Part shown: piece by piece, positions 1 through 64,000 of the stretch
Layout: each line of letters begins with the position of its first letter
How positions within the stretch are numbered: position 1 is the stretch's first letter
Assembly (NCBI GenBank): GCA_964414145.1
Contig: CAYPVH010000008.1
Coordinates: forward strand, 17,369-81,368
Origin: an uncultured Gammaproteobacteria bacterium
Lineage (GTDB): Bacteria > Patescibacteriota > Microgenomatia > UBA1406
Reading direction: 5' to 3'
DNA length: 64,000 bases
Notes under the pieces: generated by a model
What the model was told of the DNA's origin: nothing
Databases searched by the model: none
What the model saw: the letters and a program-made list of their open reading frames with translations, nothing else
Translations under genes and position numbers: made by a program

Positions 1-242
1 GTCAGCATTTTCATAAAAGGAGGGTATGGGTTTTGTAATGGGTAAAGTAATAAATCGATATTTAAATTGCCCCTAAAAGCTTGAGAAAAAAAGTAGCCAA
101 ATTCAAAAGCCCCCTGAGCATGGGCAGCTTCATCCCATGTAAAAGGAGACTTGTTAAACAATAGCCATACTATATTCATCAACAAGTGGAAAGCCATCAA
201 CAAAATCATAAGTAACTGAGGTAATTTGCTTTTATTTTCCAT
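1..242 (-). CDS. N-terminal part of a GT-C type membrane glycosyltransferase (ArnT/PMT-like), truncated by the window edge
   Basis: Own translation of the minus strand from ATG 242..240: MENKSKLPQLLMILLMAFHLLMNIVWLLFNKSPFTWDEAAHAQGAFEFGYFF..., open to nt 1. A TM helix is followed by a WDEAxH loop as in GT39/GT83-type enzymes. It is not in the ORF track because there is no stop inside the window. Confidence 0.4.
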   Translation of the reverse strand, partial: MENKSKLPQLLMILLMAFHLLMNIVWLLFNKSPFTWDEAAHAQGAFEFGYFFSQAFRGNLNIDLLLYPLQNPYPPFMKML

Positions 243-262
243 TATTACTACTTTTTAATATA

Positions 263-3200
263 ATGATTTTCATAATGCACTATATTAATAGTATTATAAA
301 CAAAGTTAAAAAAAACCCACTATTCTTTGTTTTATTACTCATTCTTCTAATAATCACGCTTTTTAATCTAAAACCAGATTTTTATTTAATGGGTTGGGAT
401 AACTATTCTTCATACCTCAATATTAAAGATAATTTTTTTAGAACACTTTTTTCAACTTGGAGAGAATACAGAGGATTGGGGGTTCCGTCTGACTCGGAAG
501 TTACAGATATCTTCCGTTTAGGTCTGTTTGCTTTACTAAAGCCTATTATTCCTACTCAGTTACTTGATCAACTCTACTATTTACTCTCTCTAAACCTAGG
601 AGTCCTTGGAATGTATGCGTTAACAAGAGAATTAGTAAAAAAAATCGGCAATAGTACTCTAAAAGAAAATATAAACATATTTTCTTTTTTTAGTGCCTTT
701 TTTTATTTATTCAACCTTAATACACTGGCTGTATTCTACTTTCCGATGACAATGTTTGTTAGCCGGTTTTTTAGTTTACCCTTGTTATACCTTGTTTTCC
801 ACCAATTAATTTACAGCAAAAAATTAAGCTTTAAAAAAAATATTTTATTTGTAGCATTGCTTTTCTTTATTAGCGGTAGTTTTTTAGTCCCCACCGTATT
901 CGTTGCTTTAATAATCGCCCTGCTTCCTTATTTAATCACGCAAAGAAACCTGAAGAAATCCCTTCTTGTAGGCCTTGTTTTTATACTAATTAACTCATTT
1001 TGGCTCTTCCCTTTTGTTAATTACATAAAAGAACGTTCAAACAATGTCAAGCTAGCTTCAACTTTTATCGACGGTAATGAAGATTTTCTAAACAAAAATC
1101 CAGAATATTATTCTTTTCGAAGACAGTCATTAGTTACGCCGCAGTTTTTCGAAATGAAGTATACAGAAACAGGCAGCAAGCAAACCAAATTTTTTCATCC
1201 CTTGGCCGAAAAGTTAAATCGCTACCCCAATAACTTTATTTATTTATATCTGTTTCCTCTTCTTTACTTAGCTGGAGTAGTTATTACAGTTGTAAAATTT
1301 AAAAGGAAGAAAGAATGGTTATGGGTTCCGGTAACTTTACTTACTTTTCTATTTTTGTCTTTAAAAGAACATTCCTTTTTAGGCACACTTTACTTTCTGC
1401 TAACTAAATATATACCTTTCTTTGGTGTTATATTTCGTTATGGAGACACAAAGTTTCATGCATTGGTAGCGTTTTCCGGAAGCATAAGTGCCGCTATTGC
1501 CATAGTCTATCTTTATAAATACATCAACAGAAAAGAAGTAAAACAAAAACTTGTTTTATTTATTCTTAGTCTACTTATTATTCCTCACCTGGTTTTATTT
1601 AAGGAATATTTTACCCGTAACTTAGTAGGTTTCTTTATGTATAACAAAATTCCTAAGGCGTATTTTCAAGTTGCCAATGTAATTAATAATGATAAAGAAG
1701 AAGCCAGAGTACTTCACCTGCCAATCGATAAAAATAACTATTACTGGAAATCATATACCTGGGGCTACTTTGGCTCCGCCTTTTTCCAATATATGTTAAA
1801 CAAACCCTTAATTGACAAAACCTTTTTACCAAGTAGTTTGGAAAACGATTACTATATAGAACAAATTAATACCTACTTCAAAAATATCAGCGGCTCAACA
1901 AATCAAAAATTAATCAACAACCAGGTTGAAGAACTAGCTAAACTAATTAGAAAGAGCAATGTGAAATATATACTGTTAGACGAAAGCGTTAGTAATAGTG
2001 TTCCTTCTCGTAATATGACCTTCTGGGGTACTAATACCATTACTGAAGAAAAAAGGGCTATAAAAGGCTTATTACAAAAAGGCTTAATAAAAAAATTAGA
2101 AAACTACACTATTAACTTAGACAAAGAAGCAAACTACAGCAAGCTTTACCCGTATAGCCAGGCTAACTTTCCCAAGGAGAAAGATAAAAAATCTAATTTA
2201 GGTTTGTATGAAGTAAAAGACTTTCAGGGAAAGGTTTCGTTCCCAGAAAAGACTGAGTTATTAGATTATAACTTCGACAGGCCCCTGAAAAATATCGCCA
2301 GCGCCTACACAACACATTTCATGCAAAAAAAGGATTGGGCAGGAACTATATGGCCATTTCGCTATACAGATGGCTTAATAAATATTAAAAACGGTGAGCT
2401 AGAGTTTAATATTCCTGCAGACACAAGTAGCAAAAAATATAGACTAGAATATGAGTTAAATAATCTGGAGCAATTAAGTAATATTGTTGATATCTACACA
2501 GAAGTTAAAGCCAAAGAATTAATAGTATCGCTCTACTTAAAAGTGTTTCCCGACATAAACGGGCAAACATTCCAAAAACCACTAAAAACATTAAGAATAC
2601 CCATTAAAAAATTTAGTTTAAATAAGTCAGTTAAAGAGAGTCCAAAAAACGCCCTTAACAACTGGACAGAACTGGAAAACAACGTTTATAAAAACATTCG
2701 CCTGCGTATAGGAGAAATCACCGTACCAATTCCAATTAATAACAATCAGCCAAGTTACGCCGGAAGTGTTATGGTTAGAAACAATAATTTTTTAGTTGAA
2801 GTATTAAGCGAGTACTTAAACATCACTATTCCCCTGGAAAATTTTCAGACAATTAACAACCCCGATTGCTATAATGATGCCCTAGCCGACTATCAAAGCA
2901 CCTCTCAAGCTAACGCCGACGCTCTGGCAGTTATTGCTCAAAACGGCTCAAGCTGTTTTGCAAACACCAACCTTGTGCCCGAAGAATACCCCGATGTTTC
3001 CCACGCCGAAATTCACCTTGTTGCCCAGGGTAGTTCGGAAGACTTGGATTCGCTTTACTGGAAAAACAACAAAACAGGGAAAAGCAGTTTAGTTAAAGCT
3101 TTGCAAACCTTGCCAAAGCCAAGTCATTTAAAGATATGTTTTAAAGAAAAAGGGCTTGACGAGTGCTTAAATTATAAAGATATTAATTTACCCCTAGAGC

Positions 3201-4339
3201 CCAAAACCTTTTTAATTCCTATTGATAAACAAATAACCGATTTAAGAAATTATGAAATATTTTTAGGGTTAAGAAATATTGGCTACCAAAGGCAAAATAT
3301 GATTATTAACAATATGGTGGCCAGGCTTTTTAAAACCGAATACAGCGAAAAGGTAAGTTTTAACAAAAGTAAATACGTTACAGAAATTGATTTAACAAAA
3401 GGCAGTAATATCGTCTTTAGTATGCCGATTGTATTAAACCCAAGTTCTCAAAAAATAGATATCAAAACTAATTCTTTTTATTTTCACAACCAACTTTGTG
3501 AAAACTATTCAACTTTCAGACTGGTGGAACAACAGTTACTTGGGTACCACAACAGTTGCGAAAATGTATTATTTAGCCGCCTACCCTTTTCCAGTAACAG
3601 CTTTTATATTTGGCATATTAACTATAACCTGCTTAGCGGTCAATTTCCCTTCATTATTATGGAAGACACGATGCACCAATATAAGTACGAACGTACTTCA
3701 ATCAACCAAAATTATCCAGATATTCCAAATTTTGGTTCTTTAAACTTTATTACTCCCCTAACCACACAAGAGTCACTCTTCTATAAATTCTATGCCTTAC
3801 CCCAAGAAACCAGTTACAGCTACATATATCCCAAGAGCTATTTGAAAGACAGCAAAAACAAAAGTTATTTCTTTAAAGAATATAGCGAAAACGAAGGCAT
3901 GTTTGCCTTGTCTGCTTTCAATATTGTTGAACTACCAAATTACTGGTCAAATCTAAAGTTGGTACCACCAAATAATGAGCAAATATATAGTGCTCCGCAG
4001 AGTTATAGTTTTAAAAAACTACTCCCTTCCCTTTGGCAAATTGACATAACCAGTGAAAGCAACGAAAAAGTTCTGCTTTTCTTTAATGAAGGTTTTGATC
4101 GGCAATGGGGTTTATATGAAAAACTTAGCGATTCAGTTGTAGGGAAAAAGACAGCTACTTCTATTCGTTGCGACGGTTTTGCCAACTGTTTTGAATTTAC
4201 ACCAAAAAACAATCGCTACTATATTTTTTACTCTCCCGAACTTTTGAGTATCATTGGGTGGCTTTTTAGCATTTTTGGTAGTTTAAGTTTGATTATCTTC
4301 TTTAGAAAGAAAGAAACCTTACCCGAAACCAAGCTTTGA
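263..4339 (+). CDS. 1358-aa polytopic membrane protein with a large extracytoplasmic domain; putative GT-C / AftD(DUF3367)-like glycan-building enzyme
   Basis: Longest ORF at this locus. Many hydrophobic helices lie in the first ~460 aa (PLFFVLLLILLIITLF, FFYLFNLNTLAVFYF, LFVALLFFISGSFLV...). It has an N-terminal MGWDNYSSYL..WREYRGLGVP motif and a single C-terminal TM (LLSIIGWLFSIFGSLSLIIFF). The family assignment is by recollection only. Confidence 0.6.
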   Translation: MIFIMHYINSIINKVKKNPLFFVLLLILLIITLFNLKPDFYLMGWDNYSSYLNIKDNFFRTLFSTWREYRGLGVPSDSEVTDIFRLGLFALLKPIIPTQLLDQLYYLLSLNLGVLGMYALTRELVKKIGNSTLKENINIFSFFSAFFYLFNLNTLAVFYFPMTMFVSRFFSLPLLYLVFHQLIYSKKLSFKKNILFVALLFFISGSFLVPTVFVALIIALLPYLITQRNLKKSLLVGLVFILINSFWLFPFVNYIKERSNNVKLASTFIDGNEDFLNKNPEYYSFRRQSLVTPQFFEMKYTETGSKQTKFFHPLAEKLNRYPNNFIYLYLFPLLYLAGVVITVVKFKRKKEWLWVPVTLLTFLFLSLKEHSFLGTLYFLLTKYIPFFGVIFRYGDTKFHALVAFSGSISAAIAIVYLYKYINRKEVKQKLVLFILSLLIIPHLVLFKEYFTRNLVGFFMYNKIPKAYFQVANVINNDKEEARVLHLPIDKNNYYWKSYTWGYFGSAFFQYMLNKPLIDKTFLPSSLENDYYIEQINTYFKNISGSTNQKLINNQVEELAKLIRKSNVKYILLDESVSNSVPSRNMTFWGTNTITEEKRAIKGLLQKGLIKKLENYTINLDKEANYSKLYPYSQANFPKEKDKKSNLGLYEVKDFQGKVSFPEKTELLDYNFDRPLKNIASAYTTHFMQKKDWAGTIWPFRYTDGLINIKNGELEFNIPADTSSKKYRLEYELNNLEQLSNIVDIYTEVKAKELIVSLYLKVFPDINGQTFQKPLKTLRIPIKKFSLNKSVKESPKNALNNWTELENNVYKNIRLRIGEITVPIPINNNQPSYAGSVMVRNNNFLVEVLSEYLNITIPLENFQTINNPDCYNDALADYQSTSQANADALAVIAQNGSSCFANTNLVPEEYPDVSHAEIHLVAQGSSEDLDSLYWKNNKTGKSSLVKALQTLPKPSHLKICFKEKGLDECLNYKDINLPLEPKTFLIPIDKQITDLRNYEIFLGLRNIGYQRQNMIINNMVARLFKTEYSEKVSFNKSKYVTEIDLTKGSNIVFSMPIVLNPSSQKIDIKTNSFYFHNQLCENYSTFRLVEQQLLGYHNSCENVLFSRLPFSSNSFYIWHINYNLLSGQFPFIIMEDTMHQYKYERTSINQNYPDIPNFGSLNFITPLTTQESLFYKFYALPQETSYSYIYPKSYLKDSKNKSYFFKEYSENEGMFALSAFNIVELPNYWSNLKLVPPNNEQIYSAPQSYSFKKLLPSLWQIDITSESNEKVLLFFNEGFDRQWGLYEKLSDSVVGKKTATSIRCDGFANCFEFTPKNNRYYIFYSPELLSIIGWLFSIFGSLSLIIFFRKKETLPETKL

Positions 4340-5184
4340 AAATAGAATAGCTTTTTTAGAAATCGATACACATTCCAGTTAATTTGTGGTGAAATTAAAA
4401 GCCCGGCTGCAAGTTGTACCATCCAGTACAAATGAACCCATAAAGGAGCGCTATTTATTCGTTCATCAACCCATAGATGCATTTTGTAGGTGCTGATAGC
4501 TAAAGTTCTAAAGTACTTAACCGAAGCCATGCTTTTGTGCCACCTAACCTTGACCAGTACCTTTTGTAGGTTTGCCAGCTGGCCTTCTTGGCCCATTCGG
4601 ATCCATAAATGAGTATCATCTGCCGGCCACATTGCCTGGTCGTATCCACCTACCTTTAGGGCAATGGCTTTAACAAACATTACCGACGGGTCGGCAAAAG
4701 GACTAACAATATGCCACATTTTGCGGATGTCTTGGTCTTTTTCAATAAATGTAATTACTTCTTGACTATCACTAAAGTACTTTATAAAAGAGCCAAGAGC
4801 CACAATTTCTGGGTGGCTTTCTAAATAATCTACTTGGGTTTTTAGCCGGTTTTTTAGCATAATATCATCTTGATTCAGCCGGGCAATATATTTACCCCTG
4901 GCTTTTTTAAGAGCATAGTTTAAGGTTCGCCCCAAGCCTCTGTTTTTAACAAAAGAATAAAAATGTATTTTTTTGGACTGGCGCACAAGTTGTTTACAGA
5001 TTCTTTTACTTTCGTCGGTAGAACCGTCGTCTACAAGAATAATTTCGTATTTTTTGTATGTGCTTTTTAATACTGATTCTACCGCTTCTCTTAAATATGT
5101 GGCACCATTAAAAACCGGTATTACTACCGAAACTAAAGGTATTTGACTTTTTTTACTGATCTGTTTTTCTTTTTGTTTTTTCAT
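4228..5184 (-). CDS. family 2 glycosyltransferase
   Basis: N-terminal GT-A signature VSVVIPVFNGATYLREAVESVLKSTYKKYEIILVDDGSTDES and a later NQDD (DxD-like) motif. The 3' end overlaps the convergent 263..4339 ORF by 112 nt. Confidence 0.85.
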   Translation of the reverse strand: MKKQKEKQISKKSQIPLVSVVIPVFNGATYLREAVESVLKSTYKKYEIILVDDGSTDESKRICKQLVRQSKKIHFYSFVKNRGLGRTLNYALKKARGKYIARLNQDDIMLKNRLKTQVDYLESHPEIVALGSFIKYFSDSQEVITFIEKDQDIRKMWHIVSPFADPSVMFVKAIALKVGGYDQAMWPADDTHLWIRMGQEGQLANLQKVLVKVRWHKSMASVKYFRTLAISTYKMHLWVDERINSAPLWVHLYWMVQLAAGLLISPQINWNVYRFLKKLFYFQSLVSGKVSFFLKKIIKLKLPKMLKSHPMILKSSGE

Positions 5185-5239
5185 ATTTTTTATTCTCTTT
5201 TTAAATATTGGGAACCTTCTGATAGCTAAATTTACTTAA

Positions 5240-5282
5240 CTAGCAAAAGGCTCCCCTGCCCACCTATCCAAGGTGGGCAGGG
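5240..5282 (-). terminator. GC-rich stem-loop downstream of the high-GC gene
   Basis: A 12-bp perfect stem, ccctgcccacct (5254-5265) / aggtgggcaggg (5271-5282), with a 5-nt loop. On the minus strand it is followed by GAGCCUUUUG, a short U tract. Confidence 0.5.
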
Positions 5283-5311
5283 CTAGGTTAGCCAGGGAAC
5301 GATTGGGTGGT

Positions 5312-5974
5312 CTACTTGACCGCGACGGCCCAGAAGGCCGTGCAGCCGGACCAGGTGTCGTCCGTTCGCAGCGGAACTCCCGCCGCAAACGGAACCTGGA
5401 TGTAGACGCGGCCCAAGGTGGTCGTATCCAGCAGACTCGGGTCCATGACGTGGCTGACGTCTGCCGGCGGGTCGACGGCCGTCGCATCGGGGCACCACAC
5501 CAACCAGGCGTAGTGCTGATCGAGCACGAGCGTGCCCGTGGTCACCACCGTGGTGGCACCTACCGCGACCGCTTCTGCCTGGATGGCGGCGACTGCCGCC
5601 TCAATCTGGACCTGGCTGACCTGGCCGGGGATCCGCAAATAATCCGCCACCAGCTTCGTCTGCCCGGTGGGCAGAAGGACGCCCCCCGTCTCGTCGTACT
5701 TGAGCATGACGGGGGCCCCCGGGTCGGGGGTGACGACGGGCTGCGCCGCGAGCAGCGCCTGGGCCGCGAGATAGTCCACAAACGCATTGCAGACTTCCTC
5801 AACGGCAGTGGCAAACTCGGTCGGGAGCACACTCCTGTCCATCGTACAGAGGGCGACCATGCGCTCCTCAAACGTGGGCGGCGTGGCCCCTTGGGCCATG
5901 GCGCTAGCGGGCACGATGGCCACGCACAGCATTACAACCACGATAACAAACGACAGGACCTTGGACTTGAACAT
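5312..5974 (-). CDS. secreted hypothetical protein encoded by a high-GC foreign-looking gene
   Basis: ATG at 5974 is preceded by GGAGG (5983..5979). Signal-peptide-like N-terminus MFKSKVLSFVIVVVMLCVAIVPASAMAQG. This is the only frame in the GC-rich block with a start, an SD and a signal peptide. The other long ORFs in the block are typical high-GC artefacts. Confidence 0.7.
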   Translation of the reverse strand: MFKSKVLSFVIVVVMLCVAIVPASAMAQGATPPTFEERMVALCTMDRSVLPTEFATAVEEVCNAFVDYLAAQALLAAQPVVTPDPGAPVMLKYDETGGVLLPTGQTKLVADYLRIPGQVSQVQIEAAVAAIQAEAVAVGATTVVTTGTLVLDQHYAWLVWCPDATAVDPPADVSHVMDPSLLDTTTLGRVYIQVPFAAGVPLRTDDTWSGCTAFWAVAVK

Positions 5975-6385
5975 GTTGCCTCCTTTCAAGGCAGTGAAAT
6001 TTTTGGTTTTGGGCCCGCTCGTTCAGCTTGCCCTCCCCGTACTAATAATTACGTTTTAACTACTAATACGGGGAAAGCAAAACACGAATAGCTACAAGCC
6101 CAAATTGCCAAAAAAAGAGAGGCTTTTTCTAAATTCCCTGACTCCGCCATAAGCTCAGTTTTACAACTTCGCATATTGGCGGATAGCAATCAGTAATCCA
6201 ATCCCTTACGGGTTTGGAAACTTCTTGCTACAACCTTTTAAAGAGCGACTGTTCTTTAAGAGTGGCAGAGTGCAATACCTTGCTCCCTAAAAAGAACGCT
6301 CTATATGTTTCTATTAGTGGCTGCTGCTTGTTCCAAGGAGCAATTCCTTGGATCCGCACTGCTTCCAATATATAGAAACACTATC

Positions 6386-6414
6386 ACTATAACACACTAT
6401 AGGATACTTGTCAA
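6386..6414 (-). promoter_or_regulatory. sigma70-type promoter (TTGACA-17-TATAGT) reading leftward
   Basis: Minus strand reads TACTACTTGACAagtatcctatagtgtgtTATAGT. The -35 is at 6414..6409 and the -10 at 6391..6386, with a 17-nt spacer. Confidence 0.5.
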
Positions 6415-6510
6415 GTAGTATTTTTACTACACTAAATTGGATGGTAAAAGCAAGTAAATTAGACATTATGTAGTTGGTAAAACAACTATAAGTTATGTAA
6501 AATTTATTAA

Positions 6511-6895
6511 CCGATTAATCAATTATGAATTACGAATTGCGGATTAAAAACACCACTACGTGGATTAATCATTAGTCGATTATGCATTACGAATTGAGAA
6601 TTAGTGATATCACATAAATACAATACAGGTGAGAAGTAAGGAATTAAATATAAAACCGGTAAGGAGGATTTAAGAAATGCTTCGTGGATAAGGAAAACTG
6701 CTTACTAAGATTTACCTATTTGTCAATTATGAATTACGGATTATGAATTAGTTAGACCAATACGTGGACTATCTATTAATCAATTACGGATTACGCCCCG
6801 ATACCAGAGCAAAGCACGGTACGGGGTAAAAATTGCGGATTAAAGAACTACTATGTAGATTAGTCAATTGCGGATTTCGAATTACGGATTAATCA
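6511..6895. repeat. array of degenerate 7-bp-period (heptad) repeats with interspersed short hairpins
   Basis: Runs such as aattatg aattacg aattgcg gattaaa (6521-), attatgc attacga attgaga (6580-), aattatg aattacg gattatg (6726-), aattgcg gatttcg aattacg gattaat (6866-). Confidence 0.7.
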
Positions 6896-6986
6896 AACCA
6901 ATGCAAAAACAGGGAATCCAAAAATCTGTATCAACAACACCCAATCGCTAATAGCTTAATTAGTTCGTTTTATATAAAATCATAGT

Positions 6987-7367
6987 ATGAAATACAAAGA
7001 TTTTGAAGAACTGCCTGTATGGAAAGAAGCTATAACACTGACTAAGGTAATATATGACCTAACAGCAAAGAAAACTTGGCGAAAAGACTTTGGTTTAACA
7101 AACCAGATTAGGCGAGCCGTTGTTTCTATAAGTTCTAACATTGCTGAAGGTTTTGAAAAAAGAAACAATAATGAATTATCTAGGTACTTAAGAATAGCTA
7201 AAGGATCTGTTGGTGAAGTTAGAAACCAACTGCTTATTGCAAGCAATATTGGTTATATAAGTGAAGAAGAGCTTAAAGAAATAAAAGATAAGCTAATAAA
7301 GCTTTCGAAAAACATTGGTGGCTTTATTAATTACTTAAGTAAATACAAGAAGCTTAAAAGCACTTAA
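6987..7367 (+). CDS. four-helix-bundle protein (23S rRNA intervening-sequence protein / Avd-like family, PF05635-type)
   Basis: Family hallmarks: FEELPVWKEAITLTKVIY, NQIRRAVVSISSNIAEGFEKRNNNELSRYLRIAKGSVGEVRNQL, ISEEELKEIKDKL. Typical ~125-aa size. Confidence 0.9.
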   Translation: MKYKDFEELPVWKEAITLTKVIYDLTAKKTWRKDFGLTNQIRRAVVSISSNIAEGFEKRNNNELSRYLRIAKGSVGEVRNQLLIASNIGYISEEELKEIKDKLIKLSKNIGGFINYLSKYKKLKST

Positions 7368-7370
7368 TTT

Positions 7371-7406
7371 ATAATCCGTAATCCACAATATACAATAGAC
7401 AAATTG
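7371..7406. repeat. heptad repeat run flanking the four-helix-bundle gene on its 3' side
   Basis: taatccg taatcca caatata caataga caaattg, starting immediately after the stop codon. Confidence 0.5.
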
Positions 7407-7535
7407 CCTAATATTTTCACAATTATACATTGTAACTTATAGCATTTTGGTCTTGTACATTATTTTAACAATGTGGATGAAAGGTGAACAAATTACCATT
7501 TGCTTATTCTTAAGCCAACTATATAACGCTTGATG

Positions 7536-7564
7536 TTGACATTGTAGAATTTGTACTGTATACT
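7536..7564 (+). promoter_or_regulatory. sigma70-type promoter (TTGACA-17-TATACT)
   Basis: TTGACA 7536-7541, 17-nt spacer, TATACT 7559-7564. Confidence 0.55.
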
Positions 7565-7570
7565 ATGGGG

Positions 7571-7663
7571 TATTGTTATTTTATAACAAGCTTCTCTAAC
7601 TAAGAATGTTTGCAAAAAGAAGAGTCAGGTTGAGTGACGAGCTCGGCTTGACTCTTTTTTTTT
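7571..7663 (+). ncRNA. candidate ~90-nt small RNA (promoter to intrinsic terminator, no plausible ORF)
   Basis: The predicted TSS, about 7 nt after the -10, lies downstream of the only nearby ATG (7565). The transcript contains the hairpin ttgtta-ttttа-like loop-taacaa (7573-7590 region) and ends in the strong terminator at 7620-7663. Confidence 0.3.
7620..7663 (+). terminator. rho-independent terminator
   Basis: aagagtcagg...cttgactctt long stem followed by nine T (7655-7663). Confidence 0.7.
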
Positions 7664-7667
7664 GGGC

Positions 7668-7699
7668 AAAAAAACCCCCGCCCTGTTTATGGGGCGGGG
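7668..7699 (-). terminator. rho-independent terminator of the 7729..8385 gene
   Basis: 8-bp GC stem ccccgccc (7676-7683) / gggcgggg (7692-7699). On the minus strand it is followed by seven U (complement of a7668-a7674). Confidence 0.8.
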
Positions 7700-7728
7700 T
7701 GTAAATTTTTAAATTAAGAAGACCTATT

Positions 7729-8385
7729 TTAGCTATACTTTTTCTTTAAGGCAATACCGCCCAAAAGTGAGCTTAAGGAACCAAACCCTACCAGCAACCC
7801 GATTGGATCACCGGCTTCTGGCACCTTTTCACTAACCATAGCTTTCTTTTCTATACAAACTTGGGCCGTATCTTCGTCGCTACCATCTTGTTCAGAACTG
7901 GCGACAACCTTGTTGATTGGGCACAATACACTTTTTTGGGCCGGCATTTCGTTAATACCAACTACTTTTACCTGTAAAGTTAACTCTCTTCGCTCATTGG
8001 GAGCTAAATCGTTAACGGTAAAGATAACTCTTCTGTCGTTGCTATTGTAGCTACCACCAGATACATATTGTAAATAAGCTGGTAGGTAATCGACTACATT
8101 AACTTGGTTTAAAGTTGTACCACCGGTGTTTTGTACATAGATTTTAAAGAATACTGCCGATTGGGCAGAATACTTTGGGTCGGATAACCCTAAATTATCT
8201 ACGTATTCACCTGTTTGTGGGTTTCTTACCAATTTATCTATTACAATTTTTCCTGCTTCAGATGGTCCACCATATTGACCGTACTGATTGTACTGCCCAT
8301 CAGCGGCTACGCTTGAAGCAAAAACAATTGCTAAAGCGGCAAAAACAACAAATCCTTTTGTTAGTTTATTGACTGTATTTTTCAT
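7729..8385 (-). CDS. secreted cell-surface protein with a DUF11-like repeat domain and a C-terminal LPXTG-like sorting signal
   Basis: Signal peptide (FVVFAALAIVFASSVAADG). VFFKIYVQNTGGTTLNQVNVVDYLPAYLQYVSGG resembles the conserved-repeat (DUF11) domain. The C-terminus VPEAG + hydrophobic stretch + KKKYS is a sortase-type signal. Confidence 0.7.
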   Translation of the reverse strand: MKNTVNKLTKGFVVFAALAIVFASSVAADGQYNQYGQYGGPSEAGKIVIDKLVRNPQTGEYVDNLGLSDPKYSAQSAVFFKIYVQNTGGTTLNQVNVVDYLPAYLQYVSGGSYNSNDRRVIFTVNDLAPNERRELTLQVKVVGINEMPAQKSVLCPINKVVASSEQDGSDEDTAQVCIEKKAMVSEKVPEAGDPIGLLVGFGSLSSLLGGIALKKKYS

Positions 8386-8418
8386 ATTTTTTGTTACTAA
8401 ACTGGTAACTAATGACGA

Positions 8419-8447
8419 ATTATATCAAAATCCTATAGTATTGTCAA
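8419..8447 (-). promoter_or_regulatory. consensus sigma70 promoter (TTGACA-17-TATAAT) for the 7729..8385 gene
   Basis: Minus strand reads CTACTACTTGACAatactataggattttgaTATAAT. The -35 is at 8447..8442 and the -10 at 8424..8419. Confidence 0.7.
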
Positions 8448-8644
8448 GTAGTAGATTTTAGTTTATTTTTACTACTTCAATACTGCCTGATTAATAACTG
8501 CTATTAACTTCTACAATCTGTATTATAGCATATACAGCCTATAGTTTATTTATTACATAGTACTCCCTTTTTGTAAGAAAAGTGCTAAAAAAATTACCAA
8601 TATAAGTAATAGTGAATTTAGGTATTTTTGCTAAACTAGTAACT

Positions 8645-10114
8645 ATGAAAATTGCCGTACTTGGTGCCGGAATTGCTGGTTTAACTGCTGCTTTAGAACT
8701 AAGCAAGCAGGACCACGAAGTATTGGTGTTTGAAAAAAATAAGTTGCCCGGGGGCGCAGCAGGGGGCTTTAAACAGAGCGGCTGGGATTGGTACCTAGAC
8801 TACGCTTACCACCACTTATTTACCAATGACGGTGATATTCTTAATTTAGCCAATGAGATTGGTTTTGACGGGTTGATTAAGAAAAGGCCAATAACGGCAA
8901 GCATGTACAGAAATTCGAAATTCGAAGTTCGAAGTCCGAAACAAATTCCAAATTCCAAGTATTCCAAACCCTCCGATTCGGAGGGCATGCCCACCGAATC
9001 GGAGGGCAAACAAAAAACAAATTCAAAATTCAAAGCTCAAAATTTATTTAATTATCTTTTTGGGGAGGATACGGAGATATATAAGCTGGACAGCCCGGTT
9101 GACTTAATTAAGTTTAGCCGTTTAAGTTTAGTAAACCGTTTAAGAGCGGGAATGGTACTGGCAGCGCTAAAGTTTGGACCAAAAGTAGACCTATACGACA
9201 AAATAACTGCCAGCCAATTTTTAAAAACTTCGATGGGCCAAGAAGCTTATAAAGTGCTTTGGCATCCCCTTTTTGCCAAAAAATTTGAAGATTATAAAGA
9301 GAAAATAAACATGGCCTTCTTTTGGGCCAGGGTAAATAAACGCACCCCCGCCCTGGTTTACCCCAAGGGGGGCTTTCAGAACTTTGCCAACAAGCTGGCA
9401 AGTTATGTTGAAAAACGAAAAGTGAAGATACACTACGGAATAAAAATTGAAGAACTAAGGCAAAGTAATTCGAAATTCGAAATTCGAAATTCGAAATTTG
9501 ACAAGGTTATTTCTACCCTGCCTTCACCCTTGTTTTTGCAAATTGAGAAAGGGGTTTTACCGCAAAATTACCGAAATCGGCTGGAAAAAATTGAATACCT
9601 AGGGGCACAAAACCTAATTTTAGAAACAGAAAAACCAATTCTAGACAAAACATACTGGTTAAATATAGCTGCCAGCCCTACTTCGCTTGAGAAATCTACC
9701 CCTTTTGGGCTTAATTGGATGGTAGCGGTACAGCACACTAATTTTATGAATAAAAAGCATTATGGCAACAAGCATTTGCTTTATTTGGCGAAATACTTAA
9801 AAGAGCCAATGCCAATTAAACAATTAGACAATTACGGATTACGGACCTGTCCTCCAAATCGGAGGATTACGGATTACAAAGACAATAATTCGAAATACAA
9901 AATTCAAAATAGATTAATTAAAATTATTCAAAATAATTTTGTTAAGTATGCTCAACCGCTATATACCCCTGAGTTTGTTAAAAACAAGCCCGACTACACA
10001 ACCCCGGTTAAAGGGCTATATTTTGCCACCATGGAACAAACGTACCCTTATGACCGAGGCACCAATTTTGCCGTGCGGGTGGGGAAAGAAGTGGCCAAAA
10101 TCATAGGAATATAA
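8645..10114 (+). CDS. NAD(P)/FAD-dependent oxidoreductase (phytoene desaturase / amine-oxidase-like), carrying three in-frame repeat insertions
   Basis: Rossmann motif MKIAVLGAGIAGLTAALELSKQDHEVLVFEKNKLPGGAAGG at the ATG 8645; the track ORF starts at an upstream GTG (8612). The C-terminus YFATMEQTYPYDRGTNFAVRVGKEVA is typical of the family. Confidence 0.8.
   Translation: MKIAVLGAGIAGLTAALELSKQDHEVLVFEKNKLPGGAAGGFKQSGWDWYLDYAYHHLFTNDGDILNLANEIGFDGLIKKRPITASMYRNSKFEVRSPKQIPNSKYSKPSDSEGMPTESEGKQKTNSKFKAQNLFNYLFGEDTEIYKLDSPVDLIKFSRLSLVNRLRAGMVLAALKFGPKVDLYDKITASQFLKTSMGQEAYKVLWHPLFAKKFEDYKEKINMAFFWARVNKRTPALVYPKGGFQNFANKLASYVEKRKVKIHYGIKIEELRQSNSKFEIRNSKFDKVISTLPSPLFLQIEKGVLPQNYRNRLEKIEYLGAQNLILETEKPILDKTYWLNIAASPTSLEKSTPFGLNWMVAVQHTNFMNKKHYGNKHLLYLAKYLKEPMPIKQLDNYGLRTCPPNRRITDYKDNNSKYKIQNRLIKIIQNNFVKYAQPLYTPEFVKNKPDYTTPVKGLYFATMEQTYPYDRGTNFAVRVGKEVAKIIGI
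8911..9043. repeat. heptad repeats plus two CCTCCGAWTCGGAGG-type palindromes inserted in frame in the oxidoreductase gene
   Basis: aattcga aattcga agttcga agtccga ...; ccctccgattcggaggg (8969-8985); gcccaccgaatcggagggc (8989-9007). Translated as NSKFEVRSPKQIPNSKYSKPSDSEGMPTESEGKQKTNSKFKAQN. Confidence 0.75.
9467..9499. repeat. (AATTCGA)x4 heptad run inside the oxidoreductase gene
   Basis: aattcga aattcga aattcga aattcga aattt, translated as NSKFEIRNSKF. Confidence 0.8.
9831..9910. repeat. heptad repeats flanking a CCTCCAAATCGGAGG palindrome inside the oxidoreductase gene
   Basis: attacgg attacgg acctgt cctccaaatcggagg attacgg attacaa ... aattcgaaatacaaaattcaaaat, translated as NYGLRTCPPNRRITDYKDNNSKYKIQN. 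Confidence 0.75.
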
Positions 10115-10281
10115 GAATTTGAGAATATAAGAATATAGGAATGAGCATAATAACCAAGATCCAAATAACCCCACTACGTCCGCCTGACAGGCGGACTACG
10201 AGGGGCAAGTCCTCCGAATCGGAGGACAAGCTCCTACGCTCAGGATGACATATATATAAACAAAACTCGAGATTCGATTAT
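10115..10281. repeat. intergenic member of the heptad/palindrome repeat family plus a 40-nt dispersed block
   Basis: Palindromes gtccgcctgacaggcggac (10178-10196) and gtcctccgaatcggaggac (10209-10227). The block aggatgacatatatataaacaaaactcgagattcgattat (10242-10281) recurs at 33140-33179 with 4 mismatches. Confidence 0.7.
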
Positions 10282-10335
10282 GTACATAAGCTAAATCTAG
10301 GCTATTAATAGTACTTAAAATATGAATCTTGAGAC

Positions 10336-10344
10336 TGTTATAAT
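10336..10344 (+). promoter_or_regulatory. extended -10 promoter (TGtTATAAT) for tRNA-Leu
   Basis: tgttataat at 10336-10344, 15 nt upstream of the tRNA 5' end. No good -35 hexamer. Confidence 0.45.
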
Positions 10345-10358
10345 ATTGTTACAAAAAT

Positions 10359-10441
10359 GCCGGAGTGGCGAAATGGCAGACGCGCACGATTCAGGGTCGT
10401 GTATCCGCAAGGATGTGGAGGTTCAACTCCTCTCTCCGGCA
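10359..10441 (+). tRNA. tRNA-Leu (anticodon CAG)
   Basis: Folded by hand. Acceptor GCCGGAG/CTCCGGC; anticodon stem CACGA/TCGTG with loop TTCAGGG; long variable arm TATCCGCAAGGATG; T-arm GGAGGTTCAACTCCTC. Confidence 0.95.
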
Positions 10442-10596
10442 CAGTCTAATAATCAACTTGCTTTCAATCTTTGTGGAGGTTTCCCGATACGCTTCGCTTT
10501 ATCGGGATCCGTTTTCCGTAAGCTATTTTTTTACTTATCAGTCAAAACTGGCAACGGCAAACCTAACAATTCCTCTTTCCAACGCTCTGGTTTTTG

Positions 10597-10625
10597 AGGT
10601 CCGTCCTCTTTTAGGACGGACCTCA
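10597..10625. repeat. perfect 11-bp-stem palindrome (gaggtccgtcc tctttta ggacggacctc)
   Basis: Read directly from the sequence. Same GC-rich hairpin style as the dispersed family. No U tract, so it is not a classical terminator. Confidence 0.6.
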
Positions 10626-10675
10626 TAACAATAAATCCGGAATTGTAATTTAGTTTCTTTTAGTATACTTAGGGT

Positions 10676-11632
10676 ATGGCTTCTATATTTAGTCTTTTCA
10701 AGTCGCAACCGTCTACCAAAACCAGGCTTGTTGGACTTGTTAAAATGCTGCGGCCAACCCAGTGGATTAAAAACTCGGTCATATTCATTGCAATTCTTTT
10801 TAATGGTGAACTGTTCAACCCTGTGCTTTTTAACTACAGTTTAATTACCTTTGTTATTTTTTGCGCCATTTCTTCTGCCTCGTATATTTTTAATGACCTT
10901 GTGGACGCGCCATTTGACCGGAAACACAAAATTAAAAAGAACCGCCCCATAGCCAGTGGTCTGGTAAGTATTCCCGACGCTACTTTTGTTTTGTTTTTGC
11001 TGATTATTTTTGCCCTCAGCGCTTCATTATTTTTACGGATTAGTTTGGCAATGCTTGTTCTAACCTTTTTCTTACTTCATATTGTTTATACCCTATACTT
11101 AAAAAAACATGTGTTATTTGATATTTTCGCCATCTCGGCATCATTCATCATTCGCCTTTTGGCCGGCGAGGTTGTAACCGGGTTTCATGTACCCATTTGG
11201 CTGTGGTTAACTATTTTCTTCTTTTCACTTTTTATTGCCTCTGTTAAACGCCATAGCGAGTACATTAATCAAAGCGCCGCCACTCGCCCGGTTTTAGACG
11301 ACTATACCCCTTCGCTTTTACAATTTTTAGTTAATTCTTTTGCCGTAATGACCATTTTTTCTTATTCCTTTTATGCCTTTTTGGAAGAACCGCCACACAT
11401 TGAAACCCGATTAACCGAAATTATTGCCCCGTTCCTTCGAGGCGCCGAAACCAGAAAGTGGTTTACTTTAACCATTCCTTTGGCAGTATTTGCTGTAGCC
11501 CGTTATGCTCAACTTTTATATCAGTACAAAGAAGGCGAAGCTCCGGAAAAAGTAATTACCAAAGATAAAATATTAATCGGTACTATCTTGCTGTGGGGCT
11601 TTATTTTAATCAGCCTGATTTATATTCTTTAG
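10676..11632 (+). CDS. UbiA-family prenyltransferase, decaprenyl-phosphate phosphoribosyltransferase-like
   Basis: Polytopic. NDLVDAPFDRKHKIKKNRPIASG is the UbiA Asp-rich motif in the DPPR-synthase-like context. About 8-9 TM helices. Confidence 0.75.
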   Translation: MASIFSLFKSQPSTKTRLVGLVKMLRPTQWIKNSVIFIAILFNGELFNPVLFNYSLITFVIFCAISSASYIFNDLVDAPFDRKHKIKKNRPIASGLVSIPDATFVLFLLIIFALSASLFLRISLAMLVLTFFLLHIVYTLYLKKHVLFDIFAISASFIIRLLAGEVVTGFHVPIWLWLTIFFFSLFIASVKRHSEYINQSAATRPVLDDYTPSLLQFLVNSFAVMTIFSYSFYAFLEEPPHIETRLTEIIAPFLRGAETRKWFTLTIPLAVFAVARYAQLLYQYKEGEAPEKVITKDKILIGTILLWGFILISLIYIL

Positions 11633-11651
11633 CAATTTTTAAATTAGCATA

Positions 11652-13763
11652 ATGGCGGACAACACAGAGGTTGAAAACAAAACCAACGAAGGAGATTTTA
11701 TTGAAGAAGAAAATCAAGATTCCAAAGGCTTTAGTGATCTGTTCTTTTTAGGCGCGCTTAGCGCCGCTCAACTTGTTGCTGCCAATCACCCCAACGCCAG
11801 ACGGCAAAAAATATTTTTGGACTGGGAATCAGAATTTATGAAAACAGCCCGGAGAGACGAGCGATTTTACCCAAAACGAAACGAGGGTGAAACCAGGACA
11901 GAATATAAAGTTCGAAAAAAATCTGCTGCCGAGGAGTTTAAAAAATACCAAGGCACCCTTTCGGAAGTTGCATATGAGCTTAGAACAACTCAACGAGACG
12001 GCTTATTTACAAATAATGAAGCAGTTACCGAGCATATGCAAGACTTGTTGGCTACTCACCCGGAAATAACCGAAGGCAACCTGGAGGAAATTGTTGATAA
12101 AGCCAGGCAAAAAGCAACAGCAGGGCTTAGTGAAAAGCATGAGAAGTTAATGAAGCATTCCTATTTCAAAAAAAATCTTGGCGAAATTAGGGCTGGTGAA
12201 GAAGCTTCGCTAATATTTGATGGTTATTTGAAGAATGTGGGCCAAAGGCAAAATCAGAAACTTGAGGTAAGCGGTGACTTGTTAAAACACCGAGCTGTAA
12301 TTGAGAAAATAATGGCACGGCATTTGTTGGCTGGGAAAACTGAAGATTTTATGAACAGCGTATGGACTGATTATGCAAGTGTAAGAGAAACACCAAAAAC
12401 TGTAAAAGAAAAGATGACTAAAAAGGTTAAGGGGGTATCTGAAGCGGAAAAACGGGAATTTAGCCATCTTAAAAAGAGCTTAAGCCGAAACAGACCTTTA
12501 AACATTATTCTAGAACAAAGAAAAAATACTAATACCGGAACGACTACAACCAATGAATCAACCAAAACTGCTCCGCTCCCCATACAACAACCTATTAGGA
12601 AAAGCGAACGAGAAGAAAGACAAACGGTTAACGTAGAAGAGATAAAAGGTTTTACCGCCAGAATTAGGCAATATACAACTCAATTTAAAAATAGTTTTAG
12701 TCAGGTTAAGTCTTTCTTGAGTAACGCCAGACCCGTTTTTTCAAAAATTGGAAGTTTGGCTGAAAACGGTTTGGGGAAAGGCATTAATTTATTAACCAAT
12801 CTGTTTGGCAAAGCCAGTAAAGGAGCAAGTAGCGCTTCTCGAGCTGCATCGGCTTTAGCTAATGCCGGTAAACAACTAGTGACCAAAGTTGCGACCAAAA
12901 ACCCTTACTTTATTGCCGGTATTGTTATTTTGGTAGTTGTTGTTGTGGTTTTTCTAGTAATGAGTGGTATAAACTCTAGCAGTTCTGTTACCACCCCCTA
13001 CCACAGCGTTGCCAATACTTCGGGCTCTGAAGAACCCATTGGTACCGATTCGGCAACAATTACAGAACAATTAACAACTACCCCGTCTGCTCCAACCCCA
13101 ACCCCCAATTTGTCTTACTTAACGCCTGGGGAAAATTTGGAAGAAATAATGACTATGTCGGCTGAAAACACTTGTACCCCAAAGGCTATGATTAAAGCTA
13201 TATCGCGCCGAGAAGCATATGGCGTATGGAAATACGACAGTGCCGACTTTGATTTCTATAACAGTTTTGCCTGGTGGCAAAGCAGTGCTATTAATGAGGC
13301 GGTTGAAGAGGACAAAAAGAAAGTTTGCCGAGGTTACAGCTATAACACTTGTACGAATGTAATTGCACAAGACGCCAAATTTGCCAGCGATTACTGTGGT
13401 AAAGGAATTGTTAGTATTTGTAGAAGTGGCTTAGACGTAATGGGCCCGATGCAATTTGAACTGGGAACCTGGAAAGGTTATATCGCTCTGGTTAGTAAAG
13501 TACTGACCGAGCTTAGTGTTAACCGAGAACCAGACCGAAGAGTAATTCTAGACGCCTTTTTAGCGGCCGGTTTTAAACTGAGCGCCAGTAGTAAAGCCGA
13601 ATCATGCACCGATTGGACGCCACAAGAGATAAAAAAAGCGGCAAAAAGTTATTATGGCAGCTGTACCTATAGCACAAAGAAAAAAGAAGGCAACTATTGC
13701 CAGGAGGTTTGTAACTACTATAATTTGTATAGTGATGTAAAAGTTGATTGTGGAGAGATTTAA
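11652..13763 (+). CDS. membrane-anchored protein with a C-terminal lytic-transglycosylase (SLT/GH23)-like Cys-rich domain; VirB1-like candidate
   Basis: Long charged N-terminal region, one TM (NPYFIAGIVILVVVVVVFLVMSGI), a linker, then ISRREAYG ... GPMQFELGTWKGY ... AAKSYYGS, resembling the E-S / GLMQ / AYNxG motifs of SLT domains. Confidence 0.5.
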   Translation: MADNTEVENKTNEGDFIEEENQDSKGFSDLFFLGALSAAQLVAANHPNARRQKIFLDWESEFMKTARRDERFYPKRNEGETRTEYKVRKKSAAEEFKKYQGTLSEVAYELRTTQRDGLFTNNEAVTEHMQDLLATHPEITEGNLEEIVDKARQKATAGLSEKHEKLMKHSYFKKNLGEIRAGEEASLIFDGYLKNVGQRQNQKLEVSGDLLKHRAVIEKIMARHLLAGKTEDFMNSVWTDYASVRETPKTVKEKMTKKVKGVSEAEKREFSHLKKSLSRNRPLNIILEQRKNTNTGTTTTNESTKTAPLPIQQPIRKSEREERQTVNVEEIKGFTARIRQYTTQFKNSFSQVKSFLSNARPVFSKIGSLAENGLGKGINLLTNLFGKASKGASSASRAASALANAGKQLVTKVATKNPYFIAGIVILVVVVVVFLVMSGINSSSSVTTPYHSVANTSGSEEPIGTDSATITEQLTTTPSAPTPTPNLSYLTPGENLEEIMTMSAENTCTPKAMIKAISRREAYGVWKYDSADFDFYNSFAWWQSSAINEAVEEDKKKVCRGYSYNTCTNVIAQDAKFASDYCGKGIVSICRSGLDVMGPMQFELGTWKGYIALVSKVLTELSVNREPDRRVILDAFLAAGFKLSASSKAESCTDWTPQEIKKAAKSYYGSCTYSTKKKEGNYCQEVCNYYNLYSDVKVDCGEI

Positions 13764-14158
13764 TGACTAAAAAAATAAGTATTGTCTTTATTATTATAGT
13801 TACTGCCATTATTATTGTTGGCTTGGTTGTTTTGAAGTTTGTAGAACAAAATACACCCGCATCTGAAGGAATACTACCTACCACCCCAAAGACCTACAAC
13901 TACCCAACCCCAACCGCCTTTCAGTTTATTCCAACACTGGAAAAATCAATGCTAGTTAGTAAATTACCCTTGGAAACGGATGAGTACATCATAGAATACT
14001 TACCCGCAGACGACATATTTTATGTAACCGTTATGCCGGGCAACACAGAAAAAAACCAAGAGGCGGCAATAAGATGGTTAGCTGAGCAGGAAGTGCCCAA
14101 CCCCGGGAATAACCAGAAAGTAAAATTTATGTACCTGTTTAATCGGTTTGGGGAATAA
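13763..14158 (+). CDS. small N-terminally anchored hypothetical protein
   Basis: ATG 13763 overlaps the upstream stop (TAATG). TM ISIVFIIIVTAIIIVGLVVL. The track ORF starts at an upstream TTG (13748). Confidence 0.5.
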   Translation: MTKKISIVFIIIVTAIIIVGLVVLKFVEQNTPASEGILPTTPKTYNYPTPTAFQFIPTLEKSMLVSKLPLETDEYIIEYLPADDIFYVTVMPGNTEKNQEAAIRWLAEQEVPNPGNNQKVKFMYLFNRFGE

Positions 14159-14164
14159 AACAAC

Positions 14165-14193
14165 TTCAACTTACTAGTTAAACATTGTATAAT
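14165..14193 (+). promoter_or_regulatory. sigma70-type promoter (TTCAAC-17-TATAAT) for tRNA-Ala(GGC)
   Basis: TTCAAC 14165-14170, 17-nt spacer, TATAAT 14188-14193. The tRNA starts at 14214. Confidence 0.5.
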
Positions 14194-14213
14194 TAGATAT
14201 TCTGTGATTTTTC

Positions 14214-14287
14214 GGGCCCGTAGCTCAGCTGGCTAGAGCGTTCGCATGGCATGCGAAAGGCCACCGGTTCAAGTCCGGTCGGGTCCA
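14214..14287 (+). tRNA. tRNA-Ala (anticodon GGC)
   Basis: Acceptor GGGCCCG/CGGGTCC with the G3:U70 alanine identity pair. Anticodon stem TTCGC/GCGAA with loop ATGGCAT. T-arm ACCGGTTCAAGTCCGGT. Confidence 0.95.
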
Positions 14288-14553
14288 CTGATTCCATAAG
14301 CTAATTCAAGGTTAGCTGTGTCGGTTTCCGCCTGCGTTATACTTCGGCGGACTATCTCAGTCTAAGCCTCACTTTGTATCGGCAAGTCTGAGTTGAGCAA
14401 GTCCGGTCGGGTCCACTGATTCCATAAGCTAATTCAAGGTTAGCTGTGTCGGTTTCCGCCTGCGTTATACTTCGGCGGACTAACTTAGTCTATGCCACTA
14501 CTAACGTATCGGCAAGTCTGAGTTGAGCAAGTCCGGTCAGGTCCACTGATTCC
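14270..14553 (+). repeat. tandem repeat (128 nt + 130 nt + 26-nt partial) whose unit begins with the last 18 nt of tRNA-Ala(GGC)
   Basis: Units start at 14270, 14398 and 14528 with caagtccggtc(g/a)ggtccactgattcca. The first 85 nt of units 1 and 2 are identical. They then differ in a 22/24-nt patch (14355-14376 vs 14483-14506) before a shared 21-nt tail tatcggcaagtctgagttgag. Confidence 0.9.
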
Positions 14554-14560
14554 AATGGTA

Positions 14561-14668
14561 TTCCCGCCAAAGGCGGGCAGGCCCTCCGATTCGGAGGGTT
14601 TGGAAATTGTTTTTTGGGTTTTAGTACTTTGATATTATTTCGGATTTCGATATTCGGATTTCGAGTTT
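14561..14668. repeat. heptad/palindrome repeat family member
   Basis: cccgccaaaggcggg (14563-14577), gccctccgattcggagggt (14581-14599), then tttcgga tttcgat attcgga tttcgag (14636-14668). Confidence 0.7.
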
Positions 14669-14711
14669 ATATTGTATATTATCTACTGAATATTGGATAT
14701 TAACTCTTGTT

Positions 14712-17075
14712 CTACAGTCTGGCTCGCTGGTTAATTTCTTGCTCTACCAGTTCTTTGGGTTTACCGTATTTAAGACTTGAAAGCTGGGCTACGGCGTCGG
14801 CAACTTTTTTATTTCGCTTTTTAGCCTCTTTAGCCATGTCTTTGCTCATATCTACATAGAAAGGCGAAACCGGATCGTTATCTATATTCGTTTTCATATA
14901 GGCACTAAAGCGCTCAATGTTTAAAAAGTCTGTTTCGTTGAAGGTTGGCTGAAATTCGTGTTGTAAATAATTGGCGTCAGTTACCCCAACCCGGAAGCCA
15001 ATAATAGTACCTACATTACCAAAAATAGCATTTTTAACTTCCTCGTCCATCTGCCCGATAAACTGATTGGCCACAACCAAGTTAAGCCGGTACTTTCGCG
15101 CCTCAGACAAAATGGTGGCAAAGTCTTGGGTAGCAAAATTTTGAAATTCGTCGACATAGAGAAAAAAGTCTTTTCTGTCTTCCTCTGGCATATCGGCTCG
15201 ACTCATGGCCGCAGCCAAAATTTTAGGAATTAGCACTAGCCCCAAAAAACTAGAGTTTTCTTCGCCTAGCTTTCCTTTAGACAAATTAATTATTAAAATT
15301 TTACCCTCATCCATCACCTTTCTAAAATCGAATGAACTTTTAGATTGGCCAATAATGTTTCGAACGCTTTTATTTGTAACAAACCGGCCAAACTTAGAAG
15401 CAATGTAGTCTAAAGTTTCGGATTTGTGAAAATCGCTGGTTTGGGCAATCTGATCGGTCCAGTAGCGCCGTATAATTGGATCCTTAACTTTTGGCAACAG
15501 TTGATTAACAAACTTAGGGTCGGTTAGAATACGGTTAACCTCAATAAAAGTATTGCCCTCTTCAGCCATAACCGTAAGCATGGCGTTTCGCACTGCGTGT
15601 TCAAACCGCGGACCAACAATTCCCGTTCGTTGCGGGTCGTATAGTTTATACATTAAGTTAATAATGGCGCTCGCCATGAAATGCTGTTGTTCTTCGGTAT
15701 GCGCTTCCATAATATTTAGACCCATTGGCCGTTCTGCGTTTGACGGATCAAAATAGATTACGTCTTCGGCCCGCTCGGGTGGAATAAATTCGAGTAATGC
15801 TTCGGCGGCATCGCCATGTGGGTCTATAAAACACAAACCCTTGCCATTATTAATGTCTTGGGAGAGCATCGACACTAAAAGTTGTGTTTTACCTACACCC
15901 GTTTTACCAATAATATAAACATGACGGCGGCGATCATTTTCACCAATAAAAACAGGGACTCTTTGACCTCTATACTTGGAAAAGCCGATAAAAATGCCAT
16001 CATTGGGCATATTGGCTGGCGCTGCAGCCCGCTTGGCTTTTAACCACTGAATATTTGGTGTTTCGATAGTTTTATTGGGAAAGTGGTAAAGACTAGCCAA
16101 CTCATCGGCGGCAAAAATCGATATACTTTGCCATCGCCAAAAATCCATTAAGGGGAATGTTCGATAGATAAAACCTAGCATGAAAAGGGGTTTAAGTAAA
16201 ATCCGTACCTTAGTAAAACTATTTAAGTCTGAGTTAAGTTGGGTAAAAGCGCCTTTAATGTTCTGGAGATGCATCGTAGCCATTTGCTTGTCGGGGCTGT
16301 TAACAACAAATCTAATTACCGTTTCAAAACCGGGTTTACTGCACTTGTCATCAATTTTGTCTAGAGTTTTTTGGTCTACCTTGTATGTGGCCTTTTCCGG
16401 GTTGGTTTCTTTTTTACGCATGTCGGAAACATAATCTTTACCTGCCTTTTTCCAGGAAGGTTCGGCCGGTCGAATTAAAAACTGAACAATTGCCCCCTCT
16501 TCTTGACCCATTTTAGAAAGCGCACTAATTAGGGCAGCCATTGAATCATTGGCAAGTTCTTTGTAGGTACGAATGGGATAATAAGCGGCTTCTTTTTGCC
16601 GTACCGCGCCGTACACCACCTTGCCATTTTTGGTGAAAACATTGGGTTCGTCGCAAACGGTAATATCGGCACTGGTATAGTTGGCATAGATCTGTTTTTC
16701 CACTAAATCTTTTAGCCTACTGGGAACGTGCAGATAAAAATCAATTTTGCCGTAGGAAGAAACCACTTCAAAAGCTAACGTTTCTTCAAGATTTATTTTG
16801 TGCATTAGTTTGGAAAAATAGTCATAGCTGTTCTTAAGTGAATAAAGCGAAGTGAATAGCTGTTCGGCAGCATCGATTTTAATTTCATTGTCTTTGGGTA
16901 ACCTTACCTTTAGAACTACCATGTCGAGTGCCCGCTCTTCCCGTTTCCCCATTTTATTTAAAACTATTGCCAACTGAAAAAGCAAAAATACTACTCCTGC
17001 CAGAGTAATTGCAGTAAAGAGCAGTAATACATAATACTGAGCTCTGATAATCGCTTCACCAGCTAATAATTCCAT
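14712..17075 (-). CDS. type IV secretion coupling-protein-like ATPase (VirD4/TraD/TraG family)
   Basis: N-terminal TM (YYVLLLFTAITLAGVVFLLFQLAIVL). Walker A HVYIIGKTGVGKTQLL. Walker B FFLYVDEFQNF. ARKYRLNLVVANQF is typical of the TraD/VirD4 C-terminal region. Confidence 0.75.
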   Translation of the reverse strand: MELLAGEAIIRAQYYVLLLFTAITLAGVVFLLFQLAIVLNKMGKREERALDMVVLKVRLPKDNEIKIDAAEQLFTSLYSLKNSYDYFSKLMHKINLEETLAFEVVSSYGKIDFYLHVPSRLKDLVEKQIYANYTSADITVCDEPNVFTKNGKVVYGAVRQKEAAYYPIRTYKELANDSMAALISALSKMGQEEGAIVQFLIRPAEPSWKKAGKDYVSDMRKKETNPEKATYKVDQKTLDKIDDKCSKPGFETVIRFVVNSPDKQMATMHLQNIKGAFTQLNSDLNSFTKVRILLKPLFMLGFIYRTFPLMDFWRWQSISIFAADELASLYHFPNKTIETPNIQWLKAKRAAAPANMPNDGIFIGFSKYRGQRVPVFIGENDRRRHVYIIGKTGVGKTQLLVSMLSQDINNGKGLCFIDPHGDAAEALLEFIPPERAEDVIYFDPSNAERPMGLNIMEAHTEEQQHFMASAIINLMYKLYDPQRTGIVGPRFEHAVRNAMLTVMAEEGNTFIEVNRILTDPKFVNQLLPKVKDPIIRRYWTDQIAQTSDFHKSETLDYIASKFGRFVTNKSVRNIIGQSKSSFDFRKVMDEGKILIINLSKGKLGEENSSFLGLVLIPKILAAAMSRADMPEEDRKDFFLYVDEFQNFATQDFATILSEARKYRLNLVVANQFIGQMDEEVKNAIFGNVGTIIGFRVGVTDANYLQHEFQPTFNETDFLNIERFSAYMKTNIDNDPVSPFYVDMSKDMAKEAKKRNKKVADAVAQLSSLKYGKPKELVEQEINQRARL

Positions 17076-17108
17076 ATATTCAGTATAGCAATTTTTGAGA
17101 GCAATGGG

Positions 17109-17184
17109 AGTTAAGAATTAGGATTTAAGATTTAAGAATTAGGAGTTAGGATAAGGAAAGATAAACTCGAAATCCGAAATAATC
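17109..17184. repeat. heptad repeat run
   Basis: ttaagaa ttaggat ttaagat ttaagaa ttaggag ttaggat, then ctcgaaatccgaaataatc. Confidence 0.6.
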
Positions 17185-17286
17185 TTATGGATTCCTGCTT
17201 TACGTCTTTTGCAATGCATATTAGATAATGTCTATTAAATACTGTCTATTGAATATTGGTTAATGAATAATAACTATTGAATCTGT

Positions 17287-18129
17287 TTACCAATTCTTGC
17301 CCGGCGCATAAGTAATGCCGCCCAAAACATAAACAGGTTGCATAAAGTAAAGTGGGGCGTAAGCATTTGAACCGGCAGAAGTTACCGAAATAAAGTAATT
17401 CAGTTCTCTAACAATCTGGTTATCTAGTTCTTGAACCTGGGCTTGCGAAGTAATTTTAGTGCCTTGGGCCGGAAAAGTAGCATTATTAATACTGTTAAAA
17501 ACAACTCCGACTTCGTTCTGATAGGCCGGAAATAGAACCAAATAATTATGATTAACGGTTGGGATAATGGTGGGTAAAGCTAATGTGGTTGAGTAATTTG
17601 TAGTTATTTCGCCGTTTGCACAACCACTGCTAACCCCACTTGTACCGTTTATAAACCTAGGGTTTTGAGACGCAGAACTGTTTATAACATAAGCTCGGTA
17701 AAGTTTACGTACGCCATTATCTGTATAATAATGAGCCGCAACAAAAGAAGTGTTGGGCTTATCCCAACAAAGTCTAACTTGATTTTGATTATAGCCGTTA
17801 AGATTAAAAATAAAACCTTCACCCGAATTTAACTTAACAGGTAATGTAAAGTGAGTTTGCCCGCTTTGAATATTAGTGCTAACATCTACGTTTGCTCGGC
17901 CAACATTTATTGAACCATCGGGATTGTCACCCTCTAGTATTTTTTTAAGTGCGTCTTCTATACCCGATTCTGCCGCATAATAAGCTTCTTTACTTTTTTG
18001 TTCAAGTGTAGCTTTTTTTTGCTCATATATAACTTGGGTCACCACGGAGGCCCCAATTACAGAGAATACCCCTAAAATAAGGAGGGTAATGATCACAATT
18101 TGTCCGGCCTGTTTTTTGCTATGTTTCAC
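17287..18129 (-). CDS. PilX-N-like pseudopilin/minor-pilin-like protein
   Basis: N-terminus KKQAGQIVIITLLILGVFSVIGASVV followed by KEAYYAAESGIEDAL, matching the PilX N-terminal pattern (hydrophobic anchor ... AfyaAEaG). Confidence 0.5.
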   Translation of the reverse strand: MKHSKKQAGQIVIITLLILGVFSVIGASVVTQVIYEQKKATLEQKSKEAYYAAESGIEDALKKILEGDNPDGSINVGRANVDVSTNIQSGQTHFTLPVKLNSGEGFIFNLNGYNQNQVRLCWDKPNTSFVAAHYYTDNGVRKLYRAYVINSSASQNPRFINGTSGVSSGCANGEITTNYSTTLALPTIIPTVNHNYLVLFPAYQNEVGVVFNSINNATFPAQGTKITSQAQVQELDNQIVRELNYFISVTSAGSNAYAPLYFMQPVYVLGGITYAPGKNW

Positions 18130-18234
18130 TTTATTTATTTATTTTTTAATTTTTAACTTTTGACTAATAAGTTCACCAGGCATTCGTATTATTGTATTTA
18201 ATTCTAAATTTTTAACTTTTAATTTTAAATTAAC

Positions 18235-21200
18235 TTAATATTCTCCCAGCCACAACTTTTGTACATCAACCATACCTACTCCAGACGCCTCTAGTGCCGC
18301 AATTATTGTTGGCTCATAAATAAACCTAACAGCTGGAGCATAGTTATTAGCGGCGCCCATAGAGCGCTCCACATTGATATAACCACCAACAGCTAAAGCG
18401 CCATGAATTTCTAACTGATCACTCAAGTCGGCTCCGTCATAGTTAGGTACATTATCGTCTAGAATTGTAACGTTGCCCAAAACCAAGAACAATCCTTCTA
18501 AACGAGTAACTGAGGCATTAACTGTCATGTTACCGCTAACAACAAAAACTGCATATTCATCACTTTCCAAATCAAAGTTTGTGTTTACTGTAAAATTGTT
18601 GTCTATAAAATAAGTATGATTAACCGCGTTGCCGGAAATTGCACTCATGCTGGTTGCTGTAGTAACTTCGGTATAGGTACCAGCATCTTCATATTTTGCC
18701 AAAACATCGCTGTAGGAAGGCAGAACAAAAACAGAAAACGGCTCACTGGCCGCTTGTGAATACCAATTATTGGGGCTACCATAAACCGAGCTGTCAAAAA
18801 CTGTTATTGATCCATTAGCGACAGGCGTGCCATTTGTAACACTATCGATAACAGATGAGAAATAACAGCCGGCGCAAGTGGTTGGTTCTATATTGATTTC
18901 TATACTATTATTTAAAAATAGGTGCCCATCCACAACCTGTGACCAAACATTGCCAATTTCCTTTAAACCAAAGGCGGCTTCGGAATAACTGCTGTTGGCC
19001 GGATTAACACCACCATTTCTGTAAATTGCGTTTTGGATTTCACCTTGAATTACTTCACCGCCTGCGTCGTAGCAACTGCCGCCATAGCGCTGAGCATCCA
19101 TAGAAACAATAAAGTGATCGGAATTTGAGTCTGCCATTTTATAGTTAACTCTGTAGTTACTTGAATTATAGTAGTTGTAGGGCTGGTATGTACTGCTACC
19201 CTTCCACGTAGTAATGGGGTTATCCCATTCAGCAGATACCGGATTATATGTTGCGGTAATATTGTAATTTGGAAGAGTAGTTAGAGCAGATTTATTGGCA
19301 ACACAAATGTCGCTGGGCGAATCCACCTCATAAAAGTTGCCAACAACCGTAACATCTTTGCCGTTCCAGAAATCGATATTAGAGGCAAGCGTAACCTCAC
19401 CGGTAGTTTGCCCTGCAAAGTCGGTCGCTTGAGCAGTAATATTACCCAAAAATTCCCCACCCTGGGAAATTGCCGACATATCTAAAATAAAATTAACGGT
19501 TAGCACATCACTTGAAGGCAAGCCCCCACTTTGGGGAATGCTGTAGGTACAAGAGCTAAAAAGACCCGAAAGCGTACCCGAAGCCACAAAAGCAGGGGTA
19601 TCAGCGATACTTGGATTATCTGTGTAAGTACAAACCGCAACTGCCGTACCACCGGCATTTCTGACCCGTACAATAATTTGGTTAAGATCGGACTTTTTAT
19701 TGGCTTGAGCCGGGCTGCCTTTACGCAAAACATTAGTTTCGTCGTCTGTAACTGTAAAGGTACCGTTAACCAGTCGGTTACGATTTGTGTCACGGTCAAC
19801 AATAATGTCTTGATTATTACACGAGGCGCCGGTACAAGAACTGTCACCGGCACCACCGCCCAATGTTAGTGTTCCTAATGTTGGTGCGTCTTCTTCGTAA
19901 TACAAGGCAACTGCTTTATCTGTTATACAGGTTGGTATTCCCATTGGGTATACAGTTTGCCTGAGTCCACCTTCGTTTAATGTGCGATCACTGTCGCCAT
20001 CTTGATCATAACCAACTGAACCTAAAAAATTAGTAAAGTTAGCCCCAGAAATGTAATAACCTTGGCTTGCAGAAGTAATATTTAATGCTGTGTTATAAGG
20101 TAAGTAATATGTTCCGGGACTGGTCCGAGACAAGGCGTTATAAAGAGTTGATAAACTAGCAACTGTTGGACTGGCATTACCAGTTTTTGTTATACTGCTA
20201 GTTACCGAAACATTAGTTCCATTCCAAACTTCAATAGCTTCCCCGGCGTTTCCACTACAGTCATCATCTGTTGCTAAAAAATCACCTGTGCCAATCATTA
20301 AAGCTCTGCCTGTTTCGATAGAAGTAAAATCTATTGCTCTAGTGTATATGTTACTTAAAACAGCTGAATTATTAGGAAGCGCTGAAACATTTAGACTAAA
20401 ATCAACATATAAATATTTGTTGTCTACGCTTCTGCTTCTTGAAGTAGCACTAATTGAAAGGTTGCCAGCGAGTGTACCCGCATTTGTTGGGTCTTCAACA
20501 GTACTGAATGTGCCATCACCGTTATCGGTGTAGCGGATTCGATAATAATAATCATCGCCACCATCAGCGTTGTTGTCGAAAATAATCCAGGCGTTTTGAA
20601 TGTCTGTAAAGTTGCTGCCGGTTGGGGTGTTTGGGTCGTAAAATGTAGCCCTAATTGGAATAATTTTGTTGTTATCTGTATCTAGATTTTTAATAATATC
20701 AGTGCCGTCACATGAATGATTGGTACAGGCTTCGGCTTCGCCATAAGCAAGATTAACGCTTTCTAAACTGGGAATACCAATTAGAAGACCATTAAGCGGG
20801 GCCGTTGTTGTTGAACAGTTATTGGTTCCGGTTACATACCAATTATAGCTGCGACCGGCGGTTGCCGACAAGACATATGTTTGAACCCCTGAGCCACCAA
20901 CCCCTATGTTGGAATTAATATTTTCGGAAATGTCCGGATTTAGCCCGGTTGACAAGTCGTCTATAACAAGGTTGTTTGTTTCGTTACATGCGTTAGCAGT
21001 CCAACTTAACACCACTTGGTAAGCAGTGCCATTACCAGAATAAGTAGGAATACTTGGGATTAATGGGGTAGCACTAGGGGCGTCATAACAGCCAGCTGAA
21101 CAATAATAAGTACAATAATGAGTACTACCGTCACAGCAACTGCCACAGTTATGAAGCTGTGCCTTGGTTTGGGAAGGGATCAATGCAATAACAACCAGCA

Positions 21201-21240
21201 TAATAACTATAACCATCAACACTCTTACTGGTATCTTCAT
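18235..21240 (-). CDS. 1001-aa secreted, Cys/Asn/Thr-rich putative adhesin or pilus-associated surface protein
   Basis: Likely start at ATG 21240 (MKIPVRVLMVIVIMLVVIALIPSQTKA signal peptide). Cys-rich N-terminal knot HNCGSCCDGSTHYCTYYCSAGC. No enzyme motifs recognised. Confidence 0.55.
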   Translation of the reverse strand: MKIPVRVLMVIVIMLVVIALIPSQTKAQLHNCGSCCDGSTHYCTYYCSAGCYDAPSATPLIPSIPTYSGNGTAYQVVLSWTANACNETNNLVIDDLSTGLNPDISENINSNIGVGGSGVQTYVLSATAGRSYNWYVTGTNNCSTTTAPLNGLLIGIPSLESVNLAYGEAEACTNHSCDGTDIIKNLDTDNNKIIPIRATFYDPNTPTGSNFTDIQNAWIIFDNNADGGDDYYYRIRYTDNGDGTFSTVEDPTNAGTLAGNLSISATSRSRSVDNKYLYVDFSLNVSALPNNSAVLSNIYTRAIDFTSIETGRALMIGTGDFLATDDDCSGNAGEAIEVWNGTNVSVTSSITKTGNASPTVASLSTLYNALSRTSPGTYYLPYNTALNITSASQGYYISGANFTNFLGSVGYDQDGDSDRTLNEGGLRQTVYPMGIPTCITDKAVALYYEEDAPTLGTLTLGGGAGDSSCTGASCNNQDIIVDRDTNRNRLVNGTFTVTDDETNVLRKGSPAQANKKSDLNQIIVRVRNAGGTAVAVCTYTDNPSIADTPAFVASGTLSGLFSSCTYSIPQSGGLPSSDVLTVNFILDMSAISQGGEFLGNITAQATDFAGQTTGEVTLASNIDFWNGKDVTVVGNFYEVDSPSDICVANKSALTTLPNYNITATYNPVSAEWDNPITTWKGSSTYQPYNYYNSSNYRVNYKMADSNSDHFIVSMDAQRYGGSCYDAGGEVIQGEIQNAIYRNGGVNPANSSYSEAAFGLKEIGNVWSQVVDGHLFLNNSIEINIEPTTCAGCYFSSVIDSVTNGTPVANGSITVFDSSVYGSPNNWYSQAASEPFSVFVLPSYSDVLAKYEDAGTYTEVTTATSMSAISGNAVNHTYFIDNNFTVNTNFDLESDEYAVFVVSGNMTVNASVTRLEGLFLVLGNVTILDDNVPNYDGADLSDQLEIHGALAVGGYINVERSMGAANNYAPAVRFIYEPTIIAALEASGVGMVDVQKLWLGEY

Positions 21241-21297
21241 TAATAAAAGAATAGCAGAAAAATAAAAATCAAACAATTAGTTAAAATAGTTATATTT

Positions 21298-22932
21298 ATG
21301 CAGAAACTAACTTCTTTGCTATTTGTTGCAATTATTACAATTACCCTAATTATTGAGGGCTTGGGGCTTAGGGGTGCAAGATTCATAATCCCTTATGTTT
21401 TTTTACTTTTTCCCCTGTTACTAGGCATAATTTCACTTGAAGACCCCGTTAAACTGCCCCGAAGCCTAGCACTGCCTTTTTCTGTTTTTGTAGTTTTCCT
21501 TTTTGTTTCAACACTGTTTTCAACTGACATTACCTTATCTGTTAACCAATTTTTTGTACTAATTGGCACGCTTGCAGCTTTCATTTTGGCTTATAACTAT
21601 AGAAAAAAAGAGAAAGCTGTGCTAAATATAGTTATATTTGCTTCATTGTTCTTTGTAGCTTACTATTTTTATTCAATGTTGCCTTTTACCAACACTCTAC
21701 CCCAAACAAATGATGGTTATAATTTGGTTAACCCAACCTTTTTTAAACATAACCATTTGGGAGATATTTTATCTGTATTTGCCGTAATTCTTTTATTCTA
21801 CTTTTTAAAAGGGAAGTTTAGAATAATAACAGCAACAGTTGTGTTTTTACTTCTACCCCTAATTTTTTATTCTTATTCCCGCTCAAGTTATTTAAGTTTG
21901 GCTATAACCAGTGGGGCTTTACTGGTAATGTATTTAAGAAATAAAAGAATTACAGTTAACAAAAATGTGATGTTATTGCTATTAAATGCAATTGTAATAA
22001 CAACTGTTTTTTTGTTTGTTTCAACCAAGGTTTCAACTAATAACCTGGCAAATAGCCCCCAATTTGCCAAACCCATTTTAAACGGTCGGGAACATTACTG
22101 GAGTCAGGCACTCCGAACTATTAAAGAAAATCCCCTTTTGGGGGTTGGTCCGGGAGCGTTTATAAATGCCTCTAAAAAATATGGCGCTATACCATTTGTG
22201 TGGGTCGAGTCTTCTATTAACATTTTTTTGGATATGTTTAGCGAAGGCGGAGTATTTTTAGGATTAGCATTTGTAGTAATTATTTACTTATTAATTAAAG
22301 GGGTAGACAAAACAAAGTTGCCTTTTTATGTAATGCTTTGCCTACTAATAAACTTTCAGACCGATTATACCTACCGAATTTATTCATTACTTTTACTCTT
22401 TTTTGTTTTTGCAGCCTATGGATATAAAAAAGATAAAAACGAGATATCTATTTCCCGCAAATTAACCGTAACTGCTTCCCTGATTGCATTTATGGTTTTG
22501 CAACTGGTCTTTTTTAGTAATCTGTTTTACAACAAAGGGTATTACAGCACTGCCCTACTTCTTAACCCACTTAACCCTTCAAGCTATGAGCAGTTGTTAA
22601 TTGAGAACATTACAAGAGGTGATATTCAGAGTACTTTAAAACTATTAGATAAATACAAAAATTTAAGAAAGGGTAATTCCAGTTTTAGGGCCGATATAGG
22701 CAGAATCTATTATGGCTTAGGATACAAGCAAGAAGCGCTTAAGCAATACGAGAGGGCTTACAGCTGGTTTGCCTTTGAGGGCTTAACTATTTACCAAGAT
22801 ATTTATGCATTAAAGAAAGAGCTTTATGGTAAAAGGGAGGCCGATAAGTTTATAGAACTACATAAACAAAAAGTAGCCCAAATTGAAAAGGGCGGGCCAT
22901 ATAGCCAGCAGATTGAAAATATAAGTTATTAA
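21298..22932 (+). CDS. O-antigen ligase/polymerase (Wzy_C)-like membrane protein with a C-terminal TPR-like tail
   Basis: At least 10 TM helices. YSYSRSSYLSLAITSGALLVMY and GVGPGAF motifs are typical of the Wzy_C family. The soluble C-terminus (YYGLGYKQEALKQYERAY) is TPR-like. Confidence 0.6.
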   Translation: MQKLTSLLFVAIITITLIIEGLGLRGARFIIPYVFLLFPLLLGIISLEDPVKLPRSLALPFSVFVVFLFVSTLFSTDITLSVNQFFVLIGTLAAFILAYNYRKKEKAVLNIVIFASLFFVAYYFYSMLPFTNTLPQTNDGYNLVNPTFFKHNHLGDILSVFAVILLFYFLKGKFRIITATVVFLLLPLIFYSYSRSSYLSLAITSGALLVMYLRNKRITVNKNVMLLLLNAIVITTVFLFVSTKVSTNNLANSPQFAKPILNGREHYWSQALRTIKENPLLGVGPGAFINASKKYGAIPFVWVESSINIFLDMFSEGGVFLGLAFVVIIYLLIKGVDKTKLPFYVMLCLLINFQTDYTYRIYSLLLLFFVFAAYGYKKDKNEISISRKLTVTASLIAFMVLQLVFFSNLFYNKGYYSTALLLNPLNPSSYEQLLIENITRGDIQSTLKLLDKYKNLRKGNSSFRADIGRIYYGLGYKQEALKQYERAYSWFAFEGLTIYQDIYALKKELYGKREADKFIELHKQKVAQIEKGGPYSQQIENISY

Positions 22933-22957
22933 TAATCCCTAACCACCAGGAGTTGAG

Positions 22958-24379
22958 ATGAAATCAATTAAATCTATTCCTATGATTGCTTACATTATTC
23001 TTCTTTTGGTACTGCTGAATATTGTAATATTCAGCAAAATATACTCAATAGAAAAGTCTAAAAAATTAAACATAATATTAATCTCAATAGATGCGCTTCG
23101 GTCTGATCACATGGGAATATACGGTTACCACAAAAACACAACCCCCAATATTGATAATTTTTTTAAAGACGCTTATGTTTTTACCAACACCTATACCGGC
23201 ACACCTAAAACTTACGCCTCGTTAGTTAGTATGTTTGCCGGTTTGGAACCCGCCTATACTAAGCTTTTTAACTATACCGGCACACCTTTGGCCAGTAACA
23301 TAGATACGGTAACAAAGGTTTTAAAAAAAAGCGGCTTTACTACCGGAGCTTTTATTACCAATAATTTTATTGCCTATACCACTAAAGGTAAACTAACTAA
23401 TTTACAGCTGGGTTTTGATAATTTTAGCTACTTAAAAGGTTATTACCAGTATAATTTTTCGCCCCTCTTTGACTACTACACTCCAGGAAAAACTGCCAAT
23501 AGGAATTACTTGGAGACAAGTTTAGGTAAATTTAATAGCTGGATTGATAAAAATAAAAAAAATAAAATATTTGCATGGTTTCACTTAATAGATCCGCACG
23601 CCCCATATATTCCGCCTCAATGGCAACTTTGCCGGCAAAACAAAAAGTACTGTAATAAAGCAACTTATGAAGAGTTAGTAATCAGCAGAGAACTTCAGCG
23701 AGAAAAAAACAAAGGCCAGCCAAGCGGTTGCAGTACCAAAACCGAAAGCAAAGCAGATAATATAGCAATTATGGTCCTTTACGACGAGGAGATAGAATAT
23801 ACCGATAGATTGGTAGGAACAATTTTTAAAACATTGGAAAAGCAAGGCTTGGTTGAAAATAGCATTATTGTACTAACCACCGACCACGGAGAAGGCTTTG
23901 ACCACGACTACTACTTTCAACATGGCACACTATATGACAGTAATGTAAAGTTGCCGCTACTGATTAAGTTCCCCGGAAAAAAAGGTTACCGGGAAGACCG
24001 GTTAATTCAAAACACAGATATTCTGCCCACGCTACTTGCCCTGGCAGGCAGGAAAATAAACAACCAAAATACAAGCCAGTATTTGTTTACAGATGTTTTT
24101 GAAAAAAATATATTTAACTTTTTTGGACTTTTTAACAAAACAAGACCATTTGTAATTGGCTACAACCACTTTCTTAAATATTTTTCGCTTACTACCGATG
24201 AGTACAAATATATCTATTCTAAAGAACCAAACTGCTTGTATACCGGTAGTACTGAAGAGTTGTACAACTTAAAAAACGACCAGCAAGACATGAATAATGT
24301 TGCCGAAATTGAAAAAGAAGTAAAACAAGAATTAAGAGAAAAATTAATGCAATATTTAAAGAAGGCAAAAATTAATTAA
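22958..24379 (+). CDS. membrane-anchored sulfatase-like hydrolase/transferase (alkaline phosphatase superfamily)
   Basis: NIILISIDALRSDHMGIYGYHKNTTPNIDNF, TGTPKTYASLVSMFAG (Thr at the nucleophile position) and LTTDHGEGF. Confidence 0.8.
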   Translation: MKSIKSIPMIAYIILLLVLLNIVIFSKIYSIEKSKKLNIILISIDALRSDHMGIYGYHKNTTPNIDNFFKDAYVFTNTYTGTPKTYASLVSMFAGLEPAYTKLFNYTGTPLASNIDTVTKVLKKSGFTTGAFITNNFIAYTTKGKLTNLQLGFDNFSYLKGYYQYNFSPLFDYYTPGKTANRNYLETSLGKFNSWIDKNKKNKIFAWFHLIDPHAPYIPPQWQLCRQNKKYCNKATYEELVISRELQREKNKGQPSGCSTKTESKADNIAIMVLYDEEIEYTDRLVGTIFKTLEKQGLVENSIIVLTTDHGEGFDHDYYFQHGTLYDSNVKLPLLIKFPGKKGYREDRLIQNTDILPTLLALAGRKINNQNTSQYLFTDVFEKNIFNFFGLFNKTRPFVIGYNHFLKYFSLTTDEYKYIYSKEPNCLYTGSTEELYNLKNDQQDMNNVAEIEKEVKQELREKLMQYLKKAKIN

Positions 24380-24385
24380 TGTAGC

Positions 24386-24664
24386 TTATAGGCGGCATCT
24401 GATAGTTAAGATTTTTTCGGCAAAACGGAGCCGTTTATGAGGGTCTTTAAGGCTATCACCGAGTTCTTTTTTAAGAGTAATTAATTCGGCTTTTAAGTTA
24501 GATTCGTGTTTATTTAGCTCAAGTTTATTAAAGTCGAGTTCGGCGTGATGAATAAATTCCATCACAGACACTATTGAGATGCTTTTATTAATATAGCCAA
24601 CCATTGTTGCCACCCGATGCAAATCCATTTTAATTGATTCAATAGCAAATTTTTTTTTGTTCAT
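24386..24664 (-). CDS. hypothetical 92-aa protein, translationally coupled to the upstream gene
   Basis: ATGA start/stop overlap with 24661..24993. Helical, charged sequence. No family recognised. Confidence 0.45.
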   Translation of the reverse strand: MNKKKFAIESIKMDLHRVATMVGYINKSISIVSVMEFIHHAELDFNKLELNKHESNLKAELITLKKELGDSLKDPHKRLRFAEKILTIRCRL

Positions 24665-24993
24665 CTGGCTATGTATTTTTTTATTAACTGTTCCAGTTTG
24701 TTTCTGATTTTTGGGTCTGAGATTTCGTATGTTAAACGGCTCAAAGCCGGTTTATAGTTACTAAGCGCCATATATTCAGTTTCTTTTGTACTGATTCTGT
24801 AACCACCGCCATATAAGTTTTCTTGGCGACTGCCAGACTTTATGAGCACCTCTTCGCAATCTATATGATATTCACCGCCAACTGCCATAATGTTCTTTTC
24901 AATATCTATAACTACTTTAATGTAATCTTTGTAAACCTCTCTTGCTTTTTTAAACTGCTTTTCTGTAGCTTTTTGGCTGAGAACAATAATCAT
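24661..24993 (-). CDS. small conserved hypothetical protein (DUF5674-like by recollection)
   Basis: Probable start ATG 24993 (MIIVLSQKATEKQFKKAREVYKDYIKVVIDIEKNIMAVGGEYHIDCEEVL...). The track ORF extends to 25056. Confidence 0.45.
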   Translation of the reverse strand: MIIVLSQKATEKQFKKAREVYKDYIKVVIDIEKNIMAVGGEYHIDCEEVLIKSGSRQENLYGGGYRISTKETEYMALSNYKPALSRLTYEISDPKIRNKLEQLIKKYIAR

Positions 24994-25030
24994 AGATAAA
25001 TTATAACAAAGACAACTGTGGTATTTTGCA

Positions 25031-25183
25031 TTAATACGACCGGTACCAAATATCATTATGGTGTTCTTTAGCCGAGATCCAGCCCAATAGACTGGCTAAA
25101 ATAAGACCGGGAATAAAAATAGCCGGGATACCAAGAGTAGTTAAAAGCGAACTAGTAAGCTGACCCTGCTTTTTGTGAGTCAT
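25031..25183 (-). CDS. possible 50-aa single-TM peptide
   Basis: Own translation: MTHKKQGQLTSSLLTTLGIPAIFIPGLILASLLGWISAKEHHNDIWYRSY. Below the track cutoff. It sits first in the apparent three-gene minus-strand unit. No clear SD. Confidence 0.25.
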   Translation of the reverse strand: MTHKKQGQLTSSLLTTLGIPAIFIPGLILASLLGWISAKEHHNDIWYRSY

Positions 25184-25284
25184 AGAGTAATATTAGCAGA
25201 AAATAGTAATAGAAGAGATAAATAGAAAAGAATCTACTAAAAAAGTTAAGGTAAAGACGACATTATTTGAGATAATGTCTTCAA

Positions 25285-26421
25285 ATGAAAATACTTCTTA
25301 TACACAACTACTATAGACAATACGGAGGAGAGGAAACATATTTCAAAATACTAGTTAAAATTTTAAGAGAGAAAAAGCACAAAACTACAATTTATACAAA
25401 AAATAGTTCTGAGATAGTTGGCAGTAAAGATAAAATCTTAGCGGCATTTAGTCTTATTTTTAACAACAAAGAATACCATAGGCTTAGTAGATTGCTGGTA
25501 AGAGAAAGACCCGACATAGTTCATATAAATAACATTTACCCATTGATTGGCCCAGCAATTTTCTGGGCATGCAAGAAAAATAAGATACCAATAGTTCAGA
25601 CGATACACAATTATCGGTACCTATGCCCCAAAGGAACGCTTTTTAGAAAAAATAAGGTTTGTGAATTGTGTACAAATAGTACTTTTGCAGTACATTCAAT
25701 TATCTACTCTTGCTATGCAAATTCCCGACTAGCATCTCTTTTTTTAACCATCTCTCTTTACTTGCATAGAGTAAGTGGTGTATACAAAAAAATACATTTT
25801 ATTTTTCCTACAGAATTTATTTCTAAATATATTTGCGATAAGCTTCCAGAAGTAAAAGAAAATTCGATAATATTAGCTAATCCTATAGACGAATTCAAAC
25901 CTACTACACAAAATATAGATCTCAATGACAAAGATTATTATTTATGTTTTGGAAGAATTAGTGACGAAAAAGGAATTGGTAGACTTGTTAAAAACTTCAG
26001 ATATCTTAGAGATAAGAAATTAATAGTCGTTGGTAAAAATTCATCCATGCTCTCTACAAAAAACACACCAAATATAAAAACTATTGATTTTATAACTAGA
26101 GATAAAATCTTTCACCTAATAAAGAACTCTTTAGCTGTTATACTACCCTCATTATGGTATGAAGTTTTACCTTATGCGCTATTAGAAACTATTTCTATGA
26201 ATAAAGCAGTTATTGTTTCTAATAAAGCATTAAGCATAATAAGAAGTAAGAACTTAGATTTTAAATTTATAACATACAATCCCGATAGCTTAAGCAGCCT
26301 TAAAAAGGCGATTAGTGAATCTGGTAAGAAGTCTTTTGTTAAAACAAAAATAAATATTTCGAAAAAATATTATGAAAAACTTATTAAATTCTATGAAAAA
26401 ATTGTTATTGAAAATAAATAA
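25285..26421 (+). CDS. GT-B glycosyltransferase (family 4/1-like)
   Basis: MKILLIHNYYRQYGGEE N-terminus and a C-terminal SLWYEVLPYALLETISMNKAVIVSN (E-x7-E-like region). Confidence 0.8.
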   Translation: MKILLIHNYYRQYGGEETYFKILVKILREKKHKTTIYTKNSSEIVGSKDKILAAFSLIFNNKEYHRLSRLLVRERPDIVHINNIYPLIGPAIFWACKKNKIPIVQTIHNYRYLCPKGTLFRKNKVCELCTNSTFAVHSIIYSCYANSRLASLFLTISLYLHRVSGVYKKIHFIFPTEFISKYICDKLPEVKENSIILANPIDEFKPTTQNIDLNDKDYYLCFGRISDEKGIGRLVKNFRYLRDKKLIVVGKNSSMLSTKNTPNIKTIDFITRDKIFHLIKNSLAVILPSLWYEVLPYALLETISMNKAVIVSNKALSIIRSKNLDFKFITYNPDSLSSLKKAISESGKKSFVKTKINISKKYYEKLIKFYEKIVIENK

Positions 26422-27646
26422 TCTAAAGTATCTAAGCTTTATATTAGTAATGTCGCTGATTATAACCAGACTTCCACCTTTCTATATCATCCCCTATAAG
26501 TACCGTTTTTTTACATCTCACTCAATTGTAAAAGTCTTTCACTTCATATTACTTTTTTTCCTCTTAAAAAATAACGGTAAGGAACTTAGTGAAATATATA
26601 GTAAAAATAAAATATATTTGAATCTTATTGTTGTGTATTTTTTAATTCAATCTATTTCAGTAATTACTGCACTTGATATTAATGCATACCTAAACTCATT
26701 TCAGACCGTTGTAATTACATATACTATTTTCATTAATTCAATATTACTTTTAAGTAAAACAAAATACCCTTTAATAAAAATAAGTTTTTTTATCAGAAAA
26801 TTTGCCATCTTAATTATTTTTCTCGAAATTATATTCTTTATTTTTAATAAGCACTTATTACCCCTATCGTTTCTACAAAATGAATACTTGGATGCAATAA
26901 TGTACAATATCGACAGACAAAGATATACGCTTGAGCTTAATCCAGAAACACTACTTCCGTTTGTTTTTATCTCCACCAGTAAATATACAAATGTTATCCT
27001 GGTAACGCTTGTTGCATTTACTAGCTTCCTTTCAAACTTCCGTAGTCGTTTAATACTTCTGTTTTTCTCTTTGATTCTAATGGTTCGCTTATATTCAAAG
27101 GAAATAAATCAGAAATTAATAATCACACTGACAATAATCTTAGTTCCTTTATTAGTTTTAGTTAGTAATGAAATTTTCTCTTCTAATGTATTGCGCCGTT
27201 TTTCAGAAATCATTACTAGTAAACGTCAAGATTATCGAATTTTATCTATTAATAAAACATTTGATATTATCAAAAAATCACCTCTCTTAGGAGTTGGTTT
27301 AGGAAACTATGACAGTATTTATAGAGATAATAAATCAAATAATTCTTTATTACTTCCAAAATACGCAAAAAATTATACAAACTTGGTTTCAAAGTCGCCG
27401 CATAATATTTTTTTGAGTTCTCTATCAGAAACTGGAGTCATTGGTTTTATTTCCTTATCTATATTAATCATCTATTTTTTAAAGTTTGATATTTATTTAA
27501 TAAAACAAAAAAATAAACAACTAATACCTTATATAATTTCTGCTTGGTCAACTTTTATATTTACACTTTTTAATCCGTCACATACAATTTTTGTTATTGG
27601 TTGGTTCTGGTTTATGAGAGCAATAGTTTTAATTTATAATAAATAA
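26372..27646 (+). CDS. O-antigen ligase/polymerase (Wzy)-like membrane protein
   Basis: Polytopic. GVGLGNY and SPHNIFLSSLSETGVIGFISL motifs. The start is uncertain (50-nt overlap with the upstream gene; alternative ATGs at 26393 and 26450). Confidence 0.65.
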   Translation: MKNLLNSMKKLLLKINNLKYLSFILVMSLIITRLPPFYIIPYKYRFFTSHSIVKVFHFILLFFLLKNNGKELSEIYSKNKIYLNLIVVYFLIQSISVITALDINAYLNSFQTVVITYTIFINSILLLSKTKYPLIKISFFIRKFAILIIFLEIIFFIFNKHLLPLSFLQNEYLDAIMYNIDRQRYTLELNPETLLPFVFISTSKYTNVILVTLVAFTSFLSNFRSRLILLFFSLILMVRLYSKEINQKLIITLTIILVPLLVLVSNEIFSSNVLRRFSEIITSKRQDYRILSINKTFDIIKKSPLLGVGLGNYDSIYRDNKSNNSLLLPKYAKNYTNLVSKSPHNIFLSSLSETGVIGFISLSILIIYFLKFDIYLIKQKNKQLIPYIISAWSTFIFTLFNPSHTIFVIGWFWFMRAIVLIYNK

Positions 27647-28684
27647 ATGATTCTTATTACAGGTTCACTAGGCTTAATTGGTTTTGAATCTACAAAATTT
27701 TTTTTAGACAAGGGATTTGAAGTTATTGGCATCGACAATAACGCAAGGGCCGAATTATTCAATATCCAAACCCACTACAATCATAAACTTAATTTTTTAA
27801 AAAACAAATACCAGAATCTTTATAAACATTTCCACATCGACATCCGAAATCAAGATGAAGTAGAAAAAATATTTACAAAATATAAAGATAAAACCAAAGC
27901 TATTATTCATACCGCTGCACAAACTTCACATGACTGGGCAAAAAAAGCCCCACAGACCGACTTCTCAATAAATGCAGTTGGAACCTTAAACTTACTAGTG
28001 TTATTTAAAAAATACTGCCCAAAGGCGATATTTATTTATACTTCGACAAACAAAGTTTATGGTGATAAAGTAAATCAACTTTCGTTTATTAAAAATAGTA
28101 ACAGGTACGATTTGCCAGAAACAGCAAAATACTACGACGGGGTAAATGAGTCGATGAGTATTGATAATTCAACGCATAGCTTATTTGGAGTATCAAAAGT
28201 GTCTGCTGATCTGTTGGTGCAGGAATACGGGAGATATTTTGGTTTAAAAACAGGAGTATTTCGGCTTGGAGTTGTTACGGGAAGTAATCAGGAAGGCGCC
28301 ATATATCAGGGGTATTTGTCGTATTTTGCAAAACTGGTAAAAGAAAGTAAACAGATAAACATTCTTGGCTACAAAGGAAAACAAGTAAGAGACGTTATTC
28401 ATGCCCACGACGTTGCTACCGCTTTTTATGAATTCATAAAGAAACCTAAAAAAGGAGAGATTTATAATTTGGGGGGCGGTAGGGAGAATAGTATTTCAAT
28501 AAATGAAATTCTTACCAAGATAAAAAAGTTCACAAAGAAAAAAATTTGGACACAATATAAAAATACACCTAGAAAAGGTGATCACAAGTGGTGGATTACC
28601 GATACTTGTAAGTTTAGAAAAGACTACCCAAAATGGAACAAAAAATATTCACTAAATAAGATTATTAAGGAGGTTTTTGTTTAA
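27647..28684 (+). CDS. NAD-dependent epimerase/dehydratase (SDR), CDP-paratose-2-epimerase-like
   Basis: MILITGSLGLIGFES (GxxGxxG). Catalytic YTSTNKVYG / YGVSKVSADL (YxxxK). IYNLGGGRENSISINEIL. Confidence 0.85.
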   Translation: MILITGSLGLIGFESTKFFLDKGFEVIGIDNNARAELFNIQTHYNHKLNFLKNKYQNLYKHFHIDIRNQDEVEKIFTKYKDKTKAIIHTAAQTSHDWAKKAPQTDFSINAVGTLNLLVLFKKYCPKAIFIYTSTNKVYGDKVNQLSFIKNSNRYDLPETAKYYDGVNESMSIDNSTHSLFGVSKVSADLLVQEYGRYFGLKTGVFRLGVVTGSNQEGAIYQGYLSYFAKLVKESKQINILGYKGKQVRDVIHAHDVATAFYEFIKKPKKGEIYNLGGGRENSISINEILTKIKKFTKKKIWTQYKNTPRKGDHKWWITDTCKFRKDYPKWNKKYSLNKIIKEVFV

Positions 28685-28688
28685 ATAT

Positions 28689-29447
28689 ATGTATAAAGGT
28701 AAATTTTCAATTCTAAATAATCAAATTACGGCATGCGATTATAAATATGTAGTAGATGAAATTTTGTTAGCTATTAAGCAAAATAATAAAAAACTTATTG
28801 CACCGGTAGCTTCCCAAACAATAACTAAAGCATACTTTCAGCCAGAACTATGCAAAACACTATCCTCTTACATTTTATTACCCGACAGTGAATGGATAAA
28901 ACGATCTTTAAATTGGCTTTATGGCACTAAACTAAAAGAGCGAATATATGGACCAAAGCTAATGCTGAAGCTTTGTAAGGTTGCAGAAAATAGTAGATCG
29001 CGTATTTTTCTTTATGGAACCAGCAATAAAAATCTAGCAATGCTAACAGATAGGCTTAGAGTGCTTTACCCAAAAATAGTACTAAACAGTGAGGCTTCTC
29101 TTTTTAGACCGCTTAAACCACTCGAACAGACCAGGCTAATTAATAAAATAAATAAATTTAAAAGCGACATTGTTTTTGTGGCTTTAGGTAGCCCATTACA
29201 AGAAATATTCGCCTACGACGTTTTGTATAAAAATTTAAACAAGGGAGTTATTGTTACCGTTGGCGCTGCATTTGATTTTATTTCTGGTAACAAAAAGCAA
29301 GCTCCAGAATTTGTTGGTAATATGGGATTGGAGTGGTTATATAGGCTAATTCATGAACCAAAGAGATTATGGAAAAGGTATGTGATTTATGGACCAATAT
29401 TTGTTCTTTATGTTTTTCTTAAAACAGTCAGCAAGCTAAGAAAGTGA
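28689..29447 (+). CDS. WecB/TagA/CpsF family (GT26) glycosyltransferase
   Basis: DIVFVALGSPLQEIFA and VGAAFDFISGNKKQAPEFVGNMGLEWLYRLIHEPKRLWKRY. AAGGAGG lies upstream. The track ORF begins at TTG 28677. Confidence 0.85.
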   Translation: MYKGKFSILNNQITACDYKYVVDEILLAIKQNNKKLIAPVASQTITKAYFQPELCKTLSSYILLPDSEWIKRSLNWLYGTKLKERIYGPKLMLKLCKVAENSRSRIFLYGTSNKNLAMLTDRLRVLYPKIVLNSEASLFRPLKPLEQTRLINKINKFKSDIVFVALGSPLQEIFAYDVLYKNLNKGVIVTVGAAFDFISGNKKQAPEFVGNMGLEWLYRLIHEPKRLWKRYVIYGPIFVLYVFLKTVSKLRK

Positions 29448-31970
29448 AGATAAAAGAGCATAGTACGCTGGCTTTGGTATATCTTCGTTATCAAACAGTA
29501 AAGGATCTGCTTCACTTGCATTTGGCAAACCATTTTCAGGTTTTTCTAGCCATGTTTCTCTGTCTGTTACACCCCAAACTACTATACTTTCCACTCCTTC
29601 TTCTAGGGCAACTTGAGTTATTCTATGATAAATACTTGCCTGCAACATTAGTTTTTCTTCTAGGCTTAGATCGTTAAGACCTTCATTTAACCTAATATCT
29701 AATTCTGTTAACCTTACTTGTATGCCTAACTCTTTGTATCTCCTTACTTGCTGTCTGAATCTTTCTACTGTTGGATTAAATTTGTCATTTTTGAAATCTC
29801 TGGCGTACAGATGCATCTGAAACCCAACAGCATCTATAGGTGCGCCTGCTGTAATAGCATTTTCAAGAAGGTTATATGTTTGTTGTTCTTTTTCTACAGA
29901 GAAAGTACTTGAGCCAGGAATTTCTATTCCATATTCGTTGTAAACTAATACCGCACTTGGATCTACAGATTTTGCTTTTGTAAACACCCTCTTAACAAAA
30001 TCTACATCCGATATCCCTAATTCGTTTGCCTTTACTTTCCAAAATTTATATTTTGATTCATCTTTAAAGGGGTTTCCGAGATATTCGTTTAATAAGGAGT
30101 AAGACTCTGCACTACCCCGATATTGTGTAAGTAATTTTTCAATGTGCAATTCAACAACTGACCAAAATTGATCTGCTGAATTTATATTTTTAACCCACTC
30201 TGGTATTGTGCTTTCGTTTCCCCACAAGACAGAGTTGAATTGTAAATTCATATCGCCTTGCTCCGCATATCCTCTGACTTGATTAGGAATAAAGTAGTTA
30301 TGTTTATCAGGAGTAGGTCGAAGATCGTATTTACCACCTTCAATCCCTGTTCTCCATGCTATATCAGGTGAAACGACAGTCGTAAAATGACGTTTGGGTA
30401 AAGCCATGTATTTTTGTCCCATATGGTTAGGATCTTTAACATGCCACCCAGTAAGCATTGTCCCTATTTGTACACTATTAGCTTCGGCAAGTTCCCTAGG
30501 AGTAGTTGAATTAATCCTCCAACCATCAGCAGTATTTGTTATTTCAAAAAGTTTAGTCGGTTGAAAGATAGTACTATATTTTTGTTGTAAAGGGGAAAGT
30601 GAAGTTAATTGAGGAATAGCAATAACAAAATATCTACCATTTTCTTCACTTACTGTTAGTGCTAGATTTTCTTCTGGAACTCTCATTACCTCTAAATATT
30701 GACTTATTCCATTTCTATAGCTTTCTTCGTCTTTTAACCCCTCAAATATTTCTTCAATTGATTTAGGCTTTTGCCACTCCCACATATTATCTTCTTCTTC
30801 ATAAACAGCTGTGGCAACTTCACTACCTTCTTCATTAACGGCCACAACTTTACCTTCCTGGGTTATGACTTCTTTGTACTCAATATCTTCATCAGGATAC
30901 GGCACTAATGGATTTTCATATAAAACGCCTTCCGGGTCTGTATCGGCAAAATAGACTGCTGACTCTGCTTCTAGTTCTTCTGCTAACCCTTCTTCGATTT
31001 TGTTAATTGGGGCAGTTGTATCTTGGTTAAAGCGAATTTGGCCACCATCTATTTCGGCGCCAGACTGACTAACTAACTGTTCAAACTGAGCATGTGGCAA
31101 TGAAACCATAAATAGTCTGGGGGTTTGAGGTGAATCTACTGTTCTACCTGCATTCTCTTCAATAGCTACCATCACCCTATCCCCATATTGACCAACTACA
31201 AGCATATTGCTATTTGGTTTTAAAACAAACCCGGGAGGCAAAGCCCCTTCAATTACTGTTTGTTCTGGTACTTTTAGAGCCACTCTGGGAATAGCCAGGT
31301 GGTTATCTTGATCGTCTTTTAAGGCAGATAAAGATTCTGCAAAGCTAACAGGTTGGTTAGTAATTTCTGCTCTATTGGCTAAGGAAAGAATATATTTAAG
31401 CCCTTTTATTGGGCTTTCGGGCAAAGTTTGGTCAAAAACAATTTGGTCCTCACCCTTTAAATACCATGAGCTATTAGCAGCGCCAACGAGATCTGAAGCC
31501 GAAGCTTGAGTTGGTTCGACTGCTTCAGGTGTAGCCGGCAATGATACTTGGGTACCCGGATCAAAACCTTCACCACCAATATTCGCTAAACCATCTGCAA
31601 TAAGTTGTGCAGTTATTTCGATTGGCTGAGGAGACCGTACTTCTGAAGAAGCTGGTGGCTCCCCTGTGGGTGGTGGCGGTGGATCTGTTGGTGGAGGAGC
31701 ACCTGTTGCGATAGCAGCCCTAGTTGGTATACGAGTTGGAATTAATGGTGTAGAAGTTGCAGGAATGGAAGTTGCTTCGGGTTGCGAGCCACATGCTACT
31801 AAAAATTCAGAAGCTGCTGTAAGGGAAATACCTAATAGTGTTGCATTACGTAAAAATTCTCGCCTTGTTTGCATTGGATTTAAGCCCTGCCAACATTCTG
31901 GTTCAGAATCTTCTTTTCTACTTCGTGAACCAGTGAACCTAGTTTTAACTCTGTCAGTAAATTCACTCAT
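29436..31970 (-). CDS. Tat/lipobox-exported multidomain protein with a C-terminal GH10 (endo-beta-1,4-xylanase-like) domain
   Basis: Likely start ATG 31874 (MQTRREFLRNATLLGISLTAASEFLVAC: twin-arginine motif plus LVAC lipobox), then a Pro-rich linker PPPTDPPPPPTGEPP. GH10 motifs: LLNEY, VYNEYGIE, IDAVGFQMHL, IQVRLTELDIRL, VVWGVTDRETWL. Confidence 0.8.
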   Translation of the reverse strand: MSEFTDRVKTRFTGSRSRKEDSEPECWQGLNPMQTRREFLRNATLLGISLTAASEFLVACGSQPEATSIPATSTPLIPTRIPTRAAIATGAPPPTDPPPPPTGEPPASSEVRSPQPIEITAQLIADGLANIGGEGFDPGTQVSLPATPEAVEPTQASASDLVGAANSSWYLKGEDQIVFDQTLPESPIKGLKYILSLANRAEITNQPVSFAESLSALKDDQDNHLAIPRVALKVPEQTVIEGALPPGFVLKPNSNMLVVGQYGDRVMVAIEENAGRTVDSPQTPRLFMVSLPHAQFEQLVSQSGAEIDGGQIRFNQDTTAPINKIEEGLAEELEAESAVYFADTDPEGVLYENPLVPYPDEDIEYKEVITQEGKVVAVNEEGSEVATAVYEEEDNMWEWQKPKSIEEIFEGLKDEESYRNGISQYLEVMRVPEENLALTVSEENGRYFVIAIPQLTSLSPLQQKYSTIFQPTKLFEITNTADGWRINSTTPRELAEANSVQIGTMLTGWHVKDPNHMGQKYMALPKRHFTTVVSPDIAWRTGIEGGKYDLRPTPDKHNYFIPNQVRGYAEQGDMNLQFNSVLWGNESTIPEWVKNINSADQFWSVVELHIEKLLTQYRGSAESYSLLNEYLGNPFKDESKYKFWKVKANELGISDVDFVKRVFTKAKSVDPSAVLVYNEYGIEIPGSSTFSVEKEQQTYNLLENAITAGAPIDAVGFQMHLYARDFKNDKFNPTVERFRQQVRRYKELGIQVRLTELDIRLNEGLNDLSLEEKLMLQASIYHRITQVALEEGVESIVVWGVTDRETWLEKPENGLPNASEADPLLFDNEDIPKPAYYALLSSLS

Positions 31971-32017
31971 ATTATGGGATATTATAAACTACTATTTTTA
32001 CTTTTTGCAAGTCGATA

Positions 32018-32824
32018 TTAATTTATATCGGCAACTAGGTAATTCTCAAACTGAAAACTGGGCAAGTTTAGATTTAAACTGCGCCCTTTTTTTAGTTCTT
32101 GTTCATAACCATATACCCAGTTACCCTTACTTTGCTGCAATTTAATTTTAGCCTTTACTGTTACCGATTGCCTGGGTTCGGTATAGGCTGGGTATTCGTA
32201 GTGGTTAGTGGTGTCTTTTGATTCCTTAGCAAGAACTTCAAAAACTACTTCTTCGCCGTCAAAGTACTTTTCACCTACTTGAATTGAATCGGCTTCCCAG
32301 GGCATAGCTAAACTCTTGTAAAGAGTAACTGTTTTTTCAACCCATTGTTCTTGAGGCTTTTTTTTAGAAACAGCCGTGACCGTACCGGTAACTTCGGTTG
32401 TAGGGAAACTTAATTCAATAGGTGCCCCAACAACTAACCTATCCCGATTAAAACTATAGCCTTCCTTTTTATTGCCATTTACCTTGAGTTTTAAAATTAG
32501 GTAGATATCATATTGGTTGGAACCCCACCAAGGGTAAGAACGAACCGAAATTATTTCTGCATTATTCCCGCGCAGGCCCTTGTCGGCCATACCTTTTTTT
32601 AACCCGTCAACCAACCAAACCGGAGCATGGTTAGTATTTGCCCACCACATACCTTGTGCTACCTTCACTCGAGTGTAAACATACTTTGGTGGAACAACAA
32701 AGAGTTTATAAAAAGATACAATTGCAACAAAACCAATAGCAGCAAAAAAAATCAGAATAAAGTAGTTGTCCTTAGCAAAGAGAAGCAATTTTTTTGTGAC
32801 CGATTTATTCTTTTTGAAGAACAT
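32018..32824 (-). CDS. N-terminally anchored hypothetical protein
   Basis: Probable start ATG 32824 (MFFKKNKSVTKKLLLFAKDNYFILIFFAAIGFVAIVSF). No family recognised. Confidence 0.5.
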   Translation of the reverse strand: MFFKKNKSVTKKLLLFAKDNYFILIFFAAIGFVAIVSFYKLFVVPPKYVYTRVKVAQGMWWANTNHAPVWLVDGLKKGMADKGLRGNNAEIISVRSYPWWGSNQYDIYLILKLKVNGNKKEGYSFNRDRLVVGAPIELSFPTTEVTGTVTAVSKKKPQEQWVEKTVTLYKSLAMPWEADSIQVGEKYFDGEEVVFEVLAKESKDTTNHYEYPAYTEPRQSVTVKAKIKLQQSKGNWVYGYEQELKKGRSLNLNLPSFQFENYLVADIN

Positions 32825-32926
32825 TAAAGAGTAGTATACATGAATATAATTTAAAATTAAAAATGCAAAATTAAAAAAATCAAGCTCCAAAAAACAATTT
32901 CCAAACAAATCACAAATTACAAACAA

Positions 32927-33520
32927 AATTAAGATTTTAAGAATACAAGAATTTAAAACAAGAGTTAGGATTTAAGAGCTATAAGTTACGGGTTACTAGT
33001 TGCGAGTTGCGGGTTGTGATAAAGACCAAATAATTTACAGTTTAGAGTTAATAAATAGAATGCAAAGACCTGTCATGTTGAGCGCCAGTGAAACATCCCA
33101 TAGGATCCTTCGGTCGTTCGCCTAAGGCGGACTCCCTCGAGGATGACGTATGTATAAACAAAACTCGAAAGTCGATTATCGAAACCAGAAATAATACTAA
33201 ATCTAAGAATCTTATAGATTCAAAATAGAATGGTAAATGTTTTGATATTGATTTTTTAGTAATTTAAATTTGCTTCGGATTTTTATTACATTGGATACTT
33301 TTGGGATTCTTCGCTCCACTCAGAATGACACAGGCTAGATTGTTGAATGGTTAAATTGCTATATTTATTCATTGTTAAGTATAAACAATCAATTTTGAAG
33401 CTCGAATTTTGTCCGTCAGCCACCGAATTGAATGAATCCATAATCCATAATCCATAATTCGTAATTCATAATGGATAAATAGATTAATTGTTTCATTGCT
33501 TCATGGCTTCATTGTTGAAT
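32927..33520. repeat. ~0.6-kb non-coding tract packed with heptad repeats, GC hairpins and dispersed blocks
   Basis: ttaagaa tacaaga attt..., agttacg ggttact agttgcg agttgcg ggttgtg (32985-), atccata atccata atccata attcgta attcata (33446-), gtcatgttgagcgccagtgaaacatcc, gggattcttcgctccactcagaatgacac, and the 40-nt block 33140-33179 shared with 10242-10281. Confidence 0.7.
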
Positions 33521-33640
33521 ACCAACATATCTATTTTGAAGATTGTTCGCCAGGCGGCAAATCGATTAATTTTAGTGCTTAATTTAGAAATTTAAAAATT
33601 CCCAGACCATTGTTGCTCTAAGTTAGGTTAAAATAGATCT

Positions 33641-34240
33641 ATGCAAAGAATAGTTGCTTTAATGCTTTTAGGCTTACTGTTCCCTATAATTGGCTTTCTT
33701 TACCTACTGGTCAAGCTAACCTCTCGCGGCCCATTTATATTTAACCAGAAAAGATGGGGCAAGAATAAAAAACCCTTTTTTATGTACAAAATTCGCACCA
33801 TGATAGAAAACGCCGAAGAATTAAAGCCTAAACTAAACAACCAAAATGAAGCCAATGGGCCGGTATTTAAAATTAGGCACGACCCAAGGTACACTAGAAT
33901 AGGAAAAATATTGTCTCATAGTGGGATTGATGAAATTTTACAGCTAATAAACATTGTTAAGGGCGAAATGGCTTTTGTAGGGCCGCGGCCTTTACCTATT
34001 GATGAGGCAAAAAAAGTGCCCGAAAAGTACAACAAACGCTTTTCCGTTTTGCCCGGTATAACCTCATTGTGGGTAGTTAACGGGGCTCATAACTTAACCT
34101 TTGACCAATGGATGCAAAGCGACATAGATTATATAAACCAAAAAACCAGCCAGTTAGATATGATTATATTAGCTAAAACATTGGCAATTATAGTTGGGCA
34201 ACTAACTAAAATACAGCTTAAATATGAAAAAACACACTAA
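33641..34240 (+). CDS. small monotopic phosphoglycosyl transferase (bacterial sugar transferase family, PglC/WbaP C-terminal type)
   Basis: SRGPFIFNQKRWGKNKKPFFMYKIRTM, NGPVFKIRHDPRYTRIG, LQLINIVKGEMAFVGPRPLP. Confidence 0.9.
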   Translation: MQRIVALMLLGLLFPIIGFLYLLVKLTSRGPFIFNQKRWGKNKKPFFMYKIRTMIENAEELKPKLNNQNEANGPVFKIRHDPRYTRIGKILSHSGIDEILQLINIVKGEMAFVGPRPLPIDEAKKVPEKYNKRFSVLPGITSLWVVNGAHNLTFDQWMQSDIDYINQKTSQLDMIILAKTLAIIVGQLTKIQLKYEKTH

Positions 34241-34985
34241 ACACTTTTTTATTTCGCTAATACTATTTTCAGTAACTGCAATACAGTTGCTTTACCTATT
34301 CAAAGACAATATAAAAAACAAAGCAGCCACAGATAAAACCACTGCGAATAAAACAGAAGTAGAATTTTTTAAGTTTGCCCGGCTGATGGGTATTTCCAAT
34401 ATAGAAGTGCTATCGCGATTGACAGGGGTTATCGACTTAAAGAGTAACTTTTTTAATGAACCTGCAGTTACGCTAAAAAATGATAAAAGCATTGCTATAA
34501 AAAATAACAGTATTAATGATTACCTAGAATATAATAGCGAGTTAATACCAGTTAATAAGCCTTTTCGGTTATTGGTTGACTTTGAAAATATAGGCAAGCG
34601 CTCGTCAATAACCATAACCGGAGATATGGGTAAGGACAACCGCCCAAGTTGGTGGGACGGGCTGGTTAGAATATATGTGCACAGATACCAAAACAACGAC
34701 TTAATTTTAGAAATTAGAGATGGGAAAAGCGCTGACAGTTTTGCCTTAATTAAACTCAACACTACCAAGCAGAGTATAATTATGGAATTTGTAGACAAGA
34801 GCGGTAAACAAATTAATATACTTACCGAAAACGGAAATATGATTGAAGAAATATATATTCCAGAACTTGAAGGTGTTGATTTACCAAATGGGTTATTTAT
34901 AAACGGTAGTGCATACTTTGGTATTTCTGTTGCCCCCAAAACCACAATGAAGCTAAACAGCTTTTACTTGTATAAAGAAGAGTAA
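34224..34985 (+). CDS. N-terminally anchored hypothetical protein
   Basis: TM FFISLILFSVTAIQLLYLF. 17-nt overlap with the upstream sugar transferase gene suggests co-transcription. Confidence 0.5.
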   Translation: MKKHTKHFFISLILFSVTAIQLLYLFKDNIKNKAATDKTTANKTEVEFFKFARLMGISNIEVLSRLTGVIDLKSNFFNEPAVTLKNDKSIAIKNNSINDYLEYNSELIPVNKPFRLLVDFENIGKRSSITITGDMGKDNRPSWWDGLVRIYVHRYQNNDLILEIRDGKSADSFALIKLNTTKQSIIMEFVDKSGKQINILTENGNMIEEIYIPELEGVDLPNGLFINGSAYFGISVAPKTTMKLNSFYLYKEE

Positions 34986-34993
34986 GGAATTGA

Positions 34994-35497
34994 TTAGTTA
35001 ACCTTGACTACTGCTACCCCGGTTATTTGAATGGCTTTGGTTTTATCCAGTTCCCTTACAATTTTCATTGCTACCGTGTCGCCTGGTTTTAACGCTTCAA
35101 AAGCAAAAGGCTTTTCCTGACCCATTTCCAAAACATATGCCTTCACGTTTTCCATTTCTGCTTCTGTAAAATAGAAGTCTACGTTTTTGCCTTTTTCAAG
35201 CTCTAATGACAGCTTGGCATAATAACCTAAGTTTTGTAAGGTTTTGTTTGGTTTGGCAATAATTTCGGTAATTTTGCTTTGATAGCTGGTAGTAACATTG
35301 GTAGAGGTAATAATACCTTTGTAAAGCATGTCGTCGTAACCTTCAAGGGCGGTAACCGAACAAAGTTTTTCGTCTTTAGTAGCTTGTGCCAATTCTTGGT
35401 ACTCGGCTATTTTGCCCCGTAAGTGCGCCAAAAGGGCAATTTCGGCGACAGCTACAACAACTAAAACCAGAACCAGAGAAGTATATTTTTTATTCAT
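34994..35497 (-). CDS. N-terminally anchored hypothetical protein, paralogue of 36833..37339
   Basis: Same size and architecture as 36833..37339. Shared C-terminal block LKPGDTVAMKIVRELDKTKAIQITGVAVVKV vs IKPGDKIKIMLEADLVKHPKDSIIKCSIIKV. Confidence 0.55.
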   Translation of the reverse strand: MNKKYTSLVLVLVVVAVAEIALLAHLRGKIAEYQELAQATKDEKLCSVTALEGYDDMLYKGIITSTNVTTSYQSKITEIIAKPNKTLQNLGYYAKLSLELEKGKNVDFYFTEAEMENVKAYVLEMGQEKPFAFEALKPGDTVAMKIVRELDKTKAIQITGVAVVKVN

Positions 35498-35573
35498 GTT
35501 ATGTTCAGTATAGAAAGCTTTAAAAATAAAGTCAATAAGTTAATAAGTAAAACCTATCGCTCATACAAAATAG

Positions 35574-36824
35574 TTAACGCTTAGTTACTTTTTGATATAA
35601 AACCCAAAAAAAAGCAAAAAATACACTTGGTTTTACAAAAACTAAAATCCGCCGCCAAATAGGCTGAGGTGAAAAGATAAACAGGTAAGCAAAGCGCCAA
35701 ACACCGGCTTTAATTCTAGACAAGTTGTCAAAAATTGGTGTTGTTTTTACTACCCATCTAACAATATAGTAGGCTAATTTCGCTTTTGGTTTTATTAGGT
35801 TTAGAAAATTATTAGGAATCTTAGTTTGGTAGTATTTGTTAAGAAGAACAAAGGCAGGATAAACAAAGTTTTGCAAAGAATAGTGTTTAACTAGTTTAGA
35901 CAGCTCATTCCAATCTATATTTGCTTTTAAAGCTTCATTTTTAACAATTTGATTGAAAAAAATGTAGTTGGAATAACCACGATAATTATAGTGAAATAAA
36001 CGCAGTGCTAAATATAACAATAAATAGTCTATCGATAAAACTGGTAATTGCTCGTTCTTAACTTTCATCATTTTTTTTGAATTGAAAACCTGTTGCTGTA
36101 GGCTTTGAAGAAGTTTTTGAGGATAAAAACTATTTAACTTACCCATCTCTGTCATTTGAAACACCAACTCTTGATGCAGACTAATGGTGACATTATAATT
36201 ATTTATTACCTTGCAAAAAACTAACTTTGGTTGGTAATTTTCCTGTTTAACTTTAGAAGAAAACAAGCCTTTCTTTAGCTGTTTATACCCTAGGCTTTGA
36301 ACTATCTGCTTTGCTTTCCCAATATTACTAGACGTAACTAAAATATCACAATCAGTACAAAGGCTATGAGGTCGACCATTATTGTAGTAAACATAAAGAG
36401 GCAACCCTGTTAAAAAAATATAACTTAATTTTTCCCTAGCAAACAGCCGGTTCAATTTTATAATATCCTTAAGGTATCGATCCAGGTAAATTGAATACAG
36501 ATAGTTTATATTCAACTCTTTTTTACCTCGTTTTATTTTGGTTACCTTACCAATTATTTGATGCTCATAAACTCGACCATCGCTTTTTAGGTTATTATCT
36601 CCTTTGGTAATTGAATAGTTATTAGTTTTATAGACAAGACGGTGCACCATAAACTGCTTTTTAATTTCAACTAAAACTAGGTCATTAGTTGAGAGATCGG
36701 AATAATCTACTCCCTTAAAAAATAAATAGTCTTTATCTAGTAATAAGGGCAACATACTTATTCCATTTGATTGAAGGGGGTAGTTACTGCGGATTACGCT
36801 CTTAATTATTTCTTTTTTTTTCAA
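35574..36824 (-). CDS. fusion of an S26/S24-type (SipW-like) serine peptidase domain and a PF14907-like uncharacterised nucleotidyltransferase domain
   Basis: N-terminal: NGISMLPLLLDKDYLFF...MVHRLV...ITKGDNNLKSDGRVYEHQIIGKV (SM..P / HR / KGDNN motifs of signal peptidase I, SipW type). Then LTGLPLYVYYNNGRPHSLCTDCDILVTSSNIGKAKQIVQSLGY (R...D.DILV pattern of NTP_transf_5). Confidence 0.6.
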   Translation of the reverse strand: MKKKEIIKSVIRSNYPLQSNGISMLPLLLDKDYLFFKGVDYSDLSTNDLVLVEIKKQFMVHRLVYKTNNYSITKGDNNLKSDGRVYEHQIIGKVTKIKRGKKELNINYLYSIYLDRYLKDIIKLNRLFAREKLSYIFLTGLPLYVYYNNGRPHSLCTDCDILVTSSNIGKAKQIVQSLGYKQLKKGLFSSKVKQENYQPKLVFCKVINNYNVTISLHQELVFQMTEMGKLNSFYPQKLLQSLQQQVFNSKKMMKVKNEQLPVLSIDYLLLYLALRLFHYNYRGYSNYIFFNQIVKNEALKANIDWNELSKLVKHYSLQNFVYPAFVLLNKYYQTKIPNNFLNLIKPKAKLAYYIVRWVVKTTPIFDNLSRIKAGVWRFAYLFIFSPQPIWRRILVFVKPSVFFAFFWVLYQKVTKR

Positions 36825-36832
36825 ACAATAAC

Positions 36833-37339
36833 TTAAACTTTTATGATACTACACTTAATAATACTGTCTTTTGGGTGTTTAACTAAATCAGCTTCTAACA
36901 TTATTTTTATTTTGTCTCCAGGTTTTATTTGGTCTTGACTAATCACAACATGGCTGTTTCCCCTTTTTTCATAGTATGTTATTTTTTCAAGTCCCTCTTT
37001 GCTAATATGAATTTTATTTTCTTTTCCGTTATTTTGAATAAAATAAATGGTCAATTCTGCTACAAAACCATACTTTCCCCCAGTATTATGTGGCTTATTT
37101 CTGAAATTCTTCAGCGCTCCGTTGTAAGTTACAGATAGGCGAACATCTTCAATCACCTCTTCTTTTTGTTGGTCTATTAAAAACATAACAAATTCGCCAT
37201 TAATTCTTGCAGCATTACTATATTCTGCTTTTTTATTTGTAAAAAAACTAAAATTACCCCAAAGATATATGATCTCGGCTATTATTACCAATGTAAAAAA
37301 GGAGATTAATAAAGTAAGGATTGATTTTACTCTCTTCAT
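36833..37339 (-). CDS. N-terminally anchored hypothetical protein, paralogue of 34994..35497
   Basis: TM ILTLLISFFTLVIIAEIIYLW. C-terminal IKPGDKIKIML block shared with 34994..35497. Confidence 0.55.
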   Translation of the reverse strand: MKRVKSILTLLISFFTLVIIAEIIYLWGNFSFFTNKKAEYSNAARINGEFVMFLIDQQKEEVIEDVRLSVTYNGALKNFRNKPHNTGGKYGFVAELTIYFIQNNGKENKIHISKEGLEKITYYEKRGNSHVVISQDQIKPGDKIKIMLEADLVKHPKDSIIKCSIIKV

Positions 37340-37346
37340 ACTAAAA

Positions 37347-37375
37347 ATTATGTTTTAAACAGCAAGTTTTGTCAA
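37347..37375 (-). promoter_or_regulatory. sigma70-type promoter (TTGACA-17-CATAAT), probably giving a leaderless mRNA for 36833..37339
   Basis: Minus strand reads TTGACAaaacttgctgtttaaaaCATAATttttagtATG. The -35 is at 37375..37370 and the -10 at 37352..37347. The ATG at 37339 is only 7 nt after the -10. Confidence 0.5.
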
Positions 37376-37409
37376 TAAAATGTTAGTATATTCAATAAAA
37401 AAATAAAGC

Positions 37410-38153
37410 ATGGTTCATAAAACTTTAATTACTTTTTCCAAATACCAAATTTTACTTAAAAGCAAATCTAAACAACTAATTAGTAAACTAGGAAAAGAAA
37501 TTGAGCTTAAAAAAACAAGAAAGAGCTCTACTGTTGATGGTACAATTGACCTTGATAAAGTAATGAGGTCAGTTGATCTCAAACAACCCTCTTTATTAAT
37601 AAAGAAAAAAATAACTCAGCTTCGCTTTTTTACTTATTGCTTATCGGCTTGCATTGAAGCTAAACTAACAGCAAGAAATACAGTTTTTTTACATGCAAGC
37701 TCATACTTCATAAACAACAAAGCTTATTTATTTTTAGGTCCATCTGGAGCCGGCAAAACAACTATTATCAATACAGTTTCCAAAAATAAAAGACTTAGTA
37801 ATGATACTTCAATAATAATTAAAAAAAATAATTTGTTTTATGTATTTGCTTCTCCTTTTGATAAAAATGAAATTGTTTACAAAAATCAAAAAAGAGCATT
37901 GTTAACCGATATTTTTATATTAAATCAATCAGACAAATTTGAGATTAAAGAATTAGAAACAGATGCCAAAATTAAATCTCTTCTGGAAAATAATTATTTG
38001 ACAATGAATATTGATAACTTAGCTAAGGTTAGAATAAGGTATGATAAGTTAAAACTTATAAAGACACTGCTGCAACTTGTTGGAAATATTCGAATTAGAA
38101 AACTAAATTTTCCAAAAAAAATCAATTTTTTAAATCAACTAGATAATTCTTAG
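37410..38153 (+). CDS. HPr-kinase-C-terminal-like P-loop protein (HprK-related kinase)
   Basis: VFLHASSYFINNKAYLFLGPSGAGKTTIINTVSKNKRLSNDTSII matches the lHAs..(g)kavLllGpSGsGKST...l.sDD pattern of HprK-related kinases seen in RiPP loci. Confidence 0.55.
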   Translation: MVHKTLITFSKYQILLKSKSKQLISKLGKEIELKKTRKSSTVDGTIDLDKVMRSVDLKQPSLLIKKKITQLRFFTYCLSACIEAKLTARNTVFLHASSYFINNKAYLFLGPSGAGKTTIINTVSKNKRLSNDTSIIIKKNNLFYVFASPFDKNEIVYKNQKRALLTDIFILNQSDKFEIKELETDAKIKSLLENNYLTMNIDNLAKVRIRYDKLKLIKTLLQLVGNIRIRKLNFPKKINFLNQLDNS

Positions 38154-39375
38154 CAATAAATGTTTCAAGAAAAACAATTAAATCCTTTTTTAATCGCTTT
38201 TCGCTAATATTATATTTTTTCTTTAGTTGAGAAGTTAGCAGGCTATATTTGGCTTTTTTTTGATCAATAATTTTTTGCCAGATAAATGACCCTGTAGCAT
38301 TCAATTCCATAAGCTCACCGTTAACACCAAATAAAACGATGCTTTTGTTGACTCTCTTCCATTGAACATTGCTATTAATATAGTAGACTTTTTTTATATC
38401 TATATTTTTTACCAAGGCCCTCTGATTTTTAAATACTAAAAATTGACCAACCTGACACACATAGTTAATTAGTTGTCGTCTTTTTTTTTCAAACAGCTTT
38501 TTAAGATTTATCAATTGGGAAGTGAATATATAAGATTCTTTTATGTTGTGTTTTTGAAAGGAAATTTTTCTTAAGGTACAGCTATTGCAAACTCCGCAGT
38601 GTTTAAATAATCTTCGATCACAGCTCCAAGTATTCTTAATTGAAACACCGGCTTTACTAATAAAACTAATTAATTGATCTCTTGTGTAAAAAAACCCACT
38701 CTTGTCATCTATTGGTGCAATTATCTGCCAACGCCAATCACCTAAAACATAACAAAATTTTAATATAGACATGCGAATCGCTGTTAAGGTGGCTTCTCTT
38801 GATAGTGACCTGTCTTCGGGAACAACTCCAATAAATACAGTTTGGGTTTGTACTTTTTCTTCCAATAACTGTTGTGCATAACCAAAAGCATATGATAAAT
38901 AAATGTAAGTTCTATTATAATCTCCCGGAATAAGTAGGTAATGAGATGTTTTATTTTTTTCACTGCGTTTACCCAAGTTTGCTGTGACTAGGTTAATATC
39001 TTTTGAAAATGGTACAGCCTTATTTTTTGCGGTGTCTCCATAGTCTTTCTTTCTATATTTAGTAGGATGAAATAGTGATGGAAACTTTTTTTTAAATATC
39101 TTTTCATAGTAATTTATTGCCTTTTTTTCACCAACCTTAAATTTTTGTTTTGAATAAACATGTAGTGGATATACATTTAGTTTATACTTTGTTAACAACA
39201 AATACCAAAGACATATAGAATCTATTCCTCCCGATAGCATAAGAATTACAGCGGTTTTTTTAGGGGGTATTTTGATTGCACTTCCCCTTTTTTTTACCAA
39301 TAATTTATTTATTGACTCCAAGAGAGTCTTGTCTTCAATGTTATTATTGTTAAATATTAATTTAAAGTTAGTCAT
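38122..39375 (-). CDS. QueC-like PP-loop ATPase fused to a C-terminal PqqD-family (RiPP recognition element) domain
   Basis: AVILMLSGGIDS (SGGxDS PP-loop). IPGDYNRTYIYLSYAFGYAQ, VFIGVVPEDRS and WSCDRRLFKHCGVCNSCTLRK align by eye with the QueC motifs (VPGRN..., IFIGVN..D, WSCY...CGxCDSCxLR zinc knuckle). The last ~85 aa, VLFGVNGELMELNATGSFIWQKI...YNISEKRLKKDLIVFLETFIAKNYLV, is a classical PqqD pattern. Confidence 0.75.
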   Translation of the reverse strand: MTNFKLIFNNNNIEDKTLLESINKLLVKKRGSAIKIPPKKTAVILMLSGGIDSICLWYLLLTKYKLNVYPLHVYSKQKFKVGEKKAINYYEKIFKKKFPSLFHPTKYRKKDYGDTAKNKAVPFSKDINLVTANLGKRSEKNKTSHYLLIPGDYNRTYIYLSYAFGYAQQLLEEKVQTQTVFIGVVPEDRSLSREATLTAIRMSILKFCYVLGDWRWQIIAPIDDKSGFFYTRDQLISFISKAGVSIKNTWSCDRRLFKHCGVCNSCTLRKISFQKHNIKESYIFTSQLINLKKLFEKKRRQLINYVCQVGQFLVFKNQRALVKNIDIKKVYYINSNVQWKRVNKSIVLFGVNGELMELNATGSFIWQKIIDQKKAKYSLLTSQLKKKYNISEKRLKKDLIVFLETFIAKNYLVDLKN

Positions 39376-39389
39376 TAACTATATAAAGA

Positions 39390-39418
39390 TTGACAAAGCT
39401 AGGCTAATTATATAACAT
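39390..39418 (+). promoter_or_regulatory. sigma70-type promoter upstream of the two small ORFs
   Basis: TTGACA 39390-39395. -10 candidates are TATAAC (39411-39416, 15-nt spacer) or TAACAT (39413-39418, 17-nt spacer). Confidence 0.45.
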
Positions 39419-39455
39419 GACGATAAGGTTGGTATTTATTTATAGAATTGGCAAC

Positions 39456-39590
39456 ATGACAAAGAAAAATAAGAAAAGCAAATACGTAAAGCCTTCCATC
39501 AAAAAAAATATAAAGGTTCACTTTAAGCGTAAATTATTCGACTATGATTATAGTGAACTATTATTAAGCCAGAGTAATGAAGAACAATGA
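39456..39590 (+). CDS. candidate RiPP precursor peptide A (44 aa)
   Basis: Own translation: MTKKNKKSKYVKPSIKKNIKVHFKRKLFDYDYSELLLSQSNEEQ. Below the track cutoff. Shares KY(V/T)KPSIK with peptide B through synonymous codon differences. An in-frame upstream ATG at 39417 lies inside the predicted promoter. Confidence 0.55.
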   Translation: MTKKNKKSKYVKPSIKKNIKVHFKRKLFDYDYSELLLSQSNEEQ

Positions 39591-39691
39591 AAAAAAGTAA
39601 TAATCAAAAACTAATTCAGGCAAAAAAAAAATATACAAAACCCAGTATTAAGACGTCAAAAATAAAGATCAATATTCAAACTTGGTATTAA
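39587..39691 (+). CDS. candidate RiPP precursor peptide B (34 aa)
   Basis: Own translation: MKKSNNQKLIQAKKKYTKPSIKTSKIKINIQTWY. Its ATG overlaps the stop of peptide A (ATGA). The 3' end overlaps the convergent radical SAM gene by 23 nt. Confidence 0.55.
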   Translation: MKKSNNQKLIQAKKKYTKPSIKTSKIKINIQTWY

Positions 39692-40655
39692 TCAAAAAAC
39701 CTAAACAGGGTCCGGGACATTTGTCAATTGAGTGACCATAGAAAGGACATCCCTGGCATTTCTTAAGCATTAATTTGTTCCACAAATCAAAACGTTGTTT
39801 GATGATTTTTTTGTAAACCAAACGAATATTTTTGTGATACAAGCTAATTCTTGATTTGTTATATAGCGAGAAACAATGAAAGGCTGTATTGTCAACGGCA
39901 ATATCCATACTACTGGGCTTACCATAGCAACCGTAGCCAGGTAATATTACTTTGTGATAGTTAATATTCTGAACTTGACTGTCATTAAACATACATCGAG
40001 TAAAACCGCAATTAAGCACAATTTTTGTTTTGTTATTTACCAGTTTTTTAAGGCGATTCACTAGGTAGGTAAGTTTATTTCCAATTTGATTAAAGTCACT
40101 AAAAGAATACCAGTTTTTTTCCTCGGCAATTGGATTAGCTAATCCAATTCTTATAGTCTTTATTTTATCCATTGCCTTAAAATCAATTTTTTGAAGATAT
40201 TGCTTGAAGTTTGTATAAGGGTCAATTGTAATTGACAATGTAACCTCAGTTTGTGCTGCAGCTTTATTTATTGTTTTAGCAATAAGTCTATGTGTACTTT
40301 TTTTGTCAATAAAAGCAGGAGTAGTAATATTTACCACTAAGCTTAGCTTTGGATAGAATTTTTGAAGCAAATCCTCTGTTTTTGGGGAAAAGAGACCATT
40401 AGTAAAGATGAGGATAGAGCTAAATTTTTTTGTTGAATATGTAAGAATGTCGTTGAGTTGAGAATGAAGGGTAGGTTCGCCACCCATTAGCTTTAGAGTA
40501 TCAATTTTGTTTTGAGAGATTTTTTTTATTATTGATTTAGCTTCTTTTAAACCTATCTCTTTGTTTATCCTATTGCAGCCCATCTCTTTTTTGGCAAAGC
40601 AGAAAGTACAGTTTTGATTACAAAAATTGGTGATTAATAAGTTTGGAGAGTTCAT
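39669..40655 (-). CDS. radical SAM enzyme with a C-terminal SPASM/twitch-like Cys cluster
   Basis: LLITNFCNQNCTFCFA (CxxxCxxC). Later cysteines NCGFTRC, YGCYG, FHCF and CQGCPFYGHSIDKCPGPC. Confidence 0.85.
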   Translation of the reverse strand: MNSPNLLITNFCNQNCTFCFAKKEMGCNRINKEIGLKEAKSIIKKISQNKIDTLKLMGGEPTLHSQLNDILTYSTKKFSSILIFTNGLFSPKTEDLLQKFYPKLSLVVNITTPAFIDKKSTHRLIAKTINKAAAQTEVTLSITIDPYTNFKQYLQKIDFKAMDKIKTIRIGLANPIAEEKNWYSFSDFNQIGNKLTYLVNRLKKLVNNKTKIVLNCGFTRCMFNDSQVQNINYHKVILPGYGCYGKPSSMDIAVDNTAFHCFSLYNKSRISLYHKNIRLVYKKIIKQRFDLWNKLMLKKCQGCPFYGHSIDKCPGPCLGFLINTKFEY

Positions 40656-40659
40656 ATTG

Positions 40660-41760
40660 TTAAACCATAAACTCGCGGTAGTTTTGCTTGGTAACTTTAA
40701 AGCTGGTTCCTTCGTGATTCAGTGTTTTCCAGGCCACACGACGCACTACTCCCTGCACAATTCGTTTTAAGGTACGAATTCCCGAGTCGTAGCCCAGCGG
40801 GCGAATTAAAATTGGCCAAACGTCTTCGTCTACCTTTATGTTGTCGCTACTAAGACCGGCCTCTTTAATAGCAGAGGGCAGTAAATATTCTTTACCAATA
40901 TGGACTTTTTCCTCATCACTATAAGAAGGCATCTGAATTACTTCCATGCGGTCAATTACGGCTGTGGCTACCTTATTGACATTGTTGGCTGTTGCCACAA
41001 ATATGGCTTTGGAAAGGTTAAATGGAAAATCTATATAGTGATCGGTGAAGGCTTTATTTTGTTCGGGGTCGAGAAGTTCTACCAGAACACCCATGATTTC
41101 CTGGCGCTTGTCGTCGCTAACCCGATCAAGCTCGTCAAGTAAAATTACCGGATTGTTTACGTTAACTCGGCGCAGAGCTTTAATAACAATTCCCGGTTCG
41201 GCTTCGCTATGAACCCGGGATAACCCCCGTAAGTCCAGGGCAGACGCTAAGCCACCAAAAGGAATACGAATTAATTGCCGGTTTAGAGCTTCAGCAACAG
41301 AGATTGCCATCGTGGTTTTACCTGTCCCCACAAGGCCTACAAAACACAAAATTGGGGCCCGAAGTTCTAGCTTATCTGAGCTTTCTGTTGTTTTGTTATT
41401 TTTTAAAGAAGTAAAATTACCTTCGCTTAGGGGTACGCCACTCTTTTTTCGTTGTAAAATAATGACCGACAGGTATTCTAAAATGCGCTGTTTGATTTCG
41501 TTTAAACCATAATGGTTTTTATTGAATGTAAGTTTAGCCCTATCAATATTAAGAATATCCTGACTACTGGTATTCCAGGGTAGATGAACAAGCCAGTTTA
41601 TGTATGCTACTGTTTGTTCGTAAAAACCGAAACTACTTGAAGAACCGGCTCGAAGTGCAAATGATAATCTTTCTAATGATCCCATTAGCTTGTTTTGTAG
41701 CTCTTCAGGTAATTTAGCTTGCAAGACTGTTTGCCTGAGTTTAACCACTTCAGTTTCCAT
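40660..41760 (-). CDS. Lon-type AAA+ ATPase module lacking both the Lon N-terminal and protease domains
   Basis: NKNHYGLNEIKQRILEYLSV, ILCFVGLVGTGKTTMAISVAEALNRQLIRIPFGGLASALDLRGLSRVHSEAEPGIVIKAL and PVILLDELDRVS parallel the Lon A-domain (DHYGLEKVKERILEYLAV / GPPGVGKTS / LDEIDK). The ORF ends about 100 aa after sensor 2, so there is no S16 protease domain. Confidence 0.8.
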   Translation of the reverse strand: METEVVKLRQTVLQAKLPEELQNKLMGSLERLSFALRAGSSSSFGFYEQTVAYINWLVHLPWNTSSQDILNIDRAKLTFNKNHYGLNEIKQRILEYLSVIILQRKKSGVPLSEGNFTSLKNNKTTESSDKLELRAPILCFVGLVGTGKTTMAISVAEALNRQLIRIPFGGLASALDLRGLSRVHSEAEPGIVIKALRRVNVNNPVILLDELDRVSDDKRQEIMGVLVELLDPEQNKAFTDHYIDFPFNLSKAIFVATANNVNKVATAVIDRMEVIQMPSYSDEEKVHIGKEYLLPSAIKEAGLSSDNIKVDEDVWPILIRPLGYDSGIRTLKRIVQGVVRRVAWKTLNHEGTSFKVTKQNYREFMV

Positions 41761-41810
41761 ATATTCAGTATACAGGAAACACCATAAAGATTAAAACTGG
41801 TTGATTTCAG

Positions 41811-42854
41811 CTATTGTTTCCCTGTTCCGCATAAGGCGTCACCGGCGTCACCAACTACCGGACCCCCTTCTTCTGAAAGATAATAGTGAGAATTTAGATA
41901 GGTACTTGTGTTTAGCGCAAGAAGTTGTGTTGTTATACCCATCCCATTTAAAGCTCTAATTAGCATTTCTACTCCTCCCCTGTGGGCAGCAATTGATCTG
42001 ACCTGCACCGATCGCGGAACATAGCCCATTTGACAAGCCGCAACGCACAAGGCTAAAATTGAACTAGCAGTTGCTAACGCTGGATCACAAATTACTAGAT
42101 CTGCACTATTCAGGCATTCAAAACTGTCTAAAGCAGTCCCATTCTCAAGAGAAACAGCAATATCGCCAGGATGTTCGCCAATAAGGTGAATTCGCTTAAG
42201 CTCTGGAACCAAAACAGACCCTAAACCGGCTAATTGTTGATAGCTTTGCCCGAATGTGTATTCTGTTGCCGGCGCGCCAGCCCGAAGAATTACAACCGGC
42301 AAACGACCAGCTTTTGACATGCTGTTTGCCTCTGCTGCCTGTTCTATCAGCCTATAACCTTCTTGAGTAAGCTTTGCATATTGATCACGAAAATTGAGAT
42401 CATCGTACAATGCTGAATTAGCAACAGCCTCTAAAGCTAGGGCAGTTATAGCACTGCTTATAGCTCCTGCGCCTTCTAGACCCTGAGCAGTAAGGTCTAT
42501 AATACCTCTTCGAAATGCTGTTTCTGGGTGCCATACACTTTCGTCACCAAGGTAATCAATATCACAGAGTGGGTTAAACATAGCACCAAAATGAACTAAG
42601 GCAGTAGCACGTCCAGAGCCCCTATATGAATCTTTGGAATCTGGATGTAGAAGTTTTGTAATATCTAGTTGGCCACCCTGGTCCATAAATAACTCTATTT
42701 TATCAGAATTAGTAGGAATACCAGCTAGACTGATAGGCCTTCTTTCTACCCTACCTTTATGTAAATGGCTTCGCCATTCATTTTGCCCAGGTCTTTTTGA
42801 ATCGTAATACGGTTCTGGCGTTATATTTGTGTCTGCAGACATATTTGTGTTCAT
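41811..42854 (-). CDS. divergent uracil-phosphoribosyltransferase-family (type I PRTase) protein with an ~190-aa N-terminal extension
   Basis: ADLVICDPALATASSILAL resembles the PRPP-binding loop (vvllDPMLATGgS). C-terminal GGPVVGDAGDALCGTGK resembles the UPRTase YIVPGLGDAGDRLFGTK. Confidence 0.5.
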   Translation of the reverse strand: MNTNMSADTNITPEPYYDSKRPGQNEWRSHLHKGRVERRPISLAGIPTNSDKIELFMDQGGQLDITKLLHPDSKDSYRGSGRATALVHFGAMFNPLCDIDYLGDESVWHPETAFRRGIIDLTAQGLEGAGAISSAITALALEAVANSALYDDLNFRDQYAKLTQEGYRLIEQAAEANSMSKAGRLPVVILRAGAPATEYTFGQSYQQLAGLGSVLVPELKRIHLIGEHPGDIAVSLENGTALDSFECLNSADLVICDPALATASSILALCVAACQMGYVPRSVQVRSIAAHRGGVEMLIRALNGMGITTQLLALNTSTYLNSHYYLSEEGGPVVGDAGDALCGTGKQ

Positions 42855-42884
42855 TCAACTTATATAGAAGTACTCCATTAAACC

Positions 42885-42912
42885 CACAAAAATAACCCGA
42901 AAAAAGCGGGTT
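42885..42912 (-). terminator. probable terminator of sod
   Basis: Stem aacccg (42894-42899) / cgggtt (42907-42912). The minus strand is then AUUUUUGUG. Confidence 0.45.
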
Positions 42913-43001
42913 AGATATATGCTGGTTAATAGCTGTACATAAACGAAGACACTATCCCATAAGGATAAGTTAATGTCAATAGAATATTCCCATTTATAAA
43001 A

Positions 43002-43586
43002 CTACTCTTGAGGTAATAGCTTTATTAAACGCCACCAATTTCTGATATATTCTGCTCTCTTATTCTGATATCTAAGATAATAAGCGTGTTCCCACACGTC
43101 AAGCGCAATAATTGGTTTGAAGCCATAAATTAGGGGACTATTTTGATTGCCGGTACTGATAACCTTTAACTTATTACTGTCTTCAACCAACCAAGCCCAA
43201 CCACTGCCAAACTGGCCCATTGCCGTCTTGGTAAACTTATCTTTAAATTCACTTAAGCTGCCAAATTGCTTGTTTATTCGCTCTATTAAATCGCTATTCT
43301 TTTTATTATCTGGGTTTAAATTTTGCCAGTAAAGAGTATGATTAATATGACCGCCTCCATGATTAATAAAGGCTTGCCTGTCTGCTTCTTCCATTTCCAA
43401 ACTGTCAACTTGTTGCATTAGCTCTTCGATACTTTCATTTTCAATACTGGGGTACTTTTCAAGTACTTTATTTAAATTGTCTACATACGCCTGATGATGC
43501 TTGGTGTAGTGAATTTCTACTGTTTTCTTATCTATAAAGGGTTCGAGTTCATCAAACTCAAACTGTAATTTTGGTAATTGTTGCAT
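43002..43586 (-). CDS. sodA: Fe/Mn superoxide dismutase
   Basis: IHYTKHHQAYVDNLN, GGHINHTLYW and DVWEHAYYLRYQNKRAEY: all four metal-ligand contexts are present. The Fe versus Mn type cannot be decided, so the symbol is approximate. Confidence 0.95.
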   Translation of the reverse strand: MQQLPKLQFEFDELEPFIDKKTVEIHYTKHHQAYVDNLNKVLEKYPSIENESIEELMQQVDSLEMEEADRQAFINHGGGHINHTLYWQNLNPDNKKNSDLIERINKQFGSLSEFKDKFTKTAMGQFGSGWAWLVEDSNKLKVISTGNQNSPLIYGFKPIIALDVWEHAYYLRYQNKRAEYIRNWWRLIKLLPQE

Positions 43587-43983
43587 AGAAATAATTTCTT
43601 AATTAATAATAGTTTTATAATATTTTGTTTAGATAAAAATAGGCAAAGAAAGAGGTTAAAGTGGTGTAAGAATAATAAATAGAGGTAAATTGGTTTTATC
43701 CTATATTATTTCTTTGTTATGATACTTGTTTGTTCTGTTTTCTTGTTCGTTTTACTGCTTCTTTATTGTTTCTTTATTCTTTTTTCTTATGCTGGTTACT
43801 TCTATTCGATTCAGTTTGTCTGTATTTTTGTAGCCTATTATATTTTTGACAACAAGACTGCATAATACATAGAGCTTGTAACCTAACTTTACTTAGCTTG
43901 CTGTGACTTTCTATTTTTATATCTGTATGTGTTGCGTCTTTGAATATATTATTCATGAGTTCACTTTGGGGCTCTATATTTAT

Positions 43984-44508
43984 CTATTTAAGTTTTTGCA
44001 CTACCAATTGGAATACTTTTGTTGGAGAGGTATTAGTGGTATTGATAACCAAGTCGTAATGCTGTTTTTTGAAAATATCACGGCGTTTGTATATTTTTTC
44101 GATTTGTTTTAGCCAACTGTCTTCTCTTTGCTTAAGTAATCTTTTGGCAATTTGCAATGATACCTTTTCCCGATTCGAAAAGCGTTTTACTCTTTCGCTA
44201 TTGCTTGCAATTAACAAAACTTTAAGTACATCGTTTAACCCACCTGCCATAATTCCCGCCATCCAGCCTTCAACAAGAATATGTTCCTTTTTTTGCAGTA
44301 GTTCTTTAACTTTATTATCGACCTGTTTCGTTAATTGATCGTTTTGTTCTTCCGCCTTTTCCAGAGATAATTTATTTTTCTTAGCGATTTGCCGAAAATA
44401 TGCGCCGGTTGAGAAGAGTGGCCACTTTAGATAGCTGGAAAGCGAACAGTACAATGTACTTTTGCCGGTACAAATTTGGCCAGAAATTGTAATTTTTTGG
44501 TATTTCAT
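43984..44508 (-). CDS. cytidylate-kinase-like P-loop NMP kinase family protein
   Basis: Probable start ATG 44508 (MKYQKITISGQICTGKSTL). Paralogue of the adjacent gene. Confidence 0.55.
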   Translation of the reverse strand: MKYQKITISGQICTGKSTLYCSLSSYLKWPLFSTGAYFRQIAKKNKLSLEKAEEQNDQLTKQVDNKVKELLQKKEHILVEGWMAGIMAGGLNDVLKVLLIASNSERVKRFSNREKVSLQIAKRLLKQREDSWLKQIEKIYKRRDIFKKQHYDLVINTTNTSPTKVFQLVVQKLK

Positions 44509-44588
44509 TCCTGCGATTACCCCCATTTAAATGCGTTCTAAGGCCGTTATTAATTGTTTTAGGTATGCCAGTACTATTTAAGCCACTT

Positions 44589-45176
44589 TTATTTACCCCC
44601 AATGACACCGTTTATTTTCCCGTTAAAACCCAGTTTATCCAGTACTTTACCCAAAGTTTCCATTGAACCTGACGAAAAGGTGTCTATTGCCAAAGTGTAG
44701 TACTTTGGATCCCAAAAGTTATATGGGCCGTAAAGCTTTTGCCACTTCTCAATATTTTGCTGTTCGCGTTGCTTAATCCAAATTTTTGCCTCATCCACCG
44801 TAATTCCATCTCTGTTAACAACACGATCAATTCGGACTGCGTCTTCTGAGCAATAGAGTAGAACCCGTAAAGTACTTTTGAGTTTTCGGGCAACAAAACC
44901 GGAAAGCCAACCTTCATAAACTAAGTTTTTTTCTGTTTCCAGTTTTTTTTGAGCCATGGCTTCCATTTTTCGTTCACGCTCGTCCGGACGCATAACAGCG
45001 CCTTGCATATTTTCGTGAATACCGTGTTTACGGTCAAACTCCCGCTGTAGCGCCCCTGTATTAACATATTGCCAATTTAATACCTCTACTAAATTTTTGG
45101 CTAAAGTAGAAGTACCAGAGGCAATTTTCCCTGAAACGGTAATGTTTTGAAAGTTGAGTGTAGTATTATTTGCCAT
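44589..45176 (-). CDS. cytidylate-kinase-like P-loop NMP kinase family protein
   Basis: ITVSGKIASGTSTLAKNL P-loop. Similar layout to 43984..44508 (EGWLSGF vs EGWMAGI, RVLLYCS vs KVLLIAS). Confidence 0.55.
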   Translation of the reverse strand: MANNTTLNFQNITVSGKIASGTSTLAKNLVEVLNWQYVNTGALQREFDRKHGIHENMQGAVMRPDERERKMEAMAQKKLETEKNLVYEGWLSGFVARKLKSTLRVLLYCSEDAVRIDRVVNRDGITVDEAKIWIKQREQQNIEKWQKLYGPYNFWDPKYYTLAIDTFSSGSMETLGKVLDKLGFNGKINGVIGGK

Positions 45177-45235
45177 AAACTATTTTAGCAATCCATTTAA
45201 TTTATGGCAAACATTTTATATCAAGACTATTTTTA

Positions 45236-45859
45236 CTATTGCCCCATAAAATCCTTACAGGCCTGCGAATCGCCACTATGACCTGTGCACCAATTTGGCG
45301 ATGCTGTTCCACATTTATCACAATTAGGTCCTGGGCACTTCCAACAAGACTCTTCTGGTTCTTCACTTCCCCCTGTACCTGGATTTGGGTTCGATCCACC
45401 CGGACACACCATGTTTCCAAATAGCATAAAACAACCACTACCAAAACCACTACCAACTCCAGTCGTACCACCCCTTGTTCCTCTGCCAACCGACCCAGAT
45501 ATTCCACCCGTTTTTATTTGCTTACAAATATAATCTGTTGTTTTACATCTAAATCGGCCGTTATTCGGGCTACAATCTGTGTCTTGAGCCCTTTGGCCGC
45601 AAACACAGCTACTACCTAATCTTGGCCCACTACCTTGGCTTTCGTTACTATCTGCCCAATACCTGTTTTCGTTACCAATCATCCAACGGCACCCATCAAA
45701 ACTAGCCCTGGAATTGGAATTTAATTTTTTGTTTAAATAAAGCACTGTAACTAAGGTAAGAATTGTTAAAACCAGGACAATAATTTTAAAAGGAGACGCA
45801 GAAATATTTTTCTTTGAGGTTAATTTTGTTCTGCTTTTCTTAACTGTTTTTTTTGCCAT
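45236..45859 (-). CDS. N-terminally anchored Cys- and Gly-rich hypothetical protein
   Basis: TM FKIIVLVLTILTLVTVLYL, then about 20 Cys and Gly-rich runs (GGISGSVGRGTRGGTTGVGSGFGSGC; CWKCPGPNCDKCG). Locally higher GC than the neighbours. Confidence 0.55.
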   Translation of the reverse strand: MAKKTVKKSRTKLTSKKNISASPFKIIVLVLTILTLVTVLYLNKKLNSNSRASFDGCRWMIGNENRYWADSNESQGSGPRLGSSCVCGQRAQDTDCSPNNGRFRCKTTDYICKQIKTGGISGSVGRGTRGGTTGVGSGFGSGCFMLFGNMVCPGGSNPNPGTGGSEEPEESCWKCPGPNCDKCGTASPNWCTGHSGDSQACKDFMGQ

Positions 45860-45944
45860 TGGAAAATATTATATAAATTAATAATAACTACTTCTTTTAT
45901 TATTGGGAAAAATACAAAATTTGTCAAGTAGTTTAAACAAAGGC

Positions 45945-45973
45945 CCAAAAAATAACCCCGCCTTGGCGGGGTT
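45945..45973 (-). terminator. rho-independent terminator of groEL
   Basis: aaccccgcc (45954-45962) / ggcggggtt (45965-45973). The minus strand is then AUUUUUUGGG. Confidence 0.75.
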
Positions 45974-45998
45974 ATTTAGTTTTGTTCTTTAATTTTAT

Positions 45999-47672
<1,674 letters not shown>

Positions 47673-47705
47673 TTATATTTGAACTTTTAATTTTAAATAT
47701 TAATT

Positions 47706-48002
47706 TTACCCTACTATTGCCATTACGTCTTTTTGCTCAACAAGGAGCCATTCTTCGTTATTTACTTTAATTTCATTACCAGCCCATTTTTTGTAGAGCA
47801 CCTTATCGCCTTTTTTAACAATCATTTTCGTTTTTTTACCACTTTCTGCTTCTTCACCCGAGCCAACCGCCATAATTTGACCAACCTGTGGCTTTTCCTT
47901 GGCTGTGTCTGGTAAGACAATCCCCGAAGGAGTTTTTTTATCTTCTTCTAAGGGTTTAACTAGTACGTAGTTGAATAAGGGTTTGATACTGGAACCTTTC
48001 AT
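47706..48002 (-). CDS. groES: co-chaperonin GroES (Cpn10)
   Basis: IKPLFNYVLVKPLEEDKKTPSGIVLPDTAKEKPQVGQIMAVGSG... Lies directly upstream of groEL. Confidence 0.95.
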   Translation of the reverse strand: MKGSSIKPLFNYVLVKPLEEDKKTPSGIVLPDTAKEKPQVGQIMAVGSGEEAESGKKTKMIVKKGDKVLYKKWAGNEIKVNNEEWLLVEQKDVMAIVG

Positions 48003-48106
48003 GTTTGTTTTGATTAAAAACTTTTAATTAATTATTGCTAACCTTTAAACTGGTGAGAGATAAAATATCAAATTATAGATATTTTGTCAAGCGAGCTATT
48101 TGTCTG

Positions 48107-48553
48107 CTAATTGTACTTTAGCTTGTCTGCAAGATTTTTTTCCCTGGGAATGTAGTTAAATATAACTTTTTTTTGCATTTCTGTTAGTTGTGAATTAATT
48201 TTGAATACATATTCTCTAATATTTGCGTTCTTTACTTTAAACTTGCCGTTGAGTTGCTGAACTACTAAATTTGAATCAATAAAAAACTGAATTTGTGAGC
48301 AGTCTTTATGTAAATCAGGATTGGTAAGTAAGTCGTTAAGTGCATAGATAACGGCTTTGTATTCTGCTTCGTTATTAGTACAATAATCAAGCTTAACCCG
48401 CTGTTCACGAATGCTTTCGCTGTGAGTATTAATGCTGGCTAGTTGGTATTTTTTTGTAGGTTTGAGGATTACCCACATTGCAAACCCGGGGCCAGGATTA
48501 CCGGAACTGGCACCATCGGTATGGATTGGCAAAATTAGCTCAGGCTTTGTCAT
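48107..48553 (-). CDS. rnhA: ribonuclease HI family protein
   Basis: IHTDGASSGNPGPGFAMWVI (DGA/S..NPG), TNNEAEYKAVIYAL and FIDSNLVVQQLNG: the D-E-D catalytic contexts. Confidence 0.85.
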   Translation of the reverse strand: MTKPELILPIHTDGASSGNPGPGFAMWVILKPTKKYQLASINTHSESIREQRVKLDYCTNNEAEYKAVIYALNDLLTNPDLHKDCSQIQFFIDSNLVVQQLNGKFKVKNANIREYVFKINSQLTEMQKKVIFNYIPREKNLADKLKYN

Positions 48554-49766
48554 TATTCATTCTTATTATAACAACCAACATTAGCAATATTAAAACTTCT
48601 CCAAAAACAGTAATCCAGCTTGAAGCCAAGTAACCAAAATAAGGTATAAAAGCAAAGTTGGCAACCGCATTAATAATAAAACTGAGCCCATAAACCCAAA
48701 CTAAAGTTTTTTCTTTTTTTTGTACAAAAAGCAACCAGCTTAAAGCGCTGGTTAAGAAAAAAATAGGAAAAGATAAAACCAATATTTGAAGTGGTACTTG
48801 AGAAGGTATGTAATCTGTTTTAATTAACCCTAAGTACGGAGCAATAATTAAGCCACCGACAGTAAAAAACAATGAGGCAATGACTAAATACAATGTTGAC
48901 TTTCTAAAAACCCTGTGAAATCTGGATTTATCTTCCTCATAAATTTTTACGTAGTGGGGGAAAATAGAATTGGCAAAAAAAGCAGCAAAAGCCAGGGGGA
49001 ATTCGAAAAACTTATAAGCAAGCTGATATATTCCTACCGCTGTATCACCCTTTATAGCAGACAAGATAAAAACATCTACTCTGGAATACATAGTGTTTAA
49101 AAACAGCATTGTACCAAGCGGGAATGATTCTTTTAAAAAGTTAGCGAGAAAACTAAAATTTATTTTCTTTTTTGTAAGACTGAAACACTCTAATTTTTTA
49201 CTAAACAAAAAAGCAAAAATAACAGTAAAAGCATAACCAACAACAATTGCAGCAATTGCATAGATTAAGCCATACTTTAGAAAAGCAATAAGGAATAGAA
49301 GACCAATTGAGCCGCCCAAAACAGAAGCGATAACTGAAAGGTCGTAGCGTAACTTAAGCTGAAAAACAATATTAAAAGTAGTGTAGTAGCCAAAAAGAAG
49401 GATTGTGGGGCTAAATAAAATTACCCATATCTTTTCTTGCTGATTAAATAATGCGTTTCCTGTTAGAGCAAACAATAAAGTAATTAATAAAAGTGAAACT
49501 AGGAAAAAAGCTGTTCTAATTGAAAATACAGACCAAATTTTGCTTAGATCATTTTTATACCGGCGAACATAAACCGCATTTAATCCAAAGTCTATAAATA
49601 AATAGAAAAAAGCAGCAAGAGTATAGATTTTAGCGTATACCCCATACTGCTGTGCTCCCAAATATCTAGCAAGTATTACGGTTGTTAAAAAACCAATAAA
49701 TGAGGTAATAAAACGACCAATAAATTGAATAACCGTATTAAAAGCAATTTTTCGCTTTAGAGACAT
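48540..49766 (-). CDS. MOP-superfamily oligosaccharide/polysaccharide flippase (Wzx-like)
   Basis: About 12 TM helices. An N-terminus KIAFNTVIQFIGRFITSFIGFLTTVILARYLG is typical of polysaccharide biosynthesis (Wzx) proteins. Confidence 0.75.
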   Translation of the reverse strand: MSLKRKIAFNTVIQFIGRFITSFIGFLTTVILARYLGAQQYGVYAKIYTLAAFFYLFIDFGLNAVYVRRYKNDLSKIWSVFSIRTAFFLVSLLLITLLFALTGNALFNQQEKIWVILFSPTILLFGYYTTFNIVFQLKLRYDLSVIASVLGGSIGLLFLIAFLKYGLIYAIAAIVVGYAFTVIFAFLFSKKLECFSLTKKKINFSFLANFLKESFPLGTMLFLNTMYSRVDVFILSAIKGDTAVGIYQLAYKFFEFPLAFAAFFANSIFPHYVKIYEEDKSRFHRVFRKSTLYLVIASLFFTVGGLIIAPYLGLIKTDYIPSQVPLQILVLSFPIFFLTSALSWLLFVQKKEKTLVWVYGLSFIINAVANFAFIPYFGYLASSWITVFGEVLILLMLVVIIRMNNDKA

Positions 49767-49845
49767 ATTTTAAAATTTTATCACTTCTTTTATTATTATT
49801 GCTTCTACTTTACATTGTTACTATTTATTTGATATACTATAATAC

Positions 49846-50301
49846 ATGTCTGAATTAAAATCTGTTGCCGCGTTCTTTATTGGCCTGGTTGTTTTTGTTA
49901 TTATTATTGCACTGGCTATAGGTAGATTAAGACCATCAGAAAAAAGTAAGGTTGTTATTCTTTCGCCTACTCCAACCAAAGCTTTGCAAGTTCGTAATAA
50001 TAAAGACAATCCTAGTCTTTTAGACAGAATTAGGGGAATTTTTACTAGAAACACTCCAACTCCAACAAAAAGCCCAACCCCAACTAAAGGACGAAACACT
50101 CCAACTCCAACAAAAATAGAGTCGGAACTTAAAGAAGCAATTCGACCAACATTTGTTATTAGTGAAGAAGAGGTAAACCTTAATTCTCAACCAGTTAATG
50201 ACGTAATAGTAATACCAGAAACAGGAGCGTCTAGCCTTTTACTTCCACTTTCATTATTTTTATCTGGCTTTGGTGTTTGGATAAAAAAGAAAAATAGCTA
50301 A
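49846..50301 (+). CDS. small surface protein with an N-terminal anchor, TPTPTK repeats and a C-terminal IPETG sorting signal
   Basis: IPETG + SSLLLPLSLFLSGFGVWI + KKKNS at the C-terminus. Repeats NTPTPTKSPTPTKGRNTPTPTK. Confidence 0.6.
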   Translation: MSELKSVAAFFIGLVVFVIIIALAIGRLRPSEKSKVVILSPTPTKALQVRNNKDNPSLLDRIRGIFTRNTPTPTKSPTPTKGRNTPTPTKIESELKEAIRPTFVISEEEVNLNSQPVNDVIVIPETGASSLLLPLSLFLSGFGVWIKKKNS

Positions 50302-51053
50302 AATTCAGTATCTGCTAGTCTTTTTGATAGTTGCCACGACTGTTTAAGTCGCCATTTTTTTATTTCTTCATGATTTCCGGTGAGTAAAATTTTAGGAATA
50401 TTTTTACCTCTATAGCTTTCTGGCCTAGTATACTGAGGATATTCAAAAAGCTTAATTTTTTTTTGCAATAGCTTAAGAACTTTCTTATCACCGGTTATCT
50501 TATATAATTCTTCTTTATCTATATCCATAAAACTCTCGATTTCTGTCGCTTCTTTTTTCGATAATACGCCAGGTATAAGCCGAATTAGGCTGTCAATGAA
50601 TACAATTGCTGCCGACTCTCCACTTGAGAGTATGTATTTTCCAATACTAATTTTTTCATCTATAAAATCATCAATTCGCCAATCAATTCCTTCATAATGA
50701 CCACATAGAAGAAGCATATGTTTATTGTTATTCTTTACCGATAAAGAGATTGTTGTTTTAGCCAGTTGCTGAGTCCAAATGCTACCATGAGGTGTTAAAT
50801 ATATTTTGTGGGCTTTACCACTTTCGCTTTCTGCCTTTTCTATAGTTTCAACTATTGGTGCAATTTTTAAAAGCATACCACTTCCTCCACCAAAGGGACG
50901 ATCGTCTACGGTTCTATGTTTGTCTTCGGTTTGATCTCTGGGATTGTAAAACTTAAAAATTACCTTATGCTTTTTCTGAGCTTTACCAATAATACTATGC
51001 TTTAAAAAGCTTTCTATAACTTCCGGAAATAATGTAACAATACTAAATATCAT
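50298..51053 (-). CDS. trmD: tRNA (guanine37-N1)-methyltransferase
   Basis: IVTLFPEVIESF, DDRPFGGGSGMLL, LLCGHYEGIDWRI, ISIGKYILSSGESAA. Confidence 0.9.
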   Translation of the reverse strand: MIFSIVTLFPEVIESFLKHSIIGKAQKKHKVIFKFYNPRDQTEDKHRTVDDRPFGGGSGMLLKIAPIVETIEKAESESGKAHKIYLTPHGSIWTQQLAKTTISLSVKNNNKHMLLLCGHYEGIDWRIDDFIDEKISIGKYILSSGESAAIVFIDSLIRLIPGVLSKKEATEIESFMDIDKEELYKITGDKKVLKLLQKKIKLFEYPQYTRPESYRGKNIPKILLTGNHEEIKKWRLKQSWQLSKRLADTEF

Positions 51054-51054
51054 A

Positions 51055-51522
51055 TTATTTGTACTCCTGACATCTACTTATTGTTTGTTTCATGTCTTTA
51101 TAAACTTGATTGCCTGGGTCTAGTTTAAGTGCTGTATTTATTGCTTTTACTGCCCTTATGCAATATCTATTTTGATTATACTCTAGTGATAGCAAGGCAT
51201 AAGCGTCTGGATATTGTGGATATTTATTAATTAAGTTTTTATATCTTGTAATTACTTCTTGACTGCTGTTACTGTTGTTTTTTACTGTTACATATTCTTG
51301 GTTAACTAAAGAAATATCTATATTGTTTAACAAACCCCGTTGGTGCTGATATTGAACAATGATATTAACACCGATAAATAGCACTAAACCTAACACTAAT
51401 AAGTAAGATAGAATTGAGCGAATATATATGATAAAACTAGTATTCGTTTTTAATGCAAGAAAAATTCGGTATATATGCGGGAATTTTCTAGTATTCTTTT
51501 TTTGTTTATTTTGATCAGGCAT
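51055..51522 (-). CDS. membrane-anchored TPR-like protein
   Basis: TM SILSYLLVLGLVLFIGVNIIV. C-terminal YPDAYALLSLEYNQNRYCIRAVKAINTALKLDPGN is TPR-like. Confidence 0.5.
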   Translation of the reverse strand: MPDQNKQKKNTRKFPHIYRIFLALKTNTSFIIYIRSILSYLLVLGLVLFIGVNIIVQYQHQRGLLNNIDISLVNQEYVTVKNNSNSSQEVITRYKNLINKYPQYPDAYALLSLEYNQNRYCIRAVKAINTALKLDPGNQVYKDMKQTISRCQEYK

Positions 51523-51612
51523 TTTTTAACATTATATAACATCAATTATTGAGAAAAGTAGGTAAGATTGTTTGAATAATAAGATAAATTAATGTACATT
51601 GAATGATAAATT

Positions 51613-52815
51613 ATGAGAACTTATCATATACTTCATAGAATATTTCATCGAAATAATCCCTCAATTAAAACCCTAACCTTACTTTACTTAGCGTTTGTTA
51701 TTAGAGCAGCTATTTTTTCTTTTTTAAATATCTTTTTACCAATTTATTACTTTATGTACTTTAGTAATCTGGGCTATAGTATTACACAAAGCTGGACCTT
51801 CACCATACTGCTATATGTGTTCATTTATTCGTTTCACACATTAGGTGTTTTTTTAGGAAATGAGATATTAAAAAAATACAGTATTAAAAAGGGGCTAATA
51901 TTAAGTTTGTTGCCTTTATTTTTCTTCTCACTAGTGCTTTCATTTCAAAATTCATTAACAGCTAATATTTGTGCTTCAACATTACTAGGATTACACAATG
52001 GACTCTGGTGGAAATTTTACCACTTGGATTTTTCTCTTGAAGGAAACAAAAGAGAATATGGAAAGGCAATTGGTTACCGTGAGGCCTTAGGAGTACTTAG
52101 CGGGGCTATCACGCCACTTTTTGCTGGTTACGTAATTAAAACTTATGGCTATAACGCTCTTTATCTTTCAACTACACTGCTAATTACCACATTATCCTTT
52201 ACTTTAATTATCCTAAACGAAGGCAAAAAGGGACAAGTTATAAGTATAAAAGATATATACAAAACTATAAAAAAACATAATAAAGATTTTATTGCCTATA
52301 TTGGTGTTGGTACAGAATTAGCCGTTGCCGACATGCTTTGGCCTATATTACTAATAATAACCTTAAAAGAACCTCTTGCTGTTGGTGTTCTTACCGCTCT
52401 AATTGCTATTGCTGCTTTTGTGGCAAAAATAGTCTCAGGAAAAATTTCGGATAAGTTTGAGAAAGAAAAAATTGAAAGATTCGGTGCTGTTACAGTAGGA
52501 ATTTCTTGGTTAGGAAAACTGTTAACACAGTCTACTGTTGGTTTTATCTTTTTCGATATTATTCACAAAAGCCTTAGTTCATTTTTTTATATTCCAATGG
52601 TAGCGCTTAGTTACTTTCGTGGTATTATCGAAAACAGAGCAGCCTACTTGGCTGGTAGAGAATTAAGCTATATTACCGGAAAACTTCTTGTTTGTCTTTT
52701 TTCAGTTGCTTGGTTATATACAGGGCTATCTTATTGGTATTTACTGATATTTGGTATTATTGGACCAATCCTAACCTTGTTTTTCAAAGAGAAAACCCAA
52801 ATTATTCGGGATTAA
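51613..52815 (+). CDS. MFS-like polytopic transporter
   Basis: About 12 hydrophobic helices in a 6+6 arrangement with a central charged loop (NEGKKGQVISIKDIYKTIKKHNKD). No substrate inference. Confidence 0.5.
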   Translation: MRTYHILHRIFHRNNPSIKTLTLLYLAFVIRAAIFSFLNIFLPIYYFMYFSNLGYSITQSWTFTILLYVFIYSFHTLGVFLGNEILKKYSIKKGLILSLLPLFFFSLVLSFQNSLTANICASTLLGLHNGLWWKFYHLDFSLEGNKREYGKAIGYREALGVLSGAITPLFAGYVIKTYGYNALYLSTTLLITTLSFTLIILNEGKKGQVISIKDIYKTIKKHNKDFIAYIGVGTELAVADMLWPILLIITLKEPLAVGVLTALIAIAAFVAKIVSGKISDKFEKEKIERFGAVTVGISWLGKLLTQSTVGFIFFDIIHKSLSSFFYIPMVALSYFRGIIENRAAYLAGRELSYITGKLLVCLFSVAWLYTGLSYWYLLIFGIIGPILTLFFKEKTQIIRD

Positions 52816-52841
52816 ATCGGTAATTATGCGGTTATTATTGG

Positions 52842-54707
52842 TTAGCCATCAATAAGTGCTTTTTCATGTTCTGCTGCCAGCACTTTGACTGCTACATGCG
52901 ACGGACCAGCAAAGAATAGACCTTCACCGACGCCAGAGGATAGTAGAAAATGCTTTTCACCACTAGTTAAGTAGAAAATTTCAGTAAGTTTATCAACCGA
53001 AACGGGGGATTGCTTTAAGAGTATTTGAATACTAGAGTTTGTTATTATTGCTCTACCCTCATTTGTAGATAAAAAGTCTTCAACATCTTGCGTTATGGTA
53101 GTTAACCCTAAGCCATATTTTCTTGCTCTTTTTGTGAAATTATATATATATTCTGCCGAGTCTTTTTGTTTAATTAAGTACCATGCCTCATCGATAATTA
53201 ATAATCTCTTCTTTTTTTCATGCCTAATTTTTGTCCAGATATAATTTAAAATGATATACATCGCCACTGGCCTAAGATTATCTTCTAAATCCCTAACGCC
53301 AAAAACTGTAAACTTATTTTTAAAAGAGAAGTTGGATTGAGCATTAAAAATTCCCGAAGCCGAACCTTTAATAAATTTTTCAAATTTAAAAGCCATATTT
53401 TGAGATGCTTCTTGTTCCATACCAATAAATACTTTATACAAATCTTCCAAAAGGGGCGGTTCCTTTGTATGTGTTGTTGAATCCTGGGTTATACCTCTTT
53501 GTTGATAGGTAAGAATTAGTGCCTTGTCTAAAAGTGCGTCCTCTTCAGGTGTCAGCTCACCCATGATAACCTTCATCAGAGTATGTAGAGAAAGAACATT
53601 GTTTGCCAAGGCGTCTTCACCTTCTTCTTCAACAGGTAAGTCAAAAGGATTAATCCTAACTGGAGAACTTCCTGTAAATTCAACATAGTCACCTTCAAAT
53701 TTTGTACAAATGTTTTTATACTCGTTTTCTGGGTCAATAATAATAACTTCAGTACCAACCATCAGTTCTCTCATCACCTCTAGTTTTATCATGAAACTTT
53801 TACCACCTCCCGACTTACCCAAAACCACCATATTAGCGTTTTCCAAGCTAAAACGATCAAAGATAACTAAACTAGAATCAGATTGGTTAACTCCATACAA
53901 AATGCCTTCCGACATTGTTAAAGACGATGTAATAAAAGGAAAAGTCATAGCTAAAGAAGTTGTATCCATATTGCGCCAAACATTTTGCTTATCCATAAAA
54001 AGTGGTAAAGTTGATTTAAATCCTTCCTCGACTTCTAGAATTGATCTTTTAGATATTATTAATAACGAGGAAAGCGTACTCTCAACTTCTTTTGTGATTC
54101 GCTCAAGCTCGTCTTTCGTTTCAGCCGGAACTGTGATATATAAACCATACTGAAAAAATCTTTCTGCCCCTTTGGCAATTTCCGCCTGAAGCCCTAGCGC
54201 GTCATCCAGAGCTACCTGAACTGTTGGATCAACTACTTTCCCTTTTTTAATTTCGCTTTCCAGCGTTGCCTCCATTTCGGCAATTTTTCTTTTAAGATCA
54301 TCTAAAACTACTTTTGATTGTGTTGGATATATAAACATCGAAACAACTAGAGGGTGATCAAAGGTTATTAAAGAATGAAGCCAATTAGGACCAACATATC
54401 TTGGATAACCAACCACAAACAGGGTAGTGTAGTAGGTATCGTTAACCTTTAAATGTGAAAAGTCTACTTCCACATAAGAAGGGGCTACAATATCTGATAC
54501 ACTTGTTAAACCTAAGGCAAACTTACTGGCAATCTTATCTGTTTTTACTGCCTTTTTTTGCTCTTCGTTTGCCTTTTTAGGCACCACCTGTTTATCAACT
54601 GTCTGATCCTGAACTTTTTCTTCACTAACCTTTGCTTCAGTACTAGCTTGTTTTGCTGTTGATTTAGTTTCTTCAGTATTGCTATTTTTTTTGCCAAAAT
54701 TAAACAT
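52842..54707 (-). CDS. VirB4/TraC/TrbE-family type IV secretion ATPase
   Basis: Walker A MVVLGKSGGGKSFMIK, Walker B RLLIIDEAWYLI, GLGLTTITQDVEDF. N-terminal domain IVAPSYVEVDFSHLKVNDTYYTTLFVVGYPRYVGPNWL is typical of VirB4 homologues. Confidence 0.8.
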   Translation of the reverse strand: MFNFGKKNSNTEETKSTAKQASTEAKVSEEKVQDQTVDKQVVPKKANEEQKKAVKTDKIASKFALGLTSVSDIVAPSYVEVDFSHLKVNDTYYTTLFVVGYPRYVGPNWLHSLITFDHPLVVSMFIYPTQSKVVLDDLKRKIAEMEATLESEIKKGKVVDPTVQVALDDALGLQAEIAKGAERFFQYGLYITVPAETKDELERITKEVESTLSSLLIISKRSILEVEEGFKSTLPLFMDKQNVWRNMDTTSLAMTFPFITSSLTMSEGILYGVNQSDSSLVIFDRFSLENANMVVLGKSGGGKSFMIKLEVMRELMVGTEVIIIDPENEYKNICTKFEGDYVEFTGSSPVRINPFDLPVEEEGEDALANNVLSLHTLMKVIMGELTPEEDALLDKALILTYQQRGITQDSTTHTKEPPLLEDLYKVFIGMEQEASQNMAFKFEKFIKGSASGIFNAQSNFSFKNKFTVFGVRDLEDNLRPVAMYIILNYIWTKIRHEKKKRLLIIDEAWYLIKQKDSAEYIYNFTKRARKYGLGLTTITQDVEDFLSTNEGRAIITNSSIQILLKQSPVSVDKLTEIFYLTSGEKHFLLSSGVGEGLFFAGPSHVAVKVLAAEHEKALIDG

Positions 54708-54710
54708 GAA

Positions 54711-55364
54711 TTATTCTCCGTGAACTAAGTAACTTTCAAACATACCAGCATCTACCAAATCAGCACCGGTTGAAGAGGGATTGTACAAATTGTAAAAAAA
54801 ATTCACCAATTCAGTTTTGGAAAGTGTTTGGGAACGTAACCCAACCCTAGCTAACAATCTCAATAAATGGTCTTTTTTAGGATAAAGTGCAGTTTTTGCT
54901 CTTTGCATTATATATTCAGAAGAATAGCTAGAAGAAACAGCTCCTTTTGCCCCTAATTCAAGAGTTGAAAAAGAGATAACTAAAAAAAATCGTTTTTTTA
55001 AGACAGTGTTTTGTGTCACAATACTTTTTATAAACTCCATATATTTAATTAACCAATCCTTGGTTATGTTGCTTGTTTGTTTTTCCAGCTTTTTATCTAG
55101 ATAGCTTAAATAATCAGAAATATTCATTCGATTTGAAGCAATTACAATTTGAATAGCAAAAGACAATGAATTTAATAATGAGCCATAAGCATAGATTAAC
55201 GAGTCTTGCTCTTCTTCAGAAAGCAATGAAAAATTTATAGCTGAAGTTTCTATTACCGTAACACAAGATCCATCTTTAAGTAAAACAATATCATTATCTA
55301 TTTCTTTAATTTCGATAAATTCCTGAGTAGTAGACTTTATTGGGGCTGTTTGTTTTTTTATCAT
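54711..55364 (-). CDS. T4SS-associated hypothetical protein resembling the N-terminal domain of Gram-positive VirB4 homologues
   Basis: IEIKEIDNDIVLLKDGSCVTVIETSAINFSLLSEEEQDSLIYAYGSLLNSLSFAIQIVI ... KKRFFLVISF follows the pattern of the VirB4/TcpF-type N-domain. Sits between the PrgI-like and VirB4-like genes with 4-16-nt gaps. Confidence 0.4.
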   Translation of the reverse strand: MIKKQTAPIKSTTQEFIEIKEIDNDIVLLKDGSCVTVIETSAINFSLLSEEEQDSLIYAYGSLLNSLSFAIQIVIASNRMNISDYLSYLDKKLEKQTSNITKDWLIKYMEFIKSIVTQNTVLKKRFFLVISFSTLELGAKGAVSSSYSSEYIMQRAKTALYPKKDHLLRLLARVGLRSQTLSKTELVNFFYNLYNPSSTGADLVDAGMFESYLVHGE

Positions 55365-55379
55365 GTTTTACTTGTTAAA

Positions 55380-56279
55380 TTACAATGCAAATATTTTAAT
55401 ATTTTCTGCTGATTCGTTTAATTTCATTTTAGCAAAATGGTACTTTTTTTTAGGATCCTCAAGCTCTATGAAATAGTCCCCTTTTGGCAGCGGTAGATTA
55501 TTTTGAAAAATCCCATTGCTAGCCGTTTTAAACAACCGAACCGTTTCAATGCCTTTCTTTATATATACTAATATATTCCCAAGCGGAACACCACCTGAAG
55601 ACAAAACAACTCCCGAAACGGTAATAACACTGCTGCTATTATTCACCTCTTTGCTACCAATATTTATGGTTGTGAAATTACTTTCCAGCCTGTCGTTATG
55701 TAGATCTGGATTCACTTTAATTCCGCTAACCAAATTTTCATTTATATTTGAGGTCGTTGGTGAAACTCGCTTTTCTTCTGTTCCCTCAGTAGTAGGTGAA
55801 GCAAACATTAAGGATTGTAGTTTACTTTTTTTTTGTTCAAAGCTTTGATCTATATCTTCAAGTTTATCTTTCAAATCTTCTCTGGGTTTTTTTTCAAGAT
55901 ATTCATTAAGCTTTTGCTGAGCCTTAATGTGCTCAATTAACACTTCTCTCGGTGGCAAGGTTATTCCAAGTAATATTTTGGGTGGTAGATTATTTTTCTT
56001 AAAATAATACTGCGTTGGCGATGTTAACCGCTTAAATAAATTTTTCAGCCAAATGTCTAAGGGCCTTTCGTTAATTGGCACAAAGGCAAATCCAATTCCA
56101 ATAGCCACCGGCACTGCAGCAACAATAAAATTCAATAAAAAAATATTTGGAATTAAAAAAAATAATATTACACCAAATACAGCCCCAAAAGCCAAATAAC
56201 CGAATTGCTTTATTGTTAATTCACCAATTAATTTAAATTCAAATGTTGTTATTTGCCTTGGTACCGGATGCTCTTGCAT
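55380..56279 (-). CDS. PrgI-family (VirB3-like) T4SS membrane protein with a C-terminal CarboxypepD_reg-like beta-sandwich extension
   Basis: VPRQITTFEFKLIGELTIKQFGYLAFGAVFGVILFFL followed by a second TM: the PrgI pattern. C-terminal VSGVVLSSGGVPLGNILVYIKKG. Confidence 0.6.
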   Translation of the reverse strand: MQEHPVPRQITTFEFKLIGELTIKQFGYLAFGAVFGVILFFLIPNIFLLNFIVAAVPVAIGIGFAFVPINERPLDIWLKNLFKRLTSPTQYYFKKNNLPPKILLGITLPPREVLIEHIKAQQKLNEYLEKKPREDLKDKLEDIDQSFEQKKSKLQSLMFASPTTEGTEEKRVSPTTSNINENLVSGIKVNPDLHNDRLESNFTTINIGSKEVNNSSSVITVSGVVLSSGGVPLGNILVYIKKGIETVRLFKTASNGIFQNNLPLPKGDYFIELEDPKKKYHFAKMKLNESAENIKIFAL

Positions 56280-56332
56280 ATATACATATTAACATGTTTG
56301 TTTTTTGCATTCATATCTCAAAAGTCCTTATC

Positions 56333-56361
56333 TTGACAAAGCTCATGAATGTTGCCAGAAT
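56333..56361 (+). promoter_or_regulatory. possible promoter (TTGACA-17-CAGAAT) for 56370..57881
   Basis: TTGACA 56333-56338, 17-nt spacer, CAGAAT 56356-56361. The ATG is 8 nt downstream, implying a leaderless or near-leaderless mRNA. Confidence 0.35.
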
Positions 56362-56369
56362 GATAAGTA

Positions 56370-57881
56370 ATGAGAAGAATACTTCCTGGATTTCTTTTGT
56401 CAACAATATTTTTTTTGTTTTTGCCGCTTTTGTTTTCAATTACAAAAGCCGAAACGGTAGATGTAAAAATCCAGAATCGGTGGGACCTGCCCAGTTTAGG
56501 CCAACAAGAAGAAGCGTTACGTGATTGTCGTGGAGAAGGGGACGAGGGCTTGTGCCAAGAAAGAATAACCTTAAAGCAAATCGGAACCGATATTCCCAGC
56601 AGTCTTAGCTGTGCACTTGGTGGCGTTGTTTGTGGCGCTAAAAATCAAACCGAAGCCAGGTACTATATGAATAAAAGCGTTTTGGCACAAGGCACACAAT
56701 TAATTGCTTTTCTCTATACACAACCCCCGGCCTCAACCGGAGAATTTCTGGCTTACACCTTTAATAGGGCTGGACTAATTCCCAAAACATATGCTCAAGG
56801 TATCACTTATTCCCGGCTATTACCTATTCTTCCTATTTGGCGCGCTTTCAGAGATATTGCATACATTTTGCTAAGCATTGTTATGTTGTTTATTGGTTTA
56901 ATGATAATGTTCCGCAGTAAAGTTAACCCCCAGACTATTGCGAATGTTGAAAACACTATTCCTAAGCTTGTTGTAACAATGATTCTAATTGCTTTTTCTT
57001 TCCCAATTGCCAGTTTAATCATTGATTTTATGTATGTTTTAATTGCTGCCGGAATTGGTGTAATTGGGAATATTAACGAAATTAGTGATCCAAACGTTGC
57101 TAAAGCCATTGCAGATTTTACCACTGGTGGTTTAGGAGTATTAATTAAAAGAACATTAGCCCCGGCCTTGGAATTTTCCAACATCGGTACCGCTGTTGGT
57201 GGGGCTGTTGCAGTGGGTGGCACAACTATTGCCGGCCTTGGAATTGGTATGTCTGCCGTTTCAGGAATTGGGCTACTAGCTTTTCCAATTATTGGTTTAA
57301 TTGCTGCTGGAATTTCTGGTACTGCTGCAGATGGTGGTAATTTTTTTATTAACGCGCTCAGTCCAATTTTTGTTTTATTAATCTTAGTCGTTTTATTCTT
57401 TAATATCTTCAAAATATTCTTTATGCTTTTGAACGCTTATATACAAATATTAATCAGTATTATTTTGTCACCATTAATATTATTGGTGAATGCCGTTCCC
57501 GGGCAAAACACACTAAGCAGTTGGATTAAAGGTTTATTATCTAACATGCTTACATTTGTAGTTACTGCCGTTATGCTATACCTCGCTTATGGTATTGCCT
57601 CACTGGTACAGAACCAGAATTTTTGGGTGCCGCCAATGTTAGTTCAGTCGGGTATACCCCAAATTTCGATTGGCTTGATTAGTTTAGGTATTGTTTTACT
57701 AATTCCACAAGTTGTAGCTAAAGTTAAGGGAATTTTTGGCACAAAGCCGATGTTTAATGTTGGCCCTAGCATGCTTACTCAACCAATAACCAGTTCTGCA
57801 ACACAGGGAATGGGCTTGGCTGGTCAATTTCATACAACAGCCCAATTTGCTAAACCCCTTCTGGATAAACTTAAAAAGTAG
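56370..57881 (+). CDS. polytopic Gly/Ile-rich membrane protein, VirB6/TrbL-like candidate
   Basis: Signal peptide, a ~130-aa periplasmic Cys-containing segment, then at least 7 TM helices. Divergent from the PrgI/VirB4 operon. The call is by position and topology only. Confidence 0.4.
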   Translation: MRRILPGFLLSTIFFLFLPLLFSITKAETVDVKIQNRWDLPSLGQQEEALRDCRGEGDEGLCQERITLKQIGTDIPSSLSCALGGVVCGAKNQTEARYYMNKSVLAQGTQLIAFLYTQPPASTGEFLAYTFNRAGLIPKTYAQGITYSRLLPILPIWRAFRDIAYILLSIVMLFIGLMIMFRSKVNPQTIANVENTIPKLVVTMILIAFSFPIASLIIDFMYVLIAAGIGVIGNINEISDPNVAKAIADFTTGGLGVLIKRTLAPALEFSNIGTAVGGAVAVGGTTIAGLGIGMSAVSGIGLLAFPIIGLIAAGISGTAADGGNFFINALSPIFVLLILVVLFFNIFKIFFMLLNAYIQILISIILSPLILLVNAVPGQNTLSSWIKGLLSNMLTFVVTAVMLYLAYGIASLVQNQNFWVPPMLVQSGIPQISIGLISLGIVLLIPQVVAKVKGIFGTKPMFNVGPSMLTQPITSSATQGMGLAGQFHTTAQFAKPLLDKLKK

Positions 57882-57904
57882 TAAAAATACTATTTAACAA
57901 TAAC

Positions 57905-60900
57905 CTATTTCATTTCAACCTCTTTCATACCTTCTTGCATCGCCTTCCATAGCATCAATAAAAACCCAATAATCAAGATTGTTGCCATCATGTTACCAAA
58001 AACATACCCTTCATCAATTCTTAAGTGACCTCGAATATTTTCTACAGTCCAGTCACCAATATGTGGTTTGCTTTTAATTCGGAACAAAGTTGGAAAGGCT
58101 TTCTGTAATGGCTCAACCAAAAAAGAAGGCAGGGGAACTTCTAATTTTCTTGCGGTACCATCTTTTCCTTTACCCATAGGAATTTGGATTTTACTGCTTA
58201 ACCCAGTAGTTTTTAAGTCAGATTGACCGTAAATAAACATCCCCTCCGGTTCAACAGCGTCGTACACCTTCTTCATTTCTTTTACGCTCCAATTTAAACT
58301 CCCATATTTGTCACTCGGGTAGTTAAAAGATGCCCAAGAGGCTTGCCCGGGAACATAGCGCCCTGCCAAAGGTATATCTCTTGCCAGCGAACCTCTAAAA
58401 ATACCACCTACATAGGCAAACATCGTACCTGCAGCCTTAGCAGCTCCATCATCACCATAACTTTGCTTAAAGGTTTTAATTTTGGGAATTGCTTCTTTCA
58501 GTTTTGCGATCATTTTTTCTACCGACTTTTCAGTATCCCTTGTTTGAATTGCTTCAACAGCACCATTAATTATGTCGCCAAAATGTTTTGTTACTCCAAT
58601 ATACGCCCCAAGGTCACCAGCATTTCGTGGAAAAAGTGTCATACCAATGTGCTGAAAATGAAGATTCATATTATTCATATTTTCCCAACCAAACGGGTCT
58701 ACATTACCATTCAAAATTAACTTGCTATAATAATCTTTTAAAGATGTTTCTTCGCTAAATATTCCCTTAACCCTACTTTTTGCCATTAAACTATCTTTGT
58801 CATAAAATATTTTTCTAGATATTTTTATAAACTCTCTATAAAGTTCCTCCTCTGTTCCTTGGGCGTCATAAACTTTTTTTATGTTACCAACTAAATATGC
58901 TTTTGTTCTTTCTTTTAGCGTTTTAAATCTCTCATCATCTGGATTAAGAATAAAATCTTCAACTGTAACGTCACCTGCTTTGAATATATCTATCCTTGCC
59001 CGTTCAACAAACTCAAGTCCAGACATGGCGCGTTCAAAAATCCTTCTGGCTCGAGTTAAATCATCGTTTTCACCAAACGTGAGCGGATTAGCCTCTGTTC
59101 CTCTAAGCGCTTCTACTTCGTCATGGGTTAAAAAGGCAACCAAGCCGTTATTCCTATAGTTATCTCTAATCCAGGCTTCAATACTACCCCGAAAACTTTC
59201 GTTGTGTCTAAAATACTGTGGCTGTTCGTGTCGGAAAAAAAAGGTTGGCCGATTTTGAAAGAAATCACTCACAATAGAACCAACCATTTCTTTATCTCTT
59301 TTTTTACTGTCTTCTGTTTCCCACTTAATTCTAATGTTTCCAGGTGGCTTCTTTAAAAAGTTATATGCAGCAGTTTGGCCGTCCCTTTTTAAAATTTTGG
59401 TAAATGTAGCCTCTCCGTCAACCACTGAGCTACCTGGAATAAAAATACAATCTTCTCTTGTATAGAAAAAGGACTCATTTCTCCAACCTGCTCTTCTGGA
59501 AAGACTGGCGTGTGCCCCTAGTTTCTCAAGCATAAAGGCTGGTATTTCTTGTTCTCTAAAAGCCTTTGCCGTTTTTTCATCATCGGTGTTAATCCCAAAT
59601 ACTGTTGCATTCCACACATCTACCGCCCTGTTCCACCTTTCAGAAACTGGTGGCATCCTTTCCTCAAGATCTATTGGAGCAAAAGATAATAAATTTAAAT
59701 TATAAGGGTCATGCTTAATCCAGAACCACATCCATTTAAGCGGGTTAAGCTCAAACAGAAGTTCTCGAAATGGAAAATCATTGTAACTTGGCCCGAATTG
59801 CTCAATTAATGCACCCTTTATGTGTTCAAATTCAGACTGCCTTATTCTTTCACCTCTTTCCATTTTTCCTATTACTATTGCCGCTGGCGTTCCTTCCTGT
59901 GCTTTTATTTTTCCCAAAGCAACATCCATCGGTGGCGTTGCTTTAGACAATAACCACAATAAATCCCCACTTGCAATAGTTAAACCTCTACCAATAGCGC
60001 TATACACCGACTTTTCCTGGTCATTCATATCGGGGTACAAAAACTTCAGTTCCTGTTCTAACTGATAGTCTATTTCCAATTTCTCAGAATTTAGTTCTTT
60101 AAACAGGTCTGGCGTTAATGCGTAATTATTGGCAACCAACTTTCTTTCAATAATCGAAAGGTATGTGGCATAGGCCTGCATCACTTCTCTTCGGGCAAAT
60201 AACTTTTCTGCTGTTGCGTTGTTTAACTGCTTTGCCGCCTCACTAAAAGCTTCCGAATTACCCCCTTTTGCTTTTTCAGTTATCTCTTTTAAAGCTCTGT
60301 AGCCCTGTTCAATTGCCCCAATTTCAGACGATATATACAATGGAGCAATATAAGCGATACTTTCCTGGCGTTTCACCTCTGTTGTTCTAATTCTTTCCTC
60401 ACCATTATGACTGTCTTGCCTGGTGTCTTCATACATAAAAGCAACTGCCAACTCTTCATGCTCTTTGCTTTCATCTGTTGTTTGGCCAAACTTAAGCTGC
60501 TTTTTCACATATGGATCGGCTTTCATCGATTGAACACTGCTGGACACGTCATGATAAAAACCCATCCATCGATTTGTTCCTTGGTCACTACCACCCAAAC
60601 CTCTTAGTGCCAAAGTTCTAATATCATGAAAGATTTCGTCAAACTGGTCGTCGGCAACTCTTAACTCTTGGTTTCTGCTATTTAATGCGCCACTTATTTT
60701 TGTTTCTAGTTTTGTTAAGTCTATGCCGCTTTCCTCGTAGTAACCTGCTTCTTGCCTAGACAGTTGGGCCACTTTACCTCTGAAAAATTCGACCATTGTG
60801 TACGGGTCAGATGTGCCAACCATTAAGTACGAAGCTAATTCGGTAATATTTTTTAACTGTTTTTCGTCAAAAGAATCAAAATTTCTAACTACCTGATTTT

Positions 60901-61918
60901 GCTGTCTAAACATTAATTGAAAACGACCACCACCAAGTTGTGATTCATAAACTTCATGTATCCTCATCCCTAATAATGTATAGTATTCCATTAATGCTTG
61001 CCTTGATGCTTCAGGGTTATCAAAAGTAAGTTTAGATTTTCTGATCATTTCTTCCATAAATTGGTGCCTAGCAGCCTCTTTATCTGTTTTGGTAAATGTT
61101 TGTACTAATTTAAGTATTTGTAGCGGGTCCAGTGTGGTTAAAAGCATATCTGCCTTTATTTGATCCCCTTTCGAAAGAGTTTCAACAAACTTCTTTCTTA
61201 ACACATCAAGCGGTTCAGAACCAGCTTCGGTTCTTTCTGTCTCAAATGGTTCAGCTTCAATTGATTGAAGCAAGTCAATTGCAGCAAAATCATCGATGCC
61301 ATAATCTTCAACAAGTCGTCTATGCAGCTCAACTGAGAAATCATCGGGTAAACCATAATAATCTCTTGCATACCTAGCTATCTGTGCTACCGTTTCTAAG
61401 TTTTCTACCGACGGAACATCTTCACCCAAAAATATTTCCACTGCAGCGTTTATTTTTCTTACTCCTTCTTGTGACCCCTGTGTCGATCCTTCAGCAACTT
61501 TATTAATATATTTGGCCATTGGCAGTAGGTTATCTTCCTTAACTGCAATACCTCTGTTTATCTGACTAAAAAACTGCTTATCTGCCCCAGACGCGTTTTG
61601 CGAAAGTTCTCTAACCGACCCATTAATTACCGCTCTAATATCTGGCGTTTCTACTTTCCCTTGCCCTCCAGCCCCCCCTCTCTGAATTATGCTTTTAAGC
61701 TTTTTCAATTTACTACCGCTTTTCTCTCGCTTTGTTTTGTTTCGGTCAGTTGGATCAGTCAAATCAGCTTCTAAATACTCTCTTACTTCTCTCGACGGTT
61801 TATCGCTTGGCTTGTCTGCCTTAGAAAACAAATTTACTAACTTATCCCTTAATTTTGATGTAGTTGTTGAGGTTGCCTCAAGGTTTCTTGTTCTACCCCC
61901 TATTTCCGGTGATTCCAT
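57905..61918 (-). CDS. 1337-aa hypothetical giant protein with a single C-terminal TM anchor
   Basis: Uninterrupted ORF. Disordered, basic N-terminus. C-terminal GNMMATILIIGFLLMLWKAM. No catalytic motif recognised. Confidence 0.65.
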   Translation of the reverse strand: MESPEIGGRTRNLEATSTTTSKLRDKLVNLFSKADKPSDKPSREVREYLEADLTDPTDRNKTKREKSGSKLKKLKSIIQRGGAGGQGKVETPDIRAVINGSVRELSQNASGADKQFFSQINRGIAVKEDNLLPMAKYINKVAEGSTQGSQEGVRKINAAVEIFLGEDVPSVENLETVAQIARYARDYYGLPDDFSVELHRRLVEDYGIDDFAAIDLLQSIEAEPFETERTEAGSEPLDVLRKKFVETLSKGDQIKADMLLTTLDPLQILKLVQTFTKTDKEAARHQFMEEMIRKSKLTFDNPEASRQALMEYYTLLGMRIHEVYESQLGGGRFQLMFRQQNQVVRNFDSFDEKQLKNITELASYLMVGTSDPYTMVEFFRGKVAQLSRQEAGYYEESGIDLTKLETKISGALNSRNQELRVADDQFDEIFHDIRTLALRGLGGSDQGTNRWMGFYHDVSSSVQSMKADPYVKKQLKFGQTTDESKEHEELAVAFMYEDTRQDSHNGEERIRTTEVKRQESIAYIAPLYISSEIGAIEQGYRALKEITEKAKGGNSEAFSEAAKQLNNATAEKLFARREVMQAYATYLSIIERKLVANNYALTPDLFKELNSEKLEIDYQLEQELKFLYPDMNDQEKSVYSAIGRGLTIASGDLLWLLSKATPPMDVALGKIKAQEGTPAAIVIGKMERGERIRQSEFEHIKGALIEQFGPSYNDFPFRELLFELNPLKWMWFWIKHDPYNLNLLSFAPIDLEERMPPVSERWNRAVDVWNATVFGINTDDEKTAKAFREQEIPAFMLEKLGAHASLSRRAGWRNESFFYTREDCIFIPGSSVVDGEATFTKILKRDGQTAAYNFLKKPPGNIRIKWETEDSKKRDKEMVGSIVSDFFQNRPTFFFRHEQPQYFRHNESFRGSIEAWIRDNYRNNGLVAFLTHDEVEALRGTEANPLTFGENDDLTRARRIFERAMSGLEFVERARIDIFKAGDVTVEDFILNPDDERFKTLKERTKAYLVGNIKKVYDAQGTEEELYREFIKISRKIFYDKDSLMAKSRVKGIFSEETSLKDYYSKLILNGNVDPFGWENMNNMNLHFQHIGMTLFPRNAGDLGAYIGVTKHFGDIINGAVEAIQTRDTEKSVEKMIAKLKEAIPKIKTFKQSYGDDGAAKAAGTMFAYVGGIFRGSLARDIPLAGRYVPGQASWASFNYPSDKYGSLNWSVKEMKKVYDAVEPEGMFIYGQSDLKTTGLSSKIQIPMGKGKDGTARKLEVPLPSFLVEPLQKAFPTLFRIKSKPHIGDWTVENIRGHLRIDEGYVFGNMMATILIIGFLLMLWKAMQEGMKEVEMK

Positions 61919-61921
61919 TTC

Positions 61922-62116
61922 TTATTTAAGTTTTTTAATTAATATTTTTAAAAATATACCTTTTTTAATTATTTCTTTTAAGCCACAGTCAATACATCCT
62001 TCATTAATTGTTAAAAATAATATTAAGTCTAGCAGAAAGGTAGGTAAAAACAAAGGTAGGAGTAGAAGCTTATATAAAATTCTTAGTATACCTAAATTCT
62101 GGTTTTTAGCTTTCAT
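61922..62116 (-). CDS. possible 64-aa small membrane protein
   Basis: Stop lies 3 nt before the ATG of the giant ORF. Hydrophobic core LLLLPLFLPTFLLDLILFL. No SD seen. Confidence 0.3.
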   Translation of the reverse strand: MKAKNQNLGILRILYKLLLLPLFLPTFLLDLILFLTINEGCIDCGLKEIIKKGIFLKILIKKLK

Positions 62117-62166
62117 TAAAAAATTAACTTAAAGCAATTATACCGAGAAAGAAAGAGTGAAAAAGA

Positions 62167-62967
62167 TTATTTTTTCTGTAGCACCGGTTTGTTGGAGCTT
62201 ATATACTGCCAAATGCCAAACAAGGTAAATATATTCCAATAAAGCGCTAAGCCAACCGGAAATCTGAAAGACAACCAACCAATCATTAAGGGAAACATAA
62301 TTACCATCTGCTTCTGCATCATTGACTGAAAATCTGATTGGTCATCTTTTTTCTTATTCTTATCTTGGGTTTCTTTTTTAATAGGGGTCATTGATTTACT
62401 ACTTAATCGTGCCTGATATAATTGTAATCCTGCAGTTATAACCGGAATTAGTAGATACCACCAACCTACACTTTGCCACTCAGCCGGGGTTTTATGCAAA
62501 TTTAAACCAAAAAAGGAAACATCAATGGTTTTAATTTTTAGAAATGTAAAGTAAACCATTTCATTTAGCTTCGCAATTGCCTCAGCTCCTGCCCCATTGG
62601 TTACTACTCTAGACAAAGCATTATATAAACCAATAAATATCGGCATCTGTATTATAAATATTAAACATCCCGATCCGGGGTTAACTTTGTGTTTTTTATA
62701 AAGCTGTAGTTGAGCTTGCTGAAGCTTTAAAGGTTCTTTTTTATACTTTTTCTGAAACTTTGCCAACTCCGGCTGTATTTCTTGCAATTTTTTAGACTGT
62801 TCAATTTGCTTCTGCATTAGGGGGTTAATCGCTAGTCTAACCCCAGCAGTTACAGCAATTATGGACCATCCTAAAGCCCCAGGTAACTTTAGATAAGAAA
62901 AGATACTATAAAAAAGTAGTAATAAGTTAACTATGGGAGCAATTAATAATGTATCAATAATATTCAT
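62167..62967 (-). CDS. yidC: membrane protein insertase YidC/Oxa1 family (short form)
   Basis: WSIIAVTAGVRLAINPLMQKQIEQSKKLQEIQPELAKFQKKYK, GCLIFIIQMPIFIGLY, FPVGLALYWNIFTLF. Likely start ATG 62967. An extended -10 TGCTATAAT (62988..62980) lies just upstream. Confidence 0.9.
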   Translation of the reverse strand: MNIIDTLLIAPIVNLLLLFYSIFSYLKLPGALGWSIIAVTAGVRLAINPLMQKQIEQSKKLQEIQPELAKFQKKYKKEPLKLQQAQLQLYKKHKVNPGSGCLIFIIQMPIFIGLYNALSRVVTNGAGAEAIAKLNEMVYFTFLKIKTIDVSFFGLNLHKTPAEWQSVGWWYLLIPVITAGLQLYQARLSSKSMTPIKKETQDKNKKKDDQSDFQSMMQKQMVIMFPLMIGWLSFRFPVGLALYWNIFTLFGIWQYISSNKPVLQKK

Positions 62968-63066
62968 ATGCAAGTCTCAATTATAGCAAAACAAATTTAT
63001 TAAATTATTTCTTTTTAAGTTGTTGTGGTTTTACTAAAACTTCACTTAATTCTTACATATTTTTAC

Positions 63067-63095
63067 TTGACATAGCTAACACCATAAAATATAAT
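63067..63095 (+). promoter_or_regulatory. perfect consensus sigma70 promoter (TTGACA-17-TATAAT) of the tRNA-Ala/23S transcription unit
   Basis: TTGACA 63067-63072, 17-nt spacer, TATAAT 63090-63095. Confidence 0.75.
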
Positions 63096-63252
63096 AGACG
63101 TACTTTATGAGAATTTGCTAACTCGGGAAGGATGGAGAGCTGCATTCTTAGCTTTCCAAATAAACCCACAGTGATATTTTAATTGGCAAAAAAAATTGCA
63201 AGGCATGAGTGATGCTTTTTTTGCTTCATGCTCTGTTTCGTTTTGCGAAATC

Positions 63253-63326
63253 GGGCCTGTAGCTCAGTTGGCTAGAGCGTCCGCCTTGCACGCGGAAGGT
63301 CACCGGTTCGAATCCGGTCAGGTCCA
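63253..63326 (+). tRNA. tRNA-Ala (anticodon UGC)
   Basis: Acceptor GGGCCTG/CAGGTCC with G3:U70. Anticodon stem TCCGC/GCGGA with loop CTTGCAC. T-arm ACCGGTTCGAATCCGGT. Confidence 0.95.
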
Positions 63327-63421
63327 CTGCCAAAGTTATTTTATTTTTTTTAGGGTAGTAGTTAGTAGTTGCTCGCTACTACCCTTAAGAAGGTAAAGTG
63401 AAAATATTGCTTTCTTTGAAA

Positions 63422-63434
63422 TGTTCTTTAACAA
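63422..63434 (+). promoter_or_regulatory. boxA-like antitermination element in the tRNA-23S spacer
   Basis: TGTTCTTTAACAA vs the E. coli rrn boxA TGCTCTTTAACAA (12/13). Confidence 0.6.
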
Positions 63435-63487
63435 GCAAAAATTGATTAAAAAATACATCTTAATAACTCTTGAGTAGAATACAGGAG

Positions 63488-64000
63488 TTGGGGAAAGTCA
63501 ACGCAAATGGTGGATGCCTTGGCGCTAGAAGCTGATGAAGGACGTGTGCTAAACCACGAAAACGCCGGTGAGACGTTATGCAGTCATTAACAACCGACGG
63601 TATCCGAATGGGAAAACCCGCTCTTTTAGTAATAATCGAGCACTCTGCTTTGCAGGGAAGGAACCCGGAGAACTGAAACATCTAAGTACCCGGAGGAAAA
63701 GAGACCACGAGGTATTCCGTTAGTAGCGGCGAGCGAAAACGGAGAAGCCCAAACTTTCGATTTATCGAAGGTGTTTAGGACCCACATAATAATTAATCTT
63801 AAATAGTAAAAAATCTTGGAATGGATTGCCATAGAAGGTGAAAGCCCTGTATATGAAATTTTTGATTTTTTAGGTGGAGTTCCAGAGTACCACGGAGCAC
63901 GGCAACTCTGTGGGAAGATGGCCGGGCCACCGGCCAAGGCTAAATACTTCTAGTGACCGATAGTGAACTAGTACTGTGAAGGAAAGGTGAAAAGTCCCCC
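63488..64000 (+). rRNA. rrl: 23S rRNA, 5' ~510 nt (continues past the window)
   Basis: GGTGGATGCCTTGGC, GATGAAGGACGTG, CCGAATGGGAAAACCC, GAACTGAAACATCTAAGTACCCGGAGGAAAAG and AGTAGCGGCGAGCGAA are the universal 23S domain I strings. The 5' end is placed by alignment to E. coli by eye (+/- 10 nt). Confidence 0.95.

Follow-up and report, generated by a model that had tools for sequence, protein, structure and literature searches.

The window, i.e., the whole 64-kb stretch of DNA that was analyzed, harbors a gene for an FAD-dependent oxidoreductase in which three sites (referred to as sites 1, 2 and 3) are occupied by short repeats. Related elements are found in some of the intergenic spacers. The gene and the repeats discussed below are the following (TRF, Tandem Repeats Finder).

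8645..10114, plus strand: host gene, intact, for an FAD-dependent oxidoreductase of 489 aa (family PRK07233) with a protoporphyrinogen-oxidase / phytoene-desaturase / amine-oxidase fold
8910..8968, plus strand: left heptad arrays of site 1 (TRF and period-7 scan), GAAATTC in 4.6 copies (8910-8941) followed by CAAATTC in 3.6 copies (8942-8968); peptide NSKFEVRSPKQIPNSKYSK
8969..9010, plus strand: core of site 1, two tandem 21-nt palindromic modules, CCCTCCGATTCGGAGGGCATG and CCCACCGAATCGGAGGGCAAA (TRF)
9011..9044, plus strand: right heptad array of site 1, AAATTCA type (TRF, period-7 scan); peptide QKTNSKFKAQN
9467..9498, plus strand: site 2, AATTCGA in 4.6 copies (TRF, 100% matches), encoding NSKFEIRNSKF (aa 275-285)
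9827..9898, plus strand: site 3, 72 nt (24 codons), encoding DNYGLRTCPPNRRITDYKDNNSKY (codon-threaded alignments)
9846..9866, plus strand: 21-nt palindromic module CCTGTCCTCCAAATCGGAGGA with a hairpin at 9850-9866 (palindrome match, hairpin scan)
9867..9910, plus strand: heptads 3' of this module, ATTACGG, ATTACAA, AGACAAT, AATTCGA, AATACAA and AATTCAA (TRF)
10103..10290, plus strand: intergenic repeat cluster just past the stop codon (fold -40.6 kcal/mol, z = -5.6), with an 8-nt tandem repeat, ATAAGAAT, in five copies, an arm headed by GTCATCC, and the hairpins GTCCGCCTGACAGGCGGAC (10178-10196) and GTCCTCCGAATCGGAGGAC (10209-10227)
14560..14702, minus strand: intergenic copy of the site-1 composite element (blastn to site 1), laid out as heptads AAAYTCGAAATCCGAA, then TTCCAAA, then CCCTCCGAATCGGAGGG CCTG CCCGCC

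The open reading frame of the host gene runs from its ATG without interruption. The encoded protein scores 308 bits against NCBIfam NF005560 (cutoff 252), i.e., it belongs to family PRK07233; it is also matched by Pfam Amino_oxidase, and its N-terminal GxGxxG dinucleotide-binding motif reads MKIAVLGAGIAG. The AlphaFold (AF2) model has a mean pLDDT of 89.6 and is confident outside the inserts. A Foldseek search with this model retrieves 2ivd and 5mog (E ~1e-22), the top structures being protoporphyrinogen oxidase and phytoene desaturase. Orthologs of the protein carry the names Roizmanbacteria or Patescibacteria, and the closest match among the species-representative genomes scanned is UBA1406 (52%). 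Judged by its sequence, the gene appears to encode a functional FAD-dependent oxidoreductase, and its host appears to be a Roizmanbacteria-like bacterium (CPR/Patescibacteria). It remains under purifying selection: dN/dS relative to the closest relative (L001, 84% identical, an independent JGI contig that begins 3' of site 1) is 0.16 for the whole comparison and drops to 0.13 once the repeat sites are left out, as determined from 285 codons at a dS of 0.54, and the window protein retains all 43 columns that are invariant in an alignment of 119 orthologs. A scan of the gene for promoters and terminators gave no terminator call at the palindromes and no enrichment.

The palindrome CCTCCGAWTCGGAGG, when at most two mismatches are allowed, is found in 5 copies in the 64 kb, where 0.02 are expected; three start in the gene (8970, 8991 and 9851) and two are intergenic (10211 and 14583). 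The copy at 10211 lies ~100 nt downstream of the gene. Tracts with a period of seven number nine, as compared to 0.9 in Markov controls, while the same scan yielded none for periods 5, 6 and 10, five for period 8 and three for period 9. The oxidoreductase frame holds three of the five palindromes and four of the nine tracts, and the remaining five tracts are intergenic (6.5, 17.1, 18.2, 33.0 and 33.4 kb). Among the other ORFs of the window (~50 scanned) neither palindromes nor period-7 tracts were found. The tail of the cluster at 10103..10290 is homologous to 33140-33231 (blastn, E = 5e-9), and the element at 14560..14702 contains stops in five of the six frames. Neither the repeats nor the GC-rich island fall within an Rfam family, and no transposase family is matched at E <= 1e-3 by the ~49 window ORFs. 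Because heptads and palindromes are missing from every other gene of the window, colonization of genes is considered to be rare within this genome, and the oxidoreductase family may be unusually prone to it.

These data bear on several statements in a preliminary description of this DNA. The repeats do lie within 8645..10114 without breaking the frame, as stated there, and the peptides quoted, NSKFEVRS..PSDSEGMPTESEG from site 1, NSKFEIRNSKF from site 2 and NYGLRTCPPNRRITDYK from site 3, are found in the translation. The claim that such repeats fill the intergenic regions was too broad, as they are spread over only about six spacers, and the suggestion that the gene may be decaying is not sustained because dN/dS relative to L001 is low (0.13-0.16); the invariant columns are also all in place.

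At site 1 (aa 89-133) the window protein has about 50 residues, as compared to 3-4 in distant orthologs. The core translates as PSDSEGM PTESEGK and displays a 21-nt period (TRF, 8969-9008); the module pair forms a 38-nt hairpin (8969-9006) with a predicted RNA fold of -31.6 kcal/mol (z = -7.7). The motif CAAA directly precedes this pair and recurs 42 nt further on, where the pair ends. In a blastn comparison, site 1 (8911-8995) aligns with the intergenic segment 14668-14572 on the minus strand over ~97 columns (E = 2.3e-11), and the alignment takes in the non-palindromic flanks. All three sense frames of site 1 are open; the intergenic copies are full of stops. One ortholog (L010) carries AGTTCGA in 3.6 copies at this site. 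The pLDDT values at site 1 are 44-57, which are low partly for want of aligned homologs. Collectively, these observations indicate that site 1 is a lineage-specific, repeat-derived, in-frame addition to a loop. The relatives that cover the site are all at most ~55% identical, such that the timing of the insertion is less well fixed than at site 3, and the 177 pattern hits in metagenomes included no confirmed close relative spanning site 1. Among 5.8 billion indexed proteins, none had three 5-residue words in common with the 48-aa peptide of site 1, an outcome that carries no weight as negative evidence.

The segment at site 3 is missing from five relatives (L001, L002, L004, L005 and L008), where the comparison with L001 was made via codon-threaded alignments, the direct MAFFT DNA alignment being poor. 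The module (fold -11.7 kcal/mol) is located exactly between ATTACGG heptad units, so that its excision leaves ATTACGG in three copies, and GGA is repeated 21 nt apart around it. The array on its 3' side, in which TRF reports rows at 9878-9924 and 9887-9910, displays blastn similarity to the right half of site 1 and to 33420-33489. Over residues 391-420 the pLDDT is 50-72, here too low partly for want of aligned homologs. Site 3, too, is a lineage-specific in-frame addition of repeat material to a loop. Repeat-derived peptides include PSDSEGMPTESEGK and CPPNRR.

In contrast, site 2 is not an insertion. In 83 of the 119 orthologs the segment is as long as in the window (the no-indel form), the ancestral consensus being G-x-K-F-x-I-N-G-x-x-F, and it is modeled as a β-hairpin (strands 277-280 and 283-285) at a pLDDT of 97-98. 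The position and length of the heptad tract are common to relatives down to ~50% identity; the tract is equally long in the window, L001, L002 and L004. Orthologous tracts are composed of differing units (L001, L002, L004, L005 and L007), and those found among close relatives, i.e., AATTCGA, AATTTAA and AGTTCTC, are uniform inside each lineage. The equal length, the confident hairpin and the presence of the tract in relatives show that no length was added at this site, which is instead an old heptad array in place of an ancestral β-hairpin of unchanged length. This array has been re-homogenized to another 7-nt unit in each lineage. Its heptads may either have been inserted or have developed within the K-F...I...F codons of the ancestral hairpin. 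The preliminary description regarded all three segments as lineage-specific insertions that would map to loops of the AlphaFold model; this holds for sites 1 and 3, which are shorter in orthologs and have low pLDDT values, but not for site 2.

A 19-mer related to the window palindrome, GTCCTCCGAWTCGGAGGAC, is found at 74 metagenome loci, which represent 50 distinct low-GC contexts. In 41 of these 50 it is intergenic, six have an open frame of at least 100 aa on either side, and in three it is located close to the N-terminal end of a long ORF. Among the long ORFs that house it are those for AlaRS, a ValRS-like synthetase, a GT2/GT1 glycosyltransferase and an M23 peptidase, and the in-frame copies are read in all three reading frames. 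The same dinucleotide is found on both flanks in 22 of the 50 contexts, as compared to ~8.6 expected from the flank counts if the flanks are assumed to be independent; the ValRS-like gene has two copies of AAGTCC at a spacing of 21 nt. At the metagenome loci GTCCTCCGAWTCGGAGGAC usually resides at the apex of hairpins headed by GTCAT, often with a C before it, and hairpin clusters at L020, L046, L058 and L071 are flanked by heptad arrays, which at L020 are inverted around the hairpins. Some orthologs of the oxidoreductase have hairpin repeats of other kinds at these positions: L005 has them at sites 1 and 2, L006 has them at site 2, where the palindrome of the window is among them, and L010 is a further example. 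No description of such repeats in CPR/Patescibacteria was found in the literature searched.

From the above discussion, the gene is seen to be partly built from a composite dispersed-repeat system that is common in the lineage, and we consider it probable that sites 1 and 3 are added loops, that site 2 is an old hairpin array and that the gene is a working one. The system would consist of A/T-rich heptanucleotide arrays that are broken by small palindromic modules, which are G+C-rich and share the core CCTCCGAWTCGGAGG. This 15-19-nt core contains no stop in any of the six frames, and the heptad units in the gene (AATTCGA, AGTTCGA, AATTCCA, AATTCAA and ATTACGG) contain none in the sense orientation. 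The frame would be kept because the modules are 21 nt long (7 codons, 3 heptads) and their core is stop-free in six frames, where the 2-6-nt direct repeats that flank the modules would bring the net gain to exactly 21 nt each. Selection would purge the rest, so that copies are mostly intergenic and the intragenic ones reside in permissive loops. This account of frame survival is in part demonstrated and in part inferred. The heptad arrays presumably grow and turn over via replication slippage, where only 21-nt steps would be tolerated inside genes, while the modules may spread by a mechanism that targets hairpin loops and heptad arrays, e.g., via transposition of single-stranded DNA or via microhomology-mediated copying; mobility of the modules is presumed, with no supporting enzyme among the ~49 ORFs of the window. 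A more far-reaching and tentative proposal is that CPR/Patescibacteria might harbor a hitherto undescribed, ultra-small mobile system of 21-nt "codon-neutral" modules, each flanked by a 2-6-nt duplication, which home to hairpin apices and heptad arrays, generate loops and overwrite structure. If so, these modules together with 21-nt array slippage would be a general source from which proteins, aminoacyl-tRNA synthetases included, acquire new loops, and structural elements could be overwritten as well, e.g., a microsatellite-encoded β-hairpin evolving in concert.

An alternative explanation is that nothing is mobile, i.e., the microsatellites are born by slippage, the palindromes arise by local template switching or duplication, and the resemblance between copies reflects convergent mutational bias. 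Site 2, which has kept both the length and the key K, F, I and F residues of the ancestral hairpin, agrees with this scenario, as do heptad units that are uniform within a lineage and differ between lineages, which is what slippage gives, and the lack of a transposase among the ~49 window ORFs. However, the exact 19-nt palindrome is found in 50 unrelated contexts on many contigs, site 1 aligns with an intergenic element over ~97 columns, of which some lie in the non-palindromic flanks (E = 2e-11), and the net gains are exactly 21 nt with direct repeats at the flanks. These three observations favor template copying from elsewhere, at least for the palindromic modules, and a purely local origin is therefore unlikely.

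It seems less likely still that the repeats are kept because they are useful, whether as an mRNA hairpin that tunes translation or decay, as a phase-variation tract or as a new interaction surface. The very stable hairpin in the ORF (-31.6 kcal/mol), the perfect 4.6-copy tract with a unit that is not a multiple of three, and the many orthologs hit repeatedly at the same loops all speak for such a role, but 4.6 copies are few for an efficient switch, and the tract at site 2 encodes a folded hairpin and is constant in length, rather than variable as in a phase-variable contingency locus, when judged across orthologs. Furthermore, the same loops hold unrelated repeat families in each lineage, which suggests permissive sites rather than a selected sequence, and the palindrome copies are mostly intergenic. 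Finally, the exact protein is found on one contig only and its gene is the sole one in the window with such repeats, as might be seen for a decaying pseudogene or for an assembly artifact in which repeats induced mis-joins of a metagenome contig. Both readings are rejected as highly improbable on the basis of dN/dS, the invariant residues and the independent contigs: the 489-codon frame is intact, the structural model is confident outside the inserts, the site 2 tract is also seen on the independent contig L001, and analogous in-frame insertions are found on independent contigs, both in orthologs and in other genes.

With sites 1 and 3 as added loops and site 2 as an old heptad-encoded hairpin in a working gene, the locus is of interest beyond the enzyme itself. 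Genomes of CPR bacteria are very small and streamlined, yet selfish-looking repeats reside in working enzymes, among them aminoacyl-tRNA synthetases on related contigs, which suggests that streamlining is no bar to such parasitism. The repeats offer a concrete source for many lineage-specific insertions of CPR proteins, and the 21-nt arithmetic, where three heptads equal seven codons, offers a simple and testable reason for entry into genes without breakage. The β-hairpin at site 2 would be an unusually clean example of concerted evolution in a microsatellite that doubles as structural coding sequence. Annotators may use the signatures SSESED, PPIRR/PPNRR, LRIGG/LRFGG and NSKFEIR to recognize stretches of CPR proteins that derive from these repeats.

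Rickettsia palindromic elements (RPEs) are single units of ~100-150 bp, and the peptide they encode is conserved and 30-50 aa long (Ogata et al. 2000, cited after PMC10969869 and PMC3733652), and in R. conorii nearly half of them are found inside ORFs (PMC10969869). The analogy with RPEs that had been drawn for this locus is fair, given that unrelated genes on other CPR contigs also carry a palindrome of this family in frame. Like RPEs, the repeats are palindromic, selfish-looking and located both between genes and in frame in unrelated, often essential genes (here the oxidoreductase, AlaRS, the ValRS-like synthetase, the glycosyltransferase and the M23 peptidase), the first four of which appear to read one and the same element, where translation is inferred from the frames. 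A peptide is added and the protein is not destroyed, and the lineage has a small genome and is host-dependent. Sites 1 and 3 lie in low-pLDDT stretches between confident secondary structure, which may be surface loops of the sort expected for RPE insertions. Unlike RPEs, the elements consist of 21-nt modules (42 nt when paired) and 7-nt arrays, which are nested and modular and yield composites of 72-135 nt rather than a single unit of RPE size, as judged by anatomy. The host is a CPR bacterium, not a member of the Rickettsiales, and 41 of the 50 contexts are intergenic. The repeats would thus "work like" RPEs without being members, as they are much smaller and have another anatomy.

REPs are dispersed 20-40-nt palindromes, found mostly downstream of genes and occasionally in genes (Di Nocera et al. 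2013, PMC3733652); those of the CGTC type have no dedicated transposase, and CPR is missing from the phyla covered by that survey (PMC3733652). The palindromes described here are comparable in being 17-19-nt hairpins with five copies per 64 kb and 50 metagenome contexts. The copies in the gene carry neither CGTC nor GTAG, ACGTCC is located in front of the hairpin at 10178, and many metagenome hairpins start with (C)GTCAT, which resembles the CGTC and AT-stem layout of CGTC-tagged REPs. The RAYT (IS200/IS605-type Y1) of GTAG REPs was not found within the ~49 window ORFs, and the association with heptad arrays and the 21-nt net unit are features undescribed for REPs. MITEs have terminal inverted repeats, a target-site duplication and a related autonomous IS; such traits may be reflected in the short flanking direct repeats (22 of 50 contexts, and CAAA and GGA in the gene) and in the inverted heptad arrays at L020, with no parent IS found in the window.

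The closest DNA anatomy may be that of the Nostocaceae SDRs (sequence families SDR1-8), which Elhai and co-workers reportedly described in 2008 as 21-27-nt hairpin elements that are inserted within one another as well as within tandem heptamers. Going by this description, the likeness is found in the 21-nt module at 9846-9866, which stands in register in an ATTACGG array, in the tandem modules between heptad arrays at site 1, and in the 19-mer nested at the apices of larger hairpins. The hosts differ, i.e., CPR as compared to cyanobacterial, and the two systems are compared here by description. The SDRs are not known to occupy enzyme genes in frame or to involve a structural hairpin encoded by heptads. 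SDRs of Nostocaceae are reported to be absent outside that family (PMC5861425). Bacterial heptanucleotide SSRs include the cyanobacterial STRR and the GGGAATC repeats of Xanthomonas and Nostoc (PMC4692102). Like these, the 7-nt arrays are over-represented, mostly intergenic and scarce in coding sequence; unlike these, the units are A/T-rich and variable (e.g., AATTCGA, ATTACGG and AATCCAT) and are coupled to G+C-rich hairpins, and one of the arrays codes for a structural element that is conserved in an enzyme. By analogy with the known systems, the repeats are best described as an RPE/REP-like phenomenon in a new lineage.

As a descriptive account, we consider it probable that the FAD-oxidoreductase gene harbors two lineage-specific, in-frame repeat insertions (sites 1 and 3) and one mis-called site (site 2), and that it is not decaying. 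The features concerned, where heptads are 7-nt tandem arrays and modules 21-nt palindromic units, are:

8645..10114 (+), host gene
8910-9044, site 1: heptads GAAATTC x4.6 then CAAATTC x3.6, two tandem 21-nt modules, then AAATTCA heptads
9846-9866, site 3 module, CCTGTCCTCCAAATCGGAGGA
6.5-6.9 kb, repeat-bearing spacer
10.1-10.3 kb, repeat-bearing spacer
14.56-14.70 kb, repeat-bearing spacer
17.1-17.3 kb, repeat-bearing spacer
18.1-18.2 kb, repeat-bearing spacer
32.8-33.5 kb, repeat-bearing spacer

The host gene is an unbroken ORF of 489 aa that starts at the same ATG as its orthologues. The product, which scores 308 bits against NCBIfam NF005560 (PRK07233; cut-off 252) and matches Pfam Amino_oxidase and NAD_binding_8, is by these matches an FAD-dependent oxidoreductase. 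Among solved structures, its confident AlphaFold model (mean pLDDT 89.6, pTM 0.88) best matches protoporphyrinogen oxidase and phytoene desaturase (E ~1e-22). The orthologues carry the names Roizmanbacteria or Patescibacteria, and most have a length of 415-440 aa; the neighborhood, i.e., a DUF11/CLIPPER protein on one side and tRNA-Leu and a UbiA prenyltransferase on the other, is seen again in relatives. Because dN/dS relative to the closest relative, the JGI contig L001, is 0.16 overall and 0.13 outside the repeat sites (dS 0.54), and because all 43 invariant columns of the 119-sequence orthologue alignment are kept, the gene is alive, and the suggestion in the preliminary description that it may be decaying is rejected.

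Three further features of this locus were observed. A fourth length-variable loop at aa 342-356 (about 9668-9712; SPTSLEKSTPFGL) exceeds that of most orthologues by 8-10 residues, is common to a subclade and is not obviously repeat-derived. An 8-nt tandem, ATAAGAAT x5 at 10103-10142, spans the stop codon and codes for the last residues (..IIGI*). The tRNA-Leu(CAG) at 10359-10442, between the oxidoreductase and UbiA genes, has (+) orientation in the window and is inverted (-) in L001 (943-1026); its spacer is remodelled between the two, with repeats in the window only.

Five copies of the palindrome CCTCCGAWTCGGAGG (<=2 mismatches) are present in 64 kb vs 0.02 expected: three in the host gene, one ~100 nt downstream and one at 14583. 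Period-7 tandem tracts number nine vs 0.9 in Markov controls (none for control periods 5, 6 and 10; five tracts for period 8 and three for period 9), four of them in the host gene and the rest in spacers. The in-frame repeats noticed in this gene are thus real, and the frame is unbroken throughout. Neither motif was found in a scan of the other ORFs of the window (~50), and the repeats are therefore a trait of some spacers and the host gene alone, rather than filling the intergenic regions as had been stated.

At site 1, the two modules, CCCTCCGATTCGGAGGGCATG and CCCACCGAATCGGAGGGCAAA, pair to form one 38-nt hairpin (-31.6 kcal/mol, z = -7.7), and CAAA is seen twice at a distance of 42 nt, directly ahead of the pair and at its end. 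Between the site 1 anchors the window has ~50 residues vs 3-4 in distant orthologues (35-37% identity), and the segment is the longest among 119 orthologues (57 residues vs 41 in the next). Its DNA aligns with an intergenic element on the opposite strand, 14668-14572 (97 columns, E = 2e-11), including non-palindromic flanks (TTCCAAACCCTCCGAWTCGGAGGGCMTGCCCRCC), and is therefore a copy of a dispersed element. Relative to the family, site 1 is an insertion. As to timing, the L001 contig does not reach this part of the gene; relatives such as L004, L007 and L010 already have heptad-like sequence here, in L010 (AGTTCGA)x3.6 followed by a hairpin different from that of the window, and the heptad part probably predates the palindromic modules.

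At site 3, one module interrupts an (ATTACGG)n array precisely at a unit boundary; GGA is repeated 21 nt apart, and removal of the module gives back (ATTACGG)x3. L001, which has the same synteny and, over 285 codons, is 84% identical in aa and 85% in nt, lacks 24 codons (9827-9898), as do L002, L004, L005 and L008; site 3 is also a lineage-specific insertion.

Site 2, a perfect (AATTCGA)x4.6, had been described as a further insertion. It is not an insertion: the segment is identical in length in 83 of 119 orthologues, its usual sequence is G-x-K-F-x-I-N-G-x-x-F, and it is modelled as a pair of strands joined by a turn (pLDDT 97-98). In the window's clade this hairpin is heptad-encoded, with a unit that differs by lineage:

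window, AATTCGA
L001, AATTCGA and AGTTCGA alternating
L002 and L004, AATTTAA
L005, AATTCAA and AATTCGA
L007, AGTTCTC

Uniformity within each lineage and difference between lineages amount to concerted evolution of a microsatellite, the total length of which is held constant by the protein. Either the array may have replaced the hairpin or it may have arisen from the hairpin's own AAA-TTY codons. This mis-called site is more interesting than an insertion.

Surface loops had been expected for all three segments. Sites 1 and 3 coincide with the sole low-confidence stretches of the model (aa 91-130, pLDDT 44-57; aa 391-420, pLDDT 50-72), values that owe partly to missing homologous rows in the alignment, for which reason we only infer disordered surface loops; site 2 is the folded hairpin.

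In-frame repeats are not peculiar to this gene. At the same loops, other orthologues contain in-frame hairpin repeats that are unrelated: L005 shows one LLRH.P..LAMTT-coding repeat at sites 1 and 2 alike, L006 has a 36-codon nested hairpin insert containing CGTCCTCCGATTCGGAGGACT at site 2, and site 2 of L010 (gene 491-2107, 540 aa) combines a heptad tract with a large nested hairpin insert and an 18-nt x4 tandem that is read in frame as (GVTAAP)n. The L010 record carries the label "uncultured Gammaproteobacteria", apparently in error for a CPR bin. A search of public metagenome contigs with GTCCTCCGAWTCGGAGGAC, an intergenic variant at 10209 that is also found in L006, gave 74 loci in 56 distinct contexts, 50 of these in low-GC contigs (41 with short ORFs only, six with >=100 aa open on both sides and three near the N-terminus of a long ORF). 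Four Pfam-named proteins contain the 19-nt palindrome in frame (low-GC contigs L038, L082, L054 and L070): an alanyl-tRNA synthetase, the catalytic-domain match of which extends across the insert, a class-I (ValRS-like) synthetase with a second repeat-derived peptide (..DSRLRGNDK..), a GT2+GT1 glycosyltransferase and an M23 peptidase. The palindrome is used in all three frames. The coding share of its contexts is ~12-18% vs the ~88% coding density of the window, i.e., the element is strongly depleted in genes, not excluded.

A module of 21 nt equals seven codons or three heptads. The 15-19-nt palindromic core is stop-free in all six frames (PSDSE/PSESE, PPIRR/PPNRR or LRFGG/LRIGG), and heptad units in the host gene have no stops in the sense orientation, a property that several units found between genes (AATCCAT, TTAAGAT) lack. 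Site 1 can be read over its full length without a stop in each of the three sense frames; for nine intergenic repeat segments, one open frame out of six is the maximum. By their own composition the elements are therefore mild on reading frames, and selection would account for the rest.

The 19-mer is nearly always at the apex of a larger hairpin, e.g., gtcattgcgagga[..]gacgcggcaatc, gtcatcctga[..]gaaggatc or cccttccgaa[..]gaaggaggg, and in 47 of 50 contexts the palindrome is not prolonged by its flanks. A dinucleotide present on one side recurs on the other (GA..GA, TC..TC, AA..AA) in 22 of 50 contexts vs ~8.6 expected by our own calculation from context counts with the sides taken as independent, which gives a net unit of 21 nt; in the ValRS-like gene, AAGTCC recurs at a distance of 21 nt. 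Hairpins directly follow the site 2 array in L005, L006, L007 and L010, a 31-nt hairpin at 6795-6825 (CCCCGATACC...GGTACGGGG) lies inside AATTACG arrays, and hairpin clusters are flanked by heptad arrays, at times inverted, in L020, L046, L058 and L071. Together with the site 3 register, this co-occurrence suggests that heptad arrays and hairpin apices would be preferred landing places. No transposase was detected among the window ORFs. Spread could possibly occur via single-strand-DNA transposition or, alternatively, microhomology-mediated copying.

Elsewhere in the window, a free-standing "23S rRNA intervening sequence protein" gene (6987-7367; PF05635, E = 6e-34) lies directly downstream of the spacer at 6500-6900, which is packed with AATTACG-type heptads and the 31-nt hairpin. 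An island at 5250-5990 is clearly richer in G+C than the remainder of the ~36% GC contig (47% for the 4001-6000 block; ~60% inside by eye). Its likely gene, 5312..5974 (-), codes for a 220-aa protein that has a signal peptide at the N-terminus (MFKSKVLSFVIVVVMLCVAIVPASAMA) and matches nothing in Pfam or Rfam; a strong 12-bp hairpin follows at 5254-5282. The island could be a horizontal acquisition or a chimeric join. Type IV secretion/conjugation-like genes at 14715-17075(-), 17290-18129(-), 52845-54707(-) and 55383-56279(-) comprise a VirD4/TraG-like coupling protein, a PilX_N protein, a VirB4/TraG P-loop ATPase and PrgI. The GroEL gene (minus strand) carries at its 3' end a perfect 18-nt x3.1 tandem (46005-46059), presumably the usual, ordinary-looking Gly-Gly-Met-type tail.

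Small dispersed repeats (SDRs) nested in tandem heptamers of Nostocaceae were reportedly described by Elhai in 2008; these are the closest known DNA anatomy to the window repeats. SDRs were not found outside Nostocaceae (PMC5861425), and heptameric repeats are over-represented in bacteria and little studied (PMC4692102). No description of such a repeat system in CPR was found in the literature searched. In-frame palindromic repeats are established for the Rickettsia RPEs, and REPs within genes are reported from several species (PMC10969869, PMC3733652); CGTC-tagged REPs, among them RPE-4 and RPE-6, have no dedicated transposase (PMC3733652). Of the Rickettsia-like insertion proposed in the preliminary description, the lineage-specific, in-frame part stands for sites 1 and 3; site 2 falls away, and the window elements differ in size from RPEs. 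As to the marks of REPs, the copies inside the gene bear no GTAG or CGTC tag, the hairpin at 10178 has ACGTCC in front of it, many host hairpins of the metagenome loci begin with (C)GTCAT, and no transposase was detected in the window. Membership in neither class is claimed; the system would by analogy work like RPE/REP insertion.

Follow-up and report, generated by a model that had tools for sequence, protein, structure and literature searches.

In the window (the whole 64,000-nucleotide stretch of DNA that was analysed), two small overlapping genes, ORF A and ORF B, most likely encode the substrates of a gene cluster that modifies peptides. More specifically, we consider it highly probable from sequence comparisons that they are a co-transcribed, translationally coupled pair of RiPP precursors in a cluster resembling those for linear polyphosphorylated peptides (LPPs), RiPPs known from Bacillota (Popov et al., Nat Commun 2026, PMC13381572), and equipped with a QueC-like ATPase and a SPASM radical SAM (rSAM) enzyme. 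The reading of the two ORFs as substrate peptides, which an earlier note on this DNA had put forward, is well supported because the pair is conserved and under purifying selection, both members rank at the top of leave-one-out searches, the associated RRE suits a Tyr-type leader and the enzymes of the cluster are of RiPP type. A literature search on QueC with RiPPs or PqqD, on SynChlorMet/ScmC and on RiPPs of Patescibacteria returned no description of this cluster. The features of the window that enter into the analysis are listed here by coordinates and strand.

32018..32926, minus strand: 302-aa DUF4330-like protein, found together with the cluster at other loci as well
33641..34240, plus strand: Bac_transf sugar transferase (Pfam E 1.8e-49), in a polysaccharide-locus context
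34994..35497, minus strand: 167-aa membrane-anchored protein, distant paralogue of the 36833..37339 protein
35574..36824, minus strand: archaeal/ER-type signal peptidase I (SpI)-like domain fused to NTP_transf_5 (Pfam NTP_transf_5 and Peptidase_S24)
36833..37339, minus strand: 168-aa protein anchored in the membrane by its N-terminus and without a recognised domain; genes of weak similarity occur in related clusters
37410..38153, plus strand: ScmC-family P-loop protein (GPSGAGKTT), candidate HprK-like peptide kinase (NCBIfam ScmC E 0.0015)
38122..39375, minus strand: QueC-family PP-loop ATPase (residues ~40-290) and, in the same chain, a PqqD-like RRE of lasso/LPP type (~329-417) (Pfam QueC and PqqD)
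39390..39418, plus strand: promoter-like TTGACA-17-TAACAT, a consensus match in the intergenic stretch between ORF A, which it precedes, and the divergent QueC-like gene
39456..39590, plus strand: ORF A, predicted A-type precursor peptide, 44 aa
39587..39691, plus strand: ORF B, predicted B-type precursor peptide, 34 aa
39669..40655, minus strand: radical SAM enzyme that ends in a Cys-rich, SPASM-like domain and lacks an RRE of its own (Pfam Radical_SAM and Fer4_12)

The two peptide genes are read from the plus strand in the 293-nt intergenic gap at 39376..39668, and the genes on either side of it, whose earlier identification as QueC-PqqD and rSAM genes was upheld by Pfam, are both on the minus strand. 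The pair diverges from the QueC-like gene, beginning 81 nt from its start, and ORF B runs convergently into the 3' end of the rSAM gene, with an overlap of 23 nt. The coordinates, strand and ATGA overlap first reported for the two ORFs were all borne out, with the start codon of ORF B overlapping the stop codon of ORF A (caATGAaa), and at other loci, too, A and B overlap or are closely coupled. The ORFs had been described as unannotated, which is correct in that neither has been given a name but not in that gene calls for both (P0278 and P0285) come from the 83,421-bp NCBI contig. P0285 is exactly ORF B, and P0278 is a 57-aa version of ORF A from the ATG at 39417; comparison with homologues favours the start of ORF A at 39456. 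Neither peptide could be assigned to an NCBIfam or Pfam family, even at E <= 10. The proposed TTGACA promoter is present as a match, but the region is AT-rich and has no excess of such matches over shuffles (2, against 3.8 expected), and so it is not counted as evidence. The minus-strand ORFs of the gap (39408..39521 and 39564..39638) were rejected as Phe-rich antisense frames of the Lys-rich peptides, for which no homologues were found.

Each predicted peptide has a Lys-rich N-terminus followed by a leader motif of the [Y/W]xxPx[L/V/I/F/A] type. In ORF A this motif (YVKPSI) precedes an LLA-like motif, ELLL, and a short variable tail, SQSNEEQ, and in ORF B it (YTKPSI) precedes a C-terminal T-W-Y located 18 residues past the motif Tyr. 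As the earlier note had claimed, the shared K-Y-x-K-P-S-I-K is specified through different codons, AAA TAC GTA AAG CCT TCC ATC AAA in ORF A and AAA TAT ACA AAA CCC AGT ATT AAG in ORF B, which align with 14/24 nt identical and include a switch of Ser codon family; a repeat search gave no direct repeat spanning both copies. The motif, predicted to be a YxxP-type leader element bound by an RRE, is conserved at the level of protein and is not a repeat at the level of DNA.

Motif and HMM searches beside homologues of the enzymes recovered the same A+B pair at about 25 non-redundant and mostly metagenomic loci, whose hosts are apparently candidate-phyla bacteria and other uncultured lineages. Those with A and B beside QueC-like genes are L001; L003/L004/L095; L084; L087; L088; L091-L093; L096; L097; L099; L100; L105; L107; L108; L111; and L115. 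Identities between the pairs are 25-40%, yet order, position and sequence are kept, almost always either as QueC<-|->A->B or with B divergent from QueC and A placed after the rSAM gene. Homologues of ORF A come from more than 25 loci. The Y and P of YxxP are invariant among 28 A-type and 19 B-type aligned sequences. In A-type peptides the YxxP is followed by a later LLA-like motif and, past it, by hypervariable tails of 2-11 residues, and in B-type peptides it is followed at 18-20 residues past the motif Tyr by a C-terminal [T/M/C]-x-Tyr, with homologues at 16 or more loci ending in x-Tyr at +18 to +20 and varying in the penultimate residue. A B' subgroup carries the C-terminus WGGxCSRxEKxC in place of Tyr. 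It is the LLA-like motif of A and the terminal [T/M/C]-x-Tyr of B that the family conserves, and not the aromatic patches HFKRKLFDYDY and QTWY, or the acidic tail of A, which had been singled out as features of the modified cores. With these residues not conserved, the particular chemistry that the earlier note put forward is not supported. At one QueC locus, L083, A is present and B was not seen, and no clear A/B peptides were found at the QueC-like loci L101-L104, which are related at about 28-31% identity and apparently have no RRE.

The peptide HMMs find pairs outside their training set in L108, L111 and L115. When profiles were built from the peptides of other loci only and run against the 2,412 six-frame segments of the window, ORF A ranked first at E 1.5e-8 and ORF B ranked first at E 4e-4. 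The earlier note had also proposed a calculation of dN/dS between the two copies. In orthologue pairs, both peptide types proved to be under purifying selection, with pN/pS about 0.1-0.3 in the informative pairs and about 0.1 for B-types. The values of pS and pN, respectively, were 0.66 and 0.12 for the A-type pair L003/L004, 0.52 and 0.07 for the A-type pair L004/L095, 0.24 and 0.03 for the B-type pair L001/L085, and 0.61 and 0.12 for the B'-type pair L097/L098.

The protein encoded divergently from the peptides was modelled by AF2 with a pLDDT of 89. Foldseek matched its N-terminal domain to Cap9 and QueC and its C-terminal domain to the TbiB1-leader complex (TM 0.85, rmsd 1.4 A), and its profile matches in the PDB were Cap9, TbiB1, LppB, PbaB1 and TfuB1, with an E of 1.3e-7 between the RRE profile and LppB (9x8z_B). 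A word-indexed protein search with QueC-PqqD gave one relative, and the wider family came from an exhaustive HMMER search; representatives of the QueC-like family number about 160. The SGGxDS loop, which reads SGGIDS in the window protein, is invariant, and so in 46 sequences is the zinc motif C252-x7-C260-x2-C263-x2-C266, with its x7 spacing as compared to the canonical x8. Alignment with E. coli QueC indicates that the family has neither of the substrate motifs YxQxHxxE and YPDC and that of VPxRN it retains P-x-R alone; against the NCBIfam QueC model the window protein scores 29 bits, where the cut-off is 150. With YxQxHxxE and YPDC lost, the substrate of the QueC-like domain cannot be read from canonical QueC. 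The family has conserved features of its own, namely an N-terminal FED...KRG extension and the motifs AYEYA, RESTL, GDWxWQ and DKTxY. QueC-family enzymes activate a carboxylate by adenylation and go on to make an amide or nitrile bond, in some cases on the N-terminus of a protein (PMC13329287).

In the fused RRE, D398 is nearly invariant; in alignment it corresponds to the Asp in EEDIEAF of LppB and to a Gln of the Trp-preferring PbaB1. Allowing for an N-terminal tag on the crystallised chains, this Asp would be the Tyr-binding D70 of PMC13381572 and the Gln its Q79, and on that basis the RRE fits the Tyr/Asp pairing rule of that study. By this alignment the RRE would keep the Asp for a leader Tyr and is suited to a Tyr-type leader. 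Discrete PqqD (RRE) genes are also present in related loci.

The rSAM enzyme has the cluster motif C12-x3-C16-x2-C19 and the conserved C-terminal Cys residues C216/C221/C243/C261/C300/C303/C313/C317, and it matches 5v1q by profile over almost its full length. Its AF2 model (pLDDT 90) has SuiB, SkfB, anSME and PqqE as its top Foldseek matches. The CxxxCxxC motif, the Cys-rich C-terminal domain and the SuiB/SkfB/PqqE-like fold are those of SPASM/twitch enzymes, and a streptide-like crosslink would be compatible with SuiB as the best fold match. Homologues number 437; the profile search of genome contigs was dominated by distant rSAMs and gave five close loci. In several loci with A+B and a QueC-like gene, L099 and L107 among them, no rSAM gene was found in the 6-kb flank.

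Farther out in the cluster, the ScmC-like protein is 34% identical (E 5e-32) to a gene of L111 labelled PF27840:ScmC, and similar genes recur in most related loci. In Pfam it shows weak similarity to PEPCK_ATP and no Hpr_kinase match, and it gave no sequence match in the PDB. The NTP_transf_5 domain of the fusion protein (Pfam E 1.6e-14) belongs to a family that also recurs in related loci and that we presume to be the family of LppN. The N-terminal 115 aa of the same protein match NCBIfam sigpep_I_arch (E 1.6e-7) with a score under the curated cut-off, and when isolated score 24.8 bits against Pfam S24 (cut-off 23.3). Its SpI boxes read GISMLP, VHR and KGDNN, and GxSMxP, HR and GDN are kept in 15 or more loci. 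The fusion is a candidate for a leader peptidase joined to a tailoring enzyme; a PDB sequence search with it gave no informative matches. LPP clusters consist of SpI, RRE, an HprK-like kinase and an NTP transferase (PMC13381572). Its fusion of SpI-like peptidase and NTP transferase, together with a ScmC-like protein, places the present cluster beside the LPP family. Neither protein figured in the earlier note's account. Whether the gene at 34994..35497 belongs to the cluster is uncertain. The 32018..32926 protein has counterparts at 39-56% identity by tblastn in L003, L083, L087, L097 and L098, and its Pfam DUF4330 match is below threshold. The sugar transferase has neighbours at 57-60% identity in L099 and L107, and Bac_transf is found in L110-L112 as well. 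A PAPS_reduct-like identity for a 210-aa gene of L110 was not supported. No transporter was identified in the window, and there was no ABC exporter among the neighbours examined.

Taken as an LPP-like cluster extended by two enzymes, an RRE-tethered QueC-family PP-loop ATPase and a SPASM-type radical SAM, these genes suggest the following pathway. The invariant YxxP of each Lys-rich leader would be bound by the PqqD-type RRE at the C-terminus of the QueC-like enzyme, which would present the peptides to the enzymes; the candidate kinase would phosphorylate a hydroxyl residue near the leader/core junction, and the SpI-like domain would then cut off the leader. The QueC-like domain, using ATP, would adenylate a carboxylate to yield an amide-type bond on the bound peptide, the best candidate being that of the invariant Tyr at the C-terminus of B, which is kept at a distance of 18-20 residues from the Tyr of the leader. 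The rSAM enzyme would modify the core of A, or the Tyr. We infer the assignment of individual enzymes to peptide A or B. LPP leaders of the YxxP type are cut 16 residues past the Tyr, and Ser3 of the core is phosphorylated (PMC13381572); if this register applies, B would be a minimal precursor, a leader plus a core of 3-5 residues ending in T-x-Y.

That the RRE-tethered QueC-family enzyme carries out a modification new to RiPPs is a tentative proposal, which could take either of two forms. By analogy with Cap9 and QatC, it might ligate a 7-deazaguanine carboxylate, or another small carboxylate, onto a peptide amine. Alternatively, it might adenylate the carboxylate of the C-terminal Tyr, either converting it to an amide or nitrile or joining a B-derived T-x-Tyr to peptide A. 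The joining idea derives from the single A-type peptide of QueC-less relatives, which already ends in Tyr, as compared to QueC clusters, in which the features are split between A and B.

Three other explanations of the pair were weighed. We think it rather unlikely that B is a disposable scaffold, from which the C-terminal Tyr and the preceding 1-3 residues would be made into a released small molecule on the model of the mycofactocin, PQQ and pearlin pathways, with the QueC-like enzyme activating the C-terminal carboxylate and A serving as a separate product or partner. B is hardly more than a leader plus [T/M/C]-x-Tyr-COOH, its Tyr-Tyr spacing is 18-20 in about 16 loci, and its terminal Tyr, counted from the leader Tyr, occupies the position of the modified Ser3 of LppA. 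B-types were found only alongside a QueC-like gene, and Tyr-ending A-types account for 6/6 in QueC-less relatives as against 0/23, although these co-occurrence counts are phylogenetically non-independent. The rSAM fold, which is common to PqqE and other SPASM enzymes, would also suit a scaffold, but beyond this fold the enzyme has no specific similarity to MftC or PqqE (29 bits with the NCBIfam mycofactocin rSAM model, cut-off 265). The B' subgroup, moreover, ends in a Cys-containing sequence and not in Tyr, and no downstream small-molecule enzymes were identified.

Lasso cyclases and QueC are both PP-loop ATP pyrophosphatases, a likeness that lends itself to a view of the peptides as lasso precursors with the QueC-like enzyme in place of the Asn-synthetase-like cyclase; lasso B1 systems have the same RRE fold and the same Y-x-x-P-x-[I/L] leader motif, and a cut 17 residues past the Tyr would put Glu at core position 8 of ORF A. 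This Glu8 acceptor is not conserved, however, the lasso -2 register lacks Thr, and an SpI-type peptidase is present, which is a defining mark of the non-lasso LPP family (PMC13381572). The lasso reading, very improbable on all counts, is rejected because Pfam and NCBIfam detect neither a transglutaminase-type B2 peptidase nor an Asn_synthase-type cyclase among the cluster genes of the window and because many A tails and all B cores (2-5 residues) are too short for a ring of 7-9 residues plus a tail. To the remaining explanation, of chance open frames or non-coding spacer with a coincidental or DNA-level repeat motif, we attach practically no credence. Short ORFs do arise easily in a region of about 29% GC that is rich in Lys codons, and the promoter-like match is no more than expected, but chance frames are refuted by a pair kept in order, position and sequence across >20 diverged loci, by pN far below pS, by the lack of a DNA repeat and by the recovery of both ORFs as top leave-one-out HMM matches.

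If the pair are RiPP precursors of an LPP-like cluster, then LPP-type machinery (SpI peptidase, RRE, kinase-like protein and NTP transferase) is not confined to Bacillota and would be common among uncultured bacteria with small genomes, in the neighbourhood of genes for the cell wall and for polysaccharides. There would also be a third, peptide-directed branch of QueC, besides queuosine synthesis and anti-phage protein deazaguanylation, and the fusion of the enzyme to a recognition domain, with the substrate genes adjoining, provides this branch with a ready-made substrate hypothesis. An unusually minimal precursor, leader plus T-x-Tyr, would be defined, along with a clean comparative contrast between the split A+B pair and the single A-Tyr peptide.

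Among known systems, Cap9 of type IV CBASS, QatC of QatABCD and canonical QueC resemble the ATPase in the PP-loop SGGxDS and the Cys4 zinc motif, and by structure as well as by sequence it matches Cap9 (9nto) and QueC (2pg3, 3bl5) best. As with Cap9 and QatC, the substrate is evidently a polypeptide and not free 7-carboxy-7-deazaguanine alone. The enzyme differs from QueC and Cap9 in having no YxQxHxxE or YPDC, from QatC in that QatC-specific motifs were not seen in it, and from all three in its RRE fusion and its setting in a RiPP cluster instead of a defence or queuosine operon; a 2026 survey of PF06508 makes no mention of an RRE-fused subgroup (PMC13329287). Lasso B1 proteins (TbiB1, TfuB1/FusB1) and paeninodin-type systems share the RRE fold and, as predicted here, the recognition of a Y/WxxPx[L/V/I] leader. 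Clusters for the phosphorylated, paeninodin-type lasso peptides contain the same accessory enzyme types as are predicted here, the paeninodin kinase acting on a C-terminal residue; the present cluster differs in having no lasso cyclase, no B2 peptidase and cores that could not form a lasso fold for want of length. In paeninodin-like clusters, secondary modification is described as typically the work of HprK-like kinases and NTP transferases (PMC13381572). Mycofactocin (MftA/B/C) and PQQ (PqqA/D/E) likewise have a short precursor with an essential Tyr at or near its C-terminus, a PqqD-type RRE and a SPASM rSAM, but there is no specific sequence kinship of the rSAM or the peptides, and the PP-loop, SpI and NTP-transferase enzymes are extra here, which leaves any functional resemblance to these pathways a matter of speculation by analogy.

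Of the known systems, the LPP RiPP family comes closest. Both have a signal peptidase I of archaeal (SipW-like) type, the candidate for removal of the leader, and an RRE of PqqD type with kinship to the B1 proteins of lasso systems; sequence searches match LppB (9x8z) directly, and its Tyr-binding Asp has an aligned counterpart here. Both also have an NTP transferase, a P-loop protein that is here putatively kinase-like, and between one and three short precursor genes whose products carry YxxP in an N-terminal leader and vary at the C-terminus, and both are set among polysaccharide and cell-wall genes. In contrast to LPP clusters, the RRE, discrete in LPPs, is fused here to a QueC-family ATPase and the SpI to the NTP transferase, no MsbA-like exporter was seen, a SPASM rSAM is usual and YcaO occurs in some relatives. 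Of the LPP consensus YxxPxVLxHQxIxFET|xxS only YxxPx[I/L/V] is found, without HQxIxFET, and the precursors are of two classes, one of them nearly core-less and ending in T-x-Tyr. The hosts, finally, are apparently candidate-phyla and other uncultured bacteria, whereas LPPs have been described as restricted to Bacillota (PMC13381572).

Two minus-strand enzyme genes, one for a 417-aa QueC-like protein with a fused PqqD-like domain (38122..39375) and one for a 328-aa radical SAM (rSAM) protein (39669..40655), are separated by 293 nt, and two small plus-strand genes, ORF A and ORF B, take up this gap:

39456..39590, plus strand, ORF A, MTKKNKKSKYVKPSIKKNIKVHFKRKLFDYDYSELLLSQSNEEQ
39587..39691, plus strand, ORF B, MKKSNNQKLIQAKKKYTKPSIKTSKIKINIQTWY

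The two are joined by an ATGA overlap. With both enzyme genes on the opposite strand, a point the earlier note did not stress, the pair points away from the QueC-like gene and towards the rSAM gene, whose final 23 nt ORF B overlaps. The ORFs, their ATGA overlap and their place in the gap read in the sequence as the note had described them, and so does the K-Y-x-K-P-S-I-K motif that the peptides share through diverged codons: 14/24 nt are identical, the Ser codon switches family (TCC in ORF A, AGT in ORF B), and a repeat search detected no repeat spanning the two motif sites. The TTGACA promoter placed ahead of the genes exists as a sequence match (TTGACA-17-TAACAT), but it carries no weight, since promoter-like matches are not enriched in this region (2 found vs 3.8 expected). 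The two ORFs, described as unannotated, have indeed been given no name, but both are among the gene calls from the 83,421-bp NCBI contig, ORF B exactly and ORF A as a 57-aa form beginning at ATG 39417; comparison with homologues favours the start at 39456. GC content dips twice against a background of ~0.30-0.47 in the remainder of the window: to 0.27 at 26000-28000 and to 0.29 at 36000-40000, the core of the cluster, where the Lys-rich peptide and enzyme genes lie. Elsewhere the window encodes a GroES/GroEL pair (45999-48002, minus strand), a 207-aa protein whose N-terminus carries a membrane or signal segment and whose C-terminal half is rich in Cys and Gly, with ~17 Cys by eye (45236-45859, minus strand), tRNAs at 14214-14287 and 63253-63326 (both plus strand), and, following the latter, a 23S rRNA gene (63487-64000, plus strand) that the window end cuts off after its 5' part.

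With the QueC-PqqD protein as query, a word-indexed search returned a single relative, P0002, on contig L001, where two tandem small ORFs lie divergent from the QueC-like gene and encode peptides of 50 aa (with NYQMPKI and ...DLELL...) and 30 aa (MKKLNRKKNKNYIKPVLTLKKISLKVVTDY). An exhaustive HMMER search defined a QueC-like family of 161 representatives at E < 1e-30, ~60 of which carry the C-terminal fusion; scanning metagenomes with a profile of 46 sequences yielded 25 loci, and a genome scan and contig look-ups for the rSAM family (437 homologues) added others. Both peptide types recur in ~20 non-redundant QueC-containing loci, most commonly in a layout in which the QueC gene diverges from A followed by B, with frequent A/B overlap; L003, L004, L095 and L115 form a group in which only B diverges from QueC and A comes after the rSAM gene. 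A-type peptides (35-55 aa) have a Lys/Arg-rich N-terminus, an invariant Y-x-x-P, a hydrophobic LLA-like motif ~24-29 residues past the Tyr (ELLAA, DFLAT, VLLAT; ELLLS in the window) and a hypervariable tail of 2-11 residues after it. B-type peptides (26-40 aa) share this kind of leader and always end in ...[T/M/C]-x-Tyr, the terminal Tyr sitting 18-20 residues past the motif Tyr (TWY, TDY, TGY, TSY, MDY, CSY, CNY, VTY). At four loci, peptides that we designate B' (L097 2935-3075; L098 228-341; L100 1373-1498; L107 5632-5760) end not in T-x-Tyr but in K[F/Y/H][V/I]WGGxCSRxEKxC or a shorter form of it.

The earlier note, which proposed A and B as the substrate peptides, had named substitution rates between copies and profile searches beside enzyme homologues as ways to check that reading. 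Here, orthologue comparisons and peptide profiles mark the ORFs as real genes. Orthologue pairs of A, B and B' are under purifying selection, with pN well below pS:

Synonymous (pS) and nonsynonymous (pN) differences between orthologous peptide genes
A, L003/L004: pS 0.66, pN 0.12
A, L004/L095: pS 0.52, pN 0.07
A, L097/L107: pS 0.54, pN 0.16
B, L001/L085: pS 0.24, pN 0.03
B', L097/L098: pS 0.61, pN 0.12

Within the very close set L001/L085/L090, changes in A cluster in the C-terminal tail, as expected if this part is a variable RiPP core. Peptide HMMs recovered untrained pairs in L108/L109, L111/L112 and L115, and profiles built without the window sequences ranked ORF A (E 1.5e-8) and ORF B (E 4e-4) first among 2,412 window segments. 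Chance ORFs or a DNA repeat are excluded by the homologue pairs, these ranks, the purifying selection and the repeat search.

The QueC-like protein has Pfam matches to QueC (E 9.5e-13) and PqqD (E 1.2e-8) and was modelled with a pLDDT of 89 and a pTM of 0.85. Its N-terminal domain matches the structures of Cap9 (9nto_B, TM to target 0.79) and QueC (2pg3, 3bl5), and its C-terminal 85 residues, a PqqD-like RiPP recognition element (RRE), superpose on leader-bound TbiB1 (5v1v) with a TM of 0.85 and an rmsd of 1.4 Å; sequence profiles match Cap9, QatC, TbiB1, TfuB1, LppB (9x8z_B) and PbaB1 (9x90_B). SGGxDS and a Cys4 motif (C-x7-C-x2-C-x2-C) are invariant across the family, and in alignment with E. 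coli QueC the motifs YxQxHxxE and YPDC are missing and VPxRN retains just P-x-R (motifs as defined in PMC13329287). The nearly invariant D398 aligns with an Asp of LppB (EEDIEAF) and a Gln of the Trp-preferring PbaB1, residues that we equate, after correcting the numbering for an N-terminal tag in the crystal structures, with D70 and Q79, identified by Popov et al. (PMC13381572) as discriminating Tyr from Trp; by that rule an Asp-type RRE would be expected beside Tyr-type leaders, as is the case here. With conserved, selected peptides lying beside an RRE that fits their leader in its fold and in its presumed Tyr-binding residue, A and B are most likely RRE-recognised precursor peptides.

The rSAM protein has a Pfam Radical_SAM match, a CxxxCxxC motif and eight more conserved Cys, and its model (pLDDT 90) most resembles the peptide-modifying SPASM/twitch enzymes SuiB, SkfB, anSME and PqqE, although it lacks the N-terminal RRE of SuiB. 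Further genes of the cluster include:

35574..36824, fusion of a signal peptidase I (SpI)-like domain (archaeal signal peptidase I E 1.6e-7, Peptidase_S24; N-terminal) and NTP_transf_5 (E 1.6e-14)
37410..38153, ScmC-family P-loop protein (NCBIfam E 0.0015; 34% identity to an L111 gene labelled PF27840:ScmC)
32018..32926, DUF4330-like protein

The SpI-like Ser (GxSMxP), His (HR) and GDN boxes are kept in >15 related loci, fused or stand-alone. These three genes recur in related loci in shuffled order, as do small membrane-anchored proteins, glycosyltransferases and a Bac_transf gene, which argues for functional linkage. L111 and L112 each have two SpI-like domains (L111 12235-12672 and 15164-16396); the stand-alone copy has intact Ser/His/GDN boxes, and the NTP_transf_5-fused copy, with VKR for HR and ADNE for GDN, lacks the catalytic His and may be a pseudo-peptidase. 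YcaO and nitroreductase-type dehydrogenase genes occur in some related clusters (L108 4620-6668; L113 11366-12712; L114 6653-8937; L116 17179-18978), with extra rSAM genes in L114 (one B12-binding) and L116. It appears that the cluster family is a modular toolkit, not a single fixed pathway. Directly upstream of the window rSAM gene (40660-41760, minus strand) is a Lon-like AAA+ module (Lon residues ~254-571) without a protease domain; L006 shares this arrangement, with a 72% identical protein, and in other related clusters, which have no such arrangement, a PBP transpeptidase usually precedes the rSAM gene. Near distant rSAM relatives (22-30% identity; Desulfosarcina, Syntrophobacteraceae, Acidobacteria) lie small ORFs whose products have a KKxY-E-x-P leader and, at the C-terminus, a run of Tyr, as in ..SYVYYYYSY, ..IVYYYYLF and ..NQYYY (L027 335-493; L034 1876-2058; L038 615-806; L043 3119-3289; L051 3140-3292), which may be unrecognised precursors of SynChlorMet-type cassettes.

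We propose that the RRE would bind the leaders of both A and B and the SpI domain would cleave the leader off, while the kinase-like protein and NTP transferase would decorate a hydroxyl residue, the QueC-like PP-loop domain would adenylate a carboxylate, giving an amide-type bond on the tethered peptide, and the rSAM would install a radical modification. Our confidence in any particular chemistry is low. The terminal carboxylate of B would be the most economical target of the RRE-fused QueC-like enzyme, because the distance from leader to C-terminus is fixed in B; the data allow equally for a Cap9/QatC-type reaction in which a deazaguanine carboxylate is ligated to an amine of the peptide. 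A less likely but live alternative for B is that it serves as the scaffold from which a Tyr-derived small molecule is made, much as in the mycofactocin, PQQ and pearlin pathways. A lasso system is excluded, there being neither cyclase nor B2 peptidase in the cluster and the cores being too short. Against a simple one-enzyme, one-peptide assignment count L099 and L107, which have an A+B or A+B' pair and QueC with no rSAM within their flanks (6 kb each side in L107), and L083, which shows A only.

The four QueC-less relatives (L005/L116, L110, L113, L114) all lack a B-type gene. Their A-types (e.g., L110 6878-7021; L113 11178-11369 and 16160-16318; L114 11040-11189) end in Tyr in 6/6 cases (SDDY, NCTY, LDAY, DCDGY, WEPY, YSNY) vs 0/23 in QueC-containing loci, counts that are not phylogenetically independent, and three of the four loci have, in place of QueC, a gene for a PAPS_reduct-family PP-loop protein (SGGKDS), which in L113 and L116 immediately precedes the peptide gene. 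Together these patterns suggest that the terminal Tyr and a PP-loop enzyme are functionally connected.

The closest known systems are the linear polyphosphorylated peptides (LPPs) described from Bacillota in 2026, in which an archaeal-type SpI, an RRE, an HprK-like kinase and an NTP transferase accompany YxxP leaders in a polysaccharide-locus context; the window cluster has in common with them the SpI-like domain, the RRE, the NTP transferase, the leaders and the setting, and its ScmC-family P-loop protein is the candidate for the kinase. In LPPs the precursor is presented by the RRE LppB and cut by the SpI-like LppS after T(-1), at a distance of 16 residues from the leader Tyr, and the kinase LppK polyphosphorylates core Ser3, residue 19 counted from that Tyr (PMC13381572). 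In this register the conserved Thr of ORF B is residue 17 and its terminal Tyr residue 19, and 20-residue B variants often have Thr at residue 16; if the LPP ruler is conserved, B would comprise a leader and a 3-5 residue core, [L]-[T/M/C]-x-Tyr, and the core of A would include the LLA motif. LPPs are said to be restricted to Bacillota, and their description mentions neither QueC nor radical SAM (PMC13381572); the 2026 PF06508 survey of QueC, QatC, Cap9, LarE, GMPS and others has no RiPP-associated group (PMC13329287), and our literature searches turned up neither a QueC-RRE fusion nor this peptide pair. On these grounds we regard the window locus as an LPP-like RiPP cluster set apart by precursors of two classes, by a SPASM rSAM and by a new QueC-family enzyme tethered to the RRE.
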